Source: Escherichia phage BUCT632. From it: a DNA stretch of 64,000 nucleotides. Shown here piece after piece: positions 1 to 64,000 of this stretch. The position numbers were made by a program, and so were the translations under genes. Within the stretch, counting starts at the first letter, position 1. The number at the start of each line of letters is the position of its first letter. Below the pieces are notes generated by a model. That model was given only the letters and a program-made list of their open reading frames with translations, was not told the origin of the DNA and made no database searches. The DNA is taken from the sequence record PQ488502.1. One strand, written 5' to 3'.

Positions 1-1656
1 GCCCTTCTCATTCAGTTCATCCGGTCCACAGTCAGATACTAGGATAGATTTCTCACCCATCTCTAGAGAAGTCTGAAGTGCAACCCAAATACTGGATTCA
101 TCCGGGAACTCATAAGCATGAGCTTTTGACAGCATCTTACGGTGATGATTATAAAATGCTACTGGTTTATCAAACTCAATCAAAGAACCATACGCTTCAA
201 TTGTTTCTGCACTAATATCCCCATCAGATAATATAATAATTTTTGCAGTTGCAAGAATGTCCCGAAGAACCTGTATACATTCACGACGTTGTTTAACAAC
301 CGGGGCGAATAATAGGTCATTCATTACAGCATCACATTCATCGATAAAGATTACATCAATTTGACCAATAAAACTCTTGAACTTATGCAAAGAGTGAATA
401 GTTGTGGACATACGGTCAATAGCACCACGCTTAAAATTAAGCATATCTACGGACTTATCATATTGTCCTGCACTAAATTTCTTAGCATTTGAAGATACCA
501 GTGCTCGAGTATTGGTAATTGCTAAGAAATTACCTTTAATAACTCCTGAATCTAACCAACGCACAACCGCCGTAGTTTTACCTGTACCTAGACTTGCTTT
601 TACAAAAGTCATATAACCTTCTGGTGGTACAGTATTTAATTTCAAGAAGTTATCAGTTTCTAGAGAATTAGTTTCTAGCTTTTTAAGTGGAATACCTTTT
701 AAAACATCAGGTATATCACGTTTAGAATTATTAACAAATGCTTTCAGAGCCTGTTTACGACCGTTATTAAAGTAATCTTGAATATTACGACTATTATCTT
801 TAGTTGCAATATATTCTGATAAGGCTGGGCGGATTTCTTTTTCTAGCCATGCAAAATCAACACCATCCTCCAAAGCTCTGTGATAGAGTTTAGGTATAAT
901 ACGTAGATACACTCCATCCTCAGCTTCTTCTAGTTCGCTGATAGTTTCCTCTACTTTATCAGAGGCAGCTTTTTTACCCTTAATTTGATCGAGTAAAGAG
1001 TAAAACTCCTCCTTAAACTCACCTCTAGTTGTTTCATAGTCAACCAGATTATTGGGTAAATTTACTTTAGAACCCTTAACAAATACCAGACGTGAAGCAC
1101 CCTCCGCCTTAAACGGATCTACTATACCATCGGTAAATAACGGATCTGCAAAATAGTGGAGCTGTACAGAAGAGTAATAAGCTAAGTCGGCAATATCAAA
1201 GCCATACTTTTGTCTACTACTTTCGTTGATAGATGTAAATAAGAATTTGATTTGACCCTGAGTTACTTTAACATTAGACTCTAGTATTAAGTGCATTCGG
1301 ATACCTGGTTTTAGCCCAGCCGAAGACGATGCATGAGCGATAAACCCTGCATCAAGAGGAAACATATCCTCACTAATACTATTTAACATCCTAATAATAT
1401 GTCGAGCCATGCCAACAAGATCAAACTTGTTACAACCACCTGTATCTACAATACCATCCACGTCCATTGCAATTATATGGCTTGGATTAGATACATTAAA
1501 GTTGCCCTTCTTACGCCGCACATTATTTTTAGGTGCAAGACATCGACCTCGTACCGCAACGATATGAGGGTCAGACGTTAAACGTCTCATAAGAGGAAGC
1601 ATTTCTACTAGGGTTTGAGGATCAACTTCATCAATTACATCAAACTTGAAGGGCAT
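1..1656 (-). CDS. P-loop NTPase, putative replication primase/helicase-like protein (C-terminus beyond window start)
   Basis: Open minus-strand frame from ATG at 1656 to window edge, not in ORF track because no stop in window; Walker A GTGKTT and Walker B IFIDECD seen in translation; RBS-like AAGGT upstream. Confidence 0.55.
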   Translation of the reverse strand, partial: MPFKFDVIDEVDPQTLVEMLPLMRRLTSDPHIVAVRGRCLAPKNNVRRKKGNFNVSNPSHIIAMDVDGIVDTGGCNKFDLVGMARHIIRMLNSISEDMFPLDAGFIAHASSSAGLKPGIRMHLILESNVKVTQGQIKFLFTSINESSRQKYGFDIADLAYYSSVQLHYFADPLFTDGIVDPFKAEGASRLVFVKGSKVNLPNNLVDYETTRGEFKEEFYSLLDQIKGKKAASDKVEETISELEEAEDGVYLRIIPKLYHRALEDGVDFAWLEKEIRPALSEYIATKDNSRNIQDYFNNGRKQALKAFVNNSKRDIPDVLKGIPLKKLETNSLETDNFLKLNTVPPEGYMTFVKASLGTGKTTAVVRWLDSGVIKGNFLAITNTRALVSSNAKKFSAGQYDKSVDMLNFKRGAIDRMSTTIHSLHKFKSFIGQIDVIFIDECDAVMNDLLFAPVVKQRRECIQVLRDILATAKIIILSDGDISAETIEAYGSLIEFDKPVAFYNHHRKMLSKAHAYEFPDESSIWVALQTSLEMGEKSILVSDCGPDELNEKG

Positions 1657-2396
1657 TGAAGCTGGTTTACCTTCAGGATGCTTTGAGGAAAATCTTTTAG
1701 CAAAAAGATAGTCTTCTGCTTTAACTTCTCGCCAATTGCCTGTGGCTAAATCGCGATGAAATCCTGCATGACCTTGTAGGATTGAGAACACAACAATACT
1801 CCTGTGTTGGAAATGAAATAAGTTTTCTTTAGGACTATTCAGAAAGAATAGAACAACTGTTACTGTCAATTTCTCAACAAATTAATTGCAAATACTGAAG
1901 TGGGGTGGCAACTTCCACTTTCACGCTGCGCTGCTGCCTCATTATACCGCACAAATCCTTGAGGATGGCCGCTAAGCCAGATTTGCTCACCTAATGCTTC
2001 ATATACTAGCTCATACTAGATGCAATATAACTTACAGAATCACGTCTCGGTAGTTTTTCACTCCTCCCATCTCACTTCACAACCACCTCATACTAGGTTG
2101 CTTCGAGGCCTTACCAGGGTTCCTATGGGACGCAGATCGCTAAGTATTCTATTAACTATTTGTTTAAAAACTAACACGTAACAGTTAAAACAACCCTTAA
2201 TGGGGCAGCCTAACTGTTCCGTATCGCGGATTGTAAACAAGAAAAATTAGCAAAATCAATTTTTACTAATGTCTCTCAATTCAATATAAATATTATATCA
2301 AGATTTTGGGCATCATGCAAGTAAATTTTTCCCAAAGGTGCTATCAGTGTCTTTGAGCATAGAGAAAACCGAGCCAAAATGACTCGGTTATATGGA

Positions 2397-2591
2397 TTAA
2401 TCATAAAAAAGACCACGAATAGTATTAGCAAATTTAAGTATAATAGCGCGGTTTGAGCTACTTAACTTTTTAATATCGAAAGTGGGATCGGTCAAATATC
2501 TTGCCATAAATTTTACTTGCTTAGCTGAAAGTTGGCCCTTATTCCACTTTTTAATCTTACCATAACATACCCAATATTCTTTATTCATCAT
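2397..2591 (-). CDS. hypothetical protein
   Basis: 64 aa ORF in same-strand operon, start overlaps upstream stop. Confidence 0.4.
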   Translation of the reverse strand: MMNKEYWVCYGKIKKWNKGQLSAKQVKFMARYLTDPTFDIKKLSSSNRAIILKFANTIRGLFYD

Positions 2592-2973
2592 TTAATCCCG
2601 GAACATATATCCCAACACTATTTAATTGTTCTCTAGCTTCTTTGAGAATATCTGGAGTGTACTCCCAAATATCATCTTCCACCTGTAAAAGATGGGGCGA
2701 ACAACCATCATCCGGCACACGACATATGGCCAGACCACGTGGATGGAACAAAGAGAAATTTAGGGCAACAATCAAGCCCATAGCAGACAACTCATTCCAA
2801 TCCAATTCCCATTCCCCGGCGTATCCAGACAGGAAAACGCCAATGCACGGATCATCTGTTTGCTGCTCAGGAAAAGTGAAGGAGGCTTGTCTTACCCCCA
2901 ACCAACGTTGTAGCAGCTTTTCCGCACGCTTCACCAAACTAGGATCAATCTGACGCCAATATACTTGTTCCAT
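2581..2973 (-). CDS. hypothetical protein, paralog of adjacent gene
   Basis: 130 aa; shares PCIG and W-x-EL-x-MGL-x-ALN-x-LF-x-P motif block with 2983..3411 product. Confidence 0.55.
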   Translation of the reverse strand: MEQVYWRQIDPSLVKRAEKLLQRWLGVRQASFTFPEQQTDDPCIGVFLSGYAGEWELDWNELSAMGLIVALNFSLFHPRGLAICRVPDDGCSPHLLQVEDDIWEYTPDILKEAREQLNSVGIYVPGLNDE

Positions 2974-2982
2974 TGTGCCCCC

Positions 2983-3411
2983 TTAGGCAGTTAAACCCGG
3001 AATTTGATAACCAAAACGGCGAAGTTTTTGGATACCATCATTTACTTCTTCCGGTGAGTAAGACCAACCATAACGTTCATTAACCTGGAAACCAGGAGAT
3101 TCACTAGTTTTATAGTTAACAACGAGGCGATGCTTAGCAGGCATAAACAGCTTATAGTTTAACGCAAAAACTAAGCCCATTTCATCTAACTCTTTCCAGC
3201 CTACAATCTCTTCAAGACCCTCCTCTACCTGAACAATTAAACCAATACAGGGAGCCTCATCAATATCATCTTTAAAAGCAAAGGAGATTTCATTATTCTC
3301 ACACCATATTTTCAAGGAGTTAATAGCCTCATTATACAGGCTAGCGGGGAGAGTACGCCAAAAGTTAACTAAAATTGGGTTAGCTTCTTTAGAGAATACA
3401 TTATTGAACAT
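2983..3411 (-). CDS. hypothetical protein, paralog of adjacent gene
   Basis: 142 aa; tandem duplicate of 2581..2973 product (same conserved motif order). Confidence 0.55.
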   Translation of the reverse strand: MFNNVFSKEANPILVNFWRTLPASLYNEAINSLKIWCENNEISFAFKDDIDEAPCIGLIVQVEEGLEEIVGWKELDEMGLVFALNYKLFMPAKHRLVVNYKTSESPGFQVNERYGWSYSPEEVNDGIQKLRRFGYQIPGLTA

Positions 3412-3413
3412 AT

Positions 3414-3926
3414 TTACACCTTAAATTGTTGCAAGGATTTACACATTTCAAGATCTGGGCTAAATTCTAGCATATAGCTAACAGCTTTTAAATCTTGAAG
3501 ATTTATCCCAGTCCTACCATTGACTATAACCGTTGGATACTGATACATCATAGCACCGGCATCATCCAGCACACACCAATGTTTAAGCTTATGCTTTTCC
3601 ACGAAGCGAAGAACAGAATTACCCCTAGATAATCCACCACCAGTAAAATCCGTTGTACCAAGAAAACGATCGATAAGACCTAATCCGGTCATAATCTGAA
3701 CGTTCTCCATCTCATTCCGGACAGAGAACCATGAGGATACCCCAACAATCATTATCGAGGAAGGACGAATAAAATCTTGAAAAGCCTTGAGAAGCGGTTT
3801 GAAAACCCAGTCACTCCCAAAGAAAATCTTTTCATCATCAGGTGCATGATGGTGGGAGATGCTCGAATTGAGCACCCCATCAATGTCCAGAAAAATAATT
3901 GGAGTATTACTTATTTCTTGACACAT
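3414..3926 (-). CDS. HAD-superfamily phosphatase-like protein
   Basis: N-terminal IIFLDIDGVL matches HAD motif I (DxDG[TV]); 170 aa. Confidence 0.55.
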   Translation of the reverse strand: MCQEISNTPIIFLDIDGVLNSSISHHHAPDDEKIFFGSDWVFKPLLKAFQDFIRPSSIMIVGVSSWFSVRNEMENVQIMTGLGLIDRFLGTTDFTGGGLSRGNSVLRFVEKHKLKHWCVLDDAGAMMYQYPTVIVNGRTGINLQDLKAVSYMLEFSPDLEMCKSLQQFKV

Positions 3927-4722
3927 AAGGTCTACCCTCTAAATGAGCTTCTACACGAGCAATAAAATCAGGGTCACTGAAAGCATCTACCGCACCCTTA
4001 CTCCAATAAGGAATACCACGTTCTTCCAGCTGGTACATCTCACTACGAGTCATACCTTGATAGCCTGGCTCTGCTGCTAGGGCACTATCATAGTAGTTAA
4101 CAACCATAAGTTTCGCAGCAGTCAAATTAAGAACAGGAAATAATTCCCAGTAGAAGTTAATTACTTGGTTAGAGCAACCAACCACAACGATCATATCTTG
4201 ACTGGTAATATCATCAAAAACATTGTACATTTCTGCGTATGCAGGAGCATGCTCTCCAAAGAAGATTACATTAGGTTTAACCCATTTATAATCATCTGGA
4301 TCAATAGAATTATATCCTACATCAATAATCCGTTTATTGCTACTATTGTAGCTATCAGATACAACAACCTCTTTTAAATATCCGTGAATGTGCAGAATGT
4401 CACTATGTGGAACGCCAGCACGCTCAATAAGGTCATCAACGTTGGTAGTTAAGTTTACTACTTGACCTGGATATTGTTTATACCATTCACCAATACGCAA
4501 ATGTGCAAGATTGGGTTCAACAGTTTTTAGCTCTTCACGACGCTTGTTGTAAAACATATGGGTTTTATGATAAAAATTACCACGAAAGGCATGAATATTA
4601 CATACTTCTTCTAGATCATAATCATCCCACAATGCTTTACCACTAGCAGTATCAGTACGAAAAGCTCGTACACCACTTTCAACACTCAAACCTGCACCGC
4701 TAATAATAATTAATCTACGCAT
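3907..4722 (-). CDS. Sir2-family NAD-dependent deacylase-like protein
   Basis: Sirtuin motifs GAGLSVESGVRAFR, TTNVDDLIERAG, HIHG; no CxxC zinc ribbon seen. Confidence 0.7.
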   Translation of the reverse strand: MRRLIIISGAGLSVESGVRAFRTDTASGKALWDDYDLEEVCNIHAFRGNFYHKTHMFYNKRREELKTVEPNLAHLRIGEWYKQYPGQVVNLTTNVDDLIERAGVPHSDILHIHGYLKEVVVSDSYNSSNKRIIDVGYNSIDPDDYKWVKPNVIFFGEHAPAYAEMYNVFDDITSQDMIVVVGCSNQVINFYWELFPVLNLTAAKLMVVNYYDSALAAEPGYQGMTRSEMYQLEERGIPYWSKGAVDAFSDPDFIARVEAHLEGRPYVSRNK

Positions 4723-4936
4723 TTTTCACCTGTTCTCTGAAGTTTTGCCCAATACTATCTAACAGCTCAGCTAATTCTTTATTACCTTTCTCCATTAAGG
4801 TATTAGCAATAACTTCTAGCATAGTAGCGCAAGATTCAACACCATCCTTATAGCCAGTTTCCCAGTGCTGCATTAATGCGTTTTCCAAAGCGGCGTTTAA
4901 ACCCTTATCTGGTAGCATCGGCTTCGAGAATGCCAT
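4715..4936 (-). CDS. hypothetical protein
   Basis: 73 aa ORF, overlapping start/stop with neighbours (translational coupling). Confidence 0.45.
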   Translation of the reverse strand: MAFSKPMLPDKGLNAALENALMQHWETGYKDGVESCATMLEVIANTLMEKGNKELAELLDSIGQNFREQVKNA

Positions 4937-5108
4937 AAAGTTTCTCCTCTAGTTCCATAACACGATTTTCATAAGAGGCACGCAACTTTTCAATTGCCAG
5001 CGCACGCACTGTAACCTCATTAGAATTAATAGCTAATTGGGCCAGGTCTTCTGTTTCCATACGTCCGTTGTAAATTAAGCGATATTTAAGATGTTTTACA
5101 TTTTTCAT
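4905..5108 (-). CDS. hypothetical protein
   Basis: 67 aa ORF in operon. Confidence 0.45.
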   Translation of the reverse strand: MKNVKHLKYRLIYNGRMETEDLAQLAINSNEVTVRALAIEKLRASYENRVMELEEKLYGILEADATR

Positions 5109-5317
5109 TCTCGTTCCTCAAACATTTCAATTTCTGCATTAGCAATAGAAAGGGCGGGCTCAGATAAGCACAATCCCATCCTAGGATCGATCTTCCCTTC
5201 GCCAATCCAAGTACTTACTAAACATAATTTAGTTATATCCTCACGGAGAATCGAACCATATGCCCCAGAATCCATAATAAAATAGATACGTTCTTTATCT
5301 ACCTTGTGAACTCTCAT
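5105..5317 (-). CDS. hypothetical protein
   Basis: 70 aa ORF, ATGA overlap with downstream gene. Confidence 0.45.
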   Translation of the reverse strand: MRVHKVDKERIYFIMDSGAYGSILREDITKLCLVSTWIGEGKIDPRMGLCLSEPALSIANAEIEMFEERE

Positions 5318-5375
5318 AGCTTTCTCCTCTCAAATTTATAAATCAATTATACATAAGTTTTAGCTAGAAAGCAAA

Positions 5376-5410
5376 TAAAATAAAAGCCAGGTTGACTAGC
5401 AACCCGGCTG
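5376..5410 (-). terminator. putative rho-independent terminator after nrdD
   Basis: GC-rich imperfect hairpin followed by T-run on minus strand. Confidence 0.4.
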
Positions 5411-5416
5411 ATTAGC

Positions 5417-7291
5417 TTATTTAGCTCGAATATCCTGATGTTTCACTCTGCCCATCACCTCGTGCTGTTTGCCGGGGTTAAATGGACGAGCACCCGGATT
5501 TCCAAGATACCCACAAACTCGACGAGTTACTTCAAGAGTTTCGGGGTCATGATTACCACAGATAGGGCACTTAAATCCATCTTCGGATGCTATTGTTTCA
5601 CCTAAGAATCCGCATTTACCGCAAGAATCCACTGGAGTATTAATACCGAAGTAATGAACTTTACTAGCAGCATAATTAATAACCCATTCCAGTGCATCTG
5701 GGAATCGTTTCATATCCGGTAGTTCTACATAGGAAATGCATCCACCAGAAGCAATCGGAGTAAAGTTAGATTCATAATCAAATTTCACATTAGGAGCAAC
5801 TTTACGTTCCACATCAAGGTGGTGAGAGTTAGTGTAGTATCCTTTGGACAGAATATCTTCATGCTCTGGGAAATATTCACGGTCTAGACGACAAAAACGG
5901 TCACATAGGGATTCTGATGGTGTAGCATACAGGCTATAACCTAATTTAGTTTCTTCCTTCTTCTGATCGACTCTATCCCGCATGTACTGCAATACACGCT
6001 GAACAAACTTGATGCAGGTCTCGGACATTGTGTCTACATCTTTGCCAAACATGAACTGTAGCATTTCATGGCAGCCAATATACCCTAGAGATACAGAAGC
6101 ACGGTTATAGAAATGATCGAATACATACTCATCAGGCCCCAAGCGTAACCCAAAGGCTCCTGACATATAGAGGATGGGTGCAGCTTTAGCTTGAATGTAT
6201 TTTAAGCGATCAACTCTCCACTCCAATGCTTTTAACGCTGTATCCACACGTAGCTCAAGCAAATCAAAGAATAGATCAATATTTCCTTCAGCTTCGATAG
6301 CAATTCTAGGCAAGTTTACAGAAACAACACCTAAGTTATTACGACCAGCAGTTTCACCATCTTCTGTAGCAGCTAGGAATGAACGACAGCCCATAGAAAC
6401 TTTGTAGTCTCCAGTAACTTCTACAACTTTGTCATAGCTGATATAATCGGGATACATACGTTCAGCAGTACATTTCATAGCTAACTTCTTGATGTCATAA
6501 TTAACATCTCCTGGCTTCATATTTACGCCATCACGAAGTACAAATACCAGTTTCGGGAAGATAGCTGTACGTTTATTGATACCTAAACCATCCATGCGTA
6601 CTTTCAGTATTGCTTTCTGTACTAGACGTGCTTCCCAAGAAGTTCCTAGACCAAAACCAAAGGTAATAAATGGACTCTGACCGTTAGAGTTGAACATGGT
6701 ATTGATTTCATATTCTAAACCCTGACAAGCGTCATAGACTTCCTTTTCAGTCATCTCCGTAGCCATTACGGATGCTTTGGCTTCATCCTTAGTCCAACGT
6801 TTTGCAAACGCATGATTTTTGTCATATGATTTACGAACATAAGGGGCTAATACTTCATCAAGGCGGTCTACAGAAGTACCACCATACTGATGGGAGCTAA
6901 CCTGAGTGATAATCTGAGCAGTAATAGCCGCCGCAGTAGTGATAGAGTTTGGAGTGCTAATTTCAGCATTACCAACCTTCATACCATTCTTCAACATATC
7001 TTCCAGGGCTACCAGACAACAGTTAGTCATGCCTAATGCAGCATAATCAGCATCATGGAAATGAATATCCCCAATCATATGAGCATTTCGAATCTGAATT
7101 GGCATTTCTTCTAGAATTAGATACTTACTCAATTCACCTGCAAGCATATCCCTTTGTGTAGGGAAACGTTCTGAGGGTTTATTGGCATTATTAAACAGCA
7201 GCTCTTCATCTGCTGACCCTTCGATAATCTCTTTGCAGTTTCTAATTAGCGCCTGCATTTCTTTATACTTTAGTTCTTCATTGCGATTCAT
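5417..7291 (-). CDS. nrdD: anaerobic ribonucleoside-triphosphate reductase (class III RNR)
   Basis: 624 aa; C-terminal Cys cluster CGKCG...CPICG and glycyl-radical motif RVCGYLG. Confidence 0.85.
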   Translation of the reverse strand: MNRNEELKYKEMQALIRNCKEIIEGSADEELLFNNANKPSERFPTQRDMLAGELSKYLILEEMPIQIRNAHMIGDIHFHDADYAALGMTNCCLVALEDMLKNGMKVGNAEISTPNSITTAAAITAQIITQVSSHQYGGTSVDRLDEVLAPYVRKSYDKNHAFAKRWTKDEAKASVMATEMTEKEVYDACQGLEYEINTMFNSNGQSPFITFGFGLGTSWEARLVQKAILKVRMDGLGINKRTAIFPKLVFVLRDGVNMKPGDVNYDIKKLAMKCTAERMYPDYISYDKVVEVTGDYKVSMGCRSFLAATEDGETAGRNNLGVVSVNLPRIAIEAEGNIDLFFDLLELRVDTALKALEWRVDRLKYIQAKAAPILYMSGAFGLRLGPDEYVFDHFYNRASVSLGYIGCHEMLQFMFGKDVDTMSETCIKFVQRVLQYMRDRVDQKKEETKLGYSLYATPSESLCDRFCRLDREYFPEHEDILSKGYYTNSHHLDVERKVAPNVKFDYESNFTPIASGGCISYVELPDMKRFPDALEWVINYAASKVHYFGINTPVDSCGKCGFLGETIASEDGFKCPICGNHDPETLEVTRRVCGYLGNPGARPFNPGKQHEVMGRVKHQDIRAK

Positions 7292-7400
7292 TATACTCTC
7301 CTTCTCTAACTAAGACTACTATTATAACTCATTCGAGGGCGGATGTCAACAATATTTTACTATAAAGTTCTGTAACATGATCTGAGTCAAAAAATTTTAT

Positions 7401-7429
7401 TTGCCAACCTCTATTAAAAATTGTATAAT
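7401..7429 (+). promoter_or_regulatory. sigma70-type promoter (TTGCCA-17-TATAAT)
   Basis: A/T-rich upstream tract, -35/-10 hexamers with 17 bp spacer. Confidence 0.5.
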
Positions 7430-7541
7430 CACGCGCCTATGTACGCGGTATAAAATGATTATCTAGTATCACACATCTCCCGTTAAAAGCAAGCAAATTT
7501 TTTATTTAAATGCAATATCATAGGCTTATTTAAAATTGTAG

Positions 7542-7570
7542 TTGCTTTTTACTGTATATATTGGTATAAT
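7542..7570 (+). promoter_or_regulatory. sigma70-type promoter (TTGCTT-17-TATAAT)
   Basis: consensus hexamers upstream of phoH. Confidence 0.5.
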
Positions 7571-7643
7571 ATATTTGTAAGTTGATAAACAAGATCTTTT
7601 TGTTGATCCTCTGTTAGCGAAGTACACTATAGGAGTGTTATTT

Positions 7644-8396
7644 ATGGGAAAAGCACGTCAAAAAAGAGAGAACCGCAATGGTTCAAGAAAGCGTGGCAAC
7701 AAATATGAGAACAACGTAATTCAAGCTGATTTTTCTAATGATTACGCTAACCCAGTTGCTAAATCCCTAGTAGGTAAAAACCGCGAGCAAAAATCATATA
7801 TTAATATGATCAAGAACAACACAGTGACTGTGGGTATCGGTGAGCCAGGTACTGGTAAAACCTTTATTCCGTCCGTTCTTGCAGCTCAGGAACTCGTAGA
7901 CATTCACTCAGATATTGAGCAAGTGATTCTCGTACGTCCTAATGAACCTCTAGGTAAGTCTCTTGGTATGCTTCCTGGTGATCTAGCAGAAAAGCTAGAA
8001 CCTTGGTTAGAGCCAATAGCTGATGGTATGAAATGGGCCATCGGCGATCATGCCTATAAGGGATATGTCGAACGTCAGAAAATTAAATTTTTGGCTATCG
8101 AACATGCTCGTGGCAGAACTTTCAACAACTCCTATGTAATTGTCGATGAAGCTCAGAATATTTCCGTTGAGGCAATGATTTGTCTCCTAACTCGTGTAGG
8201 ACAAGACTGCCGTTTAATTATCTGCGGAGATATAGCTCAGAAAGACATTAAAGGTGACTCAGGTCTAGCACTCCTTATGGAAGTCTATGAAAAATACGAA
8301 AATGCCCCATTCTCAATGATCGAATTGATTGATAACGTTCGTTCTGTTGAGTCTAAAGCATTCTATGATATTTTTAAAGACATGGGGAAGGTGTAA
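7644..8396 (+). CDS. phoH: PhoH-like ATPase
   Basis: Walker A GEPGTGKTF, PhoH-like motif order; start moved to ATG 8 nt after AGGAG. Confidence 0.8.
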   Translation: MGKARQKRENRNGSRKRGNKYENNVIQADFSNDYANPVAKSLVGKNREQKSYINMIKNNTVTVGIGEPGTGKTFIPSVLAAQELVDIHSDIEQVILVRPNEPLGKSLGMLPGDLAEKLEPWLEPIADGMKWAIGDHAYKGYVERQKIKFLAIEHARGRTFNNSYVIVDEAQNISVEAMICLLTRVGQDCRLIICGDIAQKDIKGDSGLALLMEVYEKYENAPFSMIELIDNVRSVESKAFYDIFKDMGKV

Positions 8397-8397
8397 T

Positions 8398-8619
8398 ATG
8401 GGAAACGTCGTTCATCTGAGCCGTAAAACTAAAATACATCGTACTTCACTGAGTGCTGCTAATATGATTACACGTAAGGAAGGGGAAGAAAGTCCTAAGA
8501 CAACCCTAGCGTGGAAAATTGTAACCTCAAATCCAAATAAACCATTCAATTATAACGAGCTGAGCACCTCCATAGATATTCTATTAAAAGAAGTAGCTAG
8601 AGCTAAAGTAATTGAATAA
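8398..8619 (+). CDS. hypothetical protein
   Basis: ORF starting MGNVVHL overlapping phoH stop. Confidence 0.45.
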   Translation: MGNVVHLSRKTKIHRTSLSAANMITRKEGEESPKTTLAWKIVTSNPNKPFNYNELSTSIDILLKEVARAKVIE

Positions 8620-8761
8620 GCTAAAAAGCTAGACTGGTAATATACAGGGCCTGGGTATGAAAATACTCGGGCCTTTTCTATCAGAAAATTTTATTTGCCT
8701 AATGACCGATAATAAAGTAGAATATTCCTTAAATCCTGATAACTATAAAAAGGAAAGCCAA

Positions 8762-11092
8762 ATGAGCCATCGCATTGAAAAAGTAATTAAACGTGACGGT
8801 ACTGTAGAAGACTTTGCTCCTGAAAAACTCAATGGTTGGGCGGAGTATGGTTGCAAAACAGTTGATGTAAGTTGGTCAGCCATTACTATGGCTGCTCAAA
8901 AAACTCTGCCTAAAGGGGTTGTAGATTCCGACACTCTGATGGATGCATTAATTAAAGCTGCTGAAAGTCTTATCAAAGATAATCCAGCATATGATGTGCC
9001 AGCAAAGGAATTACGTCTTGCGCAAATGCGTAAACGCCTTTATGACTCTTTCGAACCACCTTCTCTACGCTTCTTCCATGACCACATGGTTAGCGTAGGT
9101 GCATGGGAAGACATGAGTGCGTGGATTACCGATGAGCAATTTGAAGCTCTGAATCAGGTTATTGACCATGATCGTGACCGTCTTTTTACTAGTGGTGGAC
9201 TGAAGCAGTTCTTTGATAAGTATTCCCGTCGTAACATAGCCACTGGTGAAATTTATGAAACTCCGCAGTTTGCCTACATGGGTATGGCAATGGCGATGTT
9301 ATCTCAACCTAACTGGACAATTCTAGATGCAATCGACCTCTACAACGCAATGTCACTCCACAAAATCAACGTTCCTACGCCGCCACTGGTTGGTCTGCGC
9401 TCTAGTGACCGTGGATTTGCTAGTTGCTGCCTCGTGGATTCCACTGACACGTTGGATTCAATCGACACCGCCGAGCACATCGTCTTCAAAATGGTCGCAG
9501 CCAGAGCGGGAATCGGGTATCATCTTGAAAGCCGATCAATTGCTGATCCGGTGCGAAATGGGGCATTCCCGCATTCCGGAAAACTGCCATATTATCGACA
9601 CATTGACCGCTCAGTAAAGGCCAATACTCAGCAAACTCGTGGTGGTTCTGCCACAGTGTCTTATCCATACTTCGACCCTGAAATCATTCAATTGATGCAG
9701 GTTAAGCAGCAACGTGCTACAGATGAGAATAAAATCGATAAGATGGATTATTCTCTGAGCTTTAACAATCTTTTGTTAAAACGTTATCTTAAAAACGAAG
9801 ATATTACGCTAATGTCATACTTCTATGCTCCAGAAGTTCATGAAGCGTTTTATAGTGATGACGAGGCTAAATTTGAAGAAATCTACGTGGCAGCGGAGAA
9901 ACGTGTGGCATCTCTTACAAAGATCGACCACGAAGGAAAAACAGTTCCAGCAGCTCCTAAAGTCTCTGCAAAAGAAATCCTAGATACTTGGCTACGTATC
10001 CGAATGGAAACAGGACGTATGTATGCGCATCACATCGGGGAATCTAACCGTCACGGTAACTTCCTTGATCCGATCCGTATGACAAACCTTTGTGTTGAAA
10101 TTACTCAGCCTACACGCCCGTTCCATCATATCACAGAACTGTATAAGACAAAAGAGCAGCTTGATCAAATGAAGCCGGAGGATATTGGTGAAGTATCTCT
10201 GTGTAACTTAGGTGGTGTTGTACTTGGACGCATGGAATCTCTGGCTGAGTGGGAAAAAACTTGCTACATCCTTCTGAAATTCGTTGATACAATTATTGAA
10301 ATTCAGGATTATCCGTTCCCAACTATGGAATACACAGCTAAGAAACGTCGTAACGTTGGTATTGGCCTGATGAACGCAGCAGGTGCAATGGCAGCAGAAG
10401 GTCTGGCTTATGAAGGTATTGAAGCCCGTAACTGGATCCACCGTGAGGCTGAAAAACTGTCTTACTTCCTGCATAAAGCCTCTGTACGCCTAGCTAAAGA
10501 ACAGGGTGCATGTGAGTGGTTTGATCGTACTAAACCGTCTAAAGGAATTCTGGTAATCGACACGTACAAGAAAACTGTTGATGAACTGGTATCTGTAGGT
10601 CTAGAAATGGATTGGGAGTCTCTGCGTGCAGATATTCTGAAATATGGTATGCGTAACTCTGTTCTGACTGCTCAGATGCCGGGAGAAAGTTCTTCTGTTC
10701 TGTTAGGTGTTACTAACTCTATCGAACCACCTCGTAAGATTGTATCTATCAAGGGTAGTGCAGTTAATAAAGTAATTGCAATTGCTCCAGGTGCAACTGA
10801 TTGGGAAACGTTAATGAGCTATAAACTGGCTTATGATGTAGATCGTATCGAGTGGATCAAATGGGTAGCAACTATGCAGAAATTCTTCAGTCAGTCTATC
10901 AGTACGAATATGTACTATGACTACACCAAGTTTGAGAATGAAATCATTCCTGGCCCAGTAGTAGTTCGTGATTTCATGACTGCTGTTAAGTATGGGTGGA
11001 AAACTTTCTACTATGCAAACTTCAATACCGCAAATGGTGGAGGTGCTGGAGAAGAAGCAGCCGGTTGTGCATCCGGTGGTTGTACTATTTAA
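8762..11092 (+). CDS. nrdA: ribonucleoside-diphosphate reductase alpha subunit (class Ia)
   Basis: ATP-cone-like N-terminus, catalytic-site motif NLCVEI and C-terminal Cys pair CASGGC; start chosen at MSHRIEK. Confidence 0.9.
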   Translation: MSHRIEKVIKRDGTVEDFAPEKLNGWAEYGCKTVDVSWSAITMAAQKTLPKGVVDSDTLMDALIKAAESLIKDNPAYDVPAKELRLAQMRKRLYDSFEPPSLRFFHDHMVSVGAWEDMSAWITDEQFEALNQVIDHDRDRLFTSGGLKQFFDKYSRRNIATGEIYETPQFAYMGMAMAMLSQPNWTILDAIDLYNAMSLHKINVPTPPLVGLRSSDRGFASCCLVDSTDTLDSIDTAEHIVFKMVAARAGIGYHLESRSIADPVRNGAFPHSGKLPYYRHIDRSVKANTQQTRGGSATVSYPYFDPEIIQLMQVKQQRATDENKIDKMDYSLSFNNLLLKRYLKNEDITLMSYFYAPEVHEAFYSDDEAKFEEIYVAAEKRVASLTKIDHEGKTVPAAPKVSAKEILDTWLRIRMETGRMYAHHIGESNRHGNFLDPIRMTNLCVEITQPTRPFHHITELYKTKEQLDQMKPEDIGEVSLCNLGGVVLGRMESLAEWEKTCYILLKFVDTIIEIQDYPFPTMEYTAKKRRNVGIGLMNAAGAMAAEGLAYEGIEARNWIHREAEKLSYFLHKASVRLAKEQGACEWFDRTKPSKGILVIDTYKKTVDELVSVGLEMDWESLRADILKYGMRNSVLTAQMPGESSSVLLGVTNSIEPPRKIVSIKGSAVNKVIAIAPGATDWETLMSYKLAYDVDRIEWIKWVATMQKFFSQSISTNMYYDYTKFENEIIPGPVVVRDFMTAVKYGWKTFYYANFNTANGGGAGEEAAGCASGGCTI

Positions 11093-11100
11093 TAAAAACA

Positions 11101-11128
11101 AGGAGATCTTCGGGTCTCCTTTTTCTTT
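11101..11128 (+). terminator. rho-independent terminator
   Basis: GGAGATC-TTCG-GGTCTCC hairpin followed by TTTTT. Confidence 0.6.
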
Positions 11129-11138
11129 GAAATTTTAC

Positions 11139-11168
11139 TTGCTAATCGCTACCAGATTTGCTATAATA
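11139..11168 (+). promoter_or_regulatory. sigma70-type early promoter
   Basis: TTGCTA -35 and TATAAT -10, 18 bp spacer. Confidence 0.5.
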
Positions 11169-11198
11169 TTCCTGAAATAGTGAGAAAGAGGAAAATCA

Positions 11199-12344
11199 AT
11201 GACTACTTTACTAAACCTGAATTGGGATCATACTAACGCTGACCTTTTCCTGGGAGATTCTCTCGGTATCGCAGATTATGTACGTGTAGCACATCCAGAA
11301 CTAGAACGTCTGGCACTTCTGCAACGCTCTCAATTTTGGACTGAAACTGAAACCAGTCTGGAAGCAGATAAGAAACAATGGCCTAATCTCCCACGTGAAA
11401 TTCAGGAAATTACACTCCTGAACTTAGCATGGCAGACTCAAACTGATTCCTTTATCAGTCGTGCCCCGGAAGCAGCTATTATGCCGCTTGTAAGTCGTCC
11501 AGAACTAGAGGGTATGCTCAAACAGTGGAGCTACTTCGAAGATCTGCATAGTCGTGCTTATAGCAATATTATCCGTAATGTGCTAACTGATCCAGCAGAA
11601 TTTATTGATTCTGTAACCAAAAACCAAGAAGCATTCGCACGCATCGCTGATTCTGTTGAACTATTCGATGAACTGTACCAGTTAGGTCAGTATTTCATTG
11701 CAGTACGCGATCATCGTGGCGACAATACATATCCAGAAACTGAGTTCCCTGAAGTTAAACGTGAAACTCAGGCTAAGCTATTAGATGCTTACTTTGCAAT
11801 CTACGGTCTGGAAGCAATGCAGTTTTACGCATCCTTTGCATGTACCTTTGCATTAGCAGAGAACGATATTCTGCAAGGTATTGCTAAAAACCTACAATTA
11901 ATCGCTAAAGATGAAGCTCTGCACACTCAGATGTCCAAAGCAATCATCCAGATTATGTTTCAGCAATTTGACAAAGATCTGGTAGATGAAGCAGTGGCTA
12001 AAGCACCAGCACAGCTCTTAAAAACTCTGAAAACTGAAATTGAATGGGGTCATTTCATTTTCAAAGGTCGTAGTCTGATTGGTTTGAACGCAGAACTTCT
12101 AGAAGAGTACCTATATTTTGTGGGACGTAATGCGTTTATGCACATTGGTGTAGAATGGCCTAGTCATTTACCAGTAATCACCAAAAACCCTATTCCGTGG
12201 ATCATGAACTGGTTGGATACCACTTCTTTACAGCCTGCTCCACAAGAAATCCAGATTGGTGCAGCCTACCGTGTAGGTCAGGTAACTGAGACCTCTACGG
12301 ATACTCTGAAAGATCTGGGCAATGAATTTGGAGATTTCTTATGA
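11199..12344 (+). CDS. nrdB: ribonucleoside-diphosphate reductase beta subunit
   Basis: 381 aa; di-iron/tyrosyl radical protein motif order, immediately downstream of nrdA. Confidence 0.9.
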   Translation: MTTLLNLNWDHTNADLFLGDSLGIADYVRVAHPELERLALLQRSQFWTETETSLEADKKQWPNLPREIQEITLLNLAWQTQTDSFISRAPEAAIMPLVSRPELEGMLKQWSYFEDLHSRAYSNIIRNVLTDPAEFIDSVTKNQEAFARIADSVELFDELYQLGQYFIAVRDHRGDNTYPETEFPEVKRETQAKLLDAYFAIYGLEAMQFYASFACTFALAENDILQGIAKNLQLIAKDEALHTQMSKAIIQIMFQQFDKDLVDEAVAKAPAQLLKTLKTEIEWGHFIFKGRSLIGLNAELLEEYLYFVGRNAFMHIGVEWPSHLPVITKNPIPWIMNWLDTTSLQPAPQEIQIGAAYRVGQVTETSTDTLKDLGNEFGDFL

Positions 12345-12874
12345 TAACGGCATTATATGCAGTTGGGCCGAATGGGGAGTTCGGCCTCCGAGGTAAACTC
12401 CCCTGGGGTTCCTTCAAAGAAGAACTAGATGCTTTCTACTCTCAACTGGACGTGTTGAACCCAGATAACATCATCATTGGTGCGGGTACTTATTTAGCAC
12501 TTCCAGAAGTTGTTCGGCAACGTATGATTGGAGAATCTGACCTCTTTATTCGTGCGGATCGTCCTCTGCCTGATGATATTAAACATGGTATTTACACTCC
12601 AATTTCTAAGATTGGGGATACATTACCTACATTCTTAAAAGATCAACAGACAGTGGTTTTAGGTGGCGCAACATTACTGTACGAAATGTATATTCATGGA
12701 CATATTGAAAGTGCTTTTGTATCAACAATCTTTAGTAATCAAAAACTAGAGGCAGATGTACATCTGGATAATATGATTCTAGATTACAACTATGAATCTA
12801 CTCGTTTAGTTTACGCAACCGGCGCAAACAGTGATAACAGCCTGCGATTTGTACAGGAATTGGTTACTTATTAA
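12341..12874 (+). CDS. frd: dihydrofolate reductase
   Basis: N-terminal DHFR signature ...[10 protein letters not shown]...LPW...; ATGA overlap with nrdB. Confidence 0.85.
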
Positions 12875-13728
12875 TGGATCAGTATATCGAAGTTGGAAAA
12901 CGTATTCTATCAGAAGGTCAGTGGGTAACGAACCCTAGAACAGGGGTTCGTTGCCTCACTATTATTGACGCAGACTTTACTTTTAACGTGGGTGCAGGGG
13001 AATTTCCACTTATTACTACTCGTAAGGCGTTTGCAAAACAAGCAATAATGGAAATGATTGGGTATCTACGTGGGTATGACTCAGCAGCACAATTCCGCGC
13101 TATTGGTGTTAACACATGGAATGCTAATGCAAATGAAAACTTAGCTTGGCTAGACAATCAATACCGTAAAGGTGAGGATGATATGGGACGAGTCTATGGT
13201 GTTCAAGGACGTCAGTGGACTAATTCCGATGGTCTTATGTTTGACCAACTAGCCAAGATTTATCATAACCTGAAGAAGGGCATTGATGATCGTGGGGAAA
13301 TTCTAACATTCTGGAATCCGGGAGAGTTCTCAAAGGGTTGCTTACGTCCATGTATGCACACTCATCAATTCTCTATTTTGGGAGATACATTATACCTGAA
13401 CTCTTTCCAGAGATCTAATGACTTCCTGTTAGGCCAAGTATTTAACATGGTTCAGTGCTATACGCTTCTAGCATTAATGGCACAGATTACAGGTCTTAAA
13501 CCAGGAATTGCACGCCAGAAGATTATCAATCTTCATATCTATGAGGATCAGTATAATGTTTTGATGGAGCATAAGCAATTCGATCGTGAACCTTTTGCGC
13601 ATCCTACTCTAGAAATCAATCCAAACATCCGAACTCTGGAGGATGTATTGACCTGGGTAAGTAAGGATGATTTTACTGTTCGTGGTTACGAACACCACCC
13701 TGCTATTGCATATCCATTCACTGTGTAA
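12874..13728 (+). CDS. thyA: thymidylate synthase
   Basis: 284 aa; ThyA-like motifs including catalytic Cys region [10 protein letters not shown]. Confidence 0.85.
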
Positions 13729-13735
13729 TTTAAAT

Positions 13736-13758
13736 AGCCCTTCGGGGCTATTATATTT
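13736..13758 (+). terminator. rho-independent terminator
   Basis: AGCCC-TTCG-GGGCT hairpin plus T-rich tail. Confidence 0.55.
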
Positions 13759-13768
13759 GAAATTGTAT

Positions 13769-13798
13769 TTGCTTATTAAGTACAATTTCAAATATAAT
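13769..13798 (+). promoter_or_regulatory. sigma70-type early promoter inside palindrome
   Basis: TTGCTT-18-TATAAT embedded in inverted repeat TTTGAAATTGTA/TACAATTTCAAA. Confidence 0.45.
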
Positions 13799-13827
13799 AT
13801 ACTCAATAAGTACAAAAGGATAATAAA

Positions 13828-14211
13828 ATGAGTAAAGAAATTGAATTAGAACAAGCCCTTCTGAGTTACTCCAATTACTTGCAGAGTGATAAAGAAACTA
13901 TTACTAAGGAACAGGTATTATTAATACTAGACTCTATCACTTCTAAATTCAGGACTTTAGAAGACTACTACTCTGTAGGCAATGGAGATGAGAAGGTAGA
14001 GTTACGTCTAAATCTTCTAGAAGATATGGGTTGGGACGAGGAAGATCAATTAGGACATTTAGGTATATCTACAGAAATTCTAGAAAATACAGAGTATGAA
14101 AATATACTTGAAGTAAAGAGCAGAAGTGCTATTCGATATAATACTTATGGTACAGGTATTACAGGAATAAAAGCATTACTTAGTATAGACATAGGATGGT
14201 TAGATGAATAA
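13828..14211 (+). CDS. hypothetical protein
   Basis: 127 aa ORF with RBS. Confidence 0.5.
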   Translation: MSKEIELEQALLSYSNYLQSDKETITKEQVLLILDSITSKFRTLEDYYSVGNGDEKVELRLNLLEDMGWDEEDQLGHLGISTEILENTEYENILEVKSRSAIRYNTYGTGITGIKALLSIDIGWLDE

Positions 14212-14752
14212 AAAGTTACCTAGCCAAGAAAGATTAAAAGAATTATTAATCTATGATCCAGATACCGGTATATTTACTAATAAGGTAAGTCGTGGTAGGG
14301 GAGGAAAAGCAGGTTCACCCGCTGGATACCTAAGAAAAGATGGCTATATAACTATTAAGATAGATAAAATAGATTATTTAGCACATAGACTAGCCTTTCT
14401 ATACATGACAGGATCAATACCAGATTTAATAGACCACAAAAATAGGATTAGGTCAGATAATAGGTGGATAAACCTAAGAGAAGCTACAAGCCAGTCTAAT
14501 AATAGAAACTGTACCGCATCGAGTAAATCTGGATATCTAGGTGTACACTGGAACAAACAATTGCAGAAATGGCAAGTACAGGTGATTGATAATAATGGTA
14601 AAAATATTTACGGGGGTGTTTTTGACTACTTAGACCTAGAAAGTGCGGTCATAAAGGCTAATGAACTAAGAAAAACACTTCATGGTAGCGAAGCTGTTAT
14701 AGAAGATTTCTATACCAACTATTACCCACCAATAGAGGAACTTAATAAGTGA
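14204..14752 (+). CDS. HNH homing endonuclease-like protein
   Basis: HNH-like motif DHKNRIRSDNRWINLREAT plus AP2-like segment YLGVHWNK. Confidence 0.7.
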   Translation: MNKKLPSQERLKELLIYDPDTGIFTNKVSRGRGGKAGSPAGYLRKDGYITIKIDKIDYLAHRLAFLYMTGSIPDLIDHKNRIRSDNRWINLREATSQSNNRNCTASSKSGYLGVHWNKQLQKWQVQVIDNNGKNIYGGVFDYLDLESAVIKANELRKTLHGSEAVIEDFYTNYYPPIEELNK

Positions 14753-15225
14753 GCGTTTTCCACATTTACACAGATGGTGCTTGTAAGTCTAACCCAGGTC
14801 CAGGTGCTTGGGGTTTTATTGTCTATGATGATAACGACGATCGTTTAGGTTCTAAATCTGGTTATAATCCTAAAACTACAAATAATGAGATGGAACTCAC
14901 AGCTATTGTAGAAGCTCTACGTTGGTCTGTTAAAAAAGATAATAGACCGATTGCTATCTATACTGACTCTGCTTATTGCAAAAATGGTATGGAAAGTTGG
15001 ATGTTTTCTTGGCAAAGGAAAGGTTGGAAGAAAGCAGATGGTGAAGTTCCTCTTAATCTAGAACTTTGGCAGGAAGCATTTAAATTAACACAGCAGTATA
15101 TCAACTTTCATAACACTAACCCTACCTTTATTAAGGTTAAAGGACATTCTGGTATTAGTGGTAATGAAGCTGTAGATGCCTTATGTAATACAGTTATTAC
15201 TGAAGCTGAAATGGCTGAGATGTGA
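14749..15225 (+). CDS. rnhA: ribonuclease H
   Basis: RNase H N-terminal IYTDGAC...GPGAWG and catalytic-residue spacing. Confidence 0.8.
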   Translation: MSVFHIYTDGACKSNPGPGAWGFIVYDDNDDRLGSKSGYNPKTTNNEMELTAIVEALRWSVKKDNRPIAIYTDSAYCKNGMESWMFSWQRKGWKKADGEVPLNLELWQEAFKLTQQYINFHNTNPTFIKVKGHSGISGNEAVDALCNTVITEAEMAEM

Positions 15226-15245
15226 TAAATAAACTAAAAATTTTC

Positions 15246-15274
15246 TTGCTTAAAACCCTCTAATTTAGTATAAT
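15246..15274 (+). promoter_or_regulatory. T5-type early promoter cassette
   Basis: AAAATTTTCTTGCTT..17..TATAAT. Confidence 0.6.
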
Positions 15275-15301
15275 ATTCGTATTGAAAGTGAGGAGGGCTT
15301 T

Positions 15302-15580
15302 ATGCGAATTTATAACTCAAATTCATTAGGGTTTAAACCATTGAGAAAACGTGCACAATCACCTCGTAAAATAAGAAAGGCTAATATTGGTGAGCCAGAA
15401 ACACGTCTTCCACCTCCACCAGAACAACGTTTAGTTTACCTGGATGAAGAATTAGCTGAACGCGAAAGAAAAGCTCAAGAAGAGATTGAGCGTAAGAAAA
15501 TGTGTACTGCTCCAGCGTATAATAAAGGGGCGTATCAATATGTCTCAGATGCCGAACAAGCTAAGATGGTTGGTAGATAA
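15302..15580 (+). CDS. hypothetical protein
   Basis: 92 aa ORF after promoter and GAGGAGG RBS. Confidence 0.5.
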   Translation: MRIYNSNSLGFKPLRKRAQSPRKIRKANIGEPETRLPPPPEQRLVYLDEELAERERKAQEEIERKKMCTAPAYNKGAYQYVSDAEQAKMVGR

Positions 15581-15596
15581 TTTTTAAAAAATTCAT

Positions 15597-15625
15597 TTGC
15601 TAAACGCTTCAAATTCTCGTATAAT
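15597..15625 (+). promoter_or_regulatory. T5-type early promoter cassette
   Basis: AAAAAATTCATTTGCTA..17..TATAAT..CATAAATTGATAAAC. Confidence 0.65.
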
Positions 15626-15663
15626 ATACTTCATAAATTGATAAACAAAAAGGAAAATAAATA

Positions 15664-16179
15664 ATGGCTAAGCAGAAAACCGCAAAAACTCAAGCAGCTC
15701 CGGCAGTTAAAACTTTCCCGCAGACCGAGGCTAATCGCAAAGCTCGTCTGGAACGCCACCTGCGTAAGCATCCTACCGATGCTCAGGCTGCTCAAGCACT
15801 GAATAATCCGGCTCCGATTCGTCAGAAGCCTAAGGCTAAAAATGCCACACGTCAATTCTACAAAATGGTTATGTATGTAGAAAATTACGGCCACAAATCT
15901 GTCCCAGTTTCCCTGAGCTTCAACGCTGGGGCTGAATTGTTCTCTCGTAATGGTATGTCTATGAAAGACTATGAAAAGGCAGTTAACCAGAAGCGTAAAC
16001 CAACAGCAGATGTATTGCGTGATACTCGTGGACAGTTTGGCTCTGTTAAACCAAATATCTTTGGCGTAGAGTATAGTAAAGATAATGTTCGTGCTCTGTG
16101 TTACGGTGTAGGCATTAAGTTCACGGGTGATTCTGCTCGTAAATCTGCTAAACCAGCTCGTAAGCGTAAAGCGAAGTAA
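15664..16179 (+). CDS. hypothetical basic protein
   Basis: 171 aa Lys/Arg/Ala-rich ORF. Confidence 0.55.
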   Translation: MAKQKTAKTQAAPAVKTFPQTEANRKARLERHLRKHPTDAQAAQALNNPAPIRQKPKAKNATRQFYKMVMYVENYGHKSVPVSLSFNAGAELFSRNGMSMKDYEKAVNQKRKPTADVLRDTRGQFGSVKPNIFGVEYSKDNVRALCYGVGIKFTGDSARKSAKPARKRKAK

Positions 16180-16188
16180 TAGATAAAT

Positions 16189-16212
16189 AGGGGCGAAAGC
16201 CCCTCTTATTTG
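16189..16212 (+). terminator. rho-independent terminator
   Basis: AGGGGC-GAAA-GCCCCT hairpin plus T-rich tail. Confidence 0.6.
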
Positions 16213-16220
16213 GAGAGACT

Positions 16221-16457
16221 ATGCGTAATTTTGTAGCAAAGAATGATTTTAACCGTGCTAGCACTCATAAGTCCGCTAGAGATTACACGCGACTTTCTAG
16301 TCATGAGGTAATGGACACCTGTTATGAAGAGCTGGAAGGTAGCTGGAATGAATGGCCCGACTTCTCTATGGAAGAGAACTGGGATGTCAGTGAGGATATG
16401 CTTCCTGGTTTTAAAGACCCCAAGAAGTGGGAGTCTATTAAAGAGACAGCTCTTTAA
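16221..16457 (+). CDS. hypothetical protein
   Basis: 78 aa acidic ORF. Confidence 0.45.
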   Translation: MRNFVAKNDFNRASTHKSARDYTRLSSHEVMDTCYEELEGSWNEWPDFSMEENWDVSEDMLPGFKDPKKWESIKETAL

Positions 16458-16485
16458 TAGTTTTCTACACAATAAAGGATAAGTT

Positions 16486-17187
16486 ATGAAAGTAAAACCA
16501 TTTGGTATGCTAGATATTGAATCTCTAGGAACTCCAGGAGATTGTGGTACTACTCATATCGCAATGCCTTCATTCGCTTTTGTAGCTATGCATGGAATTG
16601 ATAAAGACCCTGGTCTAGTATTTGTTACTTTGGATGTACAAGATCAGCTTAATTCTGGTGCTAAAGTTACAGCGTCTACTCTAGCATTCTGGATGGATCA
16701 AGCTAAGCATAGCCCGTCTGCTATCCACATTATGGAAGCTATGAACGAGCGTAATCCAAAGCTGATTGCATTCCAAAACGGTAAACATCATTGTACTAGT
16801 AAACTCGGCTCTAACTATGCTGCCTACTCTAAGGCCCAAAATATTATGGAGTTGGCTCTAGGCGATAATGCTTTGTATTATGGCAACGGCCCAGAGTTCG
16901 ATATGACTATCTACTCTGCAAACACTTTCCATGCTGGAACCAATGAAGAAATAGTTCCGTGGAAATTCTGGAACTTGGGTAATGTTCGATCTCTTCGTAA
17001 TCTCTGGATGCAAACTGGCTATAGTTATAAAGCTCTAGAAACCGAAGCTATTAGCTGGGCAATAGCTAAAATGGAGAAAATGGACACTATTCGTTATGGG
17101 ATCTATCCGGTTAAGCATGATCCAGCATTCGATGCCTTAGTTGAGAGCTATTGTGTTGCAGCTATGATCGAAAAAATGAAAATTTGA
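16486..17187 (+). CDS. putative DEDD-type 3'-5' exonuclease
   Basis: N-terminal GMLDIESLG resembles DnaQ-like exo motif I (D-x-E). Confidence 0.45.
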   Translation: MKVKPFGMLDIESLGTPGDCGTTHIAMPSFAFVAMHGIDKDPGLVFVTLDVQDQLNSGAKVTASTLAFWMDQAKHSPSAIHIMEAMNERNPKLIAFQNGKHHCTSKLGSNYAAYSKAQNIMELALGDNALYYGNGPEFDMTIYSANTFHAGTNEEIVPWKFWNLGNVRSLRNLWMQTGYSYKALETEAISWAIAKMEKMDTIRYGIYPVKHDPAFDALVESYCVAAMIEKMKI

Positions 17188-17188
17188 T

Positions 17189-17217
17189 TTGCTTTCGGCT
17201 CCAAAATTCTGTATAAT
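17189..17217 (+). promoter_or_regulatory. T5-type early promoter cassette
   Basis: TTGCTT-17-TATAAT then CATAAATTTGAGAAAAC leader. Confidence 0.65.
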
Positions 17218-17257
17218 ATATTCATAAATTTGAGAAAACAATAAAAGGAAAACAAAT

Positions 17258-17440
17258 ATGCCAGTATCTAAAAATGTTCGTAAAAATGGTAAGAAAGCTA
17301 CTCGTAATCTGGGTATCCGTCGTATGGCTGAACGTCAATCAGGTATCCAGAAAATCTTTGATCTGCTAAATCGTGCTAATCCTAAAATTGATAACAGTAA
17401 CGATACTGTTCTGCGCACTCTGCTGGCAATTGGTCTGTAA
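17258..17440 (+). CDS. hypothetical protein
   Basis: 60 aa basic ORF after promoter cassette. Confidence 0.5.
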   Translation: MPVSKNVRKNGKKATRNLGIRRMAERQSGIQKIFDLLNRANPKIDNSNDTVLRTLLAIGL

Positions 17441-17493
17441 TAGACCAAATTTAAACAAATTCAAATCTCAAACTTCATATAAGGAAGCAAATA

Positions 17494-18132
17494 ATGACTA
17501 CTCGTATTTCTAAAACTCGCGCTCTGGCAACTATCAAATCTCTGGAAGCTAAAATCCGTAAAGCTACTGAACAACAGCTTCTGATCGCTGTTGGTGAAGG
17601 TAAGGATAAAAATAAGGTTGTAGTTGGCGCTGCAATCGAAGTAGATGACCTGTCTACCCGTATTAAGACTGATTTCCAATCTCTGCTGGATATGATGTCC
17701 CAGCGTGATCGTATCAAAGCTGCTCTGATTAAGAGCAATGCAGAAACAATCGTTGAGATTGGTTCTCGTAAAATGACTGTTGCGGAAGCAATTGAAGCTA
17801 AGCGTTCTATGGAGCTTAAAGCTCAACTGCTGGCTAACATGCGTAAGCAGTTCCATGCCGCTACGGTTAAGTTTAATACGCAGAAAGCACAGTTTGATGC
17901 TAAATATGAGCGTTTGCAGGATAGCATGGCTACCCGCGATAAGAAAACTTCCGAAGATGAAGTTAAAATGCAGCTCAACCTGCTGGAACTCAAGAATACT
18001 CCATTCTTGATTGATCCTCTGGAACTGGAGAAGCTGATTAAGCAGCATGACGAGGAATACCAGGACTTTGCAACAAATGTTGACTTTGTTCTGTCCGAGT
18101 CTAACGCTTCTACCTTCATTGAAGTAGAGTAA
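17494..18132 (+). CDS. hypothetical coiled-coil protein
   Basis: 212 aa, heptad-like charged sequence, RBS AAGGAAG; preferred over antisense shadow ORF. Confidence 0.55.
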   Translation: MTTRISKTRALATIKSLEAKIRKATEQQLLIAVGEGKDKNKVVVGAAIEVDDLSTRIKTDFQSLLDMMSQRDRIKAALIKSNAETIVEIGSRKMTVAEAIEAKRSMELKAQLLANMRKQFHAATVKFNTQKAQFDAKYERLQDSMATRDKKTSEDEVKMQLNLLELKNTPFLIDPLELEKLIKQHDEEYQDFATNVDFVLSESNASTFIEVE

Positions 18133-18515
18133 TAATTTAAAAGCTAGTAAATCGGTAGACGAAAGCCCAAGCATCTTACCTCGCAGCAGCGGTTGAAATA
18201 CGAGGTTAAATAAGACCGCTGACCATACTATAAAGTATAATCTATTGGAGATTATGTTTATTACACCAGCCTTTTAAGCTGACACGTAAGAACAAAGCGT
18301 CGTTGATATTACCGACACAACTTCAAAGATAAACATTTAAGTATGAAAGCTGAAAAGTTTAAAGAACTCAAACTTCTAAACTTCTAAAGCTAAAAGATGC
18401 AAAGTATTCGTTGATGATTCAAACCCTAGATCAAAGGTACATGGCTCATAAGATATGGCCTGTGGCGCCTCTAGGCTGTTTATCGGTTTACTAGTTTCAC
18501 AATTTAAAAATGTAT

Positions 18516-18544
18516 TTGCTAATTTACTAAGTTATCTGTATAAT
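18516..18544 (+). promoter_or_regulatory. T5-type early promoter cassette
   Basis: TTGCTA-17-TATAAT with A-rich upstream element. Confidence 0.6.
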
Positions 18545-18574
18545 ATATTTTTAAATTGATGAAACGAGGCTATT

Positions 18575-18892
18575 ATGACTTTTCATATTTTGATTGATGA
18601 TGTGCGTAATCTTCACGGAATGGACATTATCATTCGAACCCCAGAAGCCGCTGTAGAGTTTCTGAATAAAACTGATACCACAGGCCATTTCGTTTATATG
18701 GATAATGACTTGGCTGTAGATGGTATGGAAGGTTATCAAATTCTTCGTTTACTCTTAGAATTTGGGCAGAGACCAAAGAAAGTGGTACTAGTAACCTCGA
18801 ACCCAGTAGCTAAGCAAAATATGCGTAATGATTTGCTTGACTTAGGGTATAAAGAAAATCCCAATCGTGTTGAATATGATTGGCAGGAGTAA
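18575..18892 (+). CDS. hypothetical protein
   Basis: 105 aa ORF. Confidence 0.5.
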   Translation: MTFHILIDDVRNLHGMDIIIRTPEAAVEFLNKTDTTGHFVYMDNDLAVDGMEGYQILRLLLEFGQRPKKVVLVTSNPVAKQNMRNDLLDLGYKENPNRVEYDWQE

Positions 18893-19347
18893 AAAGAATG
18901 AAGGCAGCTTTGCTTTTAGTAGCTGCCCTTACCTTCAGCTTTAGTAGTCAGGCATCGCACGATGCAAAAGAAATAGATTGCATTGCTAAAAATATCTATT
19001 TCGAGAGTCGTGGTGAGGGCATAAAGGGAATGACGGCGATTGCACATGTTACTAAAAACCGTGTAAACTCCGGTAAATTCCCAGATTCCTACTGTAAAGT
19101 AGTATATCAGTCTAACCAGTTCTCTTGGGTATCTAAGAGACCAAAAGTTGATAAAACCGATGAGGCTTGGCAAACAGCCAAGAATTTAGCTAGAGTGATA
19201 TACTACGTTGATTTACCACAAGATCCTACACATGGAGCACTATACTTCCATAGTGGTAAAGATAAACCTTATTGGACAAAGAAGTTTAAGAAAACAACTA
19301 AGATTAAGGGACATACGTTTTATAAACCTGTTGTCACTAAAACTTAA
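18880..19347 (+). CDS. secreted SleB-like cell-wall hydrolase family protein
   Basis: signal peptide MKAALLLVAALTFSFSSQA; motif NIYFESRGEG...AIAHVTKNRV typical of SleB/Hydrolase_2 family. Confidence 0.55.
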   Translation: MAGVKRMKAALLLVAALTFSFSSQASHDAKEIDCIAKNIYFESRGEGIKGMTAIAHVTKNRVNSGKFPDSYCKVVYQSNQFSWVSKRPKVDKTDEAWQTAKNLARVIYYVDLPQDPTHGALYFHSGKDKPYWTKKFKKTTKIKGHTFYKPVVTKT

Positions 19348-19355
19348 AAATTTAC

Positions 19356-19384
19356 TTGCTTAAATACTTAAATTTCTGTATAAT
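19356..19384 (+). promoter_or_regulatory. T5-type early promoter cassette
   Basis: TTGCTT-17-TATAAT. Confidence 0.6.
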
Positions 19385-19415
19385 ACTTCCATAAACTAAT
19401 GAGAGGAAGCGAAAT

Positions 19416-19586
19416 ATGAAATCAGTTGTAATTATTGGTGTTAACACTCGCGGTATTCGTACTACGAAAACTGTTAAAACATCTAACGTGGCTGAAATTA
19501 CTACTAACCCTAAAAAGTTTGATTTCGCCAAAGTCTCGGCAGTTATGACAGAACAATCTTTTAACCAAGCGTTAGGAATGAAATAA
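19416..19586 (+). CDS. hypothetical small protein
   Basis: 56 aa ORF (below ORF-track cutoff) with GAGAGGAAG RBS. Confidence 0.4.
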   Translation: MKSVVIIGVNTRGIRTTKTVKTSNVAEITTNPKKFDFAKVSAVMTEQSFNQALGMK

Positions 19587-20029
19587 TGGAAGAGAATATT
19601 TTAGATGTTTTGCGTAGAGCTTTGCAGGATTCTAAGTTTAATGGTTCTGATAAAGAAGTCGCTAAAAGCTACCAGACCATAATCGGGGATCTTCAGCGTA
19701 TTGATAAAGATTTCATCACTTCTGAACAATTTGTGTCTTATCTCAAAGCTCAACTAAAAAGCATTAACCAGATGAAAGCTAAACTTCATGGTCGAGATCT
19801 TGATAGCTATAGCTTACAGTCTGCTCAGTATGAATACATTCTAAATAAGTGGTTGCAGGAGTATCTGCCTCCTCAGTTATCTGATACTGAGATTCGTAAA
19901 TACTTTGCAGAATTAGTTAAGCTAAACCCTGGAATTACAAAGGGTATGCTGATGAAAGCGATTAAGGAAGAATTTCCTGGGCGTTATGATGGTGGTACTG
20001 CTGCTCAGATTGCTGGCGAATTTAATTAA
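19586..20029 (+). CDS. hypothetical protein
   Basis: 147 aa ORF, ATAATG overlap. Confidence 0.55.
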   Translation: MEENILDVLRRALQDSKFNGSDKEVAKSYQTIIGDLQRIDKDFITSEQFVSYLKAQLKSINQMKAKLHGRDLDSYSLQSAQYEYILNKWLQEYLPPQLSDTEIRKYFAELVKLNPGITKGMLMKAIKEEFPGRYDGGTAAQIAGEFN

Positions 20030-20037
20030 AAATTCAT

Positions 20038-20066
20038 TTGCTAAATGCTTATAAATTCTGTATAAT
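20038..20066 (+). promoter_or_regulatory. T5-type early promoter cassette
   Basis: AAAAATTCATTTGCTA..17..TATAAT; reads into ~900 nt without a plus-strand ORF. Confidence 0.6.
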
Positions 20067-20289
20067 ATATTCATAAATTAGGGAACAGCGAGCCGATTAC
20101 GCTGAGTGCAGAATCCCAACCGGAGCGCATTGAATAGAGTCGGTGGGTTAGTTGTAAAACTAGTACACAGGGGGCGGCAATCCCGGTTAGTGGCTAGAAC
20201 GTGTAAAATGAGGCGTCTGAAACCTCTCCCCTAAACTCTTCTCTAATTTATAAATAGTGGGGTGTGGAAATCACTTATGTAGTAACACT

Positions 20290-20361
20290 GCCGTCCTAGT
20301 ATAATTGGTATTATCAAGCCGTAACTGGTGGAAGATGTAGGTTCGAATCCTACGGTCGGTA
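20290..20361 (+). ncRNA. tRNA-like element (aberrant anticodon arm)
   Basis: perfect T arm GTAGG-TTCGAAT-CCTAC, D arm with AATTGGTA loop, acceptor with one mismatch; no canonical anticodon stem. Confidence 0.35.
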
Positions 20362-20863
20362 AGAACTGGATAACTGATGCTTTTAACGTAAAAGCTTCCG
20401 AGGTTAGTTGCGCACTGCCTAAACCACGCGGTAGTTGGTTCCAGACTAACCAACCAGTCTGCTGAATAGTTTTATTACGATTTAACTATGTCCAGGCTAA
20501 AGAAGAACTTTAGAAGGTATTCTAGGATAGTGAAGTTCTTTCTCCATATCGGAGTAGTTTTTCAAGCTATCCACAAAGTGGGAAATGCTGACATGAGAGA
20601 TGTCACTAATGGTGCACAATAGCACAGGTAATTCGCGATAACTCCTGTTGAGTAGCAGCAAAAGGCGGGAAGTCATGACCCCAAGCCTAACCGAGTCCTC
20701 AATATACCGCAGGATATAACCACTAAGTCACCCTGACTTAAACTGGAAAATAATAGACGTTACCGTATTTTGTCTTGAAATACTTAATGAGTGAGACTTA
20801 TGACTCTCCCGGTATCGTCTGTATTTTTAAGAGTTTTTACGAGAGTTCTTAAAAATACTTAAA

Positions 20864-20935
20864 CGGGGTGTAGTCTAAGGGAGAGGCAGGAGTCTTCTAA
20901 ATTCCTTTATGCAGGTTCGAATCCTGTCACCTCGG
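20864..20935 (+). tRNA. tRNA-Arg(TCT)
   Basis: manual cloverleaf: acceptor CGGGGTG/CACCTCG, anticodon loop CTTCTAA, T-loop TTCGAAT, CCA encoded. Confidence 0.8.
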
Positions 20936-20972
20936 CCAATTTTATTAACTGTAACTAAAACAAAGGAAACAT

Positions 20973-21920
20973 ATGTTTAATACTAAAAATATGAAAGAAC
21001 TGACTTCTGAGCAGAAAGTAATTCGTACTATTAAACGTTGGGGTATTGGTGCTGTAGTTGGTTTAGCAGGCTTGATTCTAGCTTTTAATTCATATACTAT
21101 TGTTTCTGATGGTACGGTTAAAACCCAAACATTCCTGGGTAAAGTAGATCCTAATCCAGTATTGCCTGGTTTCCATCTTGTAAATCCGTTTGCATCTTTC
21201 GATACTTTTAGTACAAAAGATATTGCTGTAAAATTAGATAAACTTCAGGTTCCTAGCCAGGATAAGTTTAAATCCACTGTTGACCTGACTGTTATGTTGC
21301 AGTTTGATGGTTCTAAGGCACCGATTAACCGTATTAACGCAGGTACTCAGGATCAGGCACTAGACAAGTATGTAACTGAAAAATTATTGTCTACTATTCG
21401 TGAGTTTGGTAAGTCTGTACCTAAAGCACAAGATTTGTTTGATGCTAAAATTCAGGCTCAATTACAAACTGCAATTCAACAGGAAGTTGAAGAGTATGCA
21501 CGCCCATATGGTTACACAGTTAAGCAGGTGTTCCTTCAGGATATTACTCTGCCACCAGTAATCATGGAGCAGGTACAGAATACCAAAGTTCGTGAAGAGC
21601 AAGTTAATGCTGCGAAAGCTGAACTGGCTCGTGTTGAACAGGAAGCACAGCAGAAGGTTAAACAAGCAGAAGCAGATCGTGAAGCTCGTAATAACCAAGC
21701 TATTGCTAATGAACGTGACGCAGATGCTAAACTGTATGCAGCTAAGAAAGAAGCTGAAGCTAACGCCGCACTGCAACGTACCATTACTCCTGAGATGATT
21801 CGTTGGAAACAACTGGAAGTTGAAATGATTCGTGCTCAGAAATATCAAGGTGGTGTACCGCAGACTGTGGTTGGCACTGGCTATGATGGCCAAATGATTA
21901 TGGATATGCGTAATAAATAA
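20973..21920 (+). CDS. SPFH/band-7 (prohibitin-like) domain membrane protein
   Basis: N-terminal TM helix then SPFH-like region and long Ala/Gln/Glu-rich coiled coil. Confidence 0.65.
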   Translation: MFNTKNMKELTSEQKVIRTIKRWGIGAVVGLAGLILAFNSYTIVSDGTVKTQTFLGKVDPNPVLPGFHLVNPFASFDTFSTKDIAVKLDKLQVPSQDKFKSTVDLTVMLQFDGSKAPINRINAGTQDQALDKYVTEKLLSTIREFGKSVPKAQDLFDAKIQAQLQTAIQQEVEEYARPYGYTVKQVFLQDITLPPVIMEQVQNTKVREEQVNAAKAELARVEQEAQQKVKQAEADREARNNQAIANERDADAKLYAAKKEAEANAALQRTITPEMIRWKQLEVEMIRAQKYQGGVPQTVVGTGYDGQMIMDMRNK

Positions 21921-21945
21921 TACCCGCATGTAACATCTGAAGTAA

Positions 21946-21979
21946 GCCCTGCGTTCCCTGGAGAGCGCAGGGTTTTTCT
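21946..21979 (+). terminator. rho-independent terminator
   Basis: CCCTGCG...CGCAGGG hairpin plus TTTTT. Confidence 0.6.
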
Positions 21980-21998
21980 GTATTTAAGATAAAAGAAA

Positions 21999-22032
21999 AG
22001 CCCCTAAGTCTTTCGACTAGGGGCTTTATTGT
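21999..22032. terminator. bidirectional terminator between convergent genes
   Basis: GCCCCTAAG...CTAGGGGC hairpin with flanking A/T runs. Confidence 0.5.
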
Positions 22033-22244
22033 TTGGTTCTTTAGAACCATATACTCTTATTACAGCAACCACCCATACGGGAGGCCAATCTTGACTGAAA
22101 ATCTACTCTAGGGGGCAGGATAAGAGTAGGCTTAAAGGCAAACGGATTGAACGCCGGTATTTGCGTAAACATTGCTGGAGAGCAACAACGTGCTACAGGC
22201 ATTGGGCAGCACGAAACAGATTTTCTGCAACACATAATTCCTCC

Positions 22245-22661
22245 TTAGGAGTTATTACCACCATTTTGAGCTTTTGCAACTTGGCTTTGGCAGAAGCTAT
22301 TAAACTTACCCATAAGTGATACAAGCTGTTTCCCATCCTCTGTCTTTGCGAAGTCTTCGAAAAGGGCTAGTACTGCCTGTCCTTCCGCAGAAACCTGCGA
22401 TTGTTGGGTTTGTTGCTGAACTTGCTGCTGCGGCACCTGTTGCTGCATTTGTTGAGGCATTTGCGACTGCCCGCTCATTTGCTGCATCATTTGTATAGGA
22501 CTCACACTTCCAGGGTTTTGCTGGAGTTGTTGCTGCATCTGTTGCGCTTCTGCTAAACGCTGTTGCAATTGTTGTAAGTAGGGGTTATCCAGACCCGGAA
22601 TGGGCTGCTGGGAGCCCATACTTTGATTAAGTCCGTTATTTACAAAACCATATTTACTCAT
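22245..22661 (-). CDS. Gln-rich low-complexity protein
   Basis: 138 aa, >30% Q, repetitive QQ(M/L)QQ tracts. Confidence 0.5.
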   Translation of the reverse strand: MSKYGFVNNGLNQSMGSQQPIPGLDNPYLQQLQQRLAEAQQMQQQLQQNPGSVSPIQMMQQMSGQSQMPQQMQQQVPQQQVQQQTQQSQVSAEGQAVLALFEDFAKTEDGKQLVSLMGKFNSFCQSQVAKAQNGGNNS

Positions 22662-22682
22662 AATGGGCTCCTCCCCTTAATA

Positions 22683-23732
22683 TTAAGCCGGCAGTTTAGC
22701 CTGCAGACCAGCCAGAGTCTGAGTGATAGCACCAAGACTTAAAGCGATTTGATTAATTACCTGACCGTTAGCACCGCTACCTGCAGCGATTGCTTCACGT
22801 AGGCGACATGCATCTAACTCATCCTGGATACGCGCAGTAGTTACACCAGCGATCGCAGTCTGAAGTTCACAGCAACATTCAGCGATCTGACGTTCCAGAG
22901 AGTTCTGGTTAGCACACATCTGAGCCTGAACAGCGGCAAACTGGTTATTAGTTTGTAAAGTCTGCTGGAAAGCGATCTGTGCAGAATCAAACTTATCTTG
23001 TGCACGAGCTATCTGGTTAGCTGCGAAAGATTGATCAATCTGGCGAGAAAGATCGAACTGACCCTGAATAACGTTGCGAGTTTCCTGGCAGATCTGATTA
23101 GATAGATTAGCACCTGTACCATAGATCGTAGTTAGTACAGACTGAGTATCACGGCTCTGGTTTTGGGATGTCTGGCTAAAACCATTGTTAACTGCGCTTA
23201 AAACAGCTCCAGTACCCTGGTTAGCTTCTGTACGAGTAGTGTTAATAGCTGCTAGAATACTAGCGGTATCTTGGTTCTGAAGTACTGCATCAACTGCGGT
23301 ACCTTCACCAACTACACCACGTCCACCGAATCCACCGAAACCACCGAATCCGCCTGTTAATAGAGCACCGATTAGGATAGCTCCGAATAGTCCCATACCT
23401 TCACCACCGAAAGCACCTGCGTTTGCTGGGTAACCACCCAGTAGGCCAGGGAAGCCACTAGTGAATACGTTTACTGGTTCTTGCATTTTATGTTTTCCAT
23501 ATTTATGACAATGTTCATCATCATCTTCTTCATCATCTTCATCGTGTTCGCGATGTTTCTCTTCGTAGGCTCTGACCTTCTCCCACTTTTTCTTATCTGA
23601 TTCCTCGTGACGGTGCAGTTCTGCTGCAACGCTAGCGACGGTCTCAGGACTCTTAGCTACTTCTTCTGTCATTTTTTGACACCTCCTAGTATATAGAAAA
23701 TGTGTGTCTCTTTGATCACTCATCCATAACAT
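22683..23732 (-). CDS. hypothetical protein with acidic tract and glycine-zipper segment
   Basis: DEDDEEDDDE tract, GGFGGFGGFGG hydrophobic Gly-rich segment, Q/N/A-rich C-terminal half; true start may be an internal Met. Confidence 0.5.
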   Translation of the reverse strand: MLWMSDQRDTHFLYTRRCQKMTEEVAKSPETVASVAAELHRHEESDKKKWEKVRAYEEKHREHDEDDEEDDDEHCHKYGKHKMQEPVNVFTSGFPGLLGGYPANAGAFGGEGMGLFGAILIGALLTGGFGGFGGFGGRGVVGEGTAVDAVLQNQDTASILAAINTTRTEANQGTGAVLSAVNNGFSQTSQNQSRDTQSVLTTIYGTGANLSNQICQETRNVIQGQFDLSRQIDQSFAANQIARAQDKFDSAQIAFQQTLQTNNQFAAVQAQMCANQNSLERQIAECCCELQTAIAGVTTARIQDELDACRLREAIAAGSGANGQVINQIALSLGAITQTLAGLQAKLPA

Positions 23733-23879
23733 ATACTTTACACTACCCCAGCGAAAATGTCAAGGGGTCTTTAAAAATTGCCCCCGGATTTTTAGTGGGG
23801 TCACAAATTTTGGTCCTCACCACTTATCTGCTACCCTTAAGTGCCCTATGATTTTCCTCTAAAAAGTTAAAAAATTTGA

Positions 23880-23908
23880 TTGCTTGAATGCTAAATTCTC
23901 TGTATAAT
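23880..23908 (+). promoter_or_regulatory. T5-type early promoter cassette (PN25-like)
   Basis: AAAAAATTTGATTGCTT..17..TATAAT..ATAAATTTGAGAGAGGA closely resembles T5 PN25 (from memory). Confidence 0.7.
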
Positions 23909-23938
23909 ATATCTATAAATTTGAGAGAGGAACCAAAT

Positions 23939-24457
23939 ATGAATGTTGATGAGCTAACACAGCACCTCTTATCTAGAGGATTTGATACAGATAAATATCA
24001 TTGCTGGTTAAGTCCGGAAGGGTGGCTAACAGTCCCGTTGTATGATTTCTCTGGAATGTTGAGGGGCTATCAAACTTATAATCCTTCTGCTCCAAAAGGT
24101 CATGGTAAGTGCCCATTTGAAGCTAAATACTTTACTTATTCTACTACACAGTGTGTATGGGGACTAGAAACTCTCAATGGAGATGAAAAAGTAGTATTGA
24201 TCGCTGAATCTGTATTTAAGGCAGTTGCGTTACATAATGCGGGTTATCCAGCCCTGGCAATGTTGGGTTCTTCTCCAGGAAAAGCGTTATTAAAGCAACT
24301 GAAATTACTACCTTTTAAATTGGTAGCTGTTGGAGACAATGATCCCGATGGTGAAAAATTTGCTAGACAATTAAATGGATTTGTTTCTCCTGTAGATGTA
24401 GATGAGATGTCTACCGAAAACTTGAAAAATTTTCTTGCTATGAAGCTAAATTTCTAA
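23939..24457 (+). CDS. hypothetical protein
   Basis: ORF starting MNVDELTQ after RBS of promoter cassette. Confidence 0.55.
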   Translation: MNVDELTQHLLSRGFDTDKYHCWLSPEGWLTVPLYDFSGMLRGYQTYNPSAPKGHGKCPFEAKYFTYSTTQCVWGLETLNGDEKVVLIAESVFKAVALHNAGYPALAMLGSSPGKALLKQLKLLPFKLVAVGDNDPDGEKFARQLNGFVSPVDVDEMSTENLKNFLAMKLNF

Positions 24458-24463
24458 TATAAT
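24435..24463 (+). promoter_or_regulatory. early promoter overlapping CDS 3' end
   Basis: TTGCTA-17-TATAAT reading into tRNA-Ser. Confidence 0.5.
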
Positions 24464-24478
24464 ATATCTTATAAATTC

Positions 24479-24564
24479 GGAAGAATAGCATAACGGTATT
24501 GCAGCAGATTGCTAATCTGTCGGTTTGAAATATAGCCTTGTGGGTTCGATTCCCACTTCTTCCG
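24479..24564 (+). tRNA. tRNA-Ser(GCT)
   Basis: acceptor GGAAGAA/TTCTTCC, anticodon loop TTGCTAA, long variable arm, T-loop TTCGATT, CCA encoded. Confidence 0.75.
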
Positions 24565-24573
24565 CCAGATTTT

Positions 24574-24648
24574 GGTTCTCAAGCTCATATGGTATGAGCA
24601 CCCGGCTCATAACCGGAAGGTACGTAGGTTCGAATCCTCGGGGAGCCA
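24574..24648 (+). tRNA. tRNA-Met(CAT), initiator-like
   Basis: anticodon loop CTCATAA; three G:C pairs next to loop; weak T stem; CCA encoded. Confidence 0.65.
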
Positions 24649-24669
24649 CCAATTAAATAGAGGTCACAA

Positions 24670-24858
24670 ATGGATCTATATATAGTTTATGTTGTGTTTA
24701 TTCAAGATAGAGAATACCCGGGTGAATATAAAAAAGGATATAGGTTAGCCAGAGCTACCTCTGAAGCCCAAGCTATGGATAAAGTGGCGGATTATATGAT
24801 TACAGTAGAAAACGTACACTATATCGACTACCTTGAAGCCTCAAAAGTAATTGACTAA
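24670..24858 (+). CDS. hypothetical protein
   Basis: 62 aa ORF between tRNAs. Confidence 0.4.
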   Translation: MDLYIVYVVFIQDREYPGEYKKGYRLARATSEAQAMDKVADYMITVENVHYIDYLEASKVID

Positions 24859-24865
24859 ACTACAC

Positions 24866-24939
24866 GGGGGTGTAATCGAATTGGCATAGGTACTGGACTT
24901 AAAATTCAGGTTTTGTGGGTTCGAATCCCACCACCCCTA
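24866..24939 (+). tRNA. tRNA with anticodon TAA (Leu-decoding, short variable arm)
   Basis: acceptor GGGGGTG/CACCCCT, anticodon stem CTGGA/TTCAG, loop CTTAAAA, T-loop TTCGAAT, CCA encoded. Confidence 0.55.
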
Positions 24940-24956
24940 CCAAATTAAGGAAATAA

Positions 24957-25124
24957 GATGTATAGACATCCACCTCCGCCAACACGTCGTTCTAGGGAAG
25001 TCGTCCTTATGGAATTGACTAAAAACTTCAAGGCAACTCTTGAAGATAGAGATCTGGGCACGGATGAAGACATTGATTTTATTTGTAGACTATTAAAGAT
25101 GAAACTGGAGAAACAACATGGCTA
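24957..25124 (+). CDS. hypothetical small protein
   Basis: 55 aa ORF with AAGGAAA RBS. Confidence 0.3.
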
Positions 25125-25324
25125 ATCCTGAAATTACCGCACAACGTTTCATGCTTAAAGGCATGATTGCTGAGGCAGGTATAACTCAAGAGGTTGCAGA
25201 TTTTCATAAGCAATTTCTTGACATTATAACTCTAGCTAAAGAGACTGGAGAAAAAGAACATGGAGCGGCAATTATGGCTATATCTCTTATTAGTCTAGAC
25301 TTGGCTGAAGAATCTGGAGTTTAG
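25118..25324 (+). CDS. hypothetical protein
   Basis: 68 aa ORF. Confidence 0.45.
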   Translation: MANPEITAQRFMLKGMIAEAGITQEVADFHKQFLDIITLAKETGEKEHGAAIMAISLISLDLAEESGV

Positions 25325-25354
25325 CTCCTCCAAACAGAATTTTTAAAAATGTAC

Positions 25355-25384
25355 TTGCCTTTTGCTTTAAATTTCTGATATAAT
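25355..25384 (+). promoter_or_regulatory. T5-type early promoter cassette
   Basis: TTGCCT-18-TATAAT then ATAAATTGATGAAGGAG leader. Confidence 0.6.
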
Positions 25385-25414
25385 AGTTATATAAATTGAT
25401 GAAGGAGTTAACGA

Positions 25415-25690
25415 ATGCAAAATCGTGTTATAGCTGCTGGTATTGAAAGTGCAATCTGTAAATCCTGGGAAGGCTGGGAAGGTGAGATTGAATGGCTTTA
25501 TTTCTACGATGTAGAACTTCTGCCGGAAATTAAAGCTAAATGTATTGAAGCTGGCATGGCTCCAGATGCAAAAGCTGATATTGATATTTCAATGTCTGAA
25601 CTTAAAGGTCGTGTAATCACTGTTAGTGATGAGGGCGAAGAAGTTTTTGAACTTCCATTCTCCTTAACTGTCACTCCTAAGTTCGACTAA
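25415..25690 (+). CDS. hypothetical protein
   Basis: 91 aa acidic ORF. Confidence 0.5.
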   Translation: MQNRVIAAGIESAICKSWEGWEGEIEWLYFYDVELLPEIKAKCIEAGMAPDAKADIDISMSELKGRVITVSDEGEEVFELPFSLTVTPKFD

Positions 25691-25726
25691 CTAATACAGC
25701 ATTGGGCAAGTTCTTTAAAATTTGAC

Positions 25727-25755
25727 TTGCTCAGTGCCTTAAAACTTGATATAAT
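25727..25755 (+). promoter_or_regulatory. early promoter upstream of tRNA-Tyr
   Basis: TTGACT/TTGCTC -35, TATAAT -10; ~110 nt leader with hairpin precedes tRNA. Confidence 0.5.
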
Positions 25756-25879
25756 AGTTATCTAATTTGGAAACATATCTGAATGAGAAGTAATTAGGCG
25801 AGTTGCTTTTAGGGGTAAAGTCAGGAAATCCTGAAATATTCCACCTTGAGTTTAACCGACTTACTTTTCATTCAAATAT

Positions 25880-25957
25880 GGGGGATTGGCTCAGCGGCGA
25901 CGGCGCCTGGCTGTAGACCGGGTATATCACGCGGAGGTTCGAGTCCTCCATCCCCCA
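25880..25957 (+). tRNA. tRNA-Tyr(GTA)
   Basis: acceptor GGGGGAT/ATCCCCC, anticodon loop CTGTAGA, 10-nt variable region, T-loop TTCGAGT, CCA encoded. Confidence 0.7.
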
Positions 25958-25978
25958 CCAAATTACTAAGGAAGTAAT

Positions 25979-26524
25979 ATGCACAATAAGTTAATAAATG
26001 AGCTTCAAAAAAGACAGATAATAACAAAAACTAAGGAGTTTGATATAACTCCAGATTTAATAGTTGAATGCTCGAAAGTTTACTTAGAGTTAAGTAATAC
26101 AAAGGCTAAGAAAGTCTCCTTAGGAGATCTTAGATATAATGTTAAACTATTGTGCTTATCCTTAATTAAATTTAAGCAAAAAAATAAACTTCCCATAAAA
26201 GAAGGCTTCATATATTTTATAGCAAATAAGGCCTGGCCCAATTATTTTAAGATTGGTATGTCAGCTAACCCAAAGAAACGCTTAGCAAACTATCAAACAT
26301 ATAGCCCTTTTAGGGACTATACAATGCTACACTGGTCTTTCTGGTTTGATAGAAAGGAAGGCAAAAAGTTTGTCCATAGCCTCTATCAAGATAGGGATCA
26401 TGAATGGGTTAAGTTGCCTCGAAGAAAACTAAATAAAATATTTGAACAAATTAATAAACTTTCTGGCTTGGAACATTTAGTACAGAAAGTTAATAAAGAA
26501 ATAGTTAATGCACCTATCGTCTAA
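25979..26524 (+). CDS. T5orf172/GIY-YIG-like domain protein
   Basis: GFIYFIANKAW...YFKIGMSANPKKRLANYQT resembles GIY-YIG/T5orf172 motif. Confidence 0.55.
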   Translation: MHNKLINELQKRQIITKTKEFDITPDLIVECSKVYLELSNTKAKKVSLGDLRYNVKLLCLSLIKFKQKNKLPIKEGFIYFIANKAWPNYFKIGMSANPKKRLANYQTYSPFRDYTMLHWSFWFDRKEGKKFVHSLYQDRDHEWVKLPRRKLNKIFEQINKLSGLEHLVQKVNKEIVNAPIV

Positions 26525-26581
26525 TGGTTAGGACATCAGGATTTCAATCTGAGAATCGGAGTTCAATTCTCCGTGGGTGTA
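26510..26581 (+). tRNA. tRNA-Glu(TTC)
   Basis: acceptor GCACCTA/TGGGTGT, D arm GTCT/GGAC, anticodon loop ATTTCAA, T-loop TTCAATT, CCA encoded; 5' end overlaps CDS stop region. Confidence 0.7.
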
Positions 26582-26593
26582 CCAATTTCTGCA

Positions 26594-26666
26594 TTCCTAG
26601 AGTGTTACTGGACAGCATGTCGGTCTCCAAAACCGTACGGTCTAGGTTCGAGTCCTAGTAGGTTTG
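26594..26666 (+). tRNA. tRNA-Trp(CCA), acceptor pairing uncertain
   Basis: anticodon arm TCGGT-CTCCAAA-ACCGT, T arm CTAGG-TTCGAGT-CCTAG, CCA encoded; 5' acceptor strand not cleanly complementary. Confidence 0.5.
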
Positions 26667-26675
26667 CCAAAATTT

Positions 26676-26747
26676 GCACCTTTAGCTGAGATGGATTAGC
26701 GCTTGCCTGAAGAGCTTGAGAGGTTCGTTCGATACGAACAGGGTGCA
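26676..26747 (+). tRNA. tRNA-Phe(GAA)
   Basis: acceptor GCACCTT/AGGGTGC, D arm GCTG/TAGC, anticodon loop CTGAAGA, T-loop TTCGATA, CCA encoded. Confidence 0.65.
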
Positions 26748-26767
26748 CCAAATTGAAGGAGCTGCTG

Positions 26768-27040
26768 ATGCATCCTGAAAACTTCTTTATTTACTGCGCG
26801 GATAAGTCGCTGAAACGTAGAATTAACAAAGTCTATCATTATCGTGCTAGTCAACAGCCTTATGTATACGCTTTTGACGGTGATCACATTCCACTAGAAC
26901 AATTATCTTGTGATTACATGATATTGAAGAACTTTGACGAGACGAAGATCTCAAGCGTTCATAATCGACAGAATCCATTAACGTGGAAATATAAGAAGAA
27001 AAAGAAAGGCATCAAATTCTTAAAAAATGTAGTTGCTTAG
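26768..27040 (+). CDS. hypothetical protein
   Basis: ORF starting MHPENFF 7 nt after AAGGAG. Confidence 0.45.
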   Translation: MHPENFFIYCADKSLKRRINKVYHYRASQQPYVYAFDGDHIPLEQLSCDYMILKNFDETKISSVHNRQNPLTWKYKKKKKGIKFLKNVVA

Positions 27041-27061
27041 TTTCCAAAAGTTCTGTATAAT
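27033..27061 (+). promoter_or_regulatory. T5-type early promoter cassette driving tRNAs
   Basis: TTGCTT-17-TATAAT; cassette RBS followed by a 10-codon vestigial ORF running into tRNA-Cys. Confidence 0.6.
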
Positions 27062-27109
27062 AATTACATAAATTGAACTGGAGAAGCAACATGACAGAAC
27101 AAGATAAAT

Positions 27110-27182
27110 CGACCGTTGGCTGAATGGCTTAGGCGAAGGATTGCAAATCCTTTTTATGTGAGTTCAAATCTCATGCGGTCGT
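27110..27182 (+). tRNA. tRNA-Cys(GCA)
   Basis: acceptor CGACCGT/GCGGTCG, anticodon arm AAGGA-TTGCAAA-TCCTT, T-loop TTCAAAT, CCA encoded. Confidence 0.75.
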
Positions 27183-27337
27183 CCAATTTGCTGAAAGAAT
27201 TGTTAAATCAATTCAGGCACGCGTAGGAACACTGTCTCCGTAATTGAAAGATGGGGCACGGTTTGGAGAGGTATGCCGCTACACGCTACGGTGCTAACTC
27301 CGTCTAGGTGAAAATCCTAGTCAGCAATGTAAATTTA

Positions 27338-27417
27338 GGGTCGTTAGCCAAGCGGTTTGGCGGCGGATTGTTAATCCGTGTCGAAAGACAACGTAGGTTC
27401 GAATCCTACACGGCCCG
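27338..27417 (+). tRNA. tRNA-Asn(GTT) with extended variable arm
   Basis: acceptor GGGTCGT/ACGGCCC, D arm GCCA/TGGC, anticodon loop TTGTTAA, 13-nt variable hairpin, T-loop TTCGAAT, CCA encoded. Confidence 0.7.
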
Positions 27418-27522
27418 CCAAATTCTGTGTAGAGTTAAGTAAACCGGTAGCCAATCAGCTATCATTGCTGACATCGAATTCAGCCACAGATACCATTTTC
27501 ATTAATAACTGAGGAAACAAGC

Positions 27523-27708
27523 ATGTCCAAGAATGTAATTGCACAGTTAGAAGTTCATCGTGATAGCACTATCAACAATATTGAAGTTGAGAAGAAATAC
27601 ATCGAAGAACTTAAACATGATATACTAGTAAGTCTTAATCGTCTTAATGTACGAAAAGAGTTTCTTAAAGAACTTAATGCAGCTATTGAAAAACTCAAAG
27701 CTGAGTAA
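27523..27708 (+). CDS. hypothetical protein
   Basis: 61 aa charged ORF. Confidence 0.4.
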   Translation: MSKNVIAQLEVHRDSTINNIEVEKKYIEELKHDILVSLNRLNVRKEFLKELNAAIEKLKAE

Positions 27709-27717
27709 ATGAATTAT

Positions 27718-27791
27718 GCGACCGGGGCTGGCTTGGTAATGGTACTCCCCTGTCACGGGAGGGAATGTGGGTTCAAATCCCATCGGTCGCG
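27718..27791 (+). tRNA. tRNA-Asp(GTC)
   Basis: acceptor GCGACCG/CGGTCGC, anticodon arm CTCCC-CTGTCAC-GGGAG, T-loop TTCAAAT, CCA encoded. Confidence 0.8.
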
Positions 27792-27820
27792 CCAAACTAA
27801 ACTAGCACGAGAAAAATGCT

Positions 27821-28168
27821 ATGATTAATGCTAAAGAAGAATTGTTACTTGCCCTAAAGAATACTAATTCTGAAGTTAAGTGTATTAAGATAGAATTCGG
27901 TTATTATGGGGACAAAGAAGTTTGGGTATTACCCGTAGGTTATACAGAAAAAGATATTGAAGATTTTCTAAATAATCTAGACTTTAAATATGATTCTGGT
28001 TTCGGTGGACAATTGCTTTATGGTAACGTATGGTTTACTGATGGAACTTGGTTAGAACGTGGTGAATATGATGGTTCTGAATGGTGGGAGTATAAGACTA
28101 CACCAGCAATCCCTGAGGAATGCCGAACAATTAATGGTGAGGTAGATAATACTTTACGGTTAAACTAA
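27821..28168 (+). CDS. hypothetical protein
   Basis: 115 aa ORF. Confidence 0.5.
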   Translation: MINAKEELLLALKNTNSEVKCIKIEFGYYGDKEVWVLPVGYTEKDIEDFLNNLDFKYDSGFGGQLLYGNVWFTDGTWLERGEYDGSEWWEYKTTPAIPEECRTINGEVDNTLRLN

Positions 28169-28290
28169 TAAAATTTCAGTGCAGAACACGGAGCTAGCAA
28201 TTCGGAAGTGCTGACTCATGATAAGCTGCCTATGTACTTGCGAAGCGGTCGTGTCCAAGACTCGGACTCTTGCACTGAAAACAATCAAAC

Positions 28291-28411
28291 ATTCTAGCGT
28301 GGTTGATGGGGAAACCAGCTTGGCGAGGGCAGAAGCTCGTTCGATTCGAGTGAAAGAATGGTTCTCGTAAGTCCGCACAAGTGATAACAGGTTCGAGTCC
28401 TGTCTAGAATG
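28291..28411 (+). ncRNA. oversized tRNA-like RNA (~121 nt) with two T-arm-like hairpins
   Basis: complementary acceptor strands ATTCTAG/CTAGAAT, D arm TGGT-TGATGGGGAA-ACCA, hairpins CTCG-TTCGATT-CGAG and ACAGG-TTCGAGT-CCTGT; too long for a canonical tRNA. Confidence 0.35.
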
Positions 28412-28559
28412 ACACTATAAAGTTTACTTATTATGTAGGTTCCGGTAGATCGGCGGGTCTATTCTGGCATTTAAGAGGGGTCTCGCAAACTTCTTTGTCA
28501 GCCGTGGGGTTGGTAGCCTCCAGGCGGCCTACACAATAAGTAAATTTATTAAAAATTCA

Positions 28560-28588
28560 TTTGCTATTCTGCTTAATTCTCTGTATAA
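28560..28588 (+). promoter_or_regulatory. T5-type early promoter cassette
   Basis: AAAAATTCATTTGCTA..17..TATAAT. Confidence 0.6.
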
Positions 28589-28621
28589 TATATTTTATAA
28601 AGTGAAGAGAAGGAAAGCAAA

Positions 28622-28780
28622 ATGAAACACAAGATAGCTCAAGTTTTTATGGCATTATGGTGTATGCCAATAGCTGTAACAGCTTTTAATCTAGATACTT
28701 TTACTATAGAAGAAAAATGTATCGGATTAGTTAGCGGCTTTAGTATGCTTGGCTTATCTTTGTTGTGGTTGAAGAAATAA
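28622..28780 (+). CDS. hypothetical small membrane protein
   Basis: 52 aa hydrophobic ORF after GAAGGAAAG RBS. Confidence 0.35.
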   Translation: MKHKIAQVFMALWCMPIAVTAFNLDTFTIEEKCIGLVSGFSMLGLSLLWLKK

Positions 28781-28784
28781 TATT

Positions 28785-28859
28785 CTCCGTGTAGCTCAGT
28801 TTGGCCAGAGCGTTTCGTTTGGGGCGATAGGGTCGGGGGTTCAAATCCTCCCACGGAGA
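28785..28859 (+). tRNA. tRNA-Pro(TGG)
   Basis: acceptor CTCCGTG/CACGGAG, D arm GCTC/GAGC, anticodon loop TTTGGGG, T-loop TTCAAAT, CCA encoded. Confidence 0.65.
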
Positions 28860-28868
28860 CCAAACAAT

Positions 28869-28943
28869 TGCGGGTTAGATCTCTGGTAGAGATCGCTAGT
28901 CTCATAAGCTAGAAAGAGGTAGGTTCGATTCCTGCACCCGCTT
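28869..28943 (+). tRNA. tRNA(CAT) Met or Ile2
   Basis: D arm GATC/GATC, anticodon arm CTAGT-CTCATAA-GCTAG, T-loop TTCGATT, CCA encoded; position 1-72 mismatch. Confidence 0.65.
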
Positions 28944-28965
28944 CCATTTTAATAGGGGATTTCGA

Positions 28966-29133
28966 AATGAAAGTATTTCGATTAGTAGTAAGTGACAAAC
29001 GTTTAGGTAAGAATACCTCAAAATCATTACTTGCTCATTATGGTAAAAATTGGGATGAAGTAATGGTAGAGTTTAATACTAATCACCCTTACTTGAAAGT
29101 TCACTCTATTAAAGAAGTATACAATGGTTACTA
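28966..29133 (+). CDS. hypothetical small protein
   Basis: 55 aa ORF between tRNAs. Confidence 0.35.
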
Positions 29134-29134
29134 A

Positions 29135-29210
29135 TAGATCGCTAGCTCAATAGGTTTAGTAGCATCCGACTTTTAATCGGAAGGTTCTGGGTTCGAGTCC
29201 CAGGCGATCT
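29135..29210 (+). tRNA. tRNA-Lys(TTT)
   Basis: acceptor AGATCGC/GCGATCT, anticodon arm TCCGA-CTTTTAA-TCGGA, T-loop TTCGAGT, CCA encoded. Confidence 0.75.
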
Positions 29211-29232
29211 ACCAATTTCAAGAAAAACGCAG

Positions 29233-29261
29233 TTGCTTGATGCTTAATTTCTTGTTATAAT
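29233..29261 (+). promoter_or_regulatory. T5-type early promoter cassette without ORF
   Basis: TTGCTT-17-TATAAT; cassette RBS GAGGAG lies in hairpin GATGAGGA-GAAA-TCCTCATC and no ATG follows. Confidence 0.55.
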
Positions 29262-29284
29262 ATTTATATAAATTGATGAGGAGA

Positions 29285-29499
29285 AATCCTCATCATAGTT
29301 CACTAAGGTATTAGCTCGACCTAGGACTGGCTGCCAAAAAGCACGATCCCCATGATTCGGGAGAAGTTCTAGATTGGTCCACTAGATTCAGCGGCAACTG
29401 AATAGTGTATTGGGTTTGCGAGATGACGCAGTTCCTTCCGCTCGAAGCGAAGGTGCTGTAGTTACGCCGAGCTAATAGCCTTAGTAAACTAAAGAATTT
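29285..29499 (+). ncRNA. putative structured leader/noncoding RNA upstream of tRNA-Ala
   Basis: ~215 nt promoter-proximal, no plus-strand ORF, several hairpins (e.g. TTCAGCGGCAACTGAA, CCTTCCGCTCGAAGCGAAGG). Confidence 0.3.
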
Positions 29500-29575
29500 G
29501 GGGAATGGGTCTGCATGGAGTGGACACCTCGCTTGCACCGAGGACATCAGAACGGTTCGATTCCGTTATTCTCCA
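29500..29575 (+). tRNA. tRNA-Ala(TGC)
   Basis: acceptor GGGGAAT/ATTCTCC, D arm GTCT/GGAC, anticodon arm CCTCG-CTTGCAC-CGAGG, T-loop TTCGATT, CCA encoded. Confidence 0.75.
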
Positions 29576-29583
29576 CCAAATAC

Positions 29584-29657
29584 GCGTGATTGATGGAATT
29601 GGCATACATACCGTCCTTAGAAGTCGGGTTTTGAGGGTTCGAATCCCTTGTCACGCA
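29584..29657 (+). tRNA. tRNA-Leu(TAG), short variable arm
   Basis: acceptor GCGTGAT/GTCACGC, anticodon loop CTTAGAA, T-loop TTCGAAT, CCA encoded. Confidence 0.6.
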
Positions 29658-29691
29658 CCAAATTTGATGGTCAGAGTAAATTAAACCTACT

Positions 29692-29736
29692 ATCTCGGTT
29701 GAGCTGTTTTAATGGGTTCGAATCCCAGCGAGGCGT
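29692..29736 (+). ncRNA. tRNA minihelix-like element (acceptor + T arm only)
   Basis: T arm TGGG-TTCGAAT-CCCA flanked by partly complementary TCTCGGT / AGCGAGG; no D or anticodon arm. Confidence 0.2.
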
Positions 29737-29772
29737 AACTGCCTGGTGTGATAGAGGCATCATCTTATTATT

Positions 29773-29860
29773 GGAAGAGCAAATCGAATTGGCGACGAAA
29801 ACCGCTTGGAAAGTGGCTGACTGGTAAAACGGCTTGAGAGTTCAAATCTCTCCTCTTCCG
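29773..29860 (+). tRNA. tRNA-Ser(GGA)
   Basis: acceptor GGAAGAG/CTCTTCC, anticodon loop TTGGAAA, 18-nt variable arm, T-loop TTCAAAT, CCA encoded. Confidence 0.7.
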
Positions 29861-29882
29861 CCAAACACTTGAGGTAATAATA

Positions 29883-30230
29883 ATGCTAGCAAAAGATAAA
29901 GCTCTAGAGTTTTTAGCATCTTTAGATGAAGATAAGATTATAGATGCTGCTGAAAAAGCTGGAATGCCAGATTTAACATATCTGGAACGTGCTATTATTG
30001 CTCGTGATAAACTACAGAAAGAGTTTGCTATTGCTCAGGAGGAGTTTTATACTCGCTATAACGCTCTTACTAAGCAAATTGAAAATGAGTGTTCTCATAC
30101 TTGGGGAGTAACAGAAAACCTAGGTAATGATCACGATGGCTGGTCTAAAGTAAAAATTACCTACTACCATCGTAGGACTTGTAAAATTTGTGGAAAAGTA
30201 GAAAACTTCACTAGTACGAGTGACTATTAG
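29883..30230 (+). CDS. hypothetical protein
   Basis: 115 aa ORF with C-terminal CxxC. Confidence 0.5.
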   Translation: MLAKDKALEFLASLDEDKIIDAAEKAGMPDLTYLERAIIARDKLQKEFAIAQEEFYTRYNALTKQIENECSHTWGVTENLGNDHDGWSKVKITYYHRRTCKICGKVENFTSTSDY

Positions 30231-30243
30231 TATAATAAATACT

Positions 30244-30330
30244 AGAAGATAGGACGTAGTGGTATGTAACTGGTCTTGAAAACCAGCCCGCTGTAGTGAT
30301 ACGGTGATGGTTCGACTCCATTATCTTCTG
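30244..30330 (+). tRNA. tRNA-Ser(TGA)
   Basis: acceptor AGAAGAT/ATCTTCT, anticodon arm CTGGT-CTTGAAA-ACCAG, 19-nt variable arm, T-loop TTCGACT, CCA encoded. Confidence 0.75.
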
Positions 30331-30353
30331 CCAATTAACTATAAGGAAATCTT

Positions 30354-30527
30354 ATGAGCAAAACAGTTACTGTAACAATGAAGGATGGTAAAAAATTTAA
30401 AGCATGTCTTCATGAAACAGATAAGGGATGGATGGCTTATTTGCCACACCTAGATTCCACCGGGTACGGAATGACCCAACGTGAAGCTATTGTTGATGCT
30501 TTAAATGAGGCTTCTGCTGGTTTATAA
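30354..30527 (+). CDS. hypothetical small protein
   Basis: 57 aa ORF after AAGGAAA RBS. Confidence 0.4.
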   Translation: MSKTVTVTMKDGKKFKACLHETDKGWMAYLPHLDSTGYGMTQREAIVDALNEASAGL

Positions 30528-30541
30528 AAATTCTTGAAGTA

Positions 30542-30666
30542 TGCCGGAATTGGTAGACGGGGCTGCCTAAAAGGTTTATAGAGAACATCCACTCTCTACA
30601 ACATACCTCATAAAGCGGCTGAGATAAATGGTCTATCTCGTGAAGGTTCAAGTCCTTCTGCTTCTT
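30542..30666 (+). ncRNA. tRNA-like RNA with Leu-type D arm and distal T arm
   Basis: D-arm signature CCGGAATTGGTAGACGG and T arm GAAGG-TTCAAGT-CCTTC ~100 nt apart; internal hairpins; no complementary acceptor found. Confidence 0.25.
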
Positions 30667-30782
30667 GATACATCTATGGCTCAAAGTGTAACGGTGCTAT
30701 TTGATGCTCTTAGTAAGACTTCCCCGACATGCGTTCGGGAGTAAGCTGCTAAGGCTAGAGTAGAAGAGTTTCTGAGAGCCGC

Positions 30783-30895
30783 CACAATTGAAAATTCGTA
30801 CTCGTCTTGAGCTGCGTGCAATAGGAGATAACTTGATTAGTATTCTAGAACATGCTAATTGAGGAAGGTTTCGCTAACCCTGCGAGTTTTCAATT
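30783..30895 (+). repeat. 13-bp inverted repeat pair abutting the tRNA-His 5' end
   Basis: CCACAATTGAAAA (30783-30795) is the exact reverse complement of TTTTCAATTGTGG (30883-30895). Confidence 0.6.
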
Positions 30896-30969
30896 GTGGC
30901 TATATTATAATTGGTTAATGATCCTGATTGTGAATCAGGCCTATGTGGATTCGAATTCCACTAGCCACC
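30896..30969 (+). tRNA. tRNA-His(GTG)
   Basis: acceptor GTGGCTA/TAGCCAC, discriminator C, anticodon arm CCTGA-TTGTGAA-TCAGG, T-loop TTCGAAT, CCA encoded. Confidence 0.8.
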
Positions 30970-30997
30970 CCAAATTAACTTAAATAGGAAATAAAAT

Positions 30998-31198
30998 ATG
31001 GCTGATTTCTGCAAACAATGCTCTATTGATATGTGGGGTAAAGATACTGGTGATCTTTCTGGTTTGATTACAGAAGCTGAAGTTAAAGAAGGTTACGGTG
31101 CTGTTGTGCTTTGCGAGGGATGCGGAGTTATTCGTGTAGATCATGAAGGCAAACGTCTAGAAGAACCAGAACCAATAGCCACGGTTCCTGTAGAGTAA
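30998..31198 (+). CDS. zinc-ribbon small protein
   Basis: 66 aa with CKQC...CEGC pairs. Confidence 0.5.
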   Translation: MADFCKQCSIDMWGKDTGDLSGLITEAEVKEGYGAVVLCEGCGVIRVDHEGKRLEEPEPIATVPVE

Positions 31199-31206
31199 AG
31201 AATTAT

Positions 31207-31279
31207 TGGAGTGTAGATCAATTGGCAGATCGTCGGCCTCTGACTCCGAAGGTTCCTGGTTCGATCCCAGGCACTCCAG
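31207..31279 (+). tRNA. tRNA-Gln(CTG)
   Basis: acceptor TGGAGTG/CACTCCA, D arm GATC/GATC, anticodon loop CTCTGAC, T-loop TTCGATC, CCA encoded. Confidence 0.7.
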
Positions 31280-31288
31280 CCAAACAAT

Positions 31289-31361
31289 TGGAGAGTAGTG
31301 TAACGGTTAGCACAACGGCCTTTGACCCCGTTAATGGTAGGTTCGATTCCTCCTTCTCCAG
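31289..31361 (+). tRNA. tRNA-Gln(TTG)
   Basis: acceptor TGGAGAG/TTCTCCA, anticodon loop CTTTGAC, T-loop TTCGATT, CCA encoded. Confidence 0.65.
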
Positions 31362-31372
31362 CCAAATAATAA

Positions 31373-31452
31373 GCGGTTAAGCACACGGGTTGTGTCGCAG
31401 GCCTTCCAAGCCTCGCTGAGTAGGGTTCGATTCCCTCTAGCCGCTCCAACTT
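31373..31452 (+). tRNA. tRNA-Gly(TCC)
   Basis: acceptor GCGGTTA/TAGCCGC, anticodon arm AGGC-CTTCCAA-GCCT, T-loop TTCGATT, CCA encoded. Confidence 0.6.
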
Positions 31453-31464
31453 TAAGGAAACATT

Positions 31465-31716
31465 ATGCACGTTTTTGAGTTTCGTAATAAAAGTACCGAT
31501 AAACGAGTTATTGTTATTGGAGAAACATACCGAGCATACGAACAAACTGACGGCTCTGTTATCCTGAATGATGAGAAAGGAGGTTTTAGCTTTTATCCAG
31601 AAGAACCTTATGAAGAGTTTCGAAAACAATTTAACCTAGACTGGAGAAAGCATTTAAACACTGTTGCTTCATCCGTAGTATTGCCAACTACCAGTACTGT
31701 ACTCTCTAATGGCTGA
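31465..31716 (+). CDS. hypothetical protein
   Basis: 83 aa ORF. Confidence 0.5.
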   Translation: MHVFEFRNKSTDKRVIVIGETYRAYEQTDGSVILNDEKGGFSFYPEEPYEEFRKQFNLDWRKHLNTVASSVVLPTTSTVLSNG

Positions 31717-31873
31717 TAACCTAAAAGTCAAGATCGATAAACAAAAGAAACGTGTAGAAGTAGAGATTGGTGAAGAACGTGTAGCCTTCACCTTTGAATT
31801 TCTACAACAAATGGCAATGACAGTTATGACTGACAAGTCTCTTGTTATTGAAAAAGAAATCCCGTTGAAATAA
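31709..31873 (+). CDS. hypothetical small protein
   Basis: 54 aa ORF overlapping upstream stop. Confidence 0.3.
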   Translation: MADNLKVKIDKQKKRVEVEIGEERVAFTFEFLQQMAMTVMTDKSLVIEKEIPLK

Positions 31874-31882
31874 CGGGTTTTT
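31857..31882 (+). terminator. rho-independent terminator
   Basis: CCCGTT-GAAATA-ACGGG hairpin plus TTTTT. Confidence 0.55.
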
Positions 31883-31954
31883 GCTCCTAAAGCATTGTTG
31901 GCGATGCAGTTGCCTTGTAAGCATCTGAACCGGGTTCGATTCCTGGTGGGAGCA
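31883..31954 (+). tRNA. tRNA-Thr(TGT)
   Basis: acceptor GCTCCTA/TGGGAGC, D arm GCAT/ATGC, anticodon loop CTTGTAA, T-loop TTCGATT, CCA encoded. Confidence 0.75.
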
Positions 31955-31972
31955 CCAAATTTAAAAATTCAT

Positions 31973-32001
31973 TTGCTTTCTCTCTTATTTCTTGTTATAA
32001 T
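31973..32001 (+). promoter_or_regulatory. T5-type early promoter cassette
   Basis: AAAAATTCATTTGCTT..17..TATAAT. Confidence 0.6.
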
Positions 32002-32031
32002 ACTTGTATAAATTAACGAGAGGGAAACCAA

Positions 32032-32325
32032 ATGAAACGTTATCTTTCTGTTATGTTCCAAACTGGTGGTCAACGCTATACCTATGAATTTCCTAGCTCT
32101 TGGAAAATCAAAGAAGGTGATCAAGTAGTTGTACTAACACCGCGTGATGGGTACAAGGTAGTAACGGTTAAGCAAGTCTTTCCAAAAGATTATACGCCAT
32201 CTAAGTCTATTAATTATAAGATGATTCATGGTGTAGTTCGTCAAGTACCCCGAGTGGACATCGAGGTCAAAGTAGATAAAGATGGTAAACTTAAATATAC
32301 CTCTTGCTTAGACGAGTTGCTATAA
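32032..32325 (+). CDS. hypothetical protein
   Basis: 97 aa ORF after cassette RBS. Confidence 0.5.
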   Translation: MKRYLSVMFQTGGQRYTYEFPSSWKIKEGDQVVVLTPRDGYKVVTVKQVFPKDYTPSKSINYKMIHGVVRQVPRVDIEVKVDKDGKLKYTSCLDELL

Positions 32326-32531
32326 TGAGAATTACTTTCACAGAAAAGATTATGGGTGATGGTGTTATGATCATTACCGCATGGGATGGTAATCAGTGGT
32401 GTAGTGTTTCAGGTATTAAGCCTGAAGAACAAACACTAGAAAATATCTCAAAGATTAAGCGAAGAATGGCAGAACGTGCACGACTTCCAGGTGCGCCTAG
32501 AAATGGTAAACGTTCTGCAATTAAATGTTAA
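32325..32531 (+). CDS. hypothetical protein
   Basis: ORF starting MRITFTEK, start overlapping upstream stop. Confidence 0.45.
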   Translation: MRITFTEKIMGDGVMIITAWDGNQWCSVSGIKPEEQTLENISKIKRRMAERARLPGAPRNGKRSAIKC

Positions 32532-32532
32532 T

Positions 32533-32606
32533 GCTTCGGTAGCTTAGCGATCTAAAGCACTCGGCTGATAACCGAGAGATCGGGGGTTTAAATCCCTCCC
32601 GGAGTA
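32533..32606 (+). tRNA. tRNA-Ile(GAT)
   Basis: acceptor GCTTCGG/CCGGAGT, D arm GCTT/AAGC, anticodon arm CTCGG-CTGATAA-CCGAG, unusual T-loop TTTAAAT, CCA encoded. Confidence 0.7.
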
Positions 32607-32705
32607 CCAAATTTAGGAATTAAGACTATGCGTCCAGGAAAGTTTAAAAAAGCTAATTGGTCTAAAGAGTATAAAGAATACTTACTTAGTCTAATAAAAC
32701 ATAAT

Positions 32706-32778
32706 AGTTAGTTGGCAGAGTGGTTATGCACCTCCTTCATACGGAGCGACTACAGTGGTTCAAATCCACTACTAACTA
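32706..32778 (+). tRNA. tRNA(CAT) Met or Ile2
   Basis: acceptor AGTTAGT/ACTAACT, anticodon loop TTCATAC, T-loop TTCAAAT, CCA encoded. Confidence 0.65.
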
Positions 32779-32818
32779 CCATTAAAATAGCTAGAGATAG
32801 CTAAATTTAGGAGCAGCT

Positions 32819-33013
32819 ATGTTAACAATTAAAATAATGTCAGCCAAGAATGGGGAACAGATTCATACAGGCAAAAGTGTAAGCTTTAATCCTAGAAATA
32901 AAAGATTGGCTATAGTTGGAGTAGATCAAGCCATCTTTTTAAAAGAAGATGAAGTAGCATATGTCATGAACCAAACTGGTAAGACAGTTTCCGTATACTA
33001 TGGAAAAGTATAA
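32819..33013 (+). CDS. hypothetical protein
   Basis: 64 aa ORF. Confidence 0.45.
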   Translation: MLTIKIMSAKNGEQIHTGKSVSFNPRNKRLAIVGVDQAIFLKEDEVAYVMNQTGKTVSVYYGKV

Positions 33014-33055
33014 AGAATAAATAGCTGAGCCAAATTCTAACATCGGGGAGATCTA

Positions 33056-33424
33056 ATGAAAGCATATCAAAATCTTAAATCTGGCGTAATTAACCTTGTT
33101 CATGAAAATCAGATTATTCAGCTATACTCCGACAATGGTGAACTTAAACAGAAAGTTCTAGTTGAAGATCTAGAAGGTATCACACCACAATTCGATCCCG
33201 AAGCCTTCCGTGAAGTCAAAGTGGAAGTCGCTCCTCAAATCGAAGGTGGTCAGCACCTAAATGTCAATGTATTAAGCCGTGATCAGCTTTTGGATGCGCA
33301 GAAACATCCTGAAAAATATCCTCAGCTGACAATCCGTGTCTCTGGCTATGCTGTTCGATTTAATGCATTGACGCGTGAACAACAGAACGACGTTATTAGT
33401 CGTACATTTACTCAGGCGATGTAA
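33056..33424 (+). CDS. hypothetical protein
   Basis: 122 aa ORF. Confidence 0.5.
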
Positions 33425-33505
33425 TGGGGTTTGGATACGGTTTCTCCGAACTACGCAAGGTAGTCGAGCAAACTCCATTTATCTCCCAAGTTTTAGGAGA
33501 AATGT

Positions 33506-33811
33506 GTGGATCGAGCATTAAGACGCCATCACCGGCAACGTGTGAAAAACAACCGCAAGAAGTATTGGACAGTCTTCCCACATGAAGAAAGTCCCAAGCG
33601 GTTAGGTATTGTCACTACTACTCCTTGCATCTGTTCTTGCTGGATGTGTGGGAACCCTCGCAAGTATTATAAGAATAGTAAAGCAGGCATGAAAACCTCG
33701 GAGATCCGGAAAATGGAAGCGATGATTGCGGACATCACCTATACTGGTGGTATTTCAAATGATGAATTTGATGGCTTCGTAGCGTTCGAAGATGAACGCC
33801 CCGATCTGTAA
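33506..33811 (+). CDS. Cys-cluster small protein
   Basis: 101 aa with CICSCWMCGNP motif. Confidence 0.5.
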   Translation: MDRALRRHHRQRVKNNRKKYWTVFPHEESPKRLGIVTTTPCICSCWMCGNPRKYYKNSKAGMKTSEIRKMEAMIADITYTGGISNDEFDGFVAFEDERPDL

Positions 33812-33820
33812 TTAATAACA

Positions 33821-33858
33821 AACCCCAGCTATTGAATAAGTAGTCTGGGGTTTTTCTG
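33821..33858 (+). terminator. rho-independent terminator
   Basis: AACCCCAG...CTGGGGTT hairpin plus TTTTCTG. Confidence 0.6.
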
Positions 33859-33932
33859 TATAAAGGTACATAATATATGTATAATAAAATCCATCCACAT
33901 TAGGTTAACTTAAAAGACTTAATGGAGGTAAT

Positions 33933-34280
33933 ATGAGCCGTACTTATCGTAGACAATCTGGGGATCAGTGGTGGAAGTCTAAAGAACAATTCTCTCAAGA
34001 ATATTCTTTCCTCAAAGAAAATGGCTACTGGATTCGTGTTATTTATGCTAAATCCTGGGATGATGTAGAGCAGGAAATGAAGGAAGCAACCATTCGTAAT
34101 GAGAAAAAGGATGGTTATAACTGGAATTCTATTAGTAAGAATGTTAAGTGGCATTCTAATAAAATGGTTCGTCAAGGGAATCGTCAAGAACTCCACCGCG
34201 TGATGAAAGATCCAGAAAATTATGACTATAATCGCGATCATGACATGCGTAAGCGTGGATTATGGTGGTGCTATGACTAA
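33933..34280 (+). CDS. hypothetical protein
   Basis: 115 aa Trp-rich basic ORF. Confidence 0.5.
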   Translation: MSRTYRRQSGDQWWKSKEQFSQEYSFLKENGYWIRVIYAKSWDDVEQEMKEATIRNEKKDGYNWNSISKNVKWHSNKMVRQGNRQELHRVMKDPENYDYNRDHDMRKRGLWWCYD

Positions 34281-34297
34281 TTTCTGAAATAATTCAT

Positions 34298-34326
34298 TTG
34301 CTAAACCTCTCTTTTCTTGCTATAAT
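34298..34326 (+). promoter_or_regulatory. T5-type early promoter cassette
   Basis: AATAATTCATTTGCTA..17..TATAAT. Confidence 0.6.
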
Positions 34327-34356
34327 ATGTTTATAAATTGATGAGAGAGGTTTGAA

Positions 34357-34638
34357 ATGAAAACTCGTCTAGACTGTGCTGTTCATGTTCTTGAACATGA
34401 TGTTGCAGGAACCTGTATGTCTTACCACGAAGCAGGTCGTTTAATTAAAGAACGTGTGGCAGATGTGTGCGGATTGAAGATTACTGCTGAGGAAGCTGAT
34501 GATCTTTTAGGCCAAGCACTGGAGAAAACCGAAATGTTTCTCTGCGATTCTTGTTCTTGGTGGTGTGAAGCTCACGAACGTTCTTTCAACGATTATGATG
34601 TATGTCGTGACTGTAGTGGGGAGGATGAAGATGAATAA
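34357..34638 (+). CDS. Cys-rich acidic small protein
   Basis: 93 aa with CDSCSWWC and CRDCSG motifs. Confidence 0.5.
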   Translation: MKTRLDCAVHVLEHDVAGTCMSYHEAGRLIKERVADVCGLKITAEEADDLLGQALEKTEMFLCDSCSWWCEAHERSFNDYDVCRDCSGEDEDE

Positions 34639-34930
34639 GTTTATTATTGCACTGGTGATCTCCGCAGTTAGTTTCGGTTCTCTGGCGTCTACCAAAGTTT
34701 CTATGAAAAATGGCAGTGTTAAAGTCCAACAGAACGGCATTATTACCGAGTATGGTAAAGTTCGTGATGTTAAGGAACGTAATGGTAAAGTAGAAATATA
34801 TACTAATAAAAACTTCTCTACTCCAGCCGTTACTATTAGCAAACGCGGTGAAATAACCACTCAACGTACTAATAGCTCCAGTTCTTTTACTTGTCGTTAT
34901 GATTGCGACTTTGAAGGTGAAGATGAATAA
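34630..34930 (+). CDS. secreted small protein
   Basis: signal-peptide-like N-terminus MNKFIIALVISAVSFGSLAS. Confidence 0.5.
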
Positions 34931-35318
34931 TTTAGACCCTAGAATTAAATTTGCAATTACAGAAATCCAAGATCAAATTGATGAGGATTTCACTGTTTGG
35001 TCAAGGTCTGGTAATGGAGAATATTGCCAGCTTTATAGTATGAAAATGGGTATCTCAATTGAGCTTAATATCAACTCTGAAGGTAAAGTAGAAGCCCAAC
35101 CCATGTTCAGTATTCCAGGCTTCTCTGGATTTGTTGAAGGTATAAAACTATGCCTACCAAATAACCATCTTCATCGAGTTATTTGTCAGTTAGAGACTAT
35201 TAAGCATTTCTTGCCAGAGGGTAACATTAATGACTACTACCATGAAGTTGTAGCAGCTCATATGATGAAAGAACGCAAACGTCGGAGAGAAGAACGTGAA
35301 AAGACTAAACATCAATAG
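34923..35318 (+). CDS. hypothetical protein
   Basis: ORF starting MNNLDPRIKF. Confidence 0.45.
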   Translation: MNNLDPRIKFAITEIQDQIDEDFTVWSRSGNGEYCQLYSMKMGISIELNINSEGKVEAQPMFSIPGFSGFVEGIKLCLPNNHLHRVICQLETIKHFLPEGNINDYYHEVVAAHMMKERKRRREEREKTKHQ

Positions 35319-35592
35319 CACAGTGCAGATTCCAGCAACTAAGGATGTTTTAACATTCCTACGTAGTGAGAATACCCAGTTTTGGCATGACTATATTCAG
35401 GAAAATAAAAATAATCCAGATATAGTTGCCTTTGCAAAAAAACGTATCGAAGAATATAAAGATCCAGAGATTAAAGATGGGATGATCACTATGCAATTGT
35501 GGGTAGCCATGAATACGTTTGGCCCTACTATGAGTCTAGGAGTTACTCCACTGTTTACTAATATTCTAATTAATGAAAAGGATCTGAAATGA
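35296..35592 (+). CDS. hypothetical protein
   Basis: 98 aa ORF. Confidence 0.45.
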   Translation: MKRLNINSTVQIPATKDVLTFLRSENTQFWHDYIQENKNNPDIVAFAKKRIEEYKDPEIKDGMITMQLWVAMNTFGPTMSLGVTPLFTNILINEKDLK

Positions 35593-35873
35593 TTATCTCT
35601 CCATTTGCTCTTTGGTTCGTCATTGGATCTATAGTAGCTATTTACAGCTTGGTTGATGATCTGTATATTTCTAAGAATAAAGATGTAATATTATACGTTA
35701 TACATAAAACTCGACCGTTAGATCTGCCTCCTCTTGATGATAAAACATTACTCAGATGTGCTAGATCTATGATATTTATTGTAGATATTCTTCTAGGCCC
35801 AACATCTGTGTTTTTCTTTTATAGAAAGACTCGTAATATGAAAAAATTTAAAGCTGAAATGCAGAATACCTAA
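35589..35873 (+). CDS. hypothetical membrane protein
   Basis: 94 aa with hydrophobic N-terminus. Confidence 0.45.
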   Translation: MIISPFALWFVIGSIVAIYSLVDDLYISKNKDVILYVIHKTRPLDLPPLDDKTLLRCARSMIFIVDILLGPTSVFFFYRKTRNMKKFKAEMQNT

Positions 35874-35983
35874 AGAACTCGCGTAGGACCGAGTTGCGTC
35901 ACCTGCAACTGTTACGGATAAGGGAGTCGTGCCCCTTAGTGCGGTAAGTGGTGAGGTGGCTGCTAGCCATAACTGGAGATAAT

Positions 35984-36328
35984 ATGACTATATTACTAAT
36001 TCTTGTTACAACTTGGTTTTTAATCGGTGCTGTATATGCGATAGCTATTATTAGACATTTGGACGAATATTCTGCTGAATGGTTTATTAAGTATCTACGT
36101 ATTGATGATCAAGAACAGAAGTTTAAAGATGAAAAGCAGAAAAAAGCAGTAAATAATATGACAGCCAAAGAATGCTTGTTCTACATGCGTATTGTAGGGT
36201 TCTTTGGACTATTAGTTGCTGGCCCAATTGGTTCTACCATTGCTCCATATAAAGAAACAGTTGCTGACATCAAATTGTGGAGAAATGCAGGGGTACTACG
36301 CAAAGCTAGAGAAACTAATATTACATAA
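35984..36328 (+). CDS. hypothetical membrane protein
   Basis: ORF starting MTILLILVTTWFLIGAVYAIAII, two predicted TM segments. Confidence 0.45.
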   Translation: MTILLILVTTWFLIGAVYAIAIIRHLDEYSAEWFIKYLRIDDQEQKFKDEKQKKAVNNMTAKECLFYMRIVGFFGLLVAGPIGSTIAPYKETVADIKLWRNAGVLRKARETNIT

Positions 36329-36372
36329 GATTGATGCTAAATCAACTTACTAGCAAAAGCAAATAATGACAA

Positions 36373-36409
36373 AGCCCAGCCTGCACTTTTGCGACTGGGC
36401 TATTTTTAT
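36373..36409 (+). terminator. rho-independent terminator
   Basis: GCCCAG...CTGGGC hairpin plus TATTTTTAT. Confidence 0.55.
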
Positions 36410-36423
36410 AATAAAATTTTAGT

Positions 36424-36451
36424 TGCTTAGATGCCCAAACTTTTGTATAAT
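36424..36451 (+). promoter_or_regulatory. T5-type early promoter cassette
   Basis: TTGCTT-17-TATAAT. Confidence 0.55.
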
Positions 36452-36482
36452 ATGTTTATAGATTGAGGCAAGAGGATTAAAT

Positions 36483-37181
36483 ATGAGGATTATTTCTAAG
36501 TTCGCCGATGTGTATGATTTGCAGAACAGTTTGTTCGACCCAGATCGTGTGTGGGAACGTAAAACTGAGGAGTTGCTGGTTAAAGTAACTGATGATGCAG
36601 AAAAGAACATTGTGCATACTCGCCAGGTATTTCGTGATGGTTCACTATCCTTCCGTGGTGATTTCGAATATTTTGTAAACCCACTATTTGTTGCAGGTGA
36701 AGTTTACTGGTTGCACGAGCTGTACTGCTGGCATCCGGCATTTAGCTTCAAAACGTTCAACCTAGACACTATGTTCGATAAAATGGAAGAGATGGGATTG
36801 CATGCCCGCTCTTATTTAATGGATAAGAGTCGCGGAGATGTTCGTGAAACAATGCGTGATTTGCTCGCTGAAGCAAAACCTAAAGCAGAACGTATCTTAT
36901 CCGAACTGCGTGTACCGATTGCATATGTGAAAGGTATTAAAAAGAACGATAACGATGATGTTCGTAACTTCGTGATTCAGACTAACATTCGTTTCCATCA
37001 GTCAGGTATTCCGTGGCAGGAAATTGAAAGTAACTTATACCGTTTACACCAAGTTCTCGAACAGTATATCTTCGGTGTACTAGGAACTGGTGAGCCTGAT
37101 ATGATTAAAGTATCAGATAAAGACAGGTTAGCAGCGCATGGATTTGATACAAAAACTTCTTTCAGGAATATGGCACGGTAA
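36483..37181 (+). CDS. hypothetical protein
   Basis: 232 aa ORF. Confidence 0.55.
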   Translation: MRIISKFADVYDLQNSLFDPDRVWERKTEELLVKVTDDAEKNIVHTRQVFRDGSLSFRGDFEYFVNPLFVAGEVYWLHELYCWHPAFSFKTFNLDTMFDKMEEMGLHARSYLMDKSRGDVRETMRDLLAEAKPKAERILSELRVPIAYVKGIKKNDNDDVRNFVIQTNIRFHQSGIPWQEIESNLYRLHQVLEQYIFGVLGTGEPDMIKVSDKDRLAAHGFDTKTSFRNMAR

Positions 37182-37587
37182 GTGGTATATCCTGGGAGCA
37201 GGTCTAGCGATAGGCATCGGGTTCGGTGCTTATCACTTAGTAAATAAAGTGGAGACTTTGGCGGGAGATCTTGCGGTAGCTACTAAAAAGATTTCTTCTC
37301 TAGAGACTTCCCTTAACAAGGTGAAAGCTGAAAGCGAACTTCGTGAGACTAGAATGAATCAGTATTTCACGATGAATAATATTTCTCAAGCAGATCTAGA
37401 TAAGAAAATTAGTCAGCTTGATAAAGCACTTAGTCGTCAAGACATTATAGCTGCAAAGCCTAGATTGGTAACATTAATTGCTAAAAAGCAGGGTAAGGAG
37501 TTCGAGGAAAGATTAGCATGTTTAACTGGAAACTTGGAATACTGCTCGCAGCCGCAATCACAATCACAGGCTGTGCACAAGAAATAA
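37138..37587 (+). CDS. hypothetical membrane-anchored coiled-coil protein
   Basis: 149 aa, N-terminal TM helix; start uncertain. Confidence 0.45.
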   Translation: MDLIQKLLSGIWHGKWYILGAGLAIGIGFGAYHLVNKVETLAGDLAVATKKISSLETSLNKVKAESELRETRMNQYFTMNNISQADLDKKISQLDKALSRQDIIAAKPRLVTLIAKKQGKEFEERLACLTGNLEYCSQPQSQSQAVHKK

Positions 37588-37871
37588 AGACAGAATCTAC
37601 ACATGAGCTACCAACAGCTCATGTAGACTGGCCCAAAGGACTTCAACCTTGTAGCTTTGACTTTAAGTTTGAAAAGAAATTAGCTACAAATGGAGAAGAT
37701 GGCGTAGTAGTTGTTGTACCATATAAAGACTGGAATATGTTGGCAAAATGCCGTGAGGCAGAATATTCCTATATTTCACGACTGACTGGTATGGTTTGCT
37801 TCTATCGCCAAGATTTACAAGAAAAACGTTGCTTAGTTTACTATCCACCAATTAACAATAGGAAAGATTAA
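37518..37871 (+). CDS. putative lipoprotein
   Basis: signal peptide with lipobox-like ITGCAQE. Confidence 0.5.
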   Translation: MFNWKLGILLAAAITITGCAQEIKTESTHELPTAHVDWPKGLQPCSFDFKFEKKLATNGEDGVVVVVPYKDWNMLAKCREAEYSYISRLTGMVCFYRQDLQEKRCLVYYPPINNRKD

Positions 37872-38623
37872 TGTCAGTATTAGTCGGTTTACATGGTGAA
37901 GCTGGTTCGGGAAAAGATACTGTTGCAAAATTAATTATCGATTGGTGTAATGACACGTATCCAACGTGTTTACCCCGTCGTTACAGTTTTGCTAAGCCCG
38001 TTTATGAACTTGCATCCGTAATCCTCGGTGTAACTCCAGAGTTTCTAGGAGAGCGCAGGGGAAAAGAGGTTGACCAATGGTTTACAGTCACACAATCTCA
38101 ATTGGAGCGAGCCAGAGATGTGTGGTTTAAGTACGGTATCGATAAGTTTGAAGACTTCTCGTACGTTTGGCCTATTTTTGAGGAAAAATATCTTAATCCT
38201 CAACAACTTATCTCAGAGAATAAAGAAGACGGACTTTATAGTTTATTTATTTCTCCGAGAAAAATGTTACAGCTCGTAGGGACAGAGCTAGGAAGGCAGC
38301 TGGTGCATGAACGCATTTGGCTCATAATTCTGGAGCAATCCATCGCTAAAGACGACCCAGATGTCGCCGTAATAACAGATGTTAGATTCCCCAATGAAGG
38401 AGAGCTACTCAGAGAAACAAACCATTTAGATATGGATTCTTTGATAGTAAATGTAGTACCCGCTGAGCAGAAGTTCACTATTAAATCAGATCATCCATCT
38501 GAAAGTGGTATTCCTGCAAAATATATTACTCACGAATTAGTTAATAAATTCGATGGTATCAATAACCTTAAACTAGAAGTTTATAACTTCTGTGACTTAG
38601 AGCTAGAACCACTAGTAGGATAA
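37871..38623 (+). CDS. deoxynucleoside monophosphate kinase-like P-loop protein
   Basis: N-terminal Walker A GLHGEAGSGKDT; 250 aa. Confidence 0.6.
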   Translation: MSVLVGLHGEAGSGKDTVAKLIIDWCNDTYPTCLPRRYSFAKPVYELASVILGVTPEFLGERRGKEVDQWFTVTQSQLERARDVWFKYGIDKFEDFSYVWPIFEEKYLNPQQLISENKEDGLYSLFISPRKMLQLVGTELGRQLVHERIWLIILEQSIAKDDPDVAVITDVRFPNEGELLRETNHLDMDSLIVNVVPAEQKFTIKSDHPSESGIPAKYITHELVNKFDGINNLKLEVYNFCDLELEPLVG

Positions 38624-38635
38624 TCAAGGATCGCT

Positions 38636-39235
38636 ATGACTAATAAAAAAGAAGAAAAGACTAACCTGTTTCACTCCATTCGCCAATCTAACGAGTATAC
38701 CTTTTTCTTTGATGAAGAATTAGGGCCGCCGGATGAATACCGTGATTTATCAATGGTACTTATGCAGGCAAATGAGGACGACGAAATTAATCTGATGATT
38801 AATGGCCCGGGTGGTTATGTTGATACTGCTGCACAGTTATCTAACTTAATTGCTAATTGCCGTGGAACAGTTATAGGACATCTGATTGGTCCTAGTGCTT
38901 CTGCTTACTGCACAATTTTCCTATCCTGTCATGGATGGGTAGTACATCCACATGCTACGCTAATGGGACACACGTTCTCTGGCGGGTTCTGTGAGAAAGG
39001 TCAAGAAATCAAGAAAGCCTATGAATCTTACAACAAGTTTGTAGAAGATATGATGCTAGATGTCTACTATCCATTTTTCTCAATAGATGAAATCGACGAG
39101 ATGGTAAAAGACAACAAAAATATCTATCTAGATAGCAAAGAAATCCATAAGCGTATTGAAATCTTGGCAAAATATCGATCTGAGCAATATAATAAAGCCC
39201 AGTTACCTCAATCCGGGGAGCACAACGAAGAGTAA
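38636..39235 (+). CDS. ClpP-like serine protease
   Basis: ClpP-like motif order GPGGYV...GPSASAY...HPHATLMGH (Ser/His candidates). Confidence 0.55.
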   Translation: MTNKKEEKTNLFHSIRQSNEYTFFFDEELGPPDEYRDLSMVLMQANEDDEINLMINGPGGYVDTAAQLSNLIANCRGTVIGHLIGPSASAYCTIFLSCHGWVVHPHATLMGHTFSGGFCEKGQEIKKAYESYNKFVEDMMLDVYYPFFSIDEIDEMVKDNKNIYLDSKEIHKRIEILAKYRSEQYNKAQLPQSGEHNEE

Positions 39236-39245
39236 GTAATTTTAA

Positions 39246-39278
39246 GCCAGGGTTTAACGACCCTGGCTTTTCTTTTAT
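39246..39278 (+). terminator. rho-independent terminator
   Basis: AGCCAGGGT...ACCCTGGCT hairpin plus T-run. Confidence 0.65.
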
Positions 39279-39391
39279 CTAAAATTCTTCTTGACAACGA
39301 CAAAATTTTATGCTCCAGAAGTGATCTTTAAAAACACATTGTAATTTTCCTCCAAAATTAGTATAATGGTACTGGTTAGAGGAGGTTACAA

Positions 39392-40048
39392 TTGGAAAAG
39401 TTCTTACAATTATTAACGGTACTGCTCCAAGAAGCGAAAGATCCAGCATCGCTTCTTAAACGTCTGCTAACTATCTTAGTTGCTGTCATTATTTTCTTAT
39501 TTGTTAGTAATACTAGCGAGGTGATGTCATTCTTAAAGACTTTCTCCACGTCTGCGGTTCTACAGGATGTTCAAACTCAAAGGATAGATAACTTTCCTAA
39601 TGTAGCTAGAGAGAAGAGCATGGTACTCTTTTCTCAAACGGGTGCGGATGCTGTTTTTGTCGTCAAGTATAAACCCGATGCCATTAATGATTATTCTAAC
39701 ATTATTGCATGGGAAAGCAATGCGCAATTAGATAGGGCTGACTTGGCCGATAAAGCGGTAAATAAAACGTCTGAGCTATATAGACGTCACTTGGAAGGCT
39801 TTAACTACGCATCGGATTTAAGTGTAAAAGTAAATAAATACATGGGGTTAAATATACCTGCGTTTAAGAACGTTACTTTTAATTACATATACACTTGTCC
39901 GTATTTCAATCTAAACAATATCTATGCTGGATATATTGGTATTGCTTGGAAAGATAATCCTGTAGATGCAGCCGATTCTGAGAAATTTAACGAGTATTTA
40001 ACAAAGCTCTGTTCCCCACAACAGAGATCTTTAGGTAGATCAATATGA
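39392..40048 (+). CDS. putative holin/membrane protein (TTG start)
   Basis: 218 aa with N-terminal TM helix, directly upstream of endolysin-like gene. Confidence 0.45.
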   Translation: MEKFLQLLTVLLQEAKDPASLLKRLLTILVAVIIFLFVSNTSEVMSFLKTFSTSAVLQDVQTQRIDNFPNVAREKSMVLFSQTGADAVFVVKYKPDAINDYSNIIAWESNAQLDRADLADKAVNKTSELYRRHLEGFNYASDLSVKVNKYMGLNIPAFKNVTFNYIYTCPYFNLNNIYAGYIGIAWKDNPVDAADSEKFNEYLTKLCSPQQRSLGRSI

Positions 40049-40458
40049 GTTTTAAATTTGGTAAAAATAGCGAAAAACAATTAGCTACCGTTAAGCCAGA
40101 GCTACAAAAAGTAGCTCGTAGAGCTTTAGAATTATCTCCGTATGATTTCACGATCGTACAGGGTATTCGTACAGTAGCACAAAGTGCCCAGAATATTGCT
40201 AATGGTACTTCATTTTTAAAAGATCCTAGTAAAAGCAAGCATATTACTGGGGATGCCCTTGATTTTGCTCCATACATTAATGGCAAAATTGATTGGAATG
40301 ATTTAGAAGCATTTTGGGCAGTTAAAAAGGCTTTTGAACAAGCTGGTAAAGAACTGGGCATTAAACTTCGCTTTGGTGCTGATTGGAATGCTTCGGGAGA
40401 TTATCACGATGAAATAAAACGTGGTACCTATGATGGCGGTCATGTCGAACTAGTTTAA
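40045..40458 (+). CDS. putative endolysin (M15-type peptidase-like)
   Basis: 137 aa; His/Asp-containing motifs HITGDALDF, GDYHDE; size and context match T5 endolysin (from memory). Confidence 0.55.
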   Translation: MSFKFGKNSEKQLATVKPELQKVARRALELSPYDFTIVQGIRTVAQSAQNIANGTSFLKDPSKSKHITGDALDFAPYINGKIDWNDLEAFWAVKKAFEQAGKELGIKLRFGADWNASGDYHDEIKRGTYDGGHVELV

Positions 40459-40469
40459 TTAATAACTGA

Positions 40470-40492
40470 GGCGGGAATATTCCCGCCTTTTT
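40470..40492 (+). terminator. rho-independent terminator
   Basis: GGCGGGA-ATAT-TCCCGCC hairpin plus TTTTT. Confidence 0.65.
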
Positions 40493-40535
40493 AGGCAAAG
40501 GGGGCTTTAATAATTTTTGAAGATAGGAGAAAGCC

Positions 40536-40952
40536 ATGTTTGCAGAACTATTCACTATGATGCTGCTAGGTATCTGGAAAATAAGTCTAGTAGTATTCGT
40601 TTTAATGATAGTCTTTACTATCCTTGCATTAACTACCCGAAATAGCTTATTAATAAAGGTTATTCACGGACTAGAGTATATAATTATGGGTTCATTCGGC
40701 GTTTGTAAATGCAATTGCCATAGAGATACGAAATATTGTTGGTTATGGATGGAACTAGAGAATCCTATATCCATAGCTTTGGCTGTTTCATTCGGTATGA
40801 TTCTTATGGCCCTTACTCTAGCATTAATACCTTTGATGTTAGCTGGGGGAGTTACAGCGTATTTCACCCTTTTCTCCCCGATACTTATGTACTCAATTTA
40901 CCCAATAACTATGTATCTAGTTAGGAAAAGATTTATACATGTAGTAGATTAA
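40536..40952 (+). CDS. hypothetical multi-pass membrane protein
   Basis: 138 aa, 3-4 hydrophobic segments. Confidence 0.5.
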   Translation: MFAELFTMMLLGIWKISLVVFVLMIVFTILALTTRNSLLIKVIHGLEYIIMGSFGVCKCNCHRDTKYCWLWMELENPISIALAVSFGMILMALTLALIPLMLAGGVTAYFTLFSPILMYSIYPITMYLVRKRFIHVVD

Positions 40953-40965
40953 GATAAAAAAGTAG

Positions 40966-40994
40966 TTGACTTTTAGTCCTAGTTATTATATAAT
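40966..40994 (+). promoter_or_regulatory. T5-type early promoter cassette
   Basis: TTGACT-17-TATAAT then CATAAATTAGTTAAGAGAGG leader. Confidence 0.6.
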
Positions 40995-41027
40995 ATATAC
41001 ATAAATTAGTTAAGAGAGGTATATATT

Positions 41028-41459
41028 ATGTCTGATCGTTTCTATACTCAAATGGCGGAACATTTTCGTATACCACATTACGAGCTAAACATTGCACTCC
41101 GTGATCATGACTCTCCTGAGTACAAAAAGCTCGAAAAGAAAGCGGAAAAATCTATTGATACAAAGGTAGGTGCATCTATGTCTAAGGGCAAAAAGTTAAC
41201 TCGTCTTGATCTTAATAAAATTTTAACTGAACTTTTGGGTACTGATATTGAAGGTGCTAAATTACCGCTTCTTGTACTAGAGACTATGATTAAAAAGGTC
41301 AAAAATAAAGAGTATAAAAAGGTAGAAGTCCCAGAAGGCAGATTAAAAGCTCCTTATCAGGAAGCATTAACCGAGTGTTTGGGTGTAAATCTTGATCTAA
41401 GCACTGCAACCGTAAAAACTATGAGAAACTTCTTAGAGGCCATTAATAACTATGAGTAA
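41028..41459 (+). CDS. hypothetical protein
   Basis: 143 aa ORF. Confidence 0.5.
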   Translation: MSDRFYTQMAEHFRIPHYELNIALRDHDSPEYKKLEKKAEKSIDTKVGASMSKGKKLTRLDLNKILTELLGTDIEGAKLPLLVLETMIKKVKNKEYKKVEVPEGRLKAPYQEALTECLGVNLDLSTATVKTMRNFLEAINNYE

Positions 41460-41742
41460 ATTAGTATATCTATTGAAAGGTTCCACTTGCAATCCTTGCA
41501 AAATGTTTGAGCCAGTATTTGATAAAGTAGTCAATGACTATAATTTGGAAATCCATAAAGAGACTGATAATACAGAATTAATGCAGAAATTTGGTGTGCG
41601 CCAAGTTCCTGTAGTAGTTCTGGCGGATCGCTTACCTAATGGTCGAGTAGAAGCTAATCATATTCTGATTGGACGTCAGCTTCGTAAAGAAACTATGCAC
41701 GAAGCTATTAAAAATTTCCTGGATGATAATCCAGAGGACTAA
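41452..41742 (+). CDS. thioredoxin/glutaredoxin-like protein
   Basis: CNPC redox motif near N-terminus, 96 aa. Confidence 0.5.
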   Translation: MSKLVYLLKGSTCNPCKMFEPVFDKVVNDYNLEIHKETDNTELMQKFGVRQVPVVVLADRLPNGRVEANHILIGRQLRKETMHEAIKNFLDDNPED

Positions 41743-41750
41743 TAAACAAA

Positions 41751-41781
41751 GCCTGATCTTAGCTGATCAGGCTTTTATTTT
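41751..41781 (+). terminator. rho-independent terminator
   Basis: GCCTGATC...GATCAGGC hairpin plus TTTTATTTT. Confidence 0.65.
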
Positions 41782-41783
41782 AC

Positions 41784-41812
41784 TTGCTTTTTGCTAAAAA
41801 TTTTGGTATAAT
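41784..41812 (+). promoter_or_regulatory. T5-type early promoter cassette
   Basis: TTGCTT-17-TATAAT. Confidence 0.6.
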
Positions 41813-41921
41813 ACTTATATAAATTGATGAGAGACATTAATATGATTATGTCACATATCTTTGTATGGATTTTAGTCATATTAATGGCTTTCTTTGTCCT
41901 TCAAGAAATAGGAGTATTACG

Positions 41922-42299
41922 ATGAACTATGCATATCTTATTATTAATAATAATGTAGTTTGTGGTACTCGCGCCGTTGAGATGGGTATTACAGAAGAAA
42001 AGTATAAGTCACTTCCAGAAAAGGAACAACAATATTATGTTGAAGAAGCTGCTTGGGAATATGCTGATGTTTATCCCGAACAACGTGAAGATCGCGTTAC
42101 TATTGTTGTTTCTTTGGGGTTGGTTGGCTGTGATACCGAAGTTGATACAGACCTAGAGACTTTAGAAGAATGGGGAGAATTAGACATTTTAGCTAAAAAC
42201 TCTTTAATCCGTGAGGCTTTTTGGGAAGCAGTTGACTGCCATGTTGTCTTTGAGCCTAACGATGAGGAAGCTGAGAAGCATACTAATCACTGGAGATAA
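41922..42299 (+). CDS. hypothetical acidic protein
   Basis: ORF starting MNYAYLIINN after GGAG RBS. Confidence 0.45.
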   Translation: MNYAYLIINNNVVCGTRAVEMGITEEKYKSLPEKEQQYYVEEAAWEYADVYPEQREDRVTIVVSLGLVGCDTEVDTDLETLEEWGELDILAKNSLIREAFWEAVDCHVVFEPNDEEAEKHTNHWR

Positions 42300-42303
42300 T
42301 TAA

Positions 42304-42549
42304 ATGTTAGCAGAACAAGCAAAACGTTTAACCAGAATAAATAGAGCTGCACTTCTTAAGAGCAGAAAGAAATCATATAAGTATGTTAAAAAGAGAATAG
42401 TTTCTTCTGTGGAGATTGGGGGTTCTTTTGTACAGTTTAATCGTGATGAAATTAGTTATGAAGCTATAAAAGCCCTCTATAAAGAGGGTTATACTCTCCA
42501 ACTATCTAATGATTATGGCACAACTATTTTAACTGTTATTTGGGAATAA
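42304..42549 (+). CDS. hypothetical protein
   Basis: 81 aa ORF. Confidence 0.45.
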   Translation: MLAEQAKRLTRINRAALLKSRKKSYKYVKKRIVSSVEIGGSFVQFNRDEISYEAIKALYKEGYTLQLSNDYGTTILTVIWE

Positions 42550-43415
42550 TTATGAAAAAAGAATTTAATGTACATAAAACTCTAGTAGTGCCTGATGACG
42601 CCAACTTATTTTTCGTTGGTGATATTCATGGATGCAATGATTTGCTAGAAGATGCGTTGAAATTAGCAGGGTATAATGGCAAAAAAGATTGCTTAGTATG
42701 TGTTGGTGACTTAATTGACCGAGGCACACAAAACCTACAAGTTTTAGCCAAATTCCTGTATAATCCACATTTTATCAGTGTCCGTGGTAATCATGACCAA
42801 TTTATGATTGCAGGAGATTGGGCTAATTGGATGTATAACGGTGGTATGTGGGCTATGGATGAGCTGGATGCAGACACCATTAAAAATATTGCCGAAGATA
42901 TGGCTGAAAAAATGCCAGTATTCCTAACTGTTAGACATCGTGGTAAGAAGTATGGTGTTGTTCACGGTGGCGTACCTTTTACGTACAAAGAATGTGGTAA
43001 TGAAGTAGAAACCCCAATATGGGATAATCTTATTGCACAAGTAGAAGCAGCTAAGGAAGACCCACATGACCATCCTGGATACCATATTGAACCATATTTA
43101 TGGGATCGAGATGTAATCCAAGAAATAGGCTTCTACTTGTCCAAAAATGGTGAAGAACACCCGTATTTCCAGCGTTATGCAGGATTTAAAGAAAAATATA
43201 TGGTAGAAGTGCCAGAGGTTAAAGGGGTAGATTTCGTATTTCACGGACATACTGGGGTTCCTTACCCACTTCTTTATAAAAACCGTGTTTATCTTGATAC
43301 TGGCGGTGTTTTCAACGGGCAGTTGACGATTGCGCAAGTTAATGATGAAACGGGTAAAATCACCACATTTACTACACTCCGGGAAGATAGCTGTGGTGTA
43401 CAGAGGGTTCTTTAA
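42540..43415 (+). CDS. Ser/Thr protein phosphatase (metallophosphatase)
   Basis: calcineurin-like motifs GDIHGC, GDLIDRG, GNHD. Confidence 0.7.
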   Translation: MGIIMKKEFNVHKTLVVPDDANLFFVGDIHGCNDLLEDALKLAGYNGKKDCLVCVGDLIDRGTQNLQVLAKFLYNPHFISVRGNHDQFMIAGDWANWMYNGGMWAMDELDADTIKNIAEDMAEKMPVFLTVRHRGKKYGVVHGGVPFTYKECGNEVETPIWDNLIAQVEAAKEDPHDHPGYHIEPYLWDRDVIQEIGFYLSKNGEEHPYFQRYAGFKEKYMVEVPEVKGVDFVFHGHTGVPYPLLYKNRVYLDTGGVFNGQLTIAQVNDETGKITTFTTLREDSCGVQRVL

Positions 43416-43936
43416 TGAAAGTTCGCTTTTGGAGTGATCTCCACTTGTGGCATGCAAATATTACTAAATTCAGACCAATCTTCTCTACTATGGAAGAGCA
43501 TGACGAATTTATTATGGATACTATTACATCCGTGAAAGATAAGCGTACAGTATTCTATATTTTAGGAGACGCATTTGTATCTAGAAATGGTTTGGAGAAG
43601 TTCGAAAAACTCTTTGGCAATGTTAGAACTACGTTAGTTTTGGGAAACCACGACTTAGAACGAGAAGGATTATCTTTCAAAGACTTAATAGGGATTGTAG
43701 ATAATGTACAATCACTAGTTAAGTATAAAAACTTCTGGCTTTCCCATGCTCCAATACACCATGGGGAGCTGAGAGGTAAGAAGAACTTACATGGGCATAC
43801 TCACTTTGAGCTAATGGGGGATCCTCGTTATATTAACGTTTGTGTCGAGTATGCAAAATCACCAGTACGTCTGGAAGACATCATGAGTGGTAAGTATACC
43901 TCACATGATAAAACTAGCTGGATGTTAAATGTCTGA
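43415..43936 (+). CDS. calcineurin-like metallophosphoesterase
   Basis: GNHD and GHTH motifs; overlapping start with upstream phosphatase. Confidence 0.55.
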   Translation: MKVRFWSDLHLWHANITKFRPIFSTMEEHDEFIMDTITSVKDKRTVFYILGDAFVSRNGLEKFEKLFGNVRTTLVLGNHDLEREGLSFKDLIGIVDNVQSLVKYKNFWLSHAPIHHGELRGKKNLHGHTHFELMGDPRYINVCVEYAKSPVRLEDIMSGKYTSHDKTSWMLNV

Positions 43937-44044
43937 GTATATAGCTGAGGCTATTATTAAACGAATCATACAAGCGATAGCAATACTTATAATCATTTAT
44001 ATTGCTATTGGCACAGGATTAGGCATTTTAATTAAAAGTTTTAT

Positions 44045-44073
44045 TTGCTAAAATGCTTAAGTTTCTGTATAAT
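44045..44073 (+). promoter_or_regulatory. T5-type early promoter cassette
   Basis: TTGCTA-17-TATAAT. Confidence 0.6.
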
Positions 44074-44103
44074 TACTTTATAAATTGATGAGAGGGAATC
44101 AAA

Positions 44104-44535
44104 ATGAACAAAGTTGATAAAGCTCTAGTTTTCGCAGCAGCAGATAAGTTTGAACAAGTTAAGGCAACTTTCCGAACCTTATTCCAGTCTTACGTTCAGG
44201 ATAAGTCTAACCCTATCTCTGAACGTTTGATGGTCTGGGAATGTCATGCTTGCAATGCCCTATTAATTGCTGATTATCGTAGCGATATAGATAAAGATCT
44301 GTGCGAAATTCTTATCCCTGAGGAGGCAGAACGTTATCAGTTAATCTCTTTCCAAGATTTGGCGGAGCATATCATTCCTGATGATCTTTGGGATAAATAC
44401 TATGGTGATCCTGAAGATGAAGGAATGACTCCAGAAGCCTGTATTGAGCTGATCTGCAAAGATCATCCTGAAATTGCAGAGAAATTTGAAAAAGTTTTTG
44501 CTTCTGAGTTCTCCGGCGTTGTTAACGATTGGTAA
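44104..44535 (+). CDS. hypothetical acidic protein
   Basis: 143 aa ORF. Confidence 0.5.
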   Translation: MNKVDKALVFAAADKFEQVKATFRTLFQSYVQDKSNPISERLMVWECHACNALLIADYRSDIDKDLCEILIPEEAERYQLISFQDLAEHIIPDDLWDKYYGDPEDEGMTPEACIELICKDHPEIAEKFEKVFASEFSGVVNDW

Positions 44536-44552
44536 GTAATTAAAAAATTCAG

Positions 44553-44581
44553 TTGCTTTAAGCCTTAAAATTCTGTATAAT
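44553..44581 (+). promoter_or_regulatory. T5-type early promoter cassette
   Basis: AAAAAATTCAGTTGCTT..17..TATAAT. Confidence 0.6.
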
Positions 44582-44613
44582 AAGTTCATAAATTAATGAG
44601 AGAGGAAATTCTA

Positions 44614-44865
44614 ATGGAAAACATGACTAAAAACGAAATGGCTAACGTTCTGGCAATTCTCCTCGACATGCAGGGTTTTGAGGGTCAGCTCATGAAGATG
44701 TCTATTCCAGCAATGAAAAAGATGTATGATTCTCTGAATAAGAATGCTATGGCATTCAACCTTGCAAAACAGGAAGCACGTTTTGCTAAAGAGCATCAGG
44801 CGACTGCCGAACGCCGTGCAGCATCTTTTGAGCGTGAAGTTAAGCAACTGAAAGGTAAGAAATAA
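44614..44865 (+). CDS. hypothetical protein
   Basis: ORF starting MENMTKNE after cassette RBS. Confidence 0.5.
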   Translation: MENMTKNEMANVLAILLDMQGFEGQLMKMSIPAMKKMYDSLNKNAMAFNLAKQEARFAKEHQATAERRAASFEREVKQLKGKK

Positions 44866-45031
44866 TAATGGAAAGAGTATCAATTTCAATACTGTCATTC
44901 CTTATAGGAATACTAATATATAATATGGTTTCTCTTAACATACGCTTAACTGAAGTAGACAAGTCTCTTCATGAGCTAAACGTAGAGATTTGCAAAGTAA
45001 CTCCAAATAACGAAAAATGTAGGGGTATTTA

Positions 45032-45313
45032 ATGTTAATTGAAATTCTCATTGGATTGCTAGTGCTTATGACACTAGCAGCGATTGGTGGAGTTATTGGT
45101 ATTGTAAGCATACGAAAAAATATGGAGAGTATGCTTATTACTAATAGTGGACTCCACTGTCGCTTAATAGAACAAGAACAAGATATTGAACTAGCACAAA
45201 GACGCTCAGATATTCTAAAAGAAAAACTAAACAATATTGAAGCAATAGCTGGGGATACAAAATTACCTAATAAAGTAATGCGTGCACAGATAATTACGGA
45301 GATTAAAAAATGA
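45032..45313 (+). CDS. hypothetical membrane protein
   Basis: 93 aa, N-terminal TM helix. Confidence 0.45.
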   Translation: MLIEILIGLLVLMTLAAIGGVIGIVSIRKNMESMLITNSGLHCRLIEQEQDIELAQRRSDILKEKLNNIEAIAGDTKLPNKVMRAQIITEIKK

Positions 45314-45555
45314 TGATGTTTATTCTAGCGTTTTATCTAATTGTGGTTGGTGTACTGGTTACTAAATACCACACATGGACGCCAAAGAATGTTGTTAAGG
45401 TAGCCTTATTTGTTATTCCAGTTCCACTTATTATCTTTTCTATGTTACTGGTGATGTTAGTTGGTAAAGTAACAAAAACCGATATTAAACGTATTGCTGA
45501 TGAATTGCAACAGTCTTGTGATATGGTAGAGGATATTCTTAAAGATGAAGCTTAA
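45310..45555 (+). CDS. hypothetical membrane protein
   Basis: 81 aa, two hydrophobic segments. Confidence 0.45.
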   Translation: MMMFILAFYLIVVGVLVTKYHTWTPKNVVKVALFVIPVPLIIFSMLLVMLVGKVTKTDIKRIADELQQSCDMVEDILKDEA

Positions 45556-45871
45556 TTTTAATGAATTAAATACCTTACATGAGATACTACAGTTTGTGAA
45601 TAATAATATTAGTATTCCAGATGATACATTAGAAGTTCTCACGTTAATCGAGAAAAAGGTAGGAATTGAGATTGAGGACTCTTGGAAACCACTTTCTGTA
45701 TTAACACCACTTAATATGAAAGTGATAGTTAAAAATATTGATACTGGTGAAGAGTGTGAAATGATTCGTAAAGAACTAGCTGATAGCTATTCACCAAAGT
45801 CTGTAGTAATGTACCATGATGATACCGCTAAGACTCTACAGACAGCTAATTACGTATGGCGTCTCCCATGA
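45545..45871 (+). CDS. hypothetical protein
   Basis: 108 aa ORF. Confidence 0.45.
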   Translation: MKLNFNELNTLHEILQFVNNNISIPDDTLEVLTLIEKKVGIEIEDSWKPLSVLTPLNMKVIVKNIDTGEECEMIRKELADSYSPKSVVMYHDDTAKTLQTANYVWRLP

Positions 45872-45970
45872 TTGATTTAGTACCAATTACTGCGGGGCTA
45901 ATAGCACTATTAGTGCTTGCAGTTTTTATTATTGTGGAGCAGGCCAAAGTAATAAGGAGACTTAAAAACA

Positions 45971-46171
45971 ATGATAAAACGTCTTGTTTATCAGGCACCA
46001 AAGATTGTAACTGAGTATTTTGTATTACTTCCTCAGATTGTATTTCTAACAGCATTATTTAATATACTTTTTCGACATCTAGGAATAACGGAAAATATCT
46101 TCTACACTTCTGGACTACTTCCTTTTATGTACGAAGGCATCATCGTGGCAATTAACGGAGTTCGTAAATGA
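45971..46171 (+). CDS. hypothetical protein (frame uncertain)
   Basis: 66 aa ORF; alternative small membrane ORF from ATG 45868 in another frame. Confidence 0.3.
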   Translation: MIKRLVYQAPKIVTEYFVLLPQIVFLTALFNILFRHLGITENIFYTSGLLPFMYEGIIVAINGVRK

Positions 46172-46629
46172 CAGCACTACAACAACTACAGAATTACTGG
46201 TTTGATAATCAATTTAACGATCTCTTTATCCAGTTATTTGTCGAAACGAACGGACGCTTCAACTACCGATTCTTTAATAAGTTTCATGAAACAAAATTCT
46301 CCCATACAGAAATTAATGCAGCGATCCAAGACCTAACTGGTTCTAAAGTAGTTCAATATCGTGAAGTAGACTTTACACCAGATTGTTTTGGGTTTGAATT
46401 GTTTAAGAAAGCATATAAATTTGGTAAGTTTGAAGATGCTCGTCAATGGGTTCATGATTTCTGGTACAACACTGATATTGTTCCTAGTCGTGTACTGATT
46501 CTTAACTGGATTGCTAAACAACATCCACCTAAAACTCAATCGTCCTTCTTACCAACTGACACAGGAAACCTCTACCATGACAGAAAAGAAAAATCCATTG
46601 CTGGAGCAGATGAAGGAATGGGAGAGTAA
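46168..46629 (+). CDS. hypothetical protein
   Basis: 153 aa ORF. Confidence 0.5.
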   Translation: MTALQQLQNYWFDNQFNDLFIQLFVETNGRFNYRFFNKFHETKFSHTEINAAIQDLTGSKVVQYREVDFTPDCFGFELFKKAYKFGKFEDARQWVHDFWYNTDIVPSRVLILNWIAKQHPPKTQSSFLPTDTGNLYHDRKEKSIAGADEGMGE

Positions 46630-46948
46630 TATTGAATCTGGTCTAGTAGACGGTGAAGATATTGTTAACTCCATGTTAGAAGTAACAATAGATAATATTA
46701 ATCCTATTTTGGCGGGGGAAGCTTCTGATCTTATAGGACTTTCTAGTACTTTCGATTCTTTGGCTAAATTAGCTTTAGATGATGAAGAGATAACCAAAGA
46801 AGATCTCGCCTCAGCTATGAATATGGCTATTAACGCTTACATTGGCAAACGTACCGATGAACTCGACAAACAAATCAAAAAGCGTGATACAACGTTAAAT
46901 CTTATGGAAACGGCCACTATGTTAAGAAGTGGTAAACAACTTCATTAA
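46574..46948 (+). CDS. hypothetical acidic protein
   Basis: ORF from internal Met MTEKKNPLL. Confidence 0.4.
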   Translation, partial: TMTEKKNPLLEQMKEWESNIESGLVDGEDIVNSMLEVTIDNINPILAGEASDLIGLSSTFDSLAKLALDDEEITKEDLASAMNMAINAYIGKRTDELDKQIKKRDTTLNLMETATMLRSGKQLH

Positions 46949-46955
46949 TTCTAGA

Positions 46956-46986
46956 GGCCAGGACTTAATTGTTCTGGCCTTTTGTG
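46956..46986 (+). terminator. rho-independent terminator
   Basis: GGCCAG...CTGGCC hairpin plus TTTTGTG. Confidence 0.55.
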
Positions 46987-47002
46987 TTTCAAGGAATTTC
47001 AA

Positions 47003-47206
47003 ATGCAAGTATACGTCCTTACTAGAGATATAAATGAGTATAATCAGGATGGTGAATATTTTGTAAAGGTATTCGCTGAAAAGCCAAGTAAACAACAATT
47101 ATTAGATGCTGGAGTACCAGAAGACCAGGCTAAGTGTATATTACAAGATAAAGAGTTTACTGGTGATGCTTACGAATGTTTCTACCTTAGCTGTGAGAAT
47201 ATCTAA
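47003..47206 (+). CDS. hypothetical protein
   Basis: ORF starting MQVYVLTRD. Confidence 0.45.
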   Translation: MQVYVLTRDINEYNQDGEYFVKVFAEKPSKQQLLDAGVPEDQAKCILQDKEFTGDAYECFYLSCENI

Positions 47207-47207
47207 T

Positions 47208-47654
47208 ATGAGAGAAAAAGTAAATGAATTACTAATCGAGGAAGCTAACAACTTCCCAATAAATAGGTTTATCAAATCGGATGGATCTATTAATAGAACC
47301 AAGATTAAGCAGCTACATCCCGACTTTCAGCAAGAAGCACTAAATCTTATATTTATCAAGAAAGCTGTTGCAGTTCATGGAGCTTTCTTTGGGTATGAGC
47401 GTGTAAATTACAAAACAATGCAACAGCAAGTCGAGATCTATTGTCCGGACCATGAAGGGTATTACTGGCAAACTGCTAGATCTCATTTAGAAGGGCATGG
47501 TTGTCGACTGTGTGCACACAAGGTTGTGCAGCGTGTCACAGATTATGGAACCTACACCGTGCCAGCATGTTACCATAAATTTGTAATTGACGATAATCAT
47601 ATAGTTTGGTATAATAAGTTTTCAAAGTTAAGAATGGAGATAAATAGTGAGTAA
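47208..47654 (+). CDS. hypothetical Cys/His-rich protein
   Basis: ORF starting MREKVNELL; CPDHEGYYWQ...HGCRLCAHK. Confidence 0.45.
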   Translation: MREKVNELLIEEANNFPINRFIKSDGSINRTKIKQLHPDFQQEALNLIFIKKAVAVHGAFFGYERVNYKTMQQQVEIYCPDHEGYYWQTARSHLEGHGCRLCAHKVVQRVTDYGTYTVPACYHKFVIDDNHIVWYNKFSKLRMEINSE

Positions 47655-47937
47655 CTATATTATATGGTCAAATCCATTAGCAGCACTTAGTAACAAACTA
47701 TTTAAAACAACGTGGGGCTATAATGAAATAGACTTAAGCAGTCGCCCAATACCAAATACATGCTCACTAGTCCCAGATCTGTATAAAGTAGTAATAAATA
47801 ACGTAGAATATTTGGTTGACGAATTTGATAGAAGGCATATACTAGAGAGTATTTATGATGCCAATATATCAATGAATGAATTAATAGATCATGCCCAAAT
47901 GTGTGATAAAAGCTGGATGTTAATATGGAAATCATAG
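47647..47937 (+). CDS. hypothetical protein
   Basis: 96 aa ORF. Confidence 0.45.
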   Translation: MSNYIIWSNPLAALSNKLFKTTWGYNEIDLSSRPIPNTCSLVPDLYKVVINNVEYLVDEFDRRHILESIYDANISMNELIDHAQMCDKSWMLIWKS

Positions 47938-48158
47938 CAATTATTTTAGTAGTTATGTTATTCATCGTAGTACTTGTATCTTTTGCTATTATGCGTAGAG
48001 CTAGAGAACTAGCAGAAGATCTAGTAAAATTACGTGGTGAGTTAGCTGCTCTTAAATTACAACGAGAGGCCTTAAAAGTATTTGTAGCTCAAGGTAGCGC
48101 AGCGCATACAGCAGAAGACTTCATCGTATATCTCAAACGTTACGTGGGAATCAAATAA
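47925..48158 (+). CDS. hypothetical membrane protein
   Basis: 77 aa, N-terminal TM helix. Confidence 0.45.
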   Translation: MEIIAIILVVMLFIVVLVSFAIMRRARELAEDLVKLRGELAALKLQREALKVFVAQGSAAHTAEDFIVYLKRYVGIK

Positions 48159-48343
48159 TGGAAACATTACTTCTTGTATTATTAGGAGGCTCACTCCTAA
48201 TAATCCTGGGACTGATACTGATTTGCAGTCGCCTCAATACTAAGAATCTAGAGTTAACCTGTGAGAATGAAATTCTCAATAATGAACTCTTTCAATATAA
48301 CATCGCAGCCCATAAACTGTTAGACAAACTGGAGAATAAATAA
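48158..48343 (+). CDS. hypothetical membrane protein
   Basis: 61 aa, N-terminal TM helix. Confidence 0.4.
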   Translation: METLLLVLLGGSLLIILGLILICSRLNTKNLELTCENEILNNELFQYNIAAHKLLDKLENK

Positions 48344-48963
48344 TGACTTTTAATGCACAACAACCTATTCAAGTAGTACCGGATCATGAACTGAACACAT
48401 GGGATTATAGCTTTAAAGATTTAACTGCTACTGTACAATTTAAATCTATGAAGCTAACATTTGCACATAATGACCTTAGAGCATGTAAAGATCTTGAGGA
48501 TAAGCTCGAAGATGCTCGTAAGATTTTTGGCAAGGCTCGCATCCCAGCTGATAATCTAATTAACGCATTAATCGATGCAGGGTACAAACTTGTGAAGACT
48601 GAGGTGAACCGCCCTAGTACTCCAGTGACTATTAGAGATCCGTGGCAGTCAGGGACAATCTCAATGCTGAATAACTCCGATAAAAGATTAATGTCGGATA
48701 TGCACAATGTTCCTTGTGGGGGTGTGGTAAGTAGTACGCAGTCATATAAGTTTGTGGAAGATTACGGCCCTTCTGTACAGTTGAAACATACTCAAGAAGC
48801 TTTTGAATCTGATATGCGAAGCGTAGCACCTGCGGATGTTGGAGTTTCTAGGAGTTCTGTTTGTACTATTCATTTTAATAATCCTGGTCAACATGGAAGT
48901 TTAGAAGATGCTATTATGGAGGCGTTGGGAGCTGCCATTAATGAAGATAATAGGGGTAGCTAA
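48343..48963 (+). CDS. hypothetical protein
   Basis: 206 aa ORF. Confidence 0.5.
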   Translation: MTFNAQQPIQVVPDHELNTWDYSFKDLTATVQFKSMKLTFAHNDLRACKDLEDKLEDARKIFGKARIPADNLINALIDAGYKLVKTEVNRPSTPVTIRDPWQSGTISMLNNSDKRLMSDMHNVPCGGVVSSTQSYKFVEDYGPSVQLKHTQEAFESDMRSVAPADVGVSRSSVCTIHFNNPGQHGSLEDAIMEALGAAINEDNRGS

Positions 48964-49041
48964 TCCTCTAATACATGAGCCTCTACGGAGGCTCTAAAAT
49001 AAAAAGAAGGTCATCCAGACCTTAAAAATGAGAGATAAATA

Positions 49042-49926
49042 ATGTATAACTTTAAAGATAAACTAAGACAAAATGCTGGCAAAGGAAAGGCAAAGGAGAA
49101 TAATAGTGTTCCTAATGCTAAAGTACTTCCGTTTCCTGAACTAACTCAAGAAGAAAAAGATAAACTAGCATTTATGTTCGATGCACTTATAGGATTAAGT
49201 GGACGACTGTACTCCACCCTTAGTCTTAATGAGAAACGTCTAGTAGAGATGTTTTGTAAACGTTACCCAGTTACTTCAAAGGGCAATGCCCATAAAGAAG
49301 GTGAAAAAGCATTCACAGTCTTAAAAATCAGTGCATATGCACATCGTTTCTTAGTTTATGGGTTACAGATGGAATACTTCACCATTCCACCATTTAAGTC
49401 ATTTCACATTTTTGAAGATGAACGAATGAATATTGATGATCTCTATGGAGATACGTACAAATATTCAGGGAGTCCATTCCATGATGCATTAAGAAGCTAT
49501 CCTACTAGTTATTTACCAGTTAGGGCATCACAAGGTAAAGCTAGCATCTTTGCGGTATACTCAGGATCTAAAGCATCTGATCTAGAAACTTATATATTTA
49601 AAGAGCGTAAATCTGTGCTTCCAGATGAAGCATTATATAATAATCCATTGCTTCCAGAAAAAGAACCAGAGAAAATTGATGTAACCCCACCAACCCCATC
49701 TGATTCTCCTTATCTGAAGTTTGAAAATCAAGTTGGATGGGTTCTAGAAATGGGTGTAGCCTCACCGCTTGCTGCAGCATTCATCAATAGGTATCTAGAA
49801 ATTCCTGACGAGTTCCACTCACGTTATAATACGAATATTCAGATTACAGATGAATTAATAGCCATTGCAAAAGGTACACCTACTGACACTGAGGCGTATC
49901 AAAAAGCATACCAAGAGTTACTATAA
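49042..49926 (+). CDS. hypothetical protein
   Basis: 294 aa ORF, last gene before repeat region. Confidence 0.5.
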   Translation: MYNFKDKLRQNAGKGKAKENNSVPNAKVLPFPELTQEEKDKLAFMFDALIGLSGRLYSTLSLNEKRLVEMFCKRYPVTSKGNAHKEGEKAFTVLKISAYAHRFLVYGLQMEYFTIPPFKSFHIFEDERMNIDDLYGDTYKYSGSPFHDALRSYPTSYLPVRASQGKASIFAVYSGSKASDLETYIFKERKSVLPDEALYNNPLLPEKEPEKIDVTPPTPSDSPYLKFENQVGWVLEMGVASPLAAAFINRYLEIPDEFHSRYNTNIQITDELIAIAKGTPTDTEAYQKAYQELL

Positions 49927-50339
49927 GATCCTGCATGTCTCGGTGCACAATACCTGTACCGAGACTCAAATACAAACTCTCGTTGACAGATAGCTAAATG
50001 TATGTTATCATAACTCTATGAGTTAATAGAATTAACCATTTAGAGTTGCCACACAGAAGGTGTGGTGGTTCAGTAATTTAAAATTACTAACTTGTAGCGG
50101 AGGATACGGAGCGACAGGACAAGTTAATAAGTAATTTAATATAAATTGCTAGAAACATCACGAGACCTTCTGGCGGGGCAAAGCTCTATATGAGAACCCT
50201 GGGGGGATCTTATATTTAAAATAAAAGTAAAACTTTTGACCACATAATTTACATTCAAGATGATACACCGGTTGCCGCTCATCTGCTAGGATGGCACAAC
50301 ACTTTCCTAAAAACTCCAGAGTTCTCACGAAATATCACA

Positions 50340-50425
50340 CTTCTAGTGGGCGGTTCTCCTAAGTTTCTAGGAACATATACTAGGCGGTTTAATACAGGGC
50401 GGTTATTGGGAGGGCGGTTATTTCT
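50340..50425. repeat. GGGCGGTT short direct repeats (4 copies)
   Basis: GGGCGGTT recurs four times within ~80 bp. Confidence 0.6.
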
Positions 50426-50463
50426 AGAAGGCATTTTTCCAAAACACATTTCCAGAAATTACT

Positions 50464-51063
50464 GTCGGATTTGCACACTGACATAAGTTTAAAAACTGGT
50501 CGGATTTGCACAATTGCCTAAGTTTTTAGGAACATATAATCTCCTGAAAATGGCAGCATTATTTCGGGCCGAAGGCCCATGATTGCCTGAGTTTTTAGAG
50601 CCACAGAAATTTTCACTTGTCAAGCTATTTTGCCCCATTTTGCTAATAAAATTTTACTTTATCTCACCCCAAGCCCAATTAACCCAAATCTTCTCAACTC
50701 TTCCCCAAAAACGCAGCAAATCAGGCGTTGCACGCCACCAATGCTGCTCCTCTCGCAGTTCCCCCTATTTTCTCTCGCTCTCTCATCTTATCCCCAAACC
50801 CACACAATCACACACCCTCTCATCGAAGTCACAAAAATCTTGTCGGATTCGCACATCTTAATCCTAGAAAAACCGTGTCGGATTTGCACATACCCCACAG
50901 GATTCGAACGCAGTTCGAGATTGCTGGAGTTTTTGGGAGACAGATTCGTCACTCTCACGAATTTATAAATTTTTCGGGTCGGATTTGCACACTACCAAAA
51001 ATTGTCGGATTTGCACATACACGCCCGCACGTAACACCCGTGGAGCAATGTCGGATTTGCACA
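50464..51063. repeat. dispersed 14-bp direct repeat GTCGGATTTGCACA (7 copies, one GTCGGATTCGCACA variant)
   Basis: copies at 50464, 50499, 50842, 50877, 50978, 51004, 51050. Confidence 0.85.
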
Positions 51064-51089
51064 AAAGCGCAGGGCAATTGCCCTGCGCT
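51064..51089. repeat. perfect palindrome GCGCAGGGCAATTGCCCTGCGC
   Basis: 22-bp perfect inverted repeat seen directly. Confidence 0.8.
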
Positions 51090-51300
51090 AAATGAGAATA
51101 AAAATAAGAATCATTCTCATTTAAAAAGCGGAATGAGAATGATAATAATTCGCATTTAGAAAGTGAAACGATTCTCACTTAGAAAGTGGAATGATTCTCA
51201 TTTAAAAAACGGAATGAAAATTATTCAGGAAGTGAAACGATTCTCATTTAGAAAGTGGAATGCGAATGATAATGATTCGCATTTAAGAATGGAAGTGAGA
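51090..51300. repeat. iteron-like tandem/inverted repeat array
   Basis: recurring AGAAAGTG(A/G)AA(C/T)G, TCATTTAAAAA(G/A)CGGAATGA and ATTCGCATTTA/AATGCGAAT units. Confidence 0.7.
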
Positions 51301-51316
51301 AACACTGCTATTTAAG

Positions 51317-51430
51317 TTATCCACAGACTTATCAACAGCACGATTTGACTTGACAAAATCCTAGCCATTTTGAAGCGTTATTAACAGACTTATCCACAGC
51401 TTATCCTACTGTATAAATATACAGTATTCC
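51317..51430. promoter_or_regulatory. DnaA-box cluster with palindrome (left copy)
   Basis: TTATCCACA at 51317 and 51390; palindrome TACTGTATAAATATACAGTA. Confidence 0.6.
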
Positions 51431-51569
51431 TATGCAGTGAATAATTCTAATATACCGCTAAAACGCTCTCAAAGATTGGAGGAGGCTTGAAAATTAGTTA
51501 GCCCGCTAACGATCACACAAGGCGACACGTAACACCCTAATCATTAGCAGGCTAACCATCGCGGGCGCT

Positions 51570-51592
51570 GTCAAATAAGAATGATTCTTATT
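51570..51592. repeat. perfect palindrome CAAATAAGAATGATTCTTATTTG
   Basis: 23-bp inverted repeat. Confidence 0.7.
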
Positions 51593-51744
51593 TGAGAATT
51601 GGGGGCACTTCCTGATAGTTGCGCCCCGTGATTATTATAGTAGTGGGCAATCGTTACGCTTTGCCCACTCCCGCCACTCATCTTGATGCCTAGACTTGCG
51701 ACGGCGTACTAAAAACCGTTTGTACCAGTGATTAAACCATCGTT

Positions 51745-51948
51745 TCATAAATCTTCCTCCGGTAGTCGATGCGTGATTTTTTCCTCTTCCCCGTAGGAAT
51801 CCACTAAATACTGATAATAACCATCGTGATCATAAATCACTTTATCATACTCGCCACGCTCGACCGCTTGTCTATTTTCCGGCGTATCGGGCACGTAAAA
51901 AACATCAACCATTGTGCTAGTTTTGGTCACAACAATTTTATTGCTCAT
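51745..51948 (-). CDS. hypothetical protein
   Basis: 67 aa ORF. Confidence 0.45.
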   Translation of the reverse strand: MSNKIVVTKTSTMVDVFYVPDTPENRQAVERGEYDKVIYDHDGYYQYLVDSYGEEEKITHRLPEEDL

Positions 51949-52000
51949 AATAACGCTCCGTTACTATATAATCTCGTTGCAATACACCAAAATTATATAG

Positions 52001-52216
52001 TTACTCATATTCTAGCTCGAAAATATCCTCACCATATAATTTGATTAAATCAACTAAATAAAACGCTGTGCCAGTATTATTATTTCTCCTTATAAATCTA
52101 TGATTCGCGTCTTTAAATACAGTGAATACATCACCTGTTTTACCTACTCCCCATAAATCCTGTGTTAATTTTACCCGTTTAACCTTTAGCAACATATTCC
52201 AAGTAATTTCATTCAT
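52001..52216 (-). CDS. hypothetical protein
   Basis: 71 aa ORF. Confidence 0.45.
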   Translation of the reverse strand: MNEITWNMLLKVKRVKLTQDLWGVGKTGDVFTVFKDANHRFIRRNNNTGTAFYLVDLIKLYGEDIFELEYE

Positions 52217-52572
52217 TGCGCCACCTTTCGAAACGCTGTTTCAATACTATCCGCAGTGGATTGAATATATGCGCCTTTCATTATCAGGCGCTCGGTGCAT
52301 ACTTTGCGGAAAATATTAATAAAATCATCTTCATTTTCTGCAATTAATGCTTCCCCCATAACTTGAACGTCACAAGATGCAAAGGTCAAAAATTGAAACG
52401 CTAGTTCACGGGCAACGACCGCATTGATTTTATAATGCGCCTTGCCCTCATAAATATTAATAACGCCCTTATAAGCTGGGGAAAGCTGATTTAAGTAGTT
52501 TGCTAGTAATGCCGGACGGCAATTAGCAACAAAACGATTACCTTCATAAATAACCATTTGACAACCTCCCAA
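52213..52572 (-). CDS. hypothetical protein
   Basis: 119 aa ORF, overlap with downstream gene. Confidence 0.5.
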   Translation of the reverse strand: MGGCQMVIYEGNRFVANCRPALLANYLNQLSPAYKGVINIYEGKAHYKINAVVARELAFQFLTFASCDVQVMGEALIAENEDDFINIFRKVCTERLIMKGAYIQSTADSIETAFRKVAQ

Positions 52573-52680
52573 TTATATAGCCGGATAATAACATAAAGAT
52601 CCCCAATGAAAGGGGATCATTCTTAAATAGGGTGGCTGTAAAACCGCCAACCATTGCAAGGATAATAACAATAACGCTTT

Positions 52681-52893
52681 TCATAGCACCCCACGAAACG
52701 CAGCGTAAAAGGTGGCAAAATGTTTAACCGTTTCAGCGATCACGTTGCCGCGCTTATCAAATTTCTTTTCTGTAACACGAAAAGCGTTTTTATTACGTGC
52801 TACATATTCGATTTTACAATCTTCCCGCTCGAACGTGTTAACATCCACCAGCTTAAATCCTTTCGAACGTGCAAGAGAAACGTTACGGATCAT
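52681..52893 (-). CDS. hypothetical protein
   Basis: 70 aa basic ORF. Confidence 0.45.
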   Translation of the reverse strand: MIRNVSLARSKGFKLVDVNTFEREDCKIEYVARNKNAFRVTEKKFDKRGNVIAETVKHFATFYAAFRGVL

Positions 52894-53091
52894 TTTTATT
52901 CTCCTTTACTAGTCATGCAGCCCAGCAGATAAGAAAACGCAGCAATGCCAGCGCCAATAATAACGGCGTGAACGCCAAAAGCTATTGCAAATAACGATAA
53001 AATAGCGCCCAAGATACCCGCCAGAATAGCTCGAAAAATAATCATTTTTATTCTCCTAGTCAGTGGGGGATATAATATCCCCCGTTACTAA

Positions 53092-53322
53092 TTACATTAA
53101 AACAATTTTTGCGGCTTGTTTTTTAGTGCAATGTTCAGCTTTCAGGGTATCCAGCAAAAAGCCCGCCGTTTGCTGATCGATTTTATCGGCGTTGTATAGT
53201 TCTTGGATGGTGTTATAAGTTTTAGCAATGCCGAACTCCTGCACCATTTCATGAATAACAACGCGATTGGACACCCAACCTTGAGCGGTAAACAGATGAG
53301 TAGCAGAAGAGTAAGCAACCAT
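53092..53322 (-). CDS. hypothetical protein
   Basis: 76 aa ORF. Confidence 0.45.
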   Translation of the reverse strand: MVAYSSATHLFTAQGWVSNRVVIHEMVQEFGIAKTYNTIQELYNADKIDQQTAGFLLDTLKAEHCTKKQAAKIVLM

Positions 53323-53426
53323 TTTAAGCCTCCAAATTTTTGGGAAATTTTCAATCCACCGTTTTGGTGTAAAGGCATTATAACAAAAAAGGCCACCATA
53401 AAAGGCGACCTTTACAAAACTTTACA

Positions 53427-53921
53427 TTAGACTACTTGTAAGGATTCAACATTGAAACATCGTTTCAATTCGTCATGCAAAACAGCGTATTCCTCCCATC
53501 GGGTACTATCAGGAATATAAACAAGCTGTTTTAATCGATTTGCGTATATTACCGCTTTGTTATCGACTATCTCGACGCCGCCATATTTAATAATTAATTT
53601 CATGACGGAATTAATAGGATCGCCGCCGTTTACATATGTGCCGGATTTACTTAGCTGATAATGATAAAGGCTTGCATATACGTTTTCATTTTCATACCAT
53701 TCGCCAGTTTCTTCGTCTTCATAGCCATCACTACCAAAACGAGAAGCATTATCAACAGCCATTTCCTGAGCAAAAGCGTCCAGATCCGTACCAGCAGGAA
53801 CAAAGTATTCCTCGGTGTTCCCTTCCCCGCAATAGCCAGTATGACAATCGACTAAAATGATCATATCATGTTTAGCCGTGCTTACTTCCCCTAGCGAGAA
53901 GCCGTATTTTTCCTCAGCCAT
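53427..53921 (-). CDS. hypothetical acidic protein
   Basis: 164 aa ORF. Confidence 0.5.
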   Translation of the reverse strand: MAEEKYGFSLGEVSTAKHDMIILVDCHTGYCGEGNTEEYFVPAGTDLDAFAQEMAVDNASRFGSDGYEDEETGEWYENENVYASLYHYQLSKSGTYVNGGDPINSVMKLIIKYGGVEIVDNKAVIYANRLKQLVYIPDSTRWEEYAVLHDELKRCFNVESLQVV

Positions 53922-53986
53922 TTATTAGCCTCCTATTAATTAACAAGGGAATAGTAAAGTGGGGAAATAATCCCCACTAAATATTA

Positions 53987-54997
53987 TTACTCGATTTCGG
54001 TGCTAGTGGTAAAAGTAGAAATATCAATACCTTTCACCATTTCATCAATCATTTCAGCGATGTTAAAACTTTGCACCATTTCCAGCATTGCCGCTTCCAT
54101 AGCCGCCCCCGCTACCGCTTTCGCCTTTTGGTTACTCGGTGCGTACTGGTCAACCGCCACACTCAGCAGGTTAGCAATCACTACTCGACCGATCGGCGTA
54201 TCAATATAACCTTTAATCATAAACGGTGCTTTTTTAGCCGCTACTTTCGTAATTTGAGTCAGTGCAATTTTACCCGCTTCCAGTTTTGCAGCATTTACAA
54301 CAGCGGATTTATTAGCGGCAACGATGTTAGCAATCTTGGTCATGGTGTTTTTTCCTTTGTTTTCAGTAGTTTGAGTATTAACGCTTTGAGTGTTAGAATT
54401 TACAGCATGGTTTTCTACGCTGTCAATAATCTGATCTTCATCTTTCCAGAAAGAAAAACCAGCGCTTTCTATATCCCCATCATAAATATACGGGTATAAC
54501 TCCCGTGGTAACAAAAAATTACCATCGCCATCAAAAGCCATTATACCAGTATATTGAGATCCGTCGTTATCCGGCTTATGCCATCCAGCGGGTAAATACT
54601 TCCAGATAACATCTAAAAATCCCTCAATGCTAGAAAGTCCATTTATCAGATCAAGCCCAATAAGCTCGAAACCATTTATATTAAATGATTGACGGCCTGA
54701 ATTGCTATGATACGCAACAATATTATTACCCTGCGTAATAATAAAATCGGCATCCGGCCCCGCTCCCCTGCCTGTAAAGATATGGCAATCCCGATTATAT
54801 AAAACTAGCGTTGCCCCTTGTTTATATAACGGCAAAAAACCATCCATATCATAAGCGTCATAATCATCAAAAAAGTTTTGATGAATAGTCTCAATCTTGT
54901 TAATAAAATGTTTAATGCTGGTTGACTTGCTACCGTCCAGCAGGTTGCGCAATGCACCCTTTAATACGGTGGCATTATCAGGTTTATACAGCCTCAT
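53987..54997 (-). CDS. hypothetical protein
   Basis: 336 aa ORF, largest gene of minus-strand cassette. Confidence 0.55.
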   Translation of the reverse strand: MRLYKPDNATVLKGALRNLLDGSKSTSIKHFINKIETIHQNFFDDYDAYDMDGFLPLYKQGATLVLYNRDCHIFTGRGAGPDADFIITQGNNIVAYHSNSGRQSFNINGFELIGLDLINGLSSIEGFLDVIWKYLPAGWHKPDNDGSQYTGIMAFDGDGNFLLPRELYPYIYDGDIESAGFSFWKDEDQIIDSVENHAVNSNTQSVNTQTTENKGKNTMTKIANIVAANKSAVVNAAKLEAGKIALTQITKVAAKKAPFMIKGYIDTPIGRVVIANLLSVAVDQYAPSNQKAKAVAGAAMEAAMLEMVQSFNIAEMIDEMVKGIDISTFTTSTEIE

Positions 54998-55261
54998 TTG
55001 TTCGGCCTCCTCGTTAATCGGTGAGTGAATGATATAGATATTTGTTCACTAGGGGCAAGAAAAAAGAAAATGTTTTTTATTCCTTGCCTAGCGCCTATTT
55101 TTATGCTAACCGCGCAGCGGTGTAATAAAGAGCAAAAAACGGCGAAGCCACCAGGCCGCAGCATTGAGGCTTTACTTTACTATTACCTTGCAGCGTTTAG
55201 CTCGTTAGAATGCGATTTAGGCCGCTTAAAATTGATTGCAGTTGTTAACACTACCTTTTTA

Positions 55262-55375
55262 CCCTGTATATTTATACAGTGGAATAACCTGTGGATAAGT
55301 CTGTGCAAAAGTCCTTATATCGCCGCCTATCGTGTCAAGTTATTTCGTGCTGTGGATAACGTTGTGGATAACTTA
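55262..55375. promoter_or_regulatory. DnaA-box cluster with palindrome (right, inverted copy)
   Basis: palindrome CTGTATATTTATACAG; TGTGGATAA at 55290, 55351, 55364; ~45 bp is the reverse complement of 51386-51430 at ~90% identity. Confidence 0.6.
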
Positions 55376-55622
55376 AATGATAGTGGTTCTCACTTAGGCC
55401 GATAGTTTCTTATAGTTATTATTTCTCATTAATTTATAAGTATATTATATATTATGAAATAGTTAGTTGGCTAATGAGATTTTTCGTGATTAATAGTCTG
55501 CTAATAGTTTACTCTGTTACAGTCCACCAGCATGATTATCATCCTAGCAATTATTATCCTGCTATCTTTCCGATACATACTAGCAAACAAAAGTCAATTA
55601 ATTTATTTCATAAAATAAGTAG

Positions 55623-55657
55623 TTATCCACTGGAAAATAAAAGTCAAGTGGATAACT
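55623..55657. promoter_or_regulatory. convergent DnaA-box pair
   Basis: TTATCCAC (55623) and GTGGATAAC (55649) in inverted orientation. Confidence 0.5.
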
Positions 55658-56102
55658 AGGAAAATTTCATTTTTGCTTTTGGGGATAAGTTATCAACAAG
55701 GCTAGAATGCGCCTAAAACGCCCTAGAACGCGATGAAGTTTTTAGCCATCCCATCATAAGGGGATAGGCCGTTTATCGCTGCCACGAGCTTTTTGGATTT
55801 TGTCAAGTAGGGCAAAGCAAATATAAATGAAAAAATTACTTGCCTATCTGCTTTATTTTGTGGTATTCGCGCGCCCGTTTCTTTTAATTTTAGGCCATCG
55901 CCGCACGGTGTCCGGTGAGTTTTGTCTTTACGTTTCTTTACAAAAATAAGGTTGCGCCATTTTCGGGAATCCCCTATTATTTATCACGTAGGGCGGCAAT
56001 GACGAACTACACGGCGGGAAGTTTACCGCCACGCTCTTTAAAAATTGGGTACATCTTAAAGCCTATCGGCGGTAAACTTATACATTATAAGGAATCGACG
56101 AT

Positions 56103-56306
56103 ATGAAACAAACGCTTTTGATCACTGGCAAGCCTATTAAGGCACTAGATAGCAAAACAAAAAATTTGTTGACAGTAGCTCAAAGATCAGTAAAATATAG
56201 ATTCACGCAGTACAAGAAAGGCCGCCAGCAAGGTTTAGAAATGATCTGGCGCAATATTATGATTGACCTGAAGGAAAATCATAAAAAATTGCAAAAAATT
56301 GTTTGA
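56103..56306 (+). CDS. hypothetical basic protein
   Basis: 67 aa ORF. Confidence 0.4.
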   Translation: MKQTLLITGKPIKALDSKTKNLLTVAQRSVKYRFTQYKKGRQQGLEMIWRNIMIDLKENHKKLQKIV

Positions 56307-56535
56307 CACCCTAGCCGATAGGCTTTAAGATGTACTCAGTTCGATAAGAGCGATAACTTGATAAAATTTGACGGTCGGTGCTTACCATAATGCATCCCGC
56401 CCCCTAACGGGATATAGCGGCCTACGTGGAGTTCTTTAAATTGATTATAGCGGCGGGAGGATTGTTACTTATTACCTGCTAGTATTTTCTAGTAGGTAAT
56501 GCGGAACAATCCCCAAATAACTAGGAGTTTATACT

Positions 56536-56787
56536 ATGCAAAACGTTATTACCGCGCCGAAAGTTGGTCAATCCGTCTTCATTCCTTTCGTTACTAAAAC
56601 GGATGAATTAACCGGAAAAGCCGAACGTATTAAAGGTGCGGCGCTTATGCCGTTCGATACAATCGACGCGGTATATGCTGAAAATGAACGCAGTAACAAC
56701 GGCAAGCCGATTTATAACGTTCGCGTTAAATCCGGCGACGTTGTAAAGGTTGTTCAACGCAACGAAAAATGGGAAGCTGTATTGTAA
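56536..56787 (+). CDS. hypothetical protein
   Basis: 83 aa ORF with RBS AGGAG. Confidence 0.5.
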   Translation: MQNVITAPKVGQSVFIPFVTKTDELTGKAERIKGAALMPFDTIDAVYAENERSNNGKPIYNVRVKSGDVVKVVQRNEKWEAVL

Positions 56788-56888
56788 TGTAGTGTTAACT
56801 TTATATTCCCCTGAAATATGGGGAATATATGGATTAACATTTAGTTAATCATTAAATCCCTTAAATTAAACTAATAGGAGTTTTTACC

Positions 56889-57296
56889 ATGACTAACGCA
56901 AAAACCGCAAAATTCGCATGGAACGAAGAAAACACTCAGAAAGCTGTTTCTATGTATCAGCAGTTAATCAACGAAAACGGTTTAGATTTCGCAAATAGCG
57001 ACGGTTTAAAAGAGATTGCAAAAGCAGTAGGCGCGGCTTCTCCCGTATCCGTTCGGTCAAAATTGACCAGTGCAAAAGCCTATCAAAAAAGCGATAAGCC
57101 GCGTAAAGTTGGCGGCGGTAGCTCTGTGCGTAAAGCTCACTATGTGCGCGTTATCGCTAAACATGCTATCGATTCCGGCATTATCAAAGACGCCGATGAT
57201 CTGGCAAGTCTGGAAAGTGCAAAACTTGAAACGCTGGACGCAGTAGCGCAATTGTTAGGCGTTGCTGATGAAGTAAAACAAGCCGCAGGCGAATAA
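56889..57296 (+). CDS. hypothetical protein
   Basis: 135 aa ORF followed by hairpin. Confidence 0.5.
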   Translation: MTNAKTAKFAWNEENTQKAVSMYQQLINENGLDFANSDGLKEIAKAVGAASPVSVRSKLTSAKAYQKSDKPRKVGGGSSVRKAHYVRVIAKHAIDSGIIKDADDLASLESAKLETLDAVAQLLGVADEVKQAAGE

Positions 57297-57386
57297 TAGT
57301 TATACCTTGCCCCCTTCTAGTGAGGGGGCAATAATATAACTGTTTAGCGATAGTTATTTTCTTCCCTTAAATCAGGAGTTTTAAAA

Positions 57387-57584
57387 ATGATTTTCTTCCC
57401 TACTGAATCTTTGATTCTAGGCTTGTTTATTATGGCGGCCTCATTATTGTTCGCTTATTTTCAAAATGATTTAGATTCGTATTATTTTAAACGTAAATCT
57501 AAGTTAGCAAAACGTTTAGGTCTGCTTTGTTTTATCGCTGCCGTTGCTTGTGGTGTTAGTTCTAGCCTAGTGCCTTTAAATTAA
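57387..57584 (+). CDS. hypothetical membrane protein
   Basis: 65 aa, two hydrophobic segments. Confidence 0.45.
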   Translation: MIFFPTESLILGLFIMAASLLFAYFQNDLDSYYFKRKSKLAKRLGLLCFIAAVACGVSSSLVPLN

Positions 57585-57674
57585 TGTTGCAAATTATAAC
57601 GCCTATTATTTGAGGCGTTATATTTGGCAATATTGCCATTATTAATCTAATCCCTTTAATGGAGTTTTATTACT

Positions 57675-59345
57675 ATGATTATTTCCGCAGAAAAACAAAC
57701 CGTTATCCTGAAAATGGCCGCTGACTTTAATTTCTATGGTAAACGTCTGCGCGCTACTAAACTGGAGGTCTGCGACGATATATCAAAAGCAGTCTACGAT
57801 ACAACGAAACATTCTACCGCCATTTGTGATTGGCTGGAAGCAAACAAACCAGCTAAACCGAAAGCGGCAAAAGTAGCAAAAGCCATTAAAAACGACGAGC
57901 GCCCCGAAGCGGCTGGGATTGTTTCTAGTACGGTTGAGCAATGGGAAGTAAAACAGGGTAAACGTTTTATTATTACGTCGATTCAGAATAATACTTTCCC
58001 GCATAAAAACTTTTTAGCAAGTCTGGAAAAATTCGCTGAATATATCGGTGCCGATTTGCTTGTTTCTAAGTATATTTATAATAAAAACGGCTTCCAAAAT
58101 GGAGAAGGTGCAGACGGAATCAAATATGATTCTGCGTTTGATAAATATATTTGCAGCAAAAACGTGTTTTTAAATAACCGCCGTTTTGCTTTCATGGCTG
58201 AAATTAATGTTTTGCCTACCGCAGATTATCCGCTTTCTGGATTCGCAGAAACTGCAACGGCTTTAAATATTGAAGGTCTGGCAATTGGTCACGCTAAAAT
58301 TACCGCTGAAAGCGTACCAGCTTTAAAAGGTGAAGTAGTGCGCCGTATGTACTCAACCGGAACGGCAACCCTCAAAAACTACATTCAGCAGAAAGCAGGA
58401 CAAAAGGCCGAGGCGCTGCATAACTTCGGTGCGCTGATTGTTGAGTTCGACGAGGACGGGGAATTTTTTGTTCGCCAGCTTGAAACGATGGACGAAAGCG
58501 GGGTATTTTATGATCTGAATGTGTGCGCTACTCCTGCCGGATGCTATGAGACATCGGGGCATGTTTTAGGCTTGCAGTATGGTGATATTCATGCAGAAAA
58601 ACTAGATGAGGCTTGCGCTCAAGCGTCTTGGGGTCATGGTGATACTTATGGGCTTGTGGATATTCTCAAACCGAAATATCAGTTTGTACATGATGTGCAT
58701 GATTTTACATCCCGCAATCATCATAACCGCGCTTCTGGTGTATTCCTAGCGAAACAGTACGCCGCCGGACGTGATAAGGTTATTGATGATCTTATCGATA
58801 CGGGGCGCGTGCTGGAATCAATGGAGCGTGATTTTTCTCAAACAATCATTGTTGAATCAAATCACGATTTGGCGTTATCCCGTTGGCTGGATGATCGAAA
58901 TGCTAACATCAAAGACGATCCAGCAAACGCCGAACTATATCACAGCCTAAACGCTGCAATCTATGCGGCTATTGCAAAGCAGGACGATACTTTCAACGTG
59001 CTAGATTATGCCTTGCGTAAGGTAGCAGGTTGTGAATTTAACGCCATTTTCCTGACCACTGACCAATCATTTAAAATTGCAGGCATTGAATGCGGCGTAC
59101 ACGGTCACAACGGCATTAACGGCAGCCGTGGCAACCCGAAACAATTTAAGAAATTGGGCAAGTTAAACACGGGGCATACGCATACCGCCAGCATTTACGG
59201 TGGCGTTTATACCGCTGGCGTTGCTGGTAGTCTGGATATGGGTTACAACGTTGGCGCGTCAAGCTGGACGCAAACGCATTTAATTACATACGCCAACGGC
59301 CAGCGCACTTTGATTGACTTTAAAAACGGCAAGTTTTTCGCATAA
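57675..59345 (+). CDS. A1: A1-like pre-early protein with metallophosphatase-like motifs
   Basis: 556 aa, same length as T5 A1 (from memory); motifs GDIHAE, GHGD, GHNG, GHTH. Confidence 0.55.
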   Translation: MIISAEKQTVILKMAADFNFYGKRLRATKLEVCDDISKAVYDTTKHSTAICDWLEANKPAKPKAAKVAKAIKNDERPEAAGIVSSTVEQWEVKQGKRFIITSIQNNTFPHKNFLASLEKFAEYIGADLLVSKYIYNKNGFQNGEGADGIKYDSAFDKYICSKNVFLNNRRFAFMAEINVLPTADYPLSGFAETATALNIEGLAIGHAKITAESVPALKGEVVRRMYSTGTATLKNYIQQKAGQKAEALHNFGALIVEFDEDGEFFVRQLETMDESGVFYDLNVCATPAGCYETSGHVLGLQYGDIHAEKLDEACAQASWGHGDTYGLVDILKPKYQFVHDVHDFTSRNHHNRASGVFLAKQYAAGRDKVIDDLIDTGRVLESMERDFSQTIIVESNHDLALSRWLDDRNANIKDDPANAELYHSLNAAIYAAIAKQDDTFNVLDYALRKVAGCEFNAIFLTTDQSFKIAGIECGVHGHNGINGSRGNPKQFKKLGKLNTGHTHTASIYGGVYTAGVAGSLDMGYNVGASSWTQTHLITYANGQRTLIDFKNGKFFA

Positions 59346-59356
59346 TTAAATTTATA

Positions 59357-59385
59357 AGCTGGAAATATTTCCAGCTTATACCCTT
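59357..59385 (+). terminator. putative terminator hairpin
   Basis: AGCTGGAAA-TAT-TTCCAGCT hairpin, weak T tail. Confidence 0.4.
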
Positions 59386-59410
59386 ATTAAATTAATTGGA
59401 GTTTATAACT

Positions 59411-59803
59411 ATGAAAAAGCAAAATATCCCATTCGATCGCGCTCAATCCTCAATCGTTCTGGTTTATTCTAATGGTGAACGTTACCACGTCGAGGCGGGG
59501 CACGTTGTTGATGATTTAATCGAGTTTAACGAGGCGTTACAGATCACGACTTTCGCCTATACGCAAGGCCGCGCAAGTAGTCACATCAAGGCCGCTGGCG
59601 TTTATGTTGACACGGTGAAACAAGAAACGATTATCATCGACGCCGTAAAATCCGGCCTAGCCTTTGCAGTTGTCGCGCCTTGCCCCGCTTGCCTAGATGA
59701 TCAGCTAACGAGTGCAAAGGTATATACCTGCGCGGGTATTCGTTCCAGTGTATCAGGTGAGGATGTTAGTTTTATCGCTGATGCGTTGGCTTATGGTCTT
59801 TAA
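59411..59803 (+). CDS. A2: A2-like pre-early protein
   Basis: ~130 aa ORF downstream of A1-like gene; assignment by size and synteny only. Confidence 0.4.
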   Translation: MKKQNIPFDRAQSSIVLVYSNGERYHVEAGHVVDDLIEFNEALQITTFAYTQGRASSHIKAAGVYVDTVKQETIIIDAVKSGLAFAVVAPCPACLDDQLTSAKVYTCAGIRSSVSGEDVSFIADALAYGL

Positions 59804-59882
59804 TAGTTAATTTATTATTACCCGCTTATAAATAGCGGGTAATGCTGAATTAATCTAATCCCTTAAATGGAGAACGTAACAA

Positions 59883-60617
59883 ATGAATAAAGCTATTATG
59901 AATATTTCCCGCAGCTTCCCGCATATTTCCCGCGTCATGATTTGGGATTTAGACGGCACTATCATTAATTCTTTCCATCGTGTAGCGCCTTGCTTTGATA
60001 GTGAGGGCAATTTAGATTTAAATAAGTATAAAAATGAAGCGTGTAAACATCATTTAATAATGCAGGATTCTTTATTGCCATTGGTTGAATACATGCGCCA
60101 ATGTATGAATGACGCAAATACTTTAAATATTATTTGTACCGCTCGACTAATGAGCAAGTCGGACTATTATTATTTGCGTAAACAAGGTCTGCGCGGTCGT
60201 GGTAATAGTAATATCCGCGTGTTTTCCCGCGATACACTGCATAAATATTTTAAAGCTGATAAGGTTAGCGAGATATACCACAGCAAAGACGCAGTTTATA
60301 AATCTTATTATTTTGAATTATTTAAACAGCTATATCCGAACGCTGATTTTACGATGATTGATGATCATAAAGGCGTATTATCAGCGGCGGCATCATACGG
60401 ATTTAAAACGCTGGACGCGCAAGCCGTTAACGATATTCTATCAATCGGGGTGGCATTGATAGGTGAAACCTTTATCGATGAATCGCTCGATGATGATAAT
60501 GATTATCAGTTCCTAGCCGATCGTTTGAAATTATGTTGGGAAGGTATGACCGAGGAAGAACGCGCAGAATATAGTTGCAGCCCGCAACAATACATGGAGA
60601 AATTAAAAGTTGCATAA
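59883..60617 (+). CDS. dmp: 5'-deoxyribonucleotidase-like HAD-family protein
   Basis: 244 aa; HAD motif I WDLDGTI; size and position next to A1/A2 candidates. Confidence 0.55.
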   Translation: MNKAIMNISRSFPHISRVMIWDLDGTIINSFHRVAPCFDSEGNLDLNKYKNEACKHHLIMQDSLLPLVEYMRQCMNDANTLNIICTARLMSKSDYYYLRKQGLRGRGNSNIRVFSRDTLHKYFKADKVSEIYHSKDAVYKSYYFELFKQLYPNADFTMIDDHKGVLSAAASYGFKTLDAQAVNDILSIGVALIGETFIDESLDDDNDYQFLADRLKLCWEGMTEEERAEYSCSPQQYMEKLKVA

Positions 60618-60768
60618 TAATTAAAGTTGAAATAGTCACGGTGTGTAACGATAACATGCCGTGACTATTAGCTTGCTAAGTACCGGGCGGTAATGAGACT
60701 TATTCTCATCTCGGGGGGCACTGGACACACCTCCATGTGTAATCTTATGAAATTTGGCAAAAGTCAAA

Positions 60769-61014
60769 TTAGCGCATAGAAGGGTCATCAAACCTGTGTT
60801 CTGGTCTGAACTCACGGAATCTCTTCCGCGACGCCCGAGATCCATCCGACCACTCCCGATCAAACTCCGCACGTTTCTCGTCAAACTTCCGCTCCCTTTC
60901 CGCAATCTCCCGCGCCACTTCCGCAATATATTTACGATGCTTGTTGATTGCCGCAGTCGTCCCGAAAACTCCCGCGAGTACCCCTATAATAAAAGCAATT
61001 ACAATACTAAACAT
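60769..61014 (-). CDS. hypothetical membrane-anchored protein
   Basis: N-terminal TM helix then Arg/Glu-rich region. Confidence 0.45.
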   Translation of the reverse strand: MFSIVIAFIIGVLAGVFGTTAAINKHRKYIAEVAREIAERERKFDEKRAEFDREWSDGSRASRKRFREFRPEHRFDDPSMR

Positions 61015-61423
61015 TATTTATATTCCCGTAGCTTACGTTCAATACGAGCTAAGTGGTTATCCAAGACACATTGCCCTAGAATTACCACAACTAATAAAAC
61101 AATAATTATTACCTCCATTAAAGCCACCCCGCCATAGCTGCTAACCAAAAGCCTACGAAGATTAGGAATAATACAAAACCAAATCCGTAAATATTAATCC
61201 ACGCTTCATACACTTCTCCGCGTCTGCTCTTTCTTTTGTTTGGCATATCTTTCACTCTCCAATAAATATGGTATTTTAAAGTATTTTATAGTTTGTACAT
61301 AACCAACCATGCTCGTGACTTCCTAGAAGGACTTCTACTTTTCTCACATAGTGGTTTCTGCTAGTACACCATCCAAGAAATAAAAAATTTAGTTTACTTG
61401 GATGTCTTTTTGCTTTATACTAA

Positions 61424-61690
61424 TTACAGGTAGTTAGATTGCTCTAGTTTAAATTTACAATCACCATATTTAAGGTCAAACTGACTGAGATCCCACCACC
61501 CAAACTTAGTACGGAGCTGTACTACTGGGAATCGATCTCCCTTAATACGAACTTTTTGAACCTTGAGGCCGTAATGTTCTTCTCCCGCACCACCAAAAGA
61601 TTTTACAAATCCAGTACAAAATGGTTTGGGAGCAGGTGCACAACCAGATAACATAACTGCGGCAACTAGTGCAATCACAAACTTTTTCAT
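61424..61690 (-). CDS. llp: Llp-like lipoprotein (receptor-blocking lipoprotein candidate)
   Basis: signal peptide + lipobox MLSGC; small size; divergent from receptor-binding protein gene. Confidence 0.55.
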   Translation of the reverse strand: MKKFVIALVAAVMLSGCAPAPKPFCTGFVKSFGGAGEEHYGLKVQKVRIKGDRFPVVQLRTKFGWWDLSQFDLKYGDCKFKLEQSNYL

Positions 61691-61775
61691 ATTTATCTCT
61701 CCATTTCTAATTTATGAGTATATTATAGCAAAATAGAGAGATGAAAGCAAATACATTTTTATAATAGGAGATTAT

Positions 61776-63533
61776 ATGGGTTTTTTCGCTGGAAAATATA
61801 GCGATGGTAAGACCGTACTATCTTTAAATACTGAATCTGGTGGTGACATTAATCGTCACTATAGTCCAAATGCCAATAGTATTTTTCATAGTGATATGCC
61901 ATTTGTCCTAGTTGATGGTACTTATGAGTCTGGGTTAGGTGATGCCGGTAATGGGTTTTTTGTATGTCAGATGCCCTCTGACATAATAAATATTAAATCC
62001 AATGACCCCGGTAGAGTTATATTAACTGCTATTGAGATTAATGGTACTCACAGAGCTTTTCTTAATGGTACTCAGAGTAAGGTGGGTCAAACTATAGTTG
62101 CCACTCAAGCAGATCCTTTTAGATCTTTTGCTAGTGTTTCCCAGACTAGTGGATTTGCATTTGGTAATAGCCTGGCATCTGGTACATATAACTATAATCC
62201 ATCTATAGGACATGAAGAATCTATTTCTAGGAATGGTACAGGGGGTACTACCTTACATAGTACGTATCATGGTATAGTTAGGCCAGGTGCAGGAGCTCCA
62301 GTAGGTATTACTGTTGCAGAAGCTTTTGCACAGTTAGGATTCCCTACTAATAGTAGTACAGTACCTATAGATAGTAATAACCAATATTACTGGGACCCAG
62401 GATGGATGTCTCCTTTAGGATCAGCACACAGAGGGCACGATTGGTTTTATGTTTGTAACTCTAACATACGTGGGTATGGTGGGGTAAGACAAGGTCTTCC
62501 TGGTAATGTAAATACTATGTATCATGATGGGGGTAATAGATTTGTTTGTAGAGGTTCTACAACTAATTTAGCTAATCAATCTGGTAACGCTACAATATTA
62601 CAGGATTGGTATAACATAACCCCTACTAAAGTTATTTGGTACGTTTTGAATTTAAGATACTCAAATGGTAATATGGGTATTTCTGGTAATCCTTTTACTG
62701 GCTCAGATATTCTTATCTCTCCCTCTAATTTTACTATAAAAGGGGTTAGTTTACCGAATACTGGGTATAAGTTTATCAACCAAAATGCTTTTGGTAACTT
62801 AGGTTATAGACCAGATATGGAATATATTGGAAATAACGCAGCGTACACCGGGGCCTTTGGGGATACCACTGCAAGATGTGAACTTGTAGGTTCTAGTAAC
62901 GGGAGTTTATGGTCTCCTGTAGACTATGGAGGGGCTAAGTCTCAAATTAGTATTTACAAATTCGGAGCTGGTAAGCAATGGTATGTAAATTCTAATGATA
63001 ATACTATCGGTAATGAACACGGGGTTGTTTGGGGGCCTTCAGCAGTTCCACTACGACTTTTTAGCGGAAATGTTGGTAGTTCTTACATGGGGGATGATAT
63101 TACTCCCAGCTATCCAGGAACTGGAGATAGATACGTTGGTTTATCAACTATTGGGCTAGGTATACCGGGTGGCAATGCTACTGTAATTCTTACCACTGAA
63201 GTTATATCAGGTAATCTTAACTGTGCAGGTGTTCCTGCTAATACATGGAATAACGGTGTGTTTCAAGTGCAGGGAAGAAGAGCATATAGTTATAGTAATG
63301 GAGACGCGATATTCCACCAGATTTTAACACTACCAGTAGGGTATTTAGTACCTTTTCATACTACATCTGCTTTTAGATACACACCTAACAATGCCCTAAG
63401 TAGAAATAGTTTTATATACACTGCTAAAAATCTGGGGAACGGAAATGTAGAGTTAGGGGTAGTTATGCACGTAAGTTTAGGTAGTGCAGTTTTTCTACCT
63501 AGATTAAGAGTAACAGTTCAACGCCTTACCTAA
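61776..63533 (+). CDS. putative receptor-binding tail protein (pb5-like)
   Basis: 585 aa Gly/Asn/Ser/Thr-rich protein divergent from Llp-like gene; assignment by context. Confidence 0.45.
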
Positions 63534-63543
63534 AGGAGGAAAT

Positions 63544-64000
63544 ATGGCAAATGATGTATTAGTACCAGATCTTATGTCCCCTGAAGGGATGGATGTGATT
63601 GAAGCTTATTTACAGTGCGGTAGCGATGTGCCTTCTGCCGCACGTAGTCTTGGAATGTCCGAAATTGCTTTCCGAGATATTATGAATCGTAGTGAAGTTA
63701 AGAATTACTTAAACGATATTTTTATGGAAAGTGGTTTCCGTAACAGGGATCGTTTATTTGGTGTTCTGGATGAAGTTATTAAGCGTAAGCTGGAGGAACT
63801 GGAAGAAACTGGCATGGGTTCTGACCAAGATATTATGGATATTCTCTGGAAAGCACATAAAATGAAAATGGAAGAAATGAAAATGATGGTAGAATTGGAG
63901 AAAGTGAAGGCAGCAGCCCGTACTCCAGCTAACCAGACCAATATCCAGAATAATATTATTGCTGGAGCTGGGGATCAAAACTACATGGACTTAATTACTT
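63544..64000 (+). CDS. putative DNA-binding late protein, possibly terminase small subunit (3' end beyond window)
   Basis: open frame from ATG 63544 to window edge after GGAGGA RBS; N-terminal HTH-like segment. Confidence 0.35.

What the first reader, a model, noticed from the sequence alone, without database searches (positions are those of the whole stretch)
30530..30969. tRNA-like RNA with Leu-type D arm plus a 13-bp long-range inverted repeat ending at the tRNA-His 5' end
30542-30666 has a textbook D-arm signature (CCGGAATTGGTAGACGG) and a T arm ~100 nt downstream, but no complementary acceptor. Downstream, CCACAATTGAAAA (30783-30795) is the exact reverse complement of TTTTCAATTGTGG (30883-30895), which runs directly into the first base of tRNA-His. 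This pairing could occlude or define the RNase P site in the precursor, or form an alternative structure.
Basis: seen in the sequence. Interest (0 to 1): 0.6.

Follow-up and report, generated by a model that had tools for sequence, protein, structure and literature searches.

The report
Known T5 stable RNAs, processing stem
The flagged stretch holds three small stable RNAs already annotated in phage T5 (RNA1, RNA I, RNA III), and the "long-range repeat" is the stem that brackets RNA III in the primary transcript, most likely a cutting site for the host enzyme RNase III; what the RNAs do is still unknown.

Summary
The window is a T5-like phage (99.5% identical to a Tequintavirus). The T5 and phage 5 GenBank records already annotate 30533-30894 as three stable RNAs "with unknown functions": RNA1 (tRNA-like), RNA I and RNA III, followed by tRNA-His.

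The tRNA-like call is correct. The "no acceptor" claim is wrong: a covarying 6-bp acceptor exists. RNA1 is a Leu-type cloverleaf whose anticodon loop is replaced by a covarying extended arm.

The repeat is real but misplaced by 1 and 4 nt. It is 14 perfect pairs, or 20 counting G·U: 30781-30800 with 30881-30900. It overlaps G1-C5 of tRNA-His. It is the basal stem of RNA III, extended outward in the precursor.

Six unrelated cassettes occupy this slot in relatives, and five of them keep a helix of about 20 bp (the sixth is a 14-bp hairpin). The annotated RNA III ends fall inside the helix with 2-nt 3' overhangs. Two other T5 stable RNAs in the window, RNA 2H and RNA IV, show the same arrangement. 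I infer RNase III processing; this is not demonstrated.

Novelty is low: the objects are already known.

The parts
30533..30677 (+). RNA1, the annotated 'tRNA-like stable RNA with unknown functions' of T5-type phages
   Evidence: Gap-free coordinate map to AJ604531 rna1. T5 rna1 matches 30533-30677 at 86%.
30535..30666 (+). tRNA-like core of RNA1: acceptor 30535-30541/30659-30665 (U1.U72 conserved), D arm 30544-30560, anticodon stem 30562-30566/30615-30619, long variable arm 30621-30639, T arm 30642-30658, discriminator U30666. No CCA is encoded.
   Evidence: Rfam tRNA 25 bits, E=0.008. ARAGORN -i cloverleaf with a 41-nt 'intron'. Covariation: 97.6% of cells paired, 14/35 pairs changed on both sides, 0/500 shuffles reach this, slid controls 42-51%.
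30567..30614 (+). Extended arm that replaces the anticodon loop of RNA1: helix 30572-30575/30605-30608, helix 30579-30584/30593-30598, invariant apical loop ACAUCCAC at 30585-30592
   Evidence: Both helices show compensatory changes. The apical loop is nearly invariant across 23 distinct sequences. The bases at the formal anticodon positions are not conserved.
30678..30784 (+). RNA I, annotated stable RNA: 5' GGCUC pairs with GAGCC, followed by a tRNA-like single-stranded G-CCA 3' end
   Evidence: The central hairpin covaries between the 107-nt and 100-nt variants.
30785..30788 (+). 4-nt spacer CAAU between RNA I and RNA III; part of the 5' arm of the precursor helix
   Evidence: Annotation gap. 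Invariant in all 9 arm variants.
30789..30894 (+). RNA III, annotated stable RNA of 106 nt: 12-bp terminal stem, three internal hairpins, 2-nt 3' tail (AU)
   Evidence: 99% identical to T5 rnaIII. Fold (z = -2.9). Only 13 variable columns in 33 loci.
30781..30800 (+). 5' arm of the 20-bp precursor helix: G-CCA end of RNA I, spacer, and the first 12 nt of RNA III
30881..30900 (+). 3' arm of the 20-bp precursor helix: last 14 nt of RNA III, U-1, and G1-C5 of tRNA-His
30896..30972 (+). tRNA-His(GUG) with encoded CCA and C73. The base at -1 (30895) is T, not G. The T5 and phage 5 records start the tRNA at 30895.
   Evidence: ARAGORN. Rfam 55 bits. GenBank tRNA-His of 78 nt.

Best explanation
Identity (shown). 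The region is the RNA1 - RNA I - RNA III - tRNA-His block of a T5-like phage. These three stable RNAs are already annotated in T5 and in Salmonella phage 5.

RNA1 is a class-II, Leu-like tRNA mimic. Its anticodon loop is replaced by a conserved, covarying extended arm.

The 'long-range inverted repeat' is the terminal stem of RNA III. In the unprocessed transcript it continues outward for 8 more pairs, giving a 20-bp duplex. That duplex pairs the G-CCA end of RNA I plus the CAAU spacer with the RNA III tail, U-1 and G1-C5 of tRNA-His.

Mechanism (inferred). The duplex forms co-transcriptionally and locks up the tRNA-His 5' acceptor strand. Host RNase III then cuts both strands of the palindromic CAAU|UG duplex, at 30788|30789 and 30894|30895. 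This releases RNA III with a 2-nt 3' overhang. It leaves RNA I with a 4-nt trailer, to be trimmed back to CCA. It leaves tRNA-His with a 1-nt leader, free to fold. RNase P would make the 5' ends of the tRNA-like members (RNA1, RNA I).

The functions of the three mature RNAs remain unknown.
For: Identity:
- The region is 99.5% identical to a Tequintavirus.
- The gap-free map to AJ604531 and the T5 RefSeq features rna1/rnaI/rnaIII land exactly here.

RNA1 structure:
- 14 of 35 pairs covary, and 0 of 500 shuffles reach this.

Helix:
- 20 bp, fold z = -5.6.
- The long-helix conformer scores -99.8 kcal/mol against -91.3 for the mature-like fold, and it is present from the moment 30900 is transcribed.

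Conservation across relatives:
- Six different cassettes (42, 77, 120, 135, 147 and 157 nt) fill this slot in 44 sources.
- Positions 10 and 12-20 of the helix change sequence but stay paired.
- Position 21 is unpaired in 6 of 9 arm variants, so helix length is held at about 20 bp.

RNase III geometry:
- The GenBank-annotated ends give symmetric cuts in the CAAUUG palindrome, with 2-nt 3' overhangs on both products.
- This is the established RNase III pattern (PMC6212723).

Independent cases in the same window:
- RNA 2H (29309-29480) lies in a ~23-bp helix. Its annotated ends give a 2-nt 3' overhang, with two G-C pairs between the cuts.
- RNA IV (28433-28535) lies in a 22-position helix with a 1-nt overhang.
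- By contrast, the tRNA-like stable RNAs end in single-stranded CCA-type tails.

Precedent: RNase III takes part in T4 tRNA maturation (PMC4810235).
Against: - No cleavage data are available here. The RNA ends are taken from GenBank features, and I could not check their experimental basis because the 1980s papers are not held.
- The two pairs between the proposed cuts are A-U and U-A. In vivo RNase III sites usually have at least one G-C there.
- Only 6 bp lie outside the cuts. About 11 positions are used on each side in the in vivo motif. Coaxial stacking on the 5-bp RNA I acceptor helix would be needed to make up the difference.
- The outer 9 pairs never vary, so there is no covariation evidence for the part that involves tRNA-His. 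Several of those bases are fixed anyway by the CCA end and by the tRNA-His acceptor sequence.
- The nearest-neighbour energies ignore tRNA tertiary structure.
Confidence: 0.55

Rival explanations
1. RNase P plus exonucleases do all the processing. RNA III's 12-bp terminal stem acts as an acceptor/T-stem mimic and is cut at its 5' end by RNase P. Its 3' end is simply the product of RNase P cutting pre-tRNA-His at -2/-1, as happens for E. coli tRNA-His. The outer 8 pairs are an incidental result of the CCA end of RNA I being complementary to the UGG of the tRNA-His acceptor.
For: RNA I and tRNA-His are ordinary RNase P-type substrates. Both annotated cuts share the context CAAU|UG. The outer helix is invariant and partly constrained by other functions, so it carries no covariation signal. 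The between-cut pairs lack the G-C that is usual for RNase III.
Against: This does not explain three observations. First, five of the six cassettes keep a helix of about 20 bp that stops sharply at position 21. Second, the unconstrained spacer CAAU is perfectly complementary to AU+U-1+G1. Third, RNA 2H and RNA IV, which are not next to a tRNA 5' end in this way, also have ends inside 22-23-bp helices with staggered 3' overhangs. In addition, RNA III has no RCCA tail. U-1 cannot pair with C73 to direct a -1 cut.
Confidence: 0.25
2. The helix is a regulatory alternative structure. It competes with the tRNA-His acceptor stem and so throttles or times RNase P access to tRNA-His. The helix itself is not an endonuclease target.
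For: The predicted 8.5 kcal/mol advantage and the co-transcriptional priority of the long helix over the tRNA-His acceptor. G1-C5 are sequestered in the MFE of the whole block.
Against: The annotated RNA III ends lie inside the helix, so it is cut in vivo if the annotation is right. No effector or switch partner is evident. The same helix design recurs around RNA 2H and RNA IV, where no tRNA 5' end is occluded.
Confidence: 0.1
3. The repeat acts at the DNA level. The conserved inverted ends (GCCACAATTGA / TCAATTGTGGC) would be recombination or homing-endonuclease landmarks that allow cassette exchange in a tRNA region rich in HNH endonuclease genes.
For: Six unrelated cassettes sit between identical flanks. 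HNH endonuclease genes are scattered through the T5 tRNA region.
Against: The cassette-specific inner halves of the arms are also complementary, with G.U pairs that only make sense in RNA. S124 changes CAATTG to CAATTA together with its partner base. Identical flanks are expected anyway from the conserved neighbouring genes.
Confidence: 0.05
4. RNA1 is a true tRNA gene interrupted by a 41-nt intron that is spliced out to give a decoding tRNA.
For: ARAGORN in intron mode calls a tRNA with a 41-nt intron at 30535-30666.
Against: The bases that would form the anticodon loop are not conserved: CUAAA, CGAAU, CCAAU. The 'intron' has its own covarying helices and an invariant apical loop. There is no group I, group II or other intron match in Rfam. 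No CCA is encoded, unlike tRNA-His next door, whose gene carries CCA. Position 1:72 is a conserved U.U. The T5 record lists a 144-nt stable RNA, not a spliced product.
Confidence: 0.03

Closest known systems
Bacteriophage T5 / phage 5 / BF23 stable RNAs RNA1, RNA I and RNA III (GenBank NC_005859 T5s03, T5s02, T5s01; AJ604531 rna1, rnaI, rnaIII)
   Same: Same sequences (86-99% identity), same order, same neighbours (small ORF upstream, tRNA-His downstream), same lengths.
   Different: Nothing essential; this is another isolate's copy. The public records give no structure, processing route or function.
RNase III processing stems that bracket stable RNAs in polycistronic precursors (E. coli 16S/23S rRNA stems; RNase III in T4 tRNA-cluster maturation)
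   Same: Sequences flanking a stable RNA pair into a helix of about 20 bp or more. The mature or intermediate ends lie inside it with 2-nt 3' overhangs. tRNAs are released from the same transcript.
   Different: The helix is short on its outer side (6 bp). It has A-U/U-A between the cuts. It uses the CCA end of one RNA and the first five bases of a tRNA as part of the duplex. Cleavage has not been shown.
Phage T4 stable RNAs species 1 and 2 (rnaC, rnaD) in the T4 tRNA cluster
   Same: [quoted passage not shown]
   Different: No sequence comparison was made here. T5 has seven such RNAs of two architectural classes.
Class II tRNA-Leu
   Same: D loop GGAAUUGGUAGAC, T loop GGUUCAAGUCC, 3-bp D stem and a long variable arm.
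   Different: A 48-nt structured arm replaces the 7-nt anticodon loop. U73 instead of A73. U1.U72. No encoded CCA. Below the Rfam gathering score.

Membership tests
T5-type stable RNAs RNA1 / RNA I / RNA III | Sequence homology to the annotated T5 and phage 5 misc_RNA features | tested here: met
   RNA III 99%, RNA I 92%, RNA1 86% identical to T5, full length. 95-99% identical to phage 5 with no gaps.
T5-type stable RNAs RNA1 / RNA I / RNA III | Synteny: small ORF - RNA1 - RNA I - RNA III - tRNA-His inside the tRNA cluster | tested here: met
T5-type stable RNAs RNA1 / RNA I / RNA III | Accumulation as discrete stable RNAs in infected cells | not testable with these tools
   Rests on the GenBank notes ('stable RNA'). 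The primary papers are not held.
tRNA (Rfam RF00005), for RNA1 | Cloverleaf with acceptor, D and T arms | tested here: met
   Full-length model alignment. Covarying acceptor (6/7 pairs), T stem and variable arm.
tRNA (Rfam RF00005), for RNA1 | Score at or above the curated gathering threshold | tested here: not met
   25.0 bits against a threshold of 29. Not called by default ARAGORN.
tRNA (Rfam RF00005), for RNA1 | 7-nt anticodon loop with a conserved anticodon | tested here: not met
   48 nt lie between the anticodon-stem strands, folded into two covarying helices. The loop-flanking bases vary.
tRNA (Rfam RF00005), for RNA1 | Aminoacylatable NCCA 3' end | tested here: not met
   The acceptor is followed by UUGAUA, and no CCA is encoded. 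Post-transcriptional CCA addition cannot be excluded.
RNase III double-cleavage substrate | Intramolecular duplex of roughly two helical turns | tested here: met
   20 bp at 30781-30800/30881-30900. Length is conserved across cassettes.
RNase III double-cleavage substrate | Product ends staggered with 2-nt 3' overhangs | tested here: met
   The annotated ends 30789 and 30894 give a 2-nt overhang. This depends on the accuracy of the GenBank ends.
RNase III double-cleavage substrate | Paired positions between the cuts, usually with at least one G-C | tested here: inconclusive
   Both positions are paired but are A-U and U-A for RNA III. They are two G-C pairs for RNA 2H.
RNase III double-cleavage substrate | About 11 structured positions on each side of the cuts | tested here: inconclusive
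   12 bp inside and only 6 bp outside. The 5-bp RNA I acceptor abuts directly and could stack.
RNase III double-cleavage substrate | Cleavage depends on rnc | not testable with these tools
   Needs infection of an rnc mutant or an in vitro assay.
Group I/II or archaeal-type tRNA intron (for the RNA1 insertion) | Match to an intron core or a bulge-helix-bulge motif | tested here: not met
   No Rfam match at E<=10. The 4-bp helix is flanked by internal loops, not by 3-nt bulges.
tmRNA | tRNA-like domain plus tag reading frame | tested here: not met
   No tmRNA from ARAGORN or Rfam.

The most novel reading that the evidence does not exclude
The RNase III cut in the palindromic CAAU|UG duplex, rather than RNase P, sets the 5' end of the phage tRNA-His at position -1. 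The gene has T instead of the genome-encoded G-1 that bacterial HisRS normally requires, yet it keeps C73. A cut at 30894|30895 would leave a 5'-phosphorylated U-1, the 78-nt tRNA-His that the T5 records annotate. This would supply the extra 5'-phosphate that HisRS needs without a G-1:C73-guided RNase P cut. In the same reading, the conserved stem defines a swappable slot in which T5-like phages exchange at least six unrelated small RNAs.
Probability: 0.15. Interest if true: 0.65.

Novelty: already known. Interest (0 to 1): 0.3.

Why it matters
The objects themselves are not new. T5 RNA1, RNA I and RNA III have sat in the T5 reference annotation for about 20 years labelled "unknown functions".

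Three results from this check are useful.

1. These RNAs are under clear structural selection. RNA1 covaries throughout, yet many current T5-like genome records overwrite them with spurious protein or tRNA calls.

2. The non-tRNA-like T5 stable RNAs (III, 2H, IV) share one design: ends buried in a helix of about 20-23 bp. This gives a concrete, cheap test, namely infection of an rnc mutant or re-reading of public RNA-seq read ends.

3. The RNA III slot is a hotspot that holds at least six alternative small RNAs behind one conserved stem. It sits directly in front of a tRNA-His that lacks the canonical G-1.

If phage tRNA clusters are partly counter-defence arsenals, as recent work on T5 tRNAs suggests, these co-processed RNAs are obvious candidates for follow-up.

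Tried and rejected
- Rfam at gathering and at E<=10 over 30330-31000, and over five other cassette loci, gave nothing but tRNA. The RNAs are not in Rfam.
- Default ARAGORN misses RNA1. Intron mode finds it, but I rejected the intron reading because the anticodon is not conserved and the insert is structured and conserved.
- The IMG/VR scan with the RNA1 variable-arm sequence returned 22 loci, mostly the same isolates as GenBank. A looser gapped pattern gave mostly chance matches plus a few extra homologues.
- The metagenome scan anchored on the tRNA-His 3' half gave only 8 loci.
- blastn of 30533-30894 against 5,426 E. coli genomes found no match, so there is no evidence that the RNAs copy a host RNA.
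- Pfam on the three flanking small ORFs found no family.
- Literature searches found no paper in the held library on the function or processing of T5 RNA I/III. Kryukov et al. 1983 and Glukhov et al. 2018 are not held.
- The terminator-like hit at 30870-30886 was rejected as a weak 5-bp stem that competes with better-supported RNA III helices and does not match the annotated 3' end.
- I did not score the helix against the published RNase III position matrix, because the table is not in the text I could read.

Full report
**What the window is.** The window carries a cluster of 22 tRNA genes between about 20.3 and 32.8 kb. The stretch 30330-30975 is 99.5% identical to Escherichia phage Stokescottia. 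It matches about 550 T5-like phage records in the Demerecviridae, genera Tequintavirus, Epseptimavirus and Sugarlandvirus. The finding lies in the 368-nt non-coding gap between a 57-codon ORF (30354-30527) and tRNA-His (30896-30972).

**It is already annotated.** Two curated records from the laboratory that sequenced the T5 tRNA region annotate exactly this gap. They are AJ604531 (Salmonella phage 5) and the T5 reference NC_005859. Both list three misc_RNA genes:
- rna1, "tRNA-like stable RNA with unknown functions"
- rnaI, "stable RNA with unknown functions"
- rnaIII, "stable RNA with unknown functions"

The alignment of the window to phage 5 has no gaps, so coordinates transfer exactly:

| Feature | Window coordinates |
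|---|---|
| RNA1 | 30533-30677 |
| RNA I | 30678-30784 |
| Spacer CAAU | 30785-30788 |
| RNA III | 30789-30894 |
| tRNA-His (annotated, 78 nt) | from 30895 |

BLAST of the T5 features gives the same coordinates. None of the three RNAs is in Rfam.

**Checking the tRNA-like observation.** The D-arm string is at 30544-30560 and the T arm at 30642-30658. 30535-30541 pairs with 30659-30665 in six of seven positions; position 1:72 is U.U. The Rfam tRNA model aligns from its first to its last position over 30535-30666. It needs a 45-nt insertion in the anticodon loop and a long variable arm, and scores 25 bits (E=0.008), below the gathering score of 29. ARAGORN in intron mode draws the same cloverleaf with a 41-nt "intron".

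I collected 36 distinct homologues and aligned 23 full-length ones. For the cloverleaf with an extended anticodon arm:
- 97.6% of cells are standard pairs.
- 14 of 35 pairs show changes on both sides.
- None of 500 shuffles reaches these values.
- Sliding the partners by 1-3 columns drops pairing to 42-51%.

Compensatory changes occur in the acceptor (4 pairs), the anticodon stem (3), both helices of the inserted arm (5), the variable arm (1) and the T stem (1). The apical loop ACAUCCAC (30585-30592) is nearly invariant. The variable-arm hairpin varies only by compensated or wobble changes. The bases at the formal anticodon positions vary (CUAAA, CGAAU, CCAAU).

RNA1 is therefore a real, selected, Leu-like tRNA mimic that cannot decode. 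It is neither a decayed pseudogene nor an intron-containing tRNA. No CCA is encoded, and U1.U72 and U73 are conserved.

**Checking the repeat.** The arms are at 30782-30794 and 30887-30899, that is 1 and 4 nt from the stated positions. The second arm therefore overlaps the first four bases of tRNA-His. The repeat finder extends the pairing to 18 nt with one G.U. Folding extends it to 20 pairs, 30781-30800 with 30881-30900: 14 perfect pairs followed by two G.U among six more. A perfect 14-mer inverted repeat within 300 nt is expected 0.05 times in the 13-kb tRNA region. The fold of 30778-30903 has z = -5.6.

**What the repeat is.** Overlaying the annotation shows the following:
- The inner 12 pairs are the terminal stem of RNA III (U30789-A30892 inward).
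- The outer 8 pairs join G-C-C-A (the 3' end of RNA I) and the spacer CAAU to A-U (the RNA III tail), U-1 and G1-C5 of tRNA-His.

For the transcript RNA I-RNA III-tRNA-His, the long-helix conformer is the MFE at -99.8 kcal/mol. A fold forced to contain the tRNA-His acceptor, the RNA I acceptor and only the 12-bp RNA III stem scores -91.3 kcal/mol. The long helix is already present when transcription reaches 30900, before the 3' acceptor strand of tRNA-His exists.

**Comparative evidence.** In 44 sources I found 21 distinct sequences for the slot between the CCA of RNA I and tRNA-His. They fall into six cassettes that are unrelated inside:

| Cassette | Length (nt) | Terminal helix |
|---|---|---|
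| S124 type (simple hairpin) | 42 | 14 bp |
| phiR2-01/S147 type | 77 | 20 bp |
| RNA III | 120 | 20 bp |
| SE24 type | 135 | 21 bp |
| L080 type | 147 | 20 positions with one U.U |
| PRF-SP13 type | 157 | 21 bp |

Across the nine arm variants:
- Helix positions 1-9 and 11 never change.
- Positions 10 and 12-20 change sequence but remain paired. For example, CAATTG becomes CAATTA with its partner TAATTG in S124.
- Position 21 is unpaired in six of nine.

The inner half of the helix is thus maintained by compensation, and its length is held near 20 bp. The outer half, including the part in tRNA-His, is invariant. Invariance says nothing for or against pairing, and part of the outer half is fixed anyway by the CCA end and the tRNA-His acceptor sequence.

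**Mechanism.** The annotated ends put one cut after U30788 and the other after U30894. Both lie in the context CAAU|UG, on the two strands of a palindromic duplex. Both products then carry 2-nt 3' overhangs. That is the signature of a double cut by the RNase III dimer (PMC6212723).

T5 annotates seven stable RNAs, and all seven are in this window. The three that are not tRNA-like behave alike:
- RNA 2H (29309-29480) sits in a helix of about 23 bp. It has a 2-nt overhang and two G-C pairs between the cuts.
- RNA IV (28433-28535) sits in a 22-position helix with a 1-nt overhang.
- RNA III sits in the 20-bp helix with a 2-nt overhang, as described above.

The tRNA-like ones (RNA I, RNA2, RNA3) end in single-stranded CCA-type tails. 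RNase III is known to take part in T4 tRNA-cluster maturation (cited in PMC4810235).

I therefore propose that RNase III excises RNA III. In doing so it frees the RNA I 3' end, which is then trimmed from GCCACAAU back to GCCA, and the tRNA-His 5' strand.

There are weak points:
- The ends come from database features whose experimental basis I could not read.
- The between-cut pairs are A-U and U-A rather than G-C.
- Only 6 bp lie outside the cuts, unless the abutting 5-bp RNA I acceptor stacks on the helix.
- No cleavage assay exists here.

**Rivals.**
- An RNase P-only route is possible. It does not explain the fixed helix length across cassettes, or the same design around RNA 2H and RNA IV.
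- A purely regulatory occlusion conflicts with ends that lie inside the helix.
- A DNA-level role conflicts with G.U pairs and with complementary cassette-specific arm halves.
- A spliced tRNA reading of RNA1 conflicts with the covariation data.

**Novelty and verdict.** The three RNAs and the tRNA-like label are already public, so the finding is "already known". I did not find the following in the literature I could search: the shared "ends inside a ~20-bp helix" design of RNA III, RNA 2H and RNA IV; the six-cassette slot; and the link to a tRNA-His gene that has T rather than G at -1 while keeping C73. G-1 and C73 are the bacterial histidine identity elements, and the 5'-phosphate at -1 is critical (PMC9976931). 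These points are testable but unproven. The functions of the RNAs remain unknown.

Noticed in passing
window 30895-30972: The phage tRNA-His gene has T, not G, at position -1 while keeping C73 and the E. coli-like acceptor GUGGCUA/UAGCCAC. All related loci examined also have T at -1. The T5 and phage 5 records annotate a 78-nt tRNA-His that starts at this U-1. It is unclear how E. coli HisRS, which relies on G-1 and its 5'-phosphate, charges this tRNA.
   Followed up: partly
window 29309-29480 (helix 29296-29318 / 29468-29491): Homologue of T5 stable RNA 2H (96.5% identical). It is embedded in a helix of about 23 bp. The annotated ends give a 2-nt 3' overhang with two G-C pairs between the cuts. 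The stem sequence is conserved even in relatives whose interior is only 74% identical.
   Followed up: partly
window 28433-28535 (helix 28420-28441 / 28526-28547); also 28290-28414 and 27423-27495: Homologues of T5 RNA IV (in a 22-position helix, annotated ends staggered by 1 nt), of RNA2 ('tRNA-like stable RNA') and of RNA3 ('putative tRNA-like RNA'). All seven T5 stable RNAs are present in this window.
   Followed up: partly
window 29773-29863: This stretch is 100% identical to the phage 5 tRNA-Ser(GGA) gene, yet neither ARAGORN nor Rfam at the gathering threshold calls it in the window.
   Followed up: partly
window 24574-24648 and 20290-20361: Rfam calls two tRNAs (40 and 35.5 bits) that ARAGORN does not list. 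Conversely, ARAGORN's tRNA-Ser at 30244-30333 is absent from the Rfam gathering list.
   Followed up: no
L033 about 740-865 (Salmonella phage PRF-SP13) and L034 about 640-765 (Escherichia phage KookSpook): An extra insert of about 125 nt lies between RNA1 and RNA I, starting with a hairpin (AGUGC...GCACU) and an AT-rich stretch. This may be a second variable ncRNA slot. It was not analysed.
   Followed up: no
L005 600-830 (Klebsiella phage Sugarland): RNA1 is conserved (81% identical, same apical loop and variable arm), but its 3' acceptor strand runs straight into the 5' end of an RNA I-like sequence. No tRNA-His follows. The two RNAs may be fused or processed differently in Sugarlandvirus.
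   Followed up: no
window 30678-30784 and relatives: RNA I exists in two forms, 107 nt (T5 type) and 100 nt (Stitch/phiR2-01 type). The ends are identical (GGCUCAAAG...GAGAGCCGCCA) and the interiors largely differ. The central hairpin covaries. The two forms are combined freely with different downstream cassettes.
   Followed up: partly
window 30628-30744 and homologous positions in many GenBank records: Automated annotations place 'hypothetical protein' CDSs over RNA1/RNA I/RNA III (for example Stokescottia 75632-75748). Others place tRNA-Leu, tRNA-Gly or tRNA-Ser calls there. Most records leave the region unannotated.
   Followed up: partly
window 30207-30236: A sigma-70-like promoter match (TTCACT-18-TATAAT, 10/12) lies just upstream of tRNA-Ser(UGA). 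It could drive the tRNA-Ser - ORF - RNA1 - RNA I - RNA III - tRNA-His transcript. The scan as a whole is not enriched over shuffles.
   Followed up: no

What the first reader, a model, noticed from the sequence alone, without database searches (positions are those of the whole stretch)
49930..51700. Gene-free repeat region: 14-mer repeated 7 times, palindromes, iteron-like array and DnaA boxes (candidate origin or injection-stop locus)
About 1.8 kb lacks credible ORFs and has distinct composition. It contains GGGCGGTT x4, the 14-mer GTCGGATTTGCACA x7 at irregular spacing, a perfect 22-bp palindrome (51064-51089), an iteron-like array (51090-51300), DnaA boxes TTATCCACA (51317, 51390) and a 23-bp palindrome (51570-51592). 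In T5 the end of the first-step-transfer DNA is described (from memory) as repeat- and DnaA-box-rich; the 14-mer may be a binding site for an unidentified protein.
Basis: partly seen in the sequence, partly recalled or inferred. Interest (0 to 1): 0.7.

Follow-up and report, generated by a model that had tools for sequence, protein, structure and literature searches.

The report
Phage T5 injection-stop and terminal-repeat junction
This gene-free repeat region is the already described "injection stop signal" and terminal-repeat boundary of a T5-like phage, so the finding is real but known; looking closely also turned up a near-perfect LexA site and a probable small RNA gene that the accessible literature does not mention.

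Summary
The window comes from a T5-like phage (Demerecviridae), read in reverse relative to T5. Window 49930-51700 is homologous to T5 9157-10936. That stretch is T5's annotated injection stop signal (iss, "Repeat Region 3"), the major 7.9 % nick, the inner end of the ~10-kb terminal repeat, and about 670 bp of adjacent unique DNA.

- The 14-mer is repeat DRD.
- The iteron-like array is DRE.
- The DnaA boxes belong to IRD'-spacer-IRC'.
- The palindrome carries the nick motif Pu|GCGC.

The architecture recurs in 548 phage records. The origin reading is not supported. The injection-stop reading is supported by homology, but how the stop works was still called poorly understood in 2026 papers.

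- The repeat/unique junction maps to 50597|50598, between DRD copies.
- A 19/20 match to the LexA consensus lies beside the DnaA boxes and is kept in 16 of 18 phages.
- Each DRD contains an 8/9 DnaA-box-like core.
- A candidate ~200-nt structured RNA with a strong promoter lies at 49983-50217.
- A conserved 37-aa ORF overlaps the right edge.

Verdict: already known locus, modest interest.

The parts
49937..49965 (+). Hairpin directly after the stop codon of the T5.018 homologue (gene at 49042-49926 +). It is a possible end of the early transcription unit but has no U-run.
   Evidence: I23; identical in T5.
49983..50011 (+). Sigma-70 promoter-like site, TTGACA-17-TATCAT with a TG extension. It points toward the terminal repeat.
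   Evidence: 11 of 12 matches plus TG, the best site in 49000-52500. Conservation is 98-99 % in 10 related loci. An equivalent TTGACA/TTGCAT-17-TGTTATAAT sits at the same place in other T5-likes.
50018..50217 (+). Candidate ~200-nt structured RNA: a small 5' hairpin, a long imperfect hairpin (50041-50188) and a 3' hairpin (50189-50214) followed by UUU.
   Evidence: Minimum free energy -66 kcal/mol, z = -6.7 on the + strand, against -50.6 on the - strand. 99.8 % of cells are paired. Three pairs carry compensatory double changes and all one-sided changes keep G.U pairs; the slid controls show 0-1. No Rfam match.
50254..50306 (.). 53-nt core of unknown function. It is kept at 96-100 % even in phages whose upstream RNA body has a different sequence.
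50349..50419 (+). GGCGGTT x4 (three of them as GGGCGGTT).
   Evidence: Kept in BF23, chee24, S114 and the Klebsiella phage.
50464..50512 (+). Two DRD 14-mers 35 bp apart, lying outside the terminal repeat.
50565..50577 (.). GGGCC-GAA-GGCCC hairpin, 20 bp outside the repeat boundary.
   Evidence: Read from the sequence. Near-identical in T5 and BF23.
50597..50598 (.). Inner boundary of the long terminal repeat, which is the right physical end of the virion DNA: ...GCCTGAGTTTTTA|GAGCCACAG... The repeat runs from 50598 to 60727.
   Evidence: The record ends of T5, HASG4 and NBEco002 map here. So does the BF23 repeat end determined with PhageTerm. The outer end maps to 60727|60728.
50640..50835 (+). 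C-rich spacer (74 C against 16 G). Its sequence is poorly conserved and carries indels.
50842..51063 (+). Five DRD 14-mers inside the repeat. The last copy ends 3 nt before the nick motif. Each contains ATTYGCACA, an 8/9 match to the DnaA consensus TTWTNCACA.
51066..51089 (.). Perfect 24-bp palindrome carrying the T5 nick motif Pu|GCGCAGGG. The predicted nick is at 51066|51067 on the + strand. Read on the - strand, the hairpin is followed by TTTTGTG, which looks like a terminator.
   Evidence: The T5 7.9 % nick maps here and shares the motif with the other T5 nicks. The stem is kept with variable loops, and fp01 shows a compensatory change.
51089..51305 (.). AT-rich DRE / iteron-like array: 23-nt units plus two 55-nt repeats. 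It includes Fur-box-like sites at 51135-51153 (15/19) and 51262-51280 (14/19).
51317..51398 (+). Homologue of IRD'-spacer-IRC': two co-oriented pairs of DnaA boxes, each pair 3 bp apart (51317/51329 and 51378/51390).
51407..51426 (.). TACTGTATAAATATACAGTA, a 19/20 match to the LexA (SOS box) consensus.
   Evidence: 0.02 expected at up to 3 mismatches. An intact CTGT-N8-ACAG is kept in 16 of 18 phages.
51571..51595 (.). 25-bp palindrome related to the DRE unit. It lies in a variable segment that about half of the relatives lack.
   Evidence: I15, I3; 53-60 % gaps.
51635..51748 (-). Conserved 37-aa ORF, the last gene of the pre-early operon. It overlaps the stop codon of the T5.017 homologue (51745-51948 -).
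   Evidence: It is intact, with synonymous changes, in 5 sequence variants. HASG4 and NBEco002 annotate it. It is not annotated in T5.
55264..55394 (-). Inverted partner element (the IRC-spacer-IRD of Repeat Region 2): four DnaA boxes on the - strand and a second CTGT-N8-ACAG at 55264-55279.

Best explanation
**What it is.** This is the T5-family 'Repeat Region 3'. It is the non-coding inner end of the ~10-kb terminal repeat together with the adjoining unique DNA. It is a composite of cis-acting DNA signals, not one element.

**Shown here by homology and sequence:**
1. The repeat/unique junction, where the right genome end is cut, lies at 50597|50598.
2. The site of T5's major 7.9 % nick (Pu|GCGC) lies in the palindromic hairpin at 51066-51089.
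3. Toward the pre-early genes from the nick lies the block annotated in T5 as the injection stop signal. It holds AT-rich DRE iterons, four co-oriented DnaA boxes and a consensus LexA box. A second, inverted copy of the DnaA/LexA block lies 3.9 kb further into the repeat.
4. Seven co-oriented DRD 14-mers run from the nick outward across the junction.

**Inferred mechanism:**
- *The stop.* The left genome end enters the cell until the operator-like block reaches the inner membrane or cytoplasm. Host DNA-binding proteins then capture it. Davison proposed membrane-associated DnaA for this role. I add LexA, and possibly Fur, as candidates. The DNA stalls with the nick/hairpin just outside the cell, which is where shearing breaks it.
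- *Restart.* Transfer resumes only after the pre-early proteins A1 and A2 are made.
- *The DRD array.* At the pause the DRD array, the GGCGGTT repeats and the junction are still outside the cytoplasm. I therefore assign them to another step: recognition by a phage protein when concatemers are cut and the repeat is regenerated at packaging.
- *The hairpin.* It probably also terminates pre-early transcription.

**How sure.** Identity of the locus: about 0.95. Host-protein capture as the cause of the stop: about 0.35. A packaging role for the DRD array and junction: about 0.4.
For: **Homology to T5**
- The stretch aligns along its whole length with T5 9157-10936, with 84 % mean column identity.
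- NC_005859 annotates the iss, the end of the left terminal repeat and the major nick in that stretch.

**Spread among phages**
- Segment 50420-51480 matches 548 phage records. In 392 of them one match covers at least 80 % of the segment. The hits examined are Demerecviridae.
- One record labels its copy 'similar to DNA injection stop signal'.

**Published anatomy**
- Davison's description of Repeat Region 3 matches part for part: DRD x9, DRE, and IRD'-spacer-IRC' with DnaA boxes paired 3 bp apart and an inverted partner.

**Junction**
- The ends of four full-length records, one determined independently with PhageTerm, map to the same nucleotide.
- The window holds one collapsed repeat copy joined to the T5 right-end genes.

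**Nick**
- The motif is identical to that at the other annotated T5 nicks.
- The hairpin stem is kept while its loop varies, and fp01 carries a compensatory G>A/C>T change.

**DRD repeats**
- Each of 18 phages has 7-10 copies on one strand and none on the other. The layout is kept in Klebsiella T5-likes that are only ~74 % identical.

**Host-protein sites**
- All five exact TTATCCACA in 64 kb lie in the two inverted elements.
- The LexA match is 19/20 against 0.02 expected, and it is conserved.
Against: - **No experiment bears on this phage.** The stop function is inferred from T5.
- **Even in T5 the iss is defined loosely.** It rests on position relative to the shear point and on conservation. 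Papers from 2023-2026 still say that its exact position is undetermined for most phages and that the mechanism is poorly understood.
- **No binding has been tested.** DnaA, LexA and Fur binding are all unverified. The Fur similarity is weak (14-15 of 19) and sits in AT-rich repeats.
- **The LexA box overlaps no conserved promoter.** The only nearby promoter-like site, at 51472-51444 (-), has a -35 element that T5-type relatives lack.
- **A capture model has a logical gap.** Cytoplasmic proteins can only act on DNA that has already entered the cell.
- **The packaging role for the DRD array rests on position only.** No DRD copy lies near the other repeat end at 60727.
- **Some records place the repeat end elsewhere.** chee24 and Kenya-K20 annotate different ends. 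I attribute this to annotation choices but could not check it against reads.
Confidence: 0.85

Rival explanations
1. It is a replication origin, of the oriC or iteron-plasmid type. DnaA would bind its boxes, the 23-bp iterons would bind an initiator, and the AT-rich array would melt.
For: The form fits. There are four DnaA boxes, about five 23-nt direct repeats with two-helical-turn periodicity, and GC of only 0.32 in the array.
Against: - Davison reports that electron microscopy placed T5 origins near the centre of the genome. He also notes that the replication genes are not expressed while only this DNA is in the cell.
- The two flanking proteins and the intergenic ORFs that were searched match no initiator family.
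- The element has an inverted second copy among the pre-early genes.
- The GC-skew turn here is explained by convergent gene orientation.
Confidence: 0.04
2. The whole region is mainly a packaging and concatemer-processing signal. Terminase recognises the repeats, cuts at 50597|50598, nicks, and regenerates the terminal repeat. On this view the injection pause is a side effect of the nick or hairpin, not of a dedicated stop signal.
For: - The junction lies inside the repeat field. Sequence within about 50 bp on either side is close to 98 % identical across the relatives that cover it (88 % raw, with one truncated locus counted as gaps).
- DRD copies lie on both sides of the cut and all face the same way.
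- From my own knowledge: phage lambda's cosB site and the short-repeat arrays at the T7 concatemer junction sit beside their cut sites in the same way. The right end should be packaged first if the left end is ejected first.
Against: - The most conserved blocks (DnaA/LexA inverted repeat and DRE) lie 500-800 bp from the cut. They also have a partner copy 4.7 kb from it, which a cut-site signal does not need.
- No DRD lies at the other repeat end.
- GGCGGTW near that other end is only a weak match.
Confidence: 0.25
3. It is chiefly a transcription buffer between two converging units: the pre-early operon on the - strand and the early genes on the + strand. The hairpins would act as terminators, and the repeats would be incidental or would act as roadblocks for RNA polymerase.
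For: - Genes converge on the region from both sides.
- T5 annotates a terminator just after the pre-early genes.
- On the - strand the nick hairpin is followed by TTTTGTG.
- A hairpin follows the stop codon of the T5.018 homologue.
Against: - Termination does not need 1.8 kb, 7 co-oriented 14-mers, or consensus DnaA and LexA sites kept across genera.
- The consensus scan found no terminator-like site inside the region.
Confidence: 0.1
4. The region encodes proteins that were missed. Several database records annotate 5-9 'hypothetical proteins' across it.
For: - Mechanical ORFs of 92-143 aa lie on the + strand at 50583-51159.
- Some phage records carry CDS annotations there.
Against: - These ORFs start at TTG and match no PHROG or Pfam family.
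- Indels of 10, 10, 1 and 3 nt relative to T5 break their frames.
- The curated T5 and BF23 records leave the region unannotated.
- Only the 37-aa ORF at the right edge behaves like a gene.
Confidence: 0.02

Closest known systems
Bacteriophage T5 injection stop signal / Repeat Region 3 (left terminal repeat, about 9.2-10.4 kb). Sources: Heusterspreute et al. 1987 and Wang et al. 2005, as cited; Davison 2020, bioRxiv 10.1101/866236.
   Same: It is homologous along its full length. It has the same order of parts: pre-early genes, DnaA-box inverted repeat, DRE repeats, palindrome with the 7.9 % nick motif, DRD array, repeat end, GGCGGTT repeats. It has the same inverted partner element among the pre-early genes.
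   Different: - 7 DRD copies here against 9 in T5.
- An extra 23-nt unit in the DRE array.
- The nick hairpin is a perfect palindrome here, so the nick motif occurs on both strands; in T5 it occurs on one strand only.
- About 100 bp at 51470-51570 are replaced relative to T5.
- All four DnaA boxes of the iss block are present; T5 has three by the criterion.
Terminase recognition regions beside genome-end cut sites: phage lambda cosB R-sites and the T7 short-repeat arrays flanking the terminal repeat (my own knowledge, not tested here).
   Same: An array of short, co-oriented repeats lies next to the nucleotide where the packaged genome ends. The flanks of the cut are highly conserved.
   Different: - No terminase binding has been shown.
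- The repeats are spread over 600 bp on both sides of the cut.
- No copy lies at the other repeat end.
DnaA-box plus iteron replication origins (E. coli oriC and iteron plasmids).
   Same: Clustered, co-oriented DnaA boxes lie next to an AT-rich array with about 23-bp periodicity.
   Different: - No adjacent initiator gene was found.
- T5 origins are reported elsewhere.
- An inverted duplicate exists.
- The block sits in DNA that enters the cell before any replication gene.
LexA operators (SOS boxes) of Gammaproteobacteria, consensus TACTGTATATATATACAGTA (my own knowledge).
   Same: 19 of 20 positions match. CTGT-N8-ACAG is intact with an AT-only spacer. This is closer to the consensus than the classical chromosomal sites I can recall, such as those of recA and sulA.
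   Different: It does not overlap a conserved promoter. It lies inside a larger inverted repeat shared with DnaA boxes. Binding has not been tested.

Membership tests
T5-family injection stop signal / Repeat Region 3 | It lies at the inner end of the long terminal repeat, downstream of the pre-early genes of a T5-like genome. | tested here: met
   Gene order and homology to T5. The repeat is mapped to 50598-60727.
T5-family injection stop signal / Repeat Region 3 | Sequence homology to the annotated T5 iss (9140-10149). | tested here: met
   Alignment A1, 84 % mean column identity. 457 and 548 related records.
T5-family injection stop signal / Repeat Region 3 | An IRD'-spacer-IRC' element with DnaA boxes in pairs 3 bp apart, and an inverted partner (IRC-spacer-IRD) further inside the repeat. 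| tested here: met
   Boxes at 51317/51329 and 51378/51390. The partner has four boxes at 55290-55371 on the - strand.
T5-family injection stop signal / Repeat Region 3 | DRE repeats and a series of DRD repeats. | tested here: met
T5-family injection stop signal / Repeat Region 3 | A major single-strand interruption at the Pu|GCGC motif at about 7.9 % of the genome. | tested here: inconclusive
   The motif and its context are identical to the T5 nick site. The nick itself cannot be seen in a sequence.
T5-family injection stop signal / Repeat Region 3 | Acts in cis to halt DNA transfer after about 8 % of the genome, until A1 and A2 are made. | not testable with these tools
   It needs infection and shear experiments. 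DNA homologous to the T5 stretch that carries A1 and A2 lies at window 55593-59352. The genes themselves were not checked.
DnaA-dependent / iteron replication origin | Clustered DnaA boxes with an adjacent AT-rich repeat array. | tested here: met
DnaA-dependent / iteron replication origin | A cognate initiator gene next to the iterons, or mapped initiation of replication at the site. | tested here: not met
   The two flanking proteins and the intergenic ORFs searched match no initiator family. T5 origins are reported near the genome centre.
LexA operator (SOS box) | CTGT-N8-ACAG palindrome with an AT-rich spacer and TA flanks. | tested here: met
   51407-51426, 19/20. Conserved in 16 of 18 phages.
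LexA operator (SOS box) | Overlaps or adjoins a promoter that it represses, and binds LexA. | tested here: inconclusive
   The only nearby promoter-like site (51472-51444, -) lacks a conserved -35 element in T5-type relatives. Binding is not testable here.
Terminase recognition site at a terminal-repeat boundary | Lies next to the nucleotide at which packaged genomes end. | tested here: met
   Four record ends map to 50597|50598.
Terminase recognition site at a terminal-repeat boundary | The repeats are bound by the terminase small subunit and are required for cutting. | not testable with these tools
   No data.
Any curated RNA family (Rfam 15), for the candidate RNA at 50018-50217 | A match to a covariance model. 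| tested here: not met
   No match at E <= 1 in 49000-52500.

The most novel reading that the evidence does not exclude
Two things in this 'known' locus may be undescribed.

1. **The stop signal may be a cluster of operators for several host proteins.** It holds four DnaA boxes, a consensus LexA box and Fur-like boxes. Each DRD repeat adds a DnaA-box-like core. All of these sites except the palindromic LexA box face the same way. If host proteins bind them, two-step DNA entry depends on, or senses, host regulators.

2. **T5-like phages may carry an unannotated early gene for a ~200-nt hairpin RNA just outside the repeat.**
   - Kept across phages: the promoter, the leader, the base of the hairpin and the 3' end.
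   - Swapped between phages: the distal part of the hairpin, which occurs in at least six sequence types.
   - This pattern would fit a specificity or decoy RNA.
Probability: 0.3. Interest if true: 0.6.

Novelty: already known. Interest (0 to 1): 0.3.

Why it matters
**The main finding is a rediscovery.** The finding itself therefore adds nothing new.

**The mechanism is still an open question.** Two-step DNA entry was described by Lanni in 1968. Papers from 2026 still call the mechanism poorly understood.

**The session's additions can be tested directly:**
- A conserved consensus LexA site beside the DnaA boxes names a second host protein to test by gel shift, ChIP, or infection of lexA hosts.
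- The exact placement of the repeat junction and of the nick relative to the DRD array shows that the 14-mers are still outside the cell at the pause. That points to a virion or packaging role for them.
- A strongly structured, promoter-equipped RNA next to the repeat would be a new gene in a model phage.

Tried and rejected
- **Rfam.** Searching 49000-52500 at E <= 1 gave no match.
- **Similarity to E. coli.** The RNA region has no match in 5,426 E. coli genomes.
- **Covariance model across RNA types.** A model built from the T5-type RNA (R1) found only the window itself. Even with filters off it gave no significant match at the equivalent positions in BF23, chee24, S114, Kpn13-P2 or L032. 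The RNA types are therefore positional counterparts. They share a promoter, a leader and a 3' end, but homology along their whole length is not shown.
- **ORFs in the C-rich tract.** Rejected as genes.
- **A LexA-controlled promoter at 51472-51444 (-).** Its -35 element is not conserved.
- **Promoters in the 53-nt core.** None is convincing. TGGCAC-N5-TTTCC resembles a sigma-54 site only in part.
- **G-quadruplex in the C-rich tract.** No motif with loops of 12 nt or less.
- **Fur boxes.** The matches (14-15 of 19) exceed shuffles of the array. The array is AT-rich and repetitive, and better matches lie in coding DNA at 60489, so this stays a weak lead.
- **GGCGGTW as a motif shared by both repeat ends.** There are 15 in the window against about 7 expected, and one at 60686. 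This is too weak to use.
- **A shared cut-site motif at the two ends.** Only GTGG-N3 is shared, which could be chance.
- **Other annotated repeat ends.** chee24, Kenya-K20, and the record ends of rutana and KKP_3822 map to different points. I treat these as annotation or assembly choices.
- **Literature.** Davison 2015 and Heusterspreute 1987 could not be read. Whether they mention the LexA-like palindrome or the RNA is therefore unknown. Searches pairing T5 with LexA or with small RNA found nothing relevant.
Full report
**1. What the window is**

The 1.77-kb stretch matches 457 phage records, almost all T5-like Salmonella and Escherichia phages. It aligns along its whole length, in reverse orientation, with T5 (NC_005859) positions about 9157-10936, at 84 % mean column identity.

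In the T5 record that interval holds:
- the misc_feature 'injection stop signal (iss)' at 9140-10149;
- the end of the left terminal repeat at 10219;
- a 'major DNA single-chain interruption' at 9748/9749;
- the unannotated gap up to gene T5.018.

The + strand gene that ends at 49926 is the T5.018 homologue. The - strand gene at 51745-51948 is the T5.017 homologue.

Wider mapping shows that the window carries one collapsed copy of the terminal repeat. On one side it joins the early genes. On the other side it joins the T5 right-end genes, up to the terminase small subunit at 63496-64000.

**2. Check of the observation**

Every listed feature exists.
- The 14-mer occurs 6 times exactly and once with one mismatch, always on the + strand. 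The whole window has 8 matches at up to 2 mismatches against 0.29 expected.
- GGGCGGTT occurs 3 times in the region, not 4. The common unit is GGCGGTT x4.
- The iteron-like array is real: period 23, 4.8 copies, plus two 55-nt repeats.
Each has a near-box 3 bp away.
- Composition is distinct, with GC skew about -0.4 at 50500-50950.

The claim of no credible ORFs holds for 49927-51634.
- The TTG-started ORFs in the C-rich tract match no family.
- Their frames are broken by indels relative to T5.
- The finding's right edge overlaps a 37-aa ORF (51635-51748, -). That ORF is intact, with synonymous changes, in five variants and is annotated in two relatives.

**3. It is a described locus**

Davison's preprint (10.1101/866236) describes T5 'Repeat Region 3' (9194-10409) as containing:
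- IRD'-spacer-IRC' with DnaA boxes in pairs separated by 3 bp;
- two DRE repeats;
- nine DRD repeats and many palindromes;
- an inverted partner, IRC-spacer-IRD, in Repeat Region 2.

He reports this structure conserved in 25 T5-like phages.

All of it is present here, including the partner element with four DnaA boxes at 55290-55371 on the - strand.

Segment 50420-51480 matches 548 phage records, 392 of them over at least 80 % of its length. One record labels its copy as similar to the T5 injection stop signal.

[quoted passage not shown] They say its exact position is undetermined for most phages and its mechanism is poorly understood.

**4. Finer anatomy established here**

(a) *Repeat junction.*
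- The last bases of the T5, HASG4 and NBEco002 records map to window 50598-50600.
- BF23's repeat end was determined by its authors with PhageTerm. It falls at the homologous nucleotide...GCCTGAGTTTTTA|GA....
- The outer end of the repeat maps to 60727|60728, which gives a repeat of 10,130 bp.
- Two DRD copies and the GGCGGTT repeats therefore lie in unique DNA. Five DRD copies lie inside the repeat.

(b) *Nick.*
- The T5 7.9 % nick reads AAAA|GCGCAGGG on the nicked strand.
- It shares Pu|GCGC(A/G)GG with the three other annotated nicks. The record notes give the consensus as NPu|GCGCN.
- The window has the identical context, which predicts a nick at 51066|51067 on the + strand, 3 nt after the last DRD.
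- The hairpin stem is conserved while its loop varies from 2 to 13 nt. Phage fp01 has a compensatory change, GCGCAGAGCAATTGCTCTGCGC.
- On the - strand the hairpin is followed by TTTTGTG, so it could also terminate the pre-early operon. This is read from the sequence; the scan did not list it.

(c) *DRD repeats.*
- Each of 18 phages has 7-10 copies on one strand and none on the other.
- The layout is the same throughout: a pair 35 bp apart, a gap of about 340 bp, then a proximal cluster ending at the nick.
- This holds even in Klebsiella T5-likes that match only in pieces at about 74 % identity.
- Each copy contains ATTYGCACA, an 8/9 match to the DnaA consensus TTWTNCACA, in the same orientation as the four boxes. 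By my estimate a random 14-mer would contain such a match with probability about 0.01.

(d) *LexA-like box.*
- TACTGTATAAATATACAGTA at 51407-51426 matches the SOS-box consensus at 19 of 20 positions, against 0.02 expected at up to 3 mismatches.
- CTGT-N8-ACAG is intact in 16 of 18 phages. fp01 and S114 each carry one substitution in a half-site.
- A second CTGT-N8-ACAG sits beside the partner DnaA cluster at 55264-55279.
- Davison's preprint never mentions LexA or SOS. No searchable paper links T5 to a LexA box. The 1987 and 2015 papers could not be read.

(e) *Fur-like boxes.*
- The DRE units contain GAGAATGATAATAATTCGC (15/19 to the Fur box consensus) and GCGAATGATAATGATTCGC (14/19).
- The motif CGAATGATAATGATTCG persists in the Klebsiella phage.
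- This is a weak lead in AT-rich repeats.

**5. The left 300 bp are not repeats but look like an RNA gene**

*Conservation and promoter.* Positions 49943-50292 are the most conserved part of the locus, at 93-99 % identity in 10 related loci. The adjacent gene is 75-95 % identical. The best promoter-like site of the region, TTGACA-17-TATCAT with a TG extension at 49983-50011, points toward the repeat.

*Predicted structure.* The downstream 205 nt fold into a small hairpin, a ~150-nt imperfect hairpin and a 3' hairpin followed by UUU. The energy is -66 kcal/mol (z = -6.7) on the + strand, against -50.6 on the - strand.

*Covariation in 15 relatives.*
- 99.8 % of cells are paired.
- Three pairs carry compensatory double changes.
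- Every one-sided change keeps a G.U pair, which would be an A.C mismatch on the other strand.
- The slid controls show 0-1 such pairs.

*Caveat.* The variation falls into essentially two haplotypes, so there are few independent events.

*Where conservation ends.* It collapses right after the 3' hairpin. It resumes in a 53-nt core (50254-50306) that is kept even in phages with a different upstream sequence.

*Other sequence types.* Only 139 of 437 records carry this exact module. BF23, S114, chee24, OSYSP-, DT571/2- and FFH1-like contigs, L032 and Klebsiella phage Kpn13-P2 have something comparable at the same position:
- a TTGACA/TTGCAT-17-TGTTATAAT promoter;
- a shared leader, AATCTCATAGATTAA;
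- a small hairpin;
- a long hairpin of different sequence (z about -4.4 to -6.6 in all but Kpn13-P2, which scores -1.5);
- a GGGGG(A/U)CU 3' hairpin, which in BF23 is a clear terminator.

*Negative results.* A covariance model of the T5 type does not detect the other types. Homology beyond the ends is therefore not shown. Nothing matches in Rfam or in E. coli genomes, and I found no paper describing such an RNA.

**6. How it most likely works**

Shown: the identity and arrangement of the parts.

Inferred:
- DNA enters left end first and pauses at about 8 %.
- Shearing then breaks the DNA near 7.9 %, which is the nick.
- So at the pause the nick and everything beyond it (DRD array, junction, RNA gene) is still in the phage or in the cell envelope.
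- The DRE array, the DnaA boxes and the LexA box are at or just inside the cell.

This geometry favours two assignments.
- The operator-like block is the part that host proteins could capture. That is Davison's membrane-DnaA model, to which I add LexA and possibly Fur.
- The DRD, GGCGGTT and junction part serves a different step. The most likely one is recognition by a phage protein when concatemers are cut at 50597|50598 and the repeat is regenerated.

From my own knowledge, and not tested here: phage lambda's cosB site and the T7 junction repeats are comparable arrays beside cut sites. T5 DNA transfer is reported to need no metabolic energy, which argues against a T7-like entry driven by transcription and limited by a terminator.

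None of these functional assignments is proven.

**7. Rivals**
- *Replication origin.* The form fits, but T5 origins are reported elsewhere, no initiator gene was found, and an inverted duplicate exists.
- *Purely a packaging signal.* It explains the junction-proximal part. It does not explain the distant, duplicated DnaA/LexA block.
- *Transcription buffer.* Plausible for the hairpins, but it does not explain the conserved arrays.
- *Coding region.* Rejected, except for the 37-aa ORF.

**8. Verdict**

The injection-stop interpretation is right by homology, and the origin alternative is not. The locus is already known, so its interest as a discovery is low. The additions that make the old question more testable are the junction and nick coordinates, the DRD geometry, the LexA box, the DnaA-like core of DRD and the candidate RNA gene. 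The RNA and the LexA box deserve experimental follow-up.

Noticed in passing
window 49983-50217 (+): A strong promoter is followed by a candidate ~200-nt structured RNA (long hairpin; z = -6.7; three compensatory pairs; G.U pairs only on the + strand). It is unannotated in T5 and absent from Rfam. Other T5-like phages have the same promoter, leader and 3' end at this position, with a different hairpin body in at least six sequence types.
   Followed up: partly
window 51407-51426 and 55264-55279: A near-consensus LexA (SOS) box, TACTGTATAAATATACAGTA (19/20), lies 8 bp from the DnaA boxes and is kept in 16 of 18 T5-like phages. A second CTGT-N8-ACAG lies beside the inverted partner element. It is not mentioned in Davison 2020 or in any searchable paper.
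   Followed up: partly
window 50254-50306: A 53-nt core (AAGATGATACACCGGTTGCCGCTCATCTGCTAGGATGGCACAACACTTTCC) is kept at 96-100 % even in phages whose neighbouring sequence differs. It contains TGGCAC-N5-TTTCC and a small hairpin. Its function is unknown.
   Followed up: partly
window 51635-51748 (-): A conserved 37-aa basic, Trp-rich ORF (MKRWFNHWYKRFLVRRRKSRHQDEWREWAKRNDCPLL) overlaps the stop codon of the T5.017 homologue. It is annotated in HASG4 and NBEco002 but not in the T5 reference record.
   Followed up: partly
window 51066-51089: In this phage (and in S131, NR01 and fp01) the nick hairpin is a perfect palindrome. The nick motif Pu|GCGCAGGG (GCGCAGAG in fp01) therefore occurs on both strands, 22 bp apart. 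In T5 and BF23-like phages it occurs on one strand only. Whether the second strand is nicked is unknown.
   Followed up: no
window 48693-48706 (inside the T5.019 homologue, 48343-48963 +): An extra DRD-like 14-mer (GTCGGATATGCACA; exact GTCGGATTTGCACA in T5) is kept at the same position inside a coding gene, 1.8 kb from the array.
   Followed up: no
window 51135-51153, 51262-51280; also 60489-60513: Fur-box-like sequences (14-15 of 19) lie in the DRE units, and the motif persists in a Klebsiella T5-like phage. The best matches in the window (16-17 of 19) lie at 60489-60513, in DNA homologous to the T5 stretch that includes the dmp gene, and are probably coincidental.
   Followed up: partly
L002 (Kenya-K20) 5139; L020 (chee24) 1886; ends of L041 (rutana) and L042 (KKP_3822); start of L019 (bastian): Annotated terminal-repeat ends and record ends of several T5-like GenBank entries fall at different points of this repeat field: after a DRD copy, in the C-rich tract, or inside the DRE array. 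They do not fall at the T5/BF23 junction. This suggests that repeats or nicks mislead assembly or end-calling.
   Followed up: partly
window 20864-32781: 22 tRNA genes lie on the + strand, the usual T5-family tRNA cluster.
   Followed up: no

What the first reader, a model, noticed from the sequence alone, without database searches (positions are those of the whole stretch)
57675..61690. Candidate pre-early gene set (A1/A2/dmp-like) next to the Llp-receptor-binding module: probable collapsed terminal repeat and genome end
A 556-aa protein with metallophosphatase-like His/Asp motifs, a ~130-aa protein and a 244-aa HAD-family protein match (from memory) the sizes and order of T5 pre-early A1, A2 and dmp. 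Immediately beyond lie a divergent Llp-like lipoprotein and a receptor-binding protein, which in T5 mark the end of the late region. Together with the repeat/DnaA region at 50-55 kb this suggests the window spans a ~11 kb terminal-repeat equivalent, with the physical terminus near 60.6-61.4 kb.
Basis: partly seen in the sequence, partly recalled or inferred. Interest (0 to 1): 0.55.

Follow-up and report, generated by a model that had tools for sequence, protein, structure and literature searches.

The report
T5-type terminal repeat, single collapsed copy
This stretch is the well-known first-injected "pre-early" end region of a T5-like phage (A2, A1 and dmp genes), sitting beside the receptor-binding genes and present in the window as one copy of what should be a 10.1 kb repeat at both ends of the virus DNA; it is ordinary for this phage family.

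Summary
The window comes from a T5-like phage (Tequintavirus), about 93% identical in DNA to phages L6jm, MM-1 and Kenya-K37.

**ORFs.** All the reported ORFs exist.
- 57675-59345 is A1: 95.9% identical to T5 A1 over 556/556 aa, with a metallophosphoesterase fold.
- 59883-60617 is Dmp: 93.4% identical to T5 Dmp, HAD fold.
- The ~130-aa ORF between them is T5.002, not A2. The real A2 (99.3% identical) lies upstream at 56889-57296.

**Receptor module.** The lipoprotein and the receptor-binding protein form the BtuB-type module: the lipoprotein is 98.9% identical to SPC35's, and the RBP is 72% and 69% identical to those of SPC35 and EPS7.

**Terminal repeat.** T5's physical ends map to window positions 50598 and 60727. 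That bounds a 10,130-bp terminal-repeat equivalent containing the injection-stop repeats and paired DnaA boxes. The window runs colinearly past both borders, into early genes on one side and late genes on the other. It therefore holds a single, collapsed copy of the repeat, which is also the topology of the replicative circle.

**Verdict.** The physical ends cannot be proven without reads. Everything matches published T5 biology, so this is already known and of low interest.

The parts
50598..60727 (.). Terminal-repeat equivalent (10,130 bp), a single copy. Position 50598 corresponds to the physical right end of T5 and MM-1. Position 60727 corresponds to T5's physical left end, which enters the cell first.
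   Evidence: Blastn and MAFFT mapping of T5, MM-1, K37, SPC35 and chee24. Only one copy in the window.
50457..51600 (.). Injection-stop-signal region (T5 'Repeat Region 3'). It holds GTCGGATTTGCACA direct repeats (50457-51070, straddling the repeat border), 23/35-nt tandem repeats (51099-51305), and the IRD'spacerIRC' arm at 51293-51424 with paired DnaA/DnaA* boxes (TTATCCACA-GAC-TTATCAACA and TTATTAACA-GAC-TTATCCACA).
   Evidence: Colinear with T5 9370-10409. Matches the description in bioRxiv 10.1101/866236.
55264..55395 (.). IRCspacerIRD arm (T5 'Repeat Region 2'), the inverted partner of 51293-51424. It carries four consensus DnaA boxes on the minus strand.
   Evidence: 132-nt inverted repeat, 77% complementary. 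DnaA boxes at 55290, 55302, 55351 and 55363.
53987..54997 (-). T5.011 homologue (336 aa, DUF7566), a pre-early gene on the opposite strand.
   Evidence: 89% identity to T5.011. Pfam DUF7566, E = 1.2e-114.
56103..56306 (+). T5.008 homologue (67 aa). By promoter position it corresponds to hdi, the host division inhibitor.
   Evidence: 88% identity. The T5 annotation read together with the Fig. 1 legend of bioRxiv 10.64898/2026.04.02.716235; the hdi assignment is an inference.
56536..56787 (+). T5.007 homologue (83 aa, DUF7177).
56889..57296 (+). The true A2 (T5.006), a 135-aa DNA-binding protein required for second-step transfer.
   Evidence: 99.3% identity over 135/135 aa. phrog_1725, E = 3.4e-52.
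57387..57584 (+). T5.005 homologue, a 65-aa membrane protein.
   Evidence: 95.4% identity. phrog_4820.
57675..59345 (+). A1 (T5.004), 556 aa, a metallophosphoesterase-fold protein. In T5 it is essential and sufficient for host DNA degradation and is required for second-step transfer.
59353..59380 (.). 28-nt perfect palindrome in the 29-nt gap that replaces T5.003.
59411..59803 (+). T5.002 homologue (130 aa from the ATG; the ORF listing starts at a TTG at 59396). Function unknown; dispensable in T5.
   Evidence: 85.7% identity to T5.002. phrog_4576, E = 6e-81. No meaningful similarity to A2. Dispensability.
59883..60617 (+). dmp (T5.001), 244 aa, a HAD-fold deoxynucleoside-5'-monophosphatase.
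   Evidence: 93.4% identity. Invariant HAD motifs I-IV. AF2 model with pLDDT 83. All top Foldseek hits are HAD phosphatases.
60624..60674 (+). Strong hairpin (14-15 bp perfect core at 60633-60667) between the dmp stop codon and the left-terminus equivalent.
   Evidence: z = -4.3. T5 and MM-1 carry a hairpin of unrelated sequence at the same place.
60769..61014 (-). T5.162 homologue (81-aa membrane protein), the first gene of the unique late end outside the repeat.
   Evidence: 85% identity. phrog_6447.
61121..61246 (-). T5.159 homologue (42 aa).
   Evidence: 76% identity.
61424..61690 (-). Receptor-blocking lipoprotein (functional analogue of Llp), of the BtuB-phage type.
   Evidence: Lipobox, LPAM_1. 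phrog_1119 'Cor superinfection exclusion', E = 1.8e-26. 98.9% identity to the SPC35 protein, 69% to EPS7, and only 30% with E = 0.003 to T5 Llp.
61776..63533 (+). Receptor-binding tail protein (pb5/Hrs family), BtuB cluster.
   Evidence: phrog_4815, E = 6e-274. 98% identity to MM-1, 72% to SPC35, 69% to EPS7 and 29.8% to T5 pb5. BtuB use by SPC35 and EPS7 from PMC8624392.
63544..64000 (+). Small terminase subunit, cut off by the end of the window.
   Evidence: 100% identity to T5.156 over 152 aa.

Best explanation
The finding is the left part of the long direct terminal repeat of a T5-like (Tequintavirus) phage, present in this sequence as one copy (50598-60727).

In the virion the DNA should be linear, with this 10.1 kb block at both ends. 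An assembler, or the phage's own replicative circle or concatemer, merges the two copies. The repeat then sits between the late end (terS, RBP, lipoprotein, small membrane ORFs) and the early region.

Mechanism, inferred from T5:
1. The end corresponding to 60727 enters the cell first.
2. Transfer pauses at the repeat- and DnaA-box-rich injection stop signal near 51.3 kb.
3. Host RNA polymerase transcribes A2, A1, T5.002 and dmp towards that end.
4. A1, a two-metal phosphoesterase of the Mre11/PolD-DP1 fold, drives destruction of the host chromosome.
5. Dmp, a HAD phosphatase, converts the released dNMPs to nucleosides.
6. A1 and A2 together allow the remaining DNA to enter.

The adjacent divergent gene pair encodes the tail-tip receptor-binding protein and a lipoprotein that blocks the same receptor (predicted to be BtuB) after infection.

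What is shown here: gene identities, folds, repeat architecture, the border positions by homology, and the single-copy topology. What is inferred: the physical duplication at the virion ends, and all biochemical activities.
For: - The window is 90-94% identical in DNA to more than 100 T5-like phage records.
- T5 proteins map at 86-100% identity, in T5 order.
- The T5 annotation shows the same dmp...A1...A2...iss layout in its left repeat and the same oad/llp/159-162 | right-repeat junction.
- The last base of the T5 and MM-1 records aligns to window 50598, within a fully conserved 28-nt block.
- T5's first base aligns to 60727. The annotated repeat borders of MM-1 and SPC35 map to 60726, that of K37 to 60711 and that of chee24 to 60633.
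- Both flanks are colinear with the unique T5 and MM-1 sequence, and there is a single copy in the window.
- The 132-nt inverted repeat with paired DnaA boxes 3 bp apart is present, as described for all T5-like phages.
- A1 has a metallophosphoesterase fold and Dmp a HAD fold.
- Davison 2020 states that many GenBank T5-like records misplace dmp/A1/A2 because assemblers mishandle the long repeats, and that replicating T5 circles are one repeat shorter than the virion DNA.
- In one search, records of 116-120 kb hold two matching places and records of 102-112 kb hold one.
Against: - No reads or virion DNA are available, so neither the duplication nor the exact ends are demonstrated for this phage.
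- Annotated repeat borders in relatives differ by up to 94 bp at this end (60633-60727) and by 29 bp at the other (K37), so the terminus position is only as good as those annotations.
- No record in the phage collection is more than 99% identical across the window, so the source's own deposition format is unknown.
- Pfam, NCBIfam and PDB sequence searches did not place A1 or Dmp in any family at significant E-values. The fold assignments therefore rest on conserved motifs and predicted structures.
Confidence: 0.93

Rival explanations
1. The single-copy arrangement is biologically real in the sampled DNA rather than an assembler artefact. On this view the sequence derives from the intracellular replicative circle or concatemer, in which one repeat copy separates the late and early regions.
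For: Electron microscopy of replicating T5 showed circles of genome length minus one terminal repeat (Davison 2020, section 4.4). The junction sequence would be identical to what is seen.
Against: Phage genomes are normally sequenced from purified virions. Collapsed repeats from short-read assembly are a documented, common outcome for T5-like phages. The two scenarios give the same sequence and cannot be separated here.
Confidence: 0.1
2. This phage has lost the terminal duplication and packages a genome without long direct repeats (for example circularly permuted headful packaging), so 50598-60727 is simply unique sequence.
For: Nothing in the window itself proves duplication. Only one copy is visible.
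Against: The small terminase is 100% identical to T5's over 152 aa. Both border sequences are conserved with phages whose termini are established or annotated. The iss and pre-early system only makes sense at a fixed end that enters first. All characterised relatives carry 8-13 kb repeats.
Confidence: 0.03
3. The adjacency of dmp to the lipoprotein/RBP module is a chimeric misassembly that joins unrelated genome regions.
For: Davison notes that misassembled T5-like records place dmp/A1/A2 in the late region.
Against: The same adjacency is authentic in T5, MM-1, K37, SPC35 and chee24 at the start of the right terminal repeat, and it aligns base for base across the junction. The other border is likewise the authentic junction between the left repeat and the early region.
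Confidence: 0.02
4. One reading: the ~130-aa ORF between A1 and dmp (59396-59803) is A2.
For: Its size (135 aa from the TTG start) equals that of T5 A2. There is also a weak 34-residue local similarity to A2 (23.5 bits).
Against: It is 85.7% identical to T5.002 and belongs to phrog_4576. T5 A2 maps at 99.3% identity to 56889-57296, which is phrog_1725. The T5 order is dmp-002-003-A1-005-A2.
Confidence: 0.01

Closest known systems
Bacteriophage T5 terminal repeat / first-step-transfer region (NC_005859, positions 1-10219 and 111532-121750)
   Same: The pre-early genes are the same and in the same order (dmp, 002, A1, 005, A2, 007, 008, 009, 011-015, 017) at 65-100% protein identity. The iss repeat architecture with paired DnaA boxes is the same. 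The border sequences are conserved at both ends. The neighbours on both sides are the same: T5.018/019 on one side and T5.162-159, llp and oad on the other.
   Different: The block is 10,130 bp against 10,219 bp in T5. T5.003, the HNH gene hegG (T5.010) and T5.016 are absent. There is an extra 164-aa ORF (53427-53921) shared with MM-1. The hairpin beside the left end has an unrelated sequence. The block is present once in the window rather than at two record ends.
Receptor-binding / receptor-blocking module of BtuB-dependent T5-like phages (BF23 hrs/llp, SPC35, EPS7)
   Same: A divergently transcribed lipoprotein gene and RBP gene lie directly upstream of terS. The lipoprotein is 98.9% identical to SPC35's. 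The RBP is 72% identical to SPC35's and 69% to EPS7's, and both phages use BtuB.
   Different: This RBP allele (585 aa) forms its own tight cluster: 95-99% identity in 95 records, 99% to Shigella phage SSP1. That cluster is about 28-31% divergent from the experimentally characterised SPC35 and EPS7 proteins. Its receptor has not been tested here. I did not compare it directly with BF23 Hrs or with the FepA-type H8 protein.
Calcineurin-like metallophosphoesterase nucleases (archaeal PolD DP1 proofreading exonuclease, Mre11, SbcD)
   Different: Sequence identity is only 9-17%. No Pfam Metallophos hit was found. A1 has a large N-terminal region (residues 1-290) with no counterpart in these enzymes. 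At the date of the 2026 preprint no nuclease activity had been demonstrated in vitro.
HAD-superfamily nucleotide phosphatases (T4 Pnkp phosphatase domain, AphA, cytosolic deoxyribonucleotidase)
   Same: Dmp has all four HAD motifs and a matching Rossmannoid core. PHROGs groups it with 'polynucleotide kinase'.
   Different: The structural match is only moderate (TM 0.4-0.5, 10-20% identity). Pfam HAD_2 is far below threshold (E = 0.1). Dmp also has a C-terminal helical extension (about residues 180-244) modelled with low confidence.

Membership tests
T5-type long direct terminal repeat / FST region | Carries dmp, A1 and A2 in that order from the left end, transcribed towards the end. | tested here: met
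   dmp at 59883-60617, A1 at 57675-59345 and A2 at 56889-57296, all on the + strand and pointing to the terminus equivalent at 60727. The order matches.
T5-type long direct terminal repeat / FST region | Non-coding injection-stop region with IRD'spacerIRC' / IRCspacerIRD inverted repeats and paired DnaA boxes 3 bp apart. | tested here: met
   arms at 51293-51424 and 55264-55395, with six consensus and two variant boxes in pairs, as described.
T5-type long direct terminal repeat / FST region | Borders coincide with the genome termini of characterised relatives. | tested here: met
   the right ends of T5 and MM-1 map to 50598. T5's left end maps to 60727 and the MM-1 and SPC35 borders to 60726. 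K37 (60711) and chee24 (60633) deviate.
T5-type long direct terminal repeat / FST region | The block is physically present at both ends of the virion DNA. | not testable with these tools
   Needs read depth and read ends, or end-mapping of virion DNA. The window holds one copy.
A1 protein (T5.004, phrog_1745) | Full-length orthology to T5 A1. | tested here: met
   95.9% identity over 556/556 aa. phrog_1745, E = 5.4e-244.
Calcineurin-like metallophosphoesterase superfamily (for A1) | Conserved metal-ligand motifs (DxH, GDxxD-like, GNH[DE]-like, H, GH, GHxH). | tested here: met
   G303 D304 H306, H339 D340 D343, N396 H397 D398, H476 G477 and G500 H501 H503 are invariant in 45 sequences.
Calcineurin-like metallophosphoesterase superfamily (for A1) | Four-layer alpha/beta sandwich fold. 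| tested here: met
Calcineurin-like metallophosphoesterase superfamily (for A1) | Match to the curated sequence profiles (Pfam Metallophos and relatives). | tested here: not met
   No Pfam or NCBIfam hit even at E <= 10 or E <= 1, and no PDB sequence hit. A1 is therefore a sequence-divergent member, recognisable by motifs and fold only.
Calcineurin-like metallophosphoesterase superfamily (for A1) | Metal-dependent phosphoester or nuclease activity. | not testable with these tools
   The literature shows A1 necessary and sufficient for host DNA degradation in vivo. Activity in vitro was still untested.
   The ORF is T5.002 (85.7% identity, phrog_4576). A2 maps to 56889-57296.
Dmp (T5.001) / HAD superfamily | Orthology to T5 deoxynucleoside-5'-monophosphatase. 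| tested here: met
   93.4% identity over 244/244 aa. All homologues carry the same precomputed Pfam family, PF26880.
Dmp (T5.001) / HAD superfamily | HAD motifs I-IV (DxDxT, T/S, K, DD) and a Rossmannoid fold. | tested here: met
   D22/D24/T26, T86, K140 and D160/D161 are invariant. The top Foldseek hits are HAD phosphatases, E = 1.6e-4 and TM 0.4-0.5. Pfam HAD_2 reaches only E = 0.1.
Llp-type receptor-blocking lipoprotein | Lipoprotein signal with lipobox, small size, divergently transcribed next to the RBP gene. | tested here: met
   LPAM_1, E = 5e-5, LSGC lipobox. 88 aa on the minus strand, 85 bp from the RBP start. phrog_1119.
Llp-type receptor-blocking lipoprotein | Sequence homology to T5 Llp itself. 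| tested here: inconclusive
   No tblastn hit at 1e-3. Pairwise 30% identity over 67 aa with E = 0.003 in a 7-sequence database, largely signal peptide. The literature calls the T5 and BF23 Llp proteins non-homologous.
pb5/Hrs receptor-binding protein family, BtuB cluster | Full-length homology to pb5-family RBPs, closest to BtuB binders, encoded directly upstream of terS. | tested here: met
   phrog_4815, E = 6e-274. 72% identity to SPC35, 69% to EPS7 and 29.8% to T5 pb5. terS starts 11 bp downstream. Actual receptor use was not tested.

The most novel reading that the evidence does not exclude
The left-end border may not be the T5-equivalent position. This phage, like K37 and chee24, carries a hairpin cassette of unrelated sequence between dmp and the terminus. 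It may therefore be cut by terminase at a different site (chee24's annotated border maps to the start of the hairpin, 60633). That would imply two alternative terminal-hairpin alleles that specify the position of the genome end, or protect it, in Tequintaviruses.
Probability: 0.05. Interest if true: 0.3.

Novelty: already known. Interest (0 to 1): 0.08.

Why it matters
The main value is for annotation. The genome this window comes from should be re-oriented to start at the position equivalent to 60727 (reverse strand) and be given a second copy of 50598-60727 at the other end. A2 should be assigned to 56889-57296, not to the ORF next to dmp. The predicted host receptor is BtuB, not FhuA. Biologically the region adds one more member to a very well sampled group: several hundred T5-like records match it. 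A1 is already recognised as the hallmark of the Demerecviridae, and its metallophosphoesterase fold has already been proposed in the literature.

Tried and rejected
- **Sequence-profile searches.** Pfam, NCBIfam and PDB sequence searches for A1, T5.002, A2 and Dmp gave nothing significant. The fold claims were therefore tested with alignments of homologues, AlphaFold models and structure searches.
- **Source record.** I looked for a near-identical source record to see how it was deposited. None exceeds about 95-99% identity locally, and the best hits differ between segments, so the genome is a mosaic.
- **DnaA boxes.** Consensus DnaA boxes are not enriched over the window as a whole (12 found against 8.2 expected). 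Only their clustering and pairing in the two inverted-repeat arms is meaningful.
- **T5.002 versus A2.** The weak local similarity between them (23.5 bits) was judged not meaningful.
- **Deviating borders.** The K37 and chee24 repeat borders deviate from the T5/MM-1/SPC35 consensus. I treated them as annotation differences, not as evidence for other termini, although this is not excluded.
- **Cut-site motif.** I compared the two border sequences by eye for a shared terminase cut-site motif and found none.
- **Hairpin after dmp.** It lacks a T-run, and the terminator scan did not call it an intrinsic terminator.

Full report
**What is in the sequence.** A megablast of 55500-64000 against 50,697 phage records found 493 matching records. 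Nearly all are T5-like phages of Salmonella, Escherichia and Klebsiella. The best (L6jm, Kenya-K37, MM-1, PK7, IME178) cover 98-100% of the query at 92-94% identity. The window is therefore part of a Tequintavirus-type genome (Demerecviridae, Markadamsvirinae).

**Gene identities.** I translated the annotated T5 reference genes (NC_005859) and searched them against the window with tblastn.

| T5 gene | Window coordinates | Identity |
|---|---|---|
| A1 (T5.004) | 57675-59345 | 95.9% over 556/556 aa |
| dmp (T5.001) | 59883-60617 | 93.4% over 244/244 aa |
| T5.002 | the ~130-aa ORF between A1 and dmp | 85.7% |
| A2 (T5.006) | 56889-57296 | 99.3% |

PHROGs agrees: A1 is phrog_1745, the middle ORF phrog_4576 (unknown function), A2 phrog_1725 ('DNA binding protein') and Dmp phrog_415. 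The T5 order from the left end is dmp-002-003-A1-005-A2-007-008-009. Davison likewise gives 'dmp, A1 and A2, in this order'. Read on the + strand, the window is the reverse of this: 009, 008, 007, A2, 005, A1, 002, dmp. The A2 call is wrong, and the real A2 lies just outside the finding's coordinates. T5.003, hegG and T5.016 have no counterpart. These are among the four least conserved pre-early genes according to the 2026 preprint.

**The two enzymatic claims.** Pfam, NCBIfam and PDB sequence searches gave no significant hit for A1 or Dmp, so I tested both claims through homologues and predicted structures.

- *Dmp.* In 29 homologues D22-x-D24-x-T26, T86, K140 and D160-D161 are invariant, which are HAD motifs I-IV. 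The model (pLDDT 83) hits only HAD phosphatases at the top of a Foldseek PDB search (E = 1.6e-4, TM 0.4-0.5). These include the T4 Pnkp phosphatase domain, AphA and cytosolic deoxyribonucleotidase.

**The neighbours.**
- The 88-aa protein has a lipoprotein signal (LPAM_1) and belongs to phrog_1119, 'Cor superinfection exclusion'.
- It is 98.9% identical to the receptor-blocking protein of SPC35 and 69% to that of EPS7. To T5 Llp it shows only 30% identity over 67 residues (E = 0.003 in a seven-sequence database), mostly signal peptide.
- The 585-aa protein is a full-length pb5-family receptor-binding protein: phrog_4815, 29.8% identical to T5 pb5, 72% to SPC35, 69% to EPS7 and 98-99% to MM-1 and SSP1.
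- SPC35, EPS7 and BF23 use BtuB. RBP clusters predict the receptor in this subfamily.
- BtuB is therefore the likely receptor here, although this allele has not itself been tested.
- The small terminase starts 11 bp after the RBP gene and is 100% identical to T5's over the 152 residues inside the window.
- T5 has the same layout: terS, oad (pb5), llp transcribed divergently, four small membrane ORFs, then the right terminal repeat beginning with dmp.

**Is this a terminal repeat, and is it collapsed?** I fetched both ends of MM-1 (left and right repeats annotated, 10,407 bp), the right end of Kenya-K37 (repeat of 9,846 bp), both ends of T5 (10,219 bp), and the right-repeat junctions of SPC35 and chee24.

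- *Right end.* In local blastn and MAFFT alignments, the last base of the T5 and MM-1 records aligns to window 50598. It lies at the start of a block (GAGCCACAGAAATTTTCACTTGTCAAGC) identical to T5.
- *Left end.* T5's first bases (TGTCCACTG...) align, as reverse complement, to window 60719-60727 (CACTGGACA). The sequence immediately outside (CACCTCCATGTGTAATCTTATGAAATTT) is conserved with the unique sequence preceding T5's right repeat.
- *Other annotations.* Annotated borders map to 60727 (T5), 60726 (MM-1, SPC35), 60711 (K37) and 60633 (chee24).
- *Size.* The repeat equivalent is 50598-60727, or 10,130 bp.
- *Flanks.* The window continues colinearly on both sides. Below 50598 it matches the sequence that follows the left repeat in T5 and MM-1 (T5.018, T5.019 and on through a cluster of 22 tRNA genes at 20-33 kb). 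Above 60727 it matches the sequence that precedes the right repeat (T5.162, T5.159, lipoprotein, RBP, terS).
- *Copy number.* A self-comparison finds no second copy in the window.

In a linear record carrying both repeats, nothing precedes the left copy and nothing follows the right copy. One copy flanked by both unique regions can only be a merged representation. Database practice fits this: records of 116-120 kb contain two matching places and records of 102-112 kb contain one. Davison notes that assemblers mishandle these repeats and misplace dmp/A1/A2. He also reports that replicating T5 circles are one repeat shorter than the virion DNA. The same junction therefore also exists biologically inside the cell.

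**The repeat/DnaA region.**
- A 132-nt inverted repeat has arms at 51293-51424 and 55264-55395 (77% complementary).
- GTCGGATTTGCACA direct repeats lie at 50457-51070.
- 23/35-nt tandem repeats lie at 51099-51305.
- Six of the window's twelve consensus DnaA boxes sit in the two arms. Together with two variant boxes they form pairs 3 bp apart.

This is exactly the IRD'spacerIRC' / IRCspacerIRD arrangement described for the T5 injection stop signal. The whole-window count of DnaA boxes is not enriched (12 against 8.2 expected); only the clustering is significant.

**How it works.** This is inferred from T5 and not tested here.
1. The end equivalent to 60727 enters first.
2. Transfer halts at the iss after about 8% of the genome.
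3. The host polymerase transcribes the pre-early genes.
4. A1 causes host DNA breakdown and shut-off.
5. Dmp dephosphorylates dNMPs.
6. A1 and A2 permit second-step transfer.
7. The lipoprotein then blocks the receptor that the RBP recognises.

**Verdict.** Nothing departs from the published T5 architecture, so the feature is already known and of low interest.

Minor items noted:
- A strong hairpin between dmp and the terminus differs in sequence from the T5 one at the same site.
- A 28-nt perfect palindrome replaces T5.003.

Noticed in passing
window 60624-60674: A strong hairpin (14-15 bp perfect core, z = -4.3) lies about 15 nt after the dmp stop codon and about 60 nt inside the left-terminus equivalent. 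T5 and MM-1 have an 18-20 bp perfect hairpin of unrelated sequence at the same position, whereas K37 and chee24 share the window's version. It has no T-run, so it is not a classical intrinsic terminator. chee24's annotated repeat border maps to the start of the hairpin (60633).
   Followed up: partly
window 59353-59380: A 28-nt perfect palindrome (TATAAGCTGGAAATATTTCCAGCTTATA) occupies the 29-nt gap between A1 and T5.002. T5 and MM-1 carry gene T5.003 (about 280-310 bp) at this position. It may be the footprint of a deletion or a terminator-like element.
   Followed up: partly
window 53427-53921 (-): A 164-aa ORF inside the terminal repeat has no T5 counterpart but is shared with MM-1 (record positions 7101-7595). 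Conversely, hegG (T5.010) and T5.016 are absent. This part of the repeat is the known variable segment.
   Followed up: partly
window 20290-32781 (+): A cluster of 22 tRNA genes found by ARAGORN. Rfam also lists 22, two of them at other positions (20290-20361 and 24574-24648). This is typical of the T5 early region and confirms that the low-coordinate side of the repeat is early DNA.
   Followed up: no
window 61776-63533: The RBP allele forms a tight cluster (95-99% identity in 95 records, 99% to Shigella phage SSP1). It is distinct from the larger EPS7/SPC35-type cluster (60-80% identity, 293 records). In contrast, the adjacent lipoprotein is 98.9% identical to SPC35's. This suggests recombination inside the receptor module between the lipoprotein and RBP genes.
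   Followed up: partly
window 46000-64000 versus the phage collection: The best-matching records differ between neighbouring segments: Cit2, T5_ev212 and EC148 for 46-54 kb; L6jm, K37 and MM-1 for 55.5-64 kb; HMD-P5 and KPP2018 for 60.3-61.5 kb. No record exceeds about 95-99% identity locally. The genome is a mosaic that is not present as such in the August 2025 collection.
   Followed up: no
window 50457-50597: The GTCGGATTTGCACA repeat family of the iss region extends about 140 bp beyond the repeat border into unique early DNA. Davison noted the same for T5, where Repeat Region 3 overruns the left terminal repeat by 270 bp.
   Followed up: no
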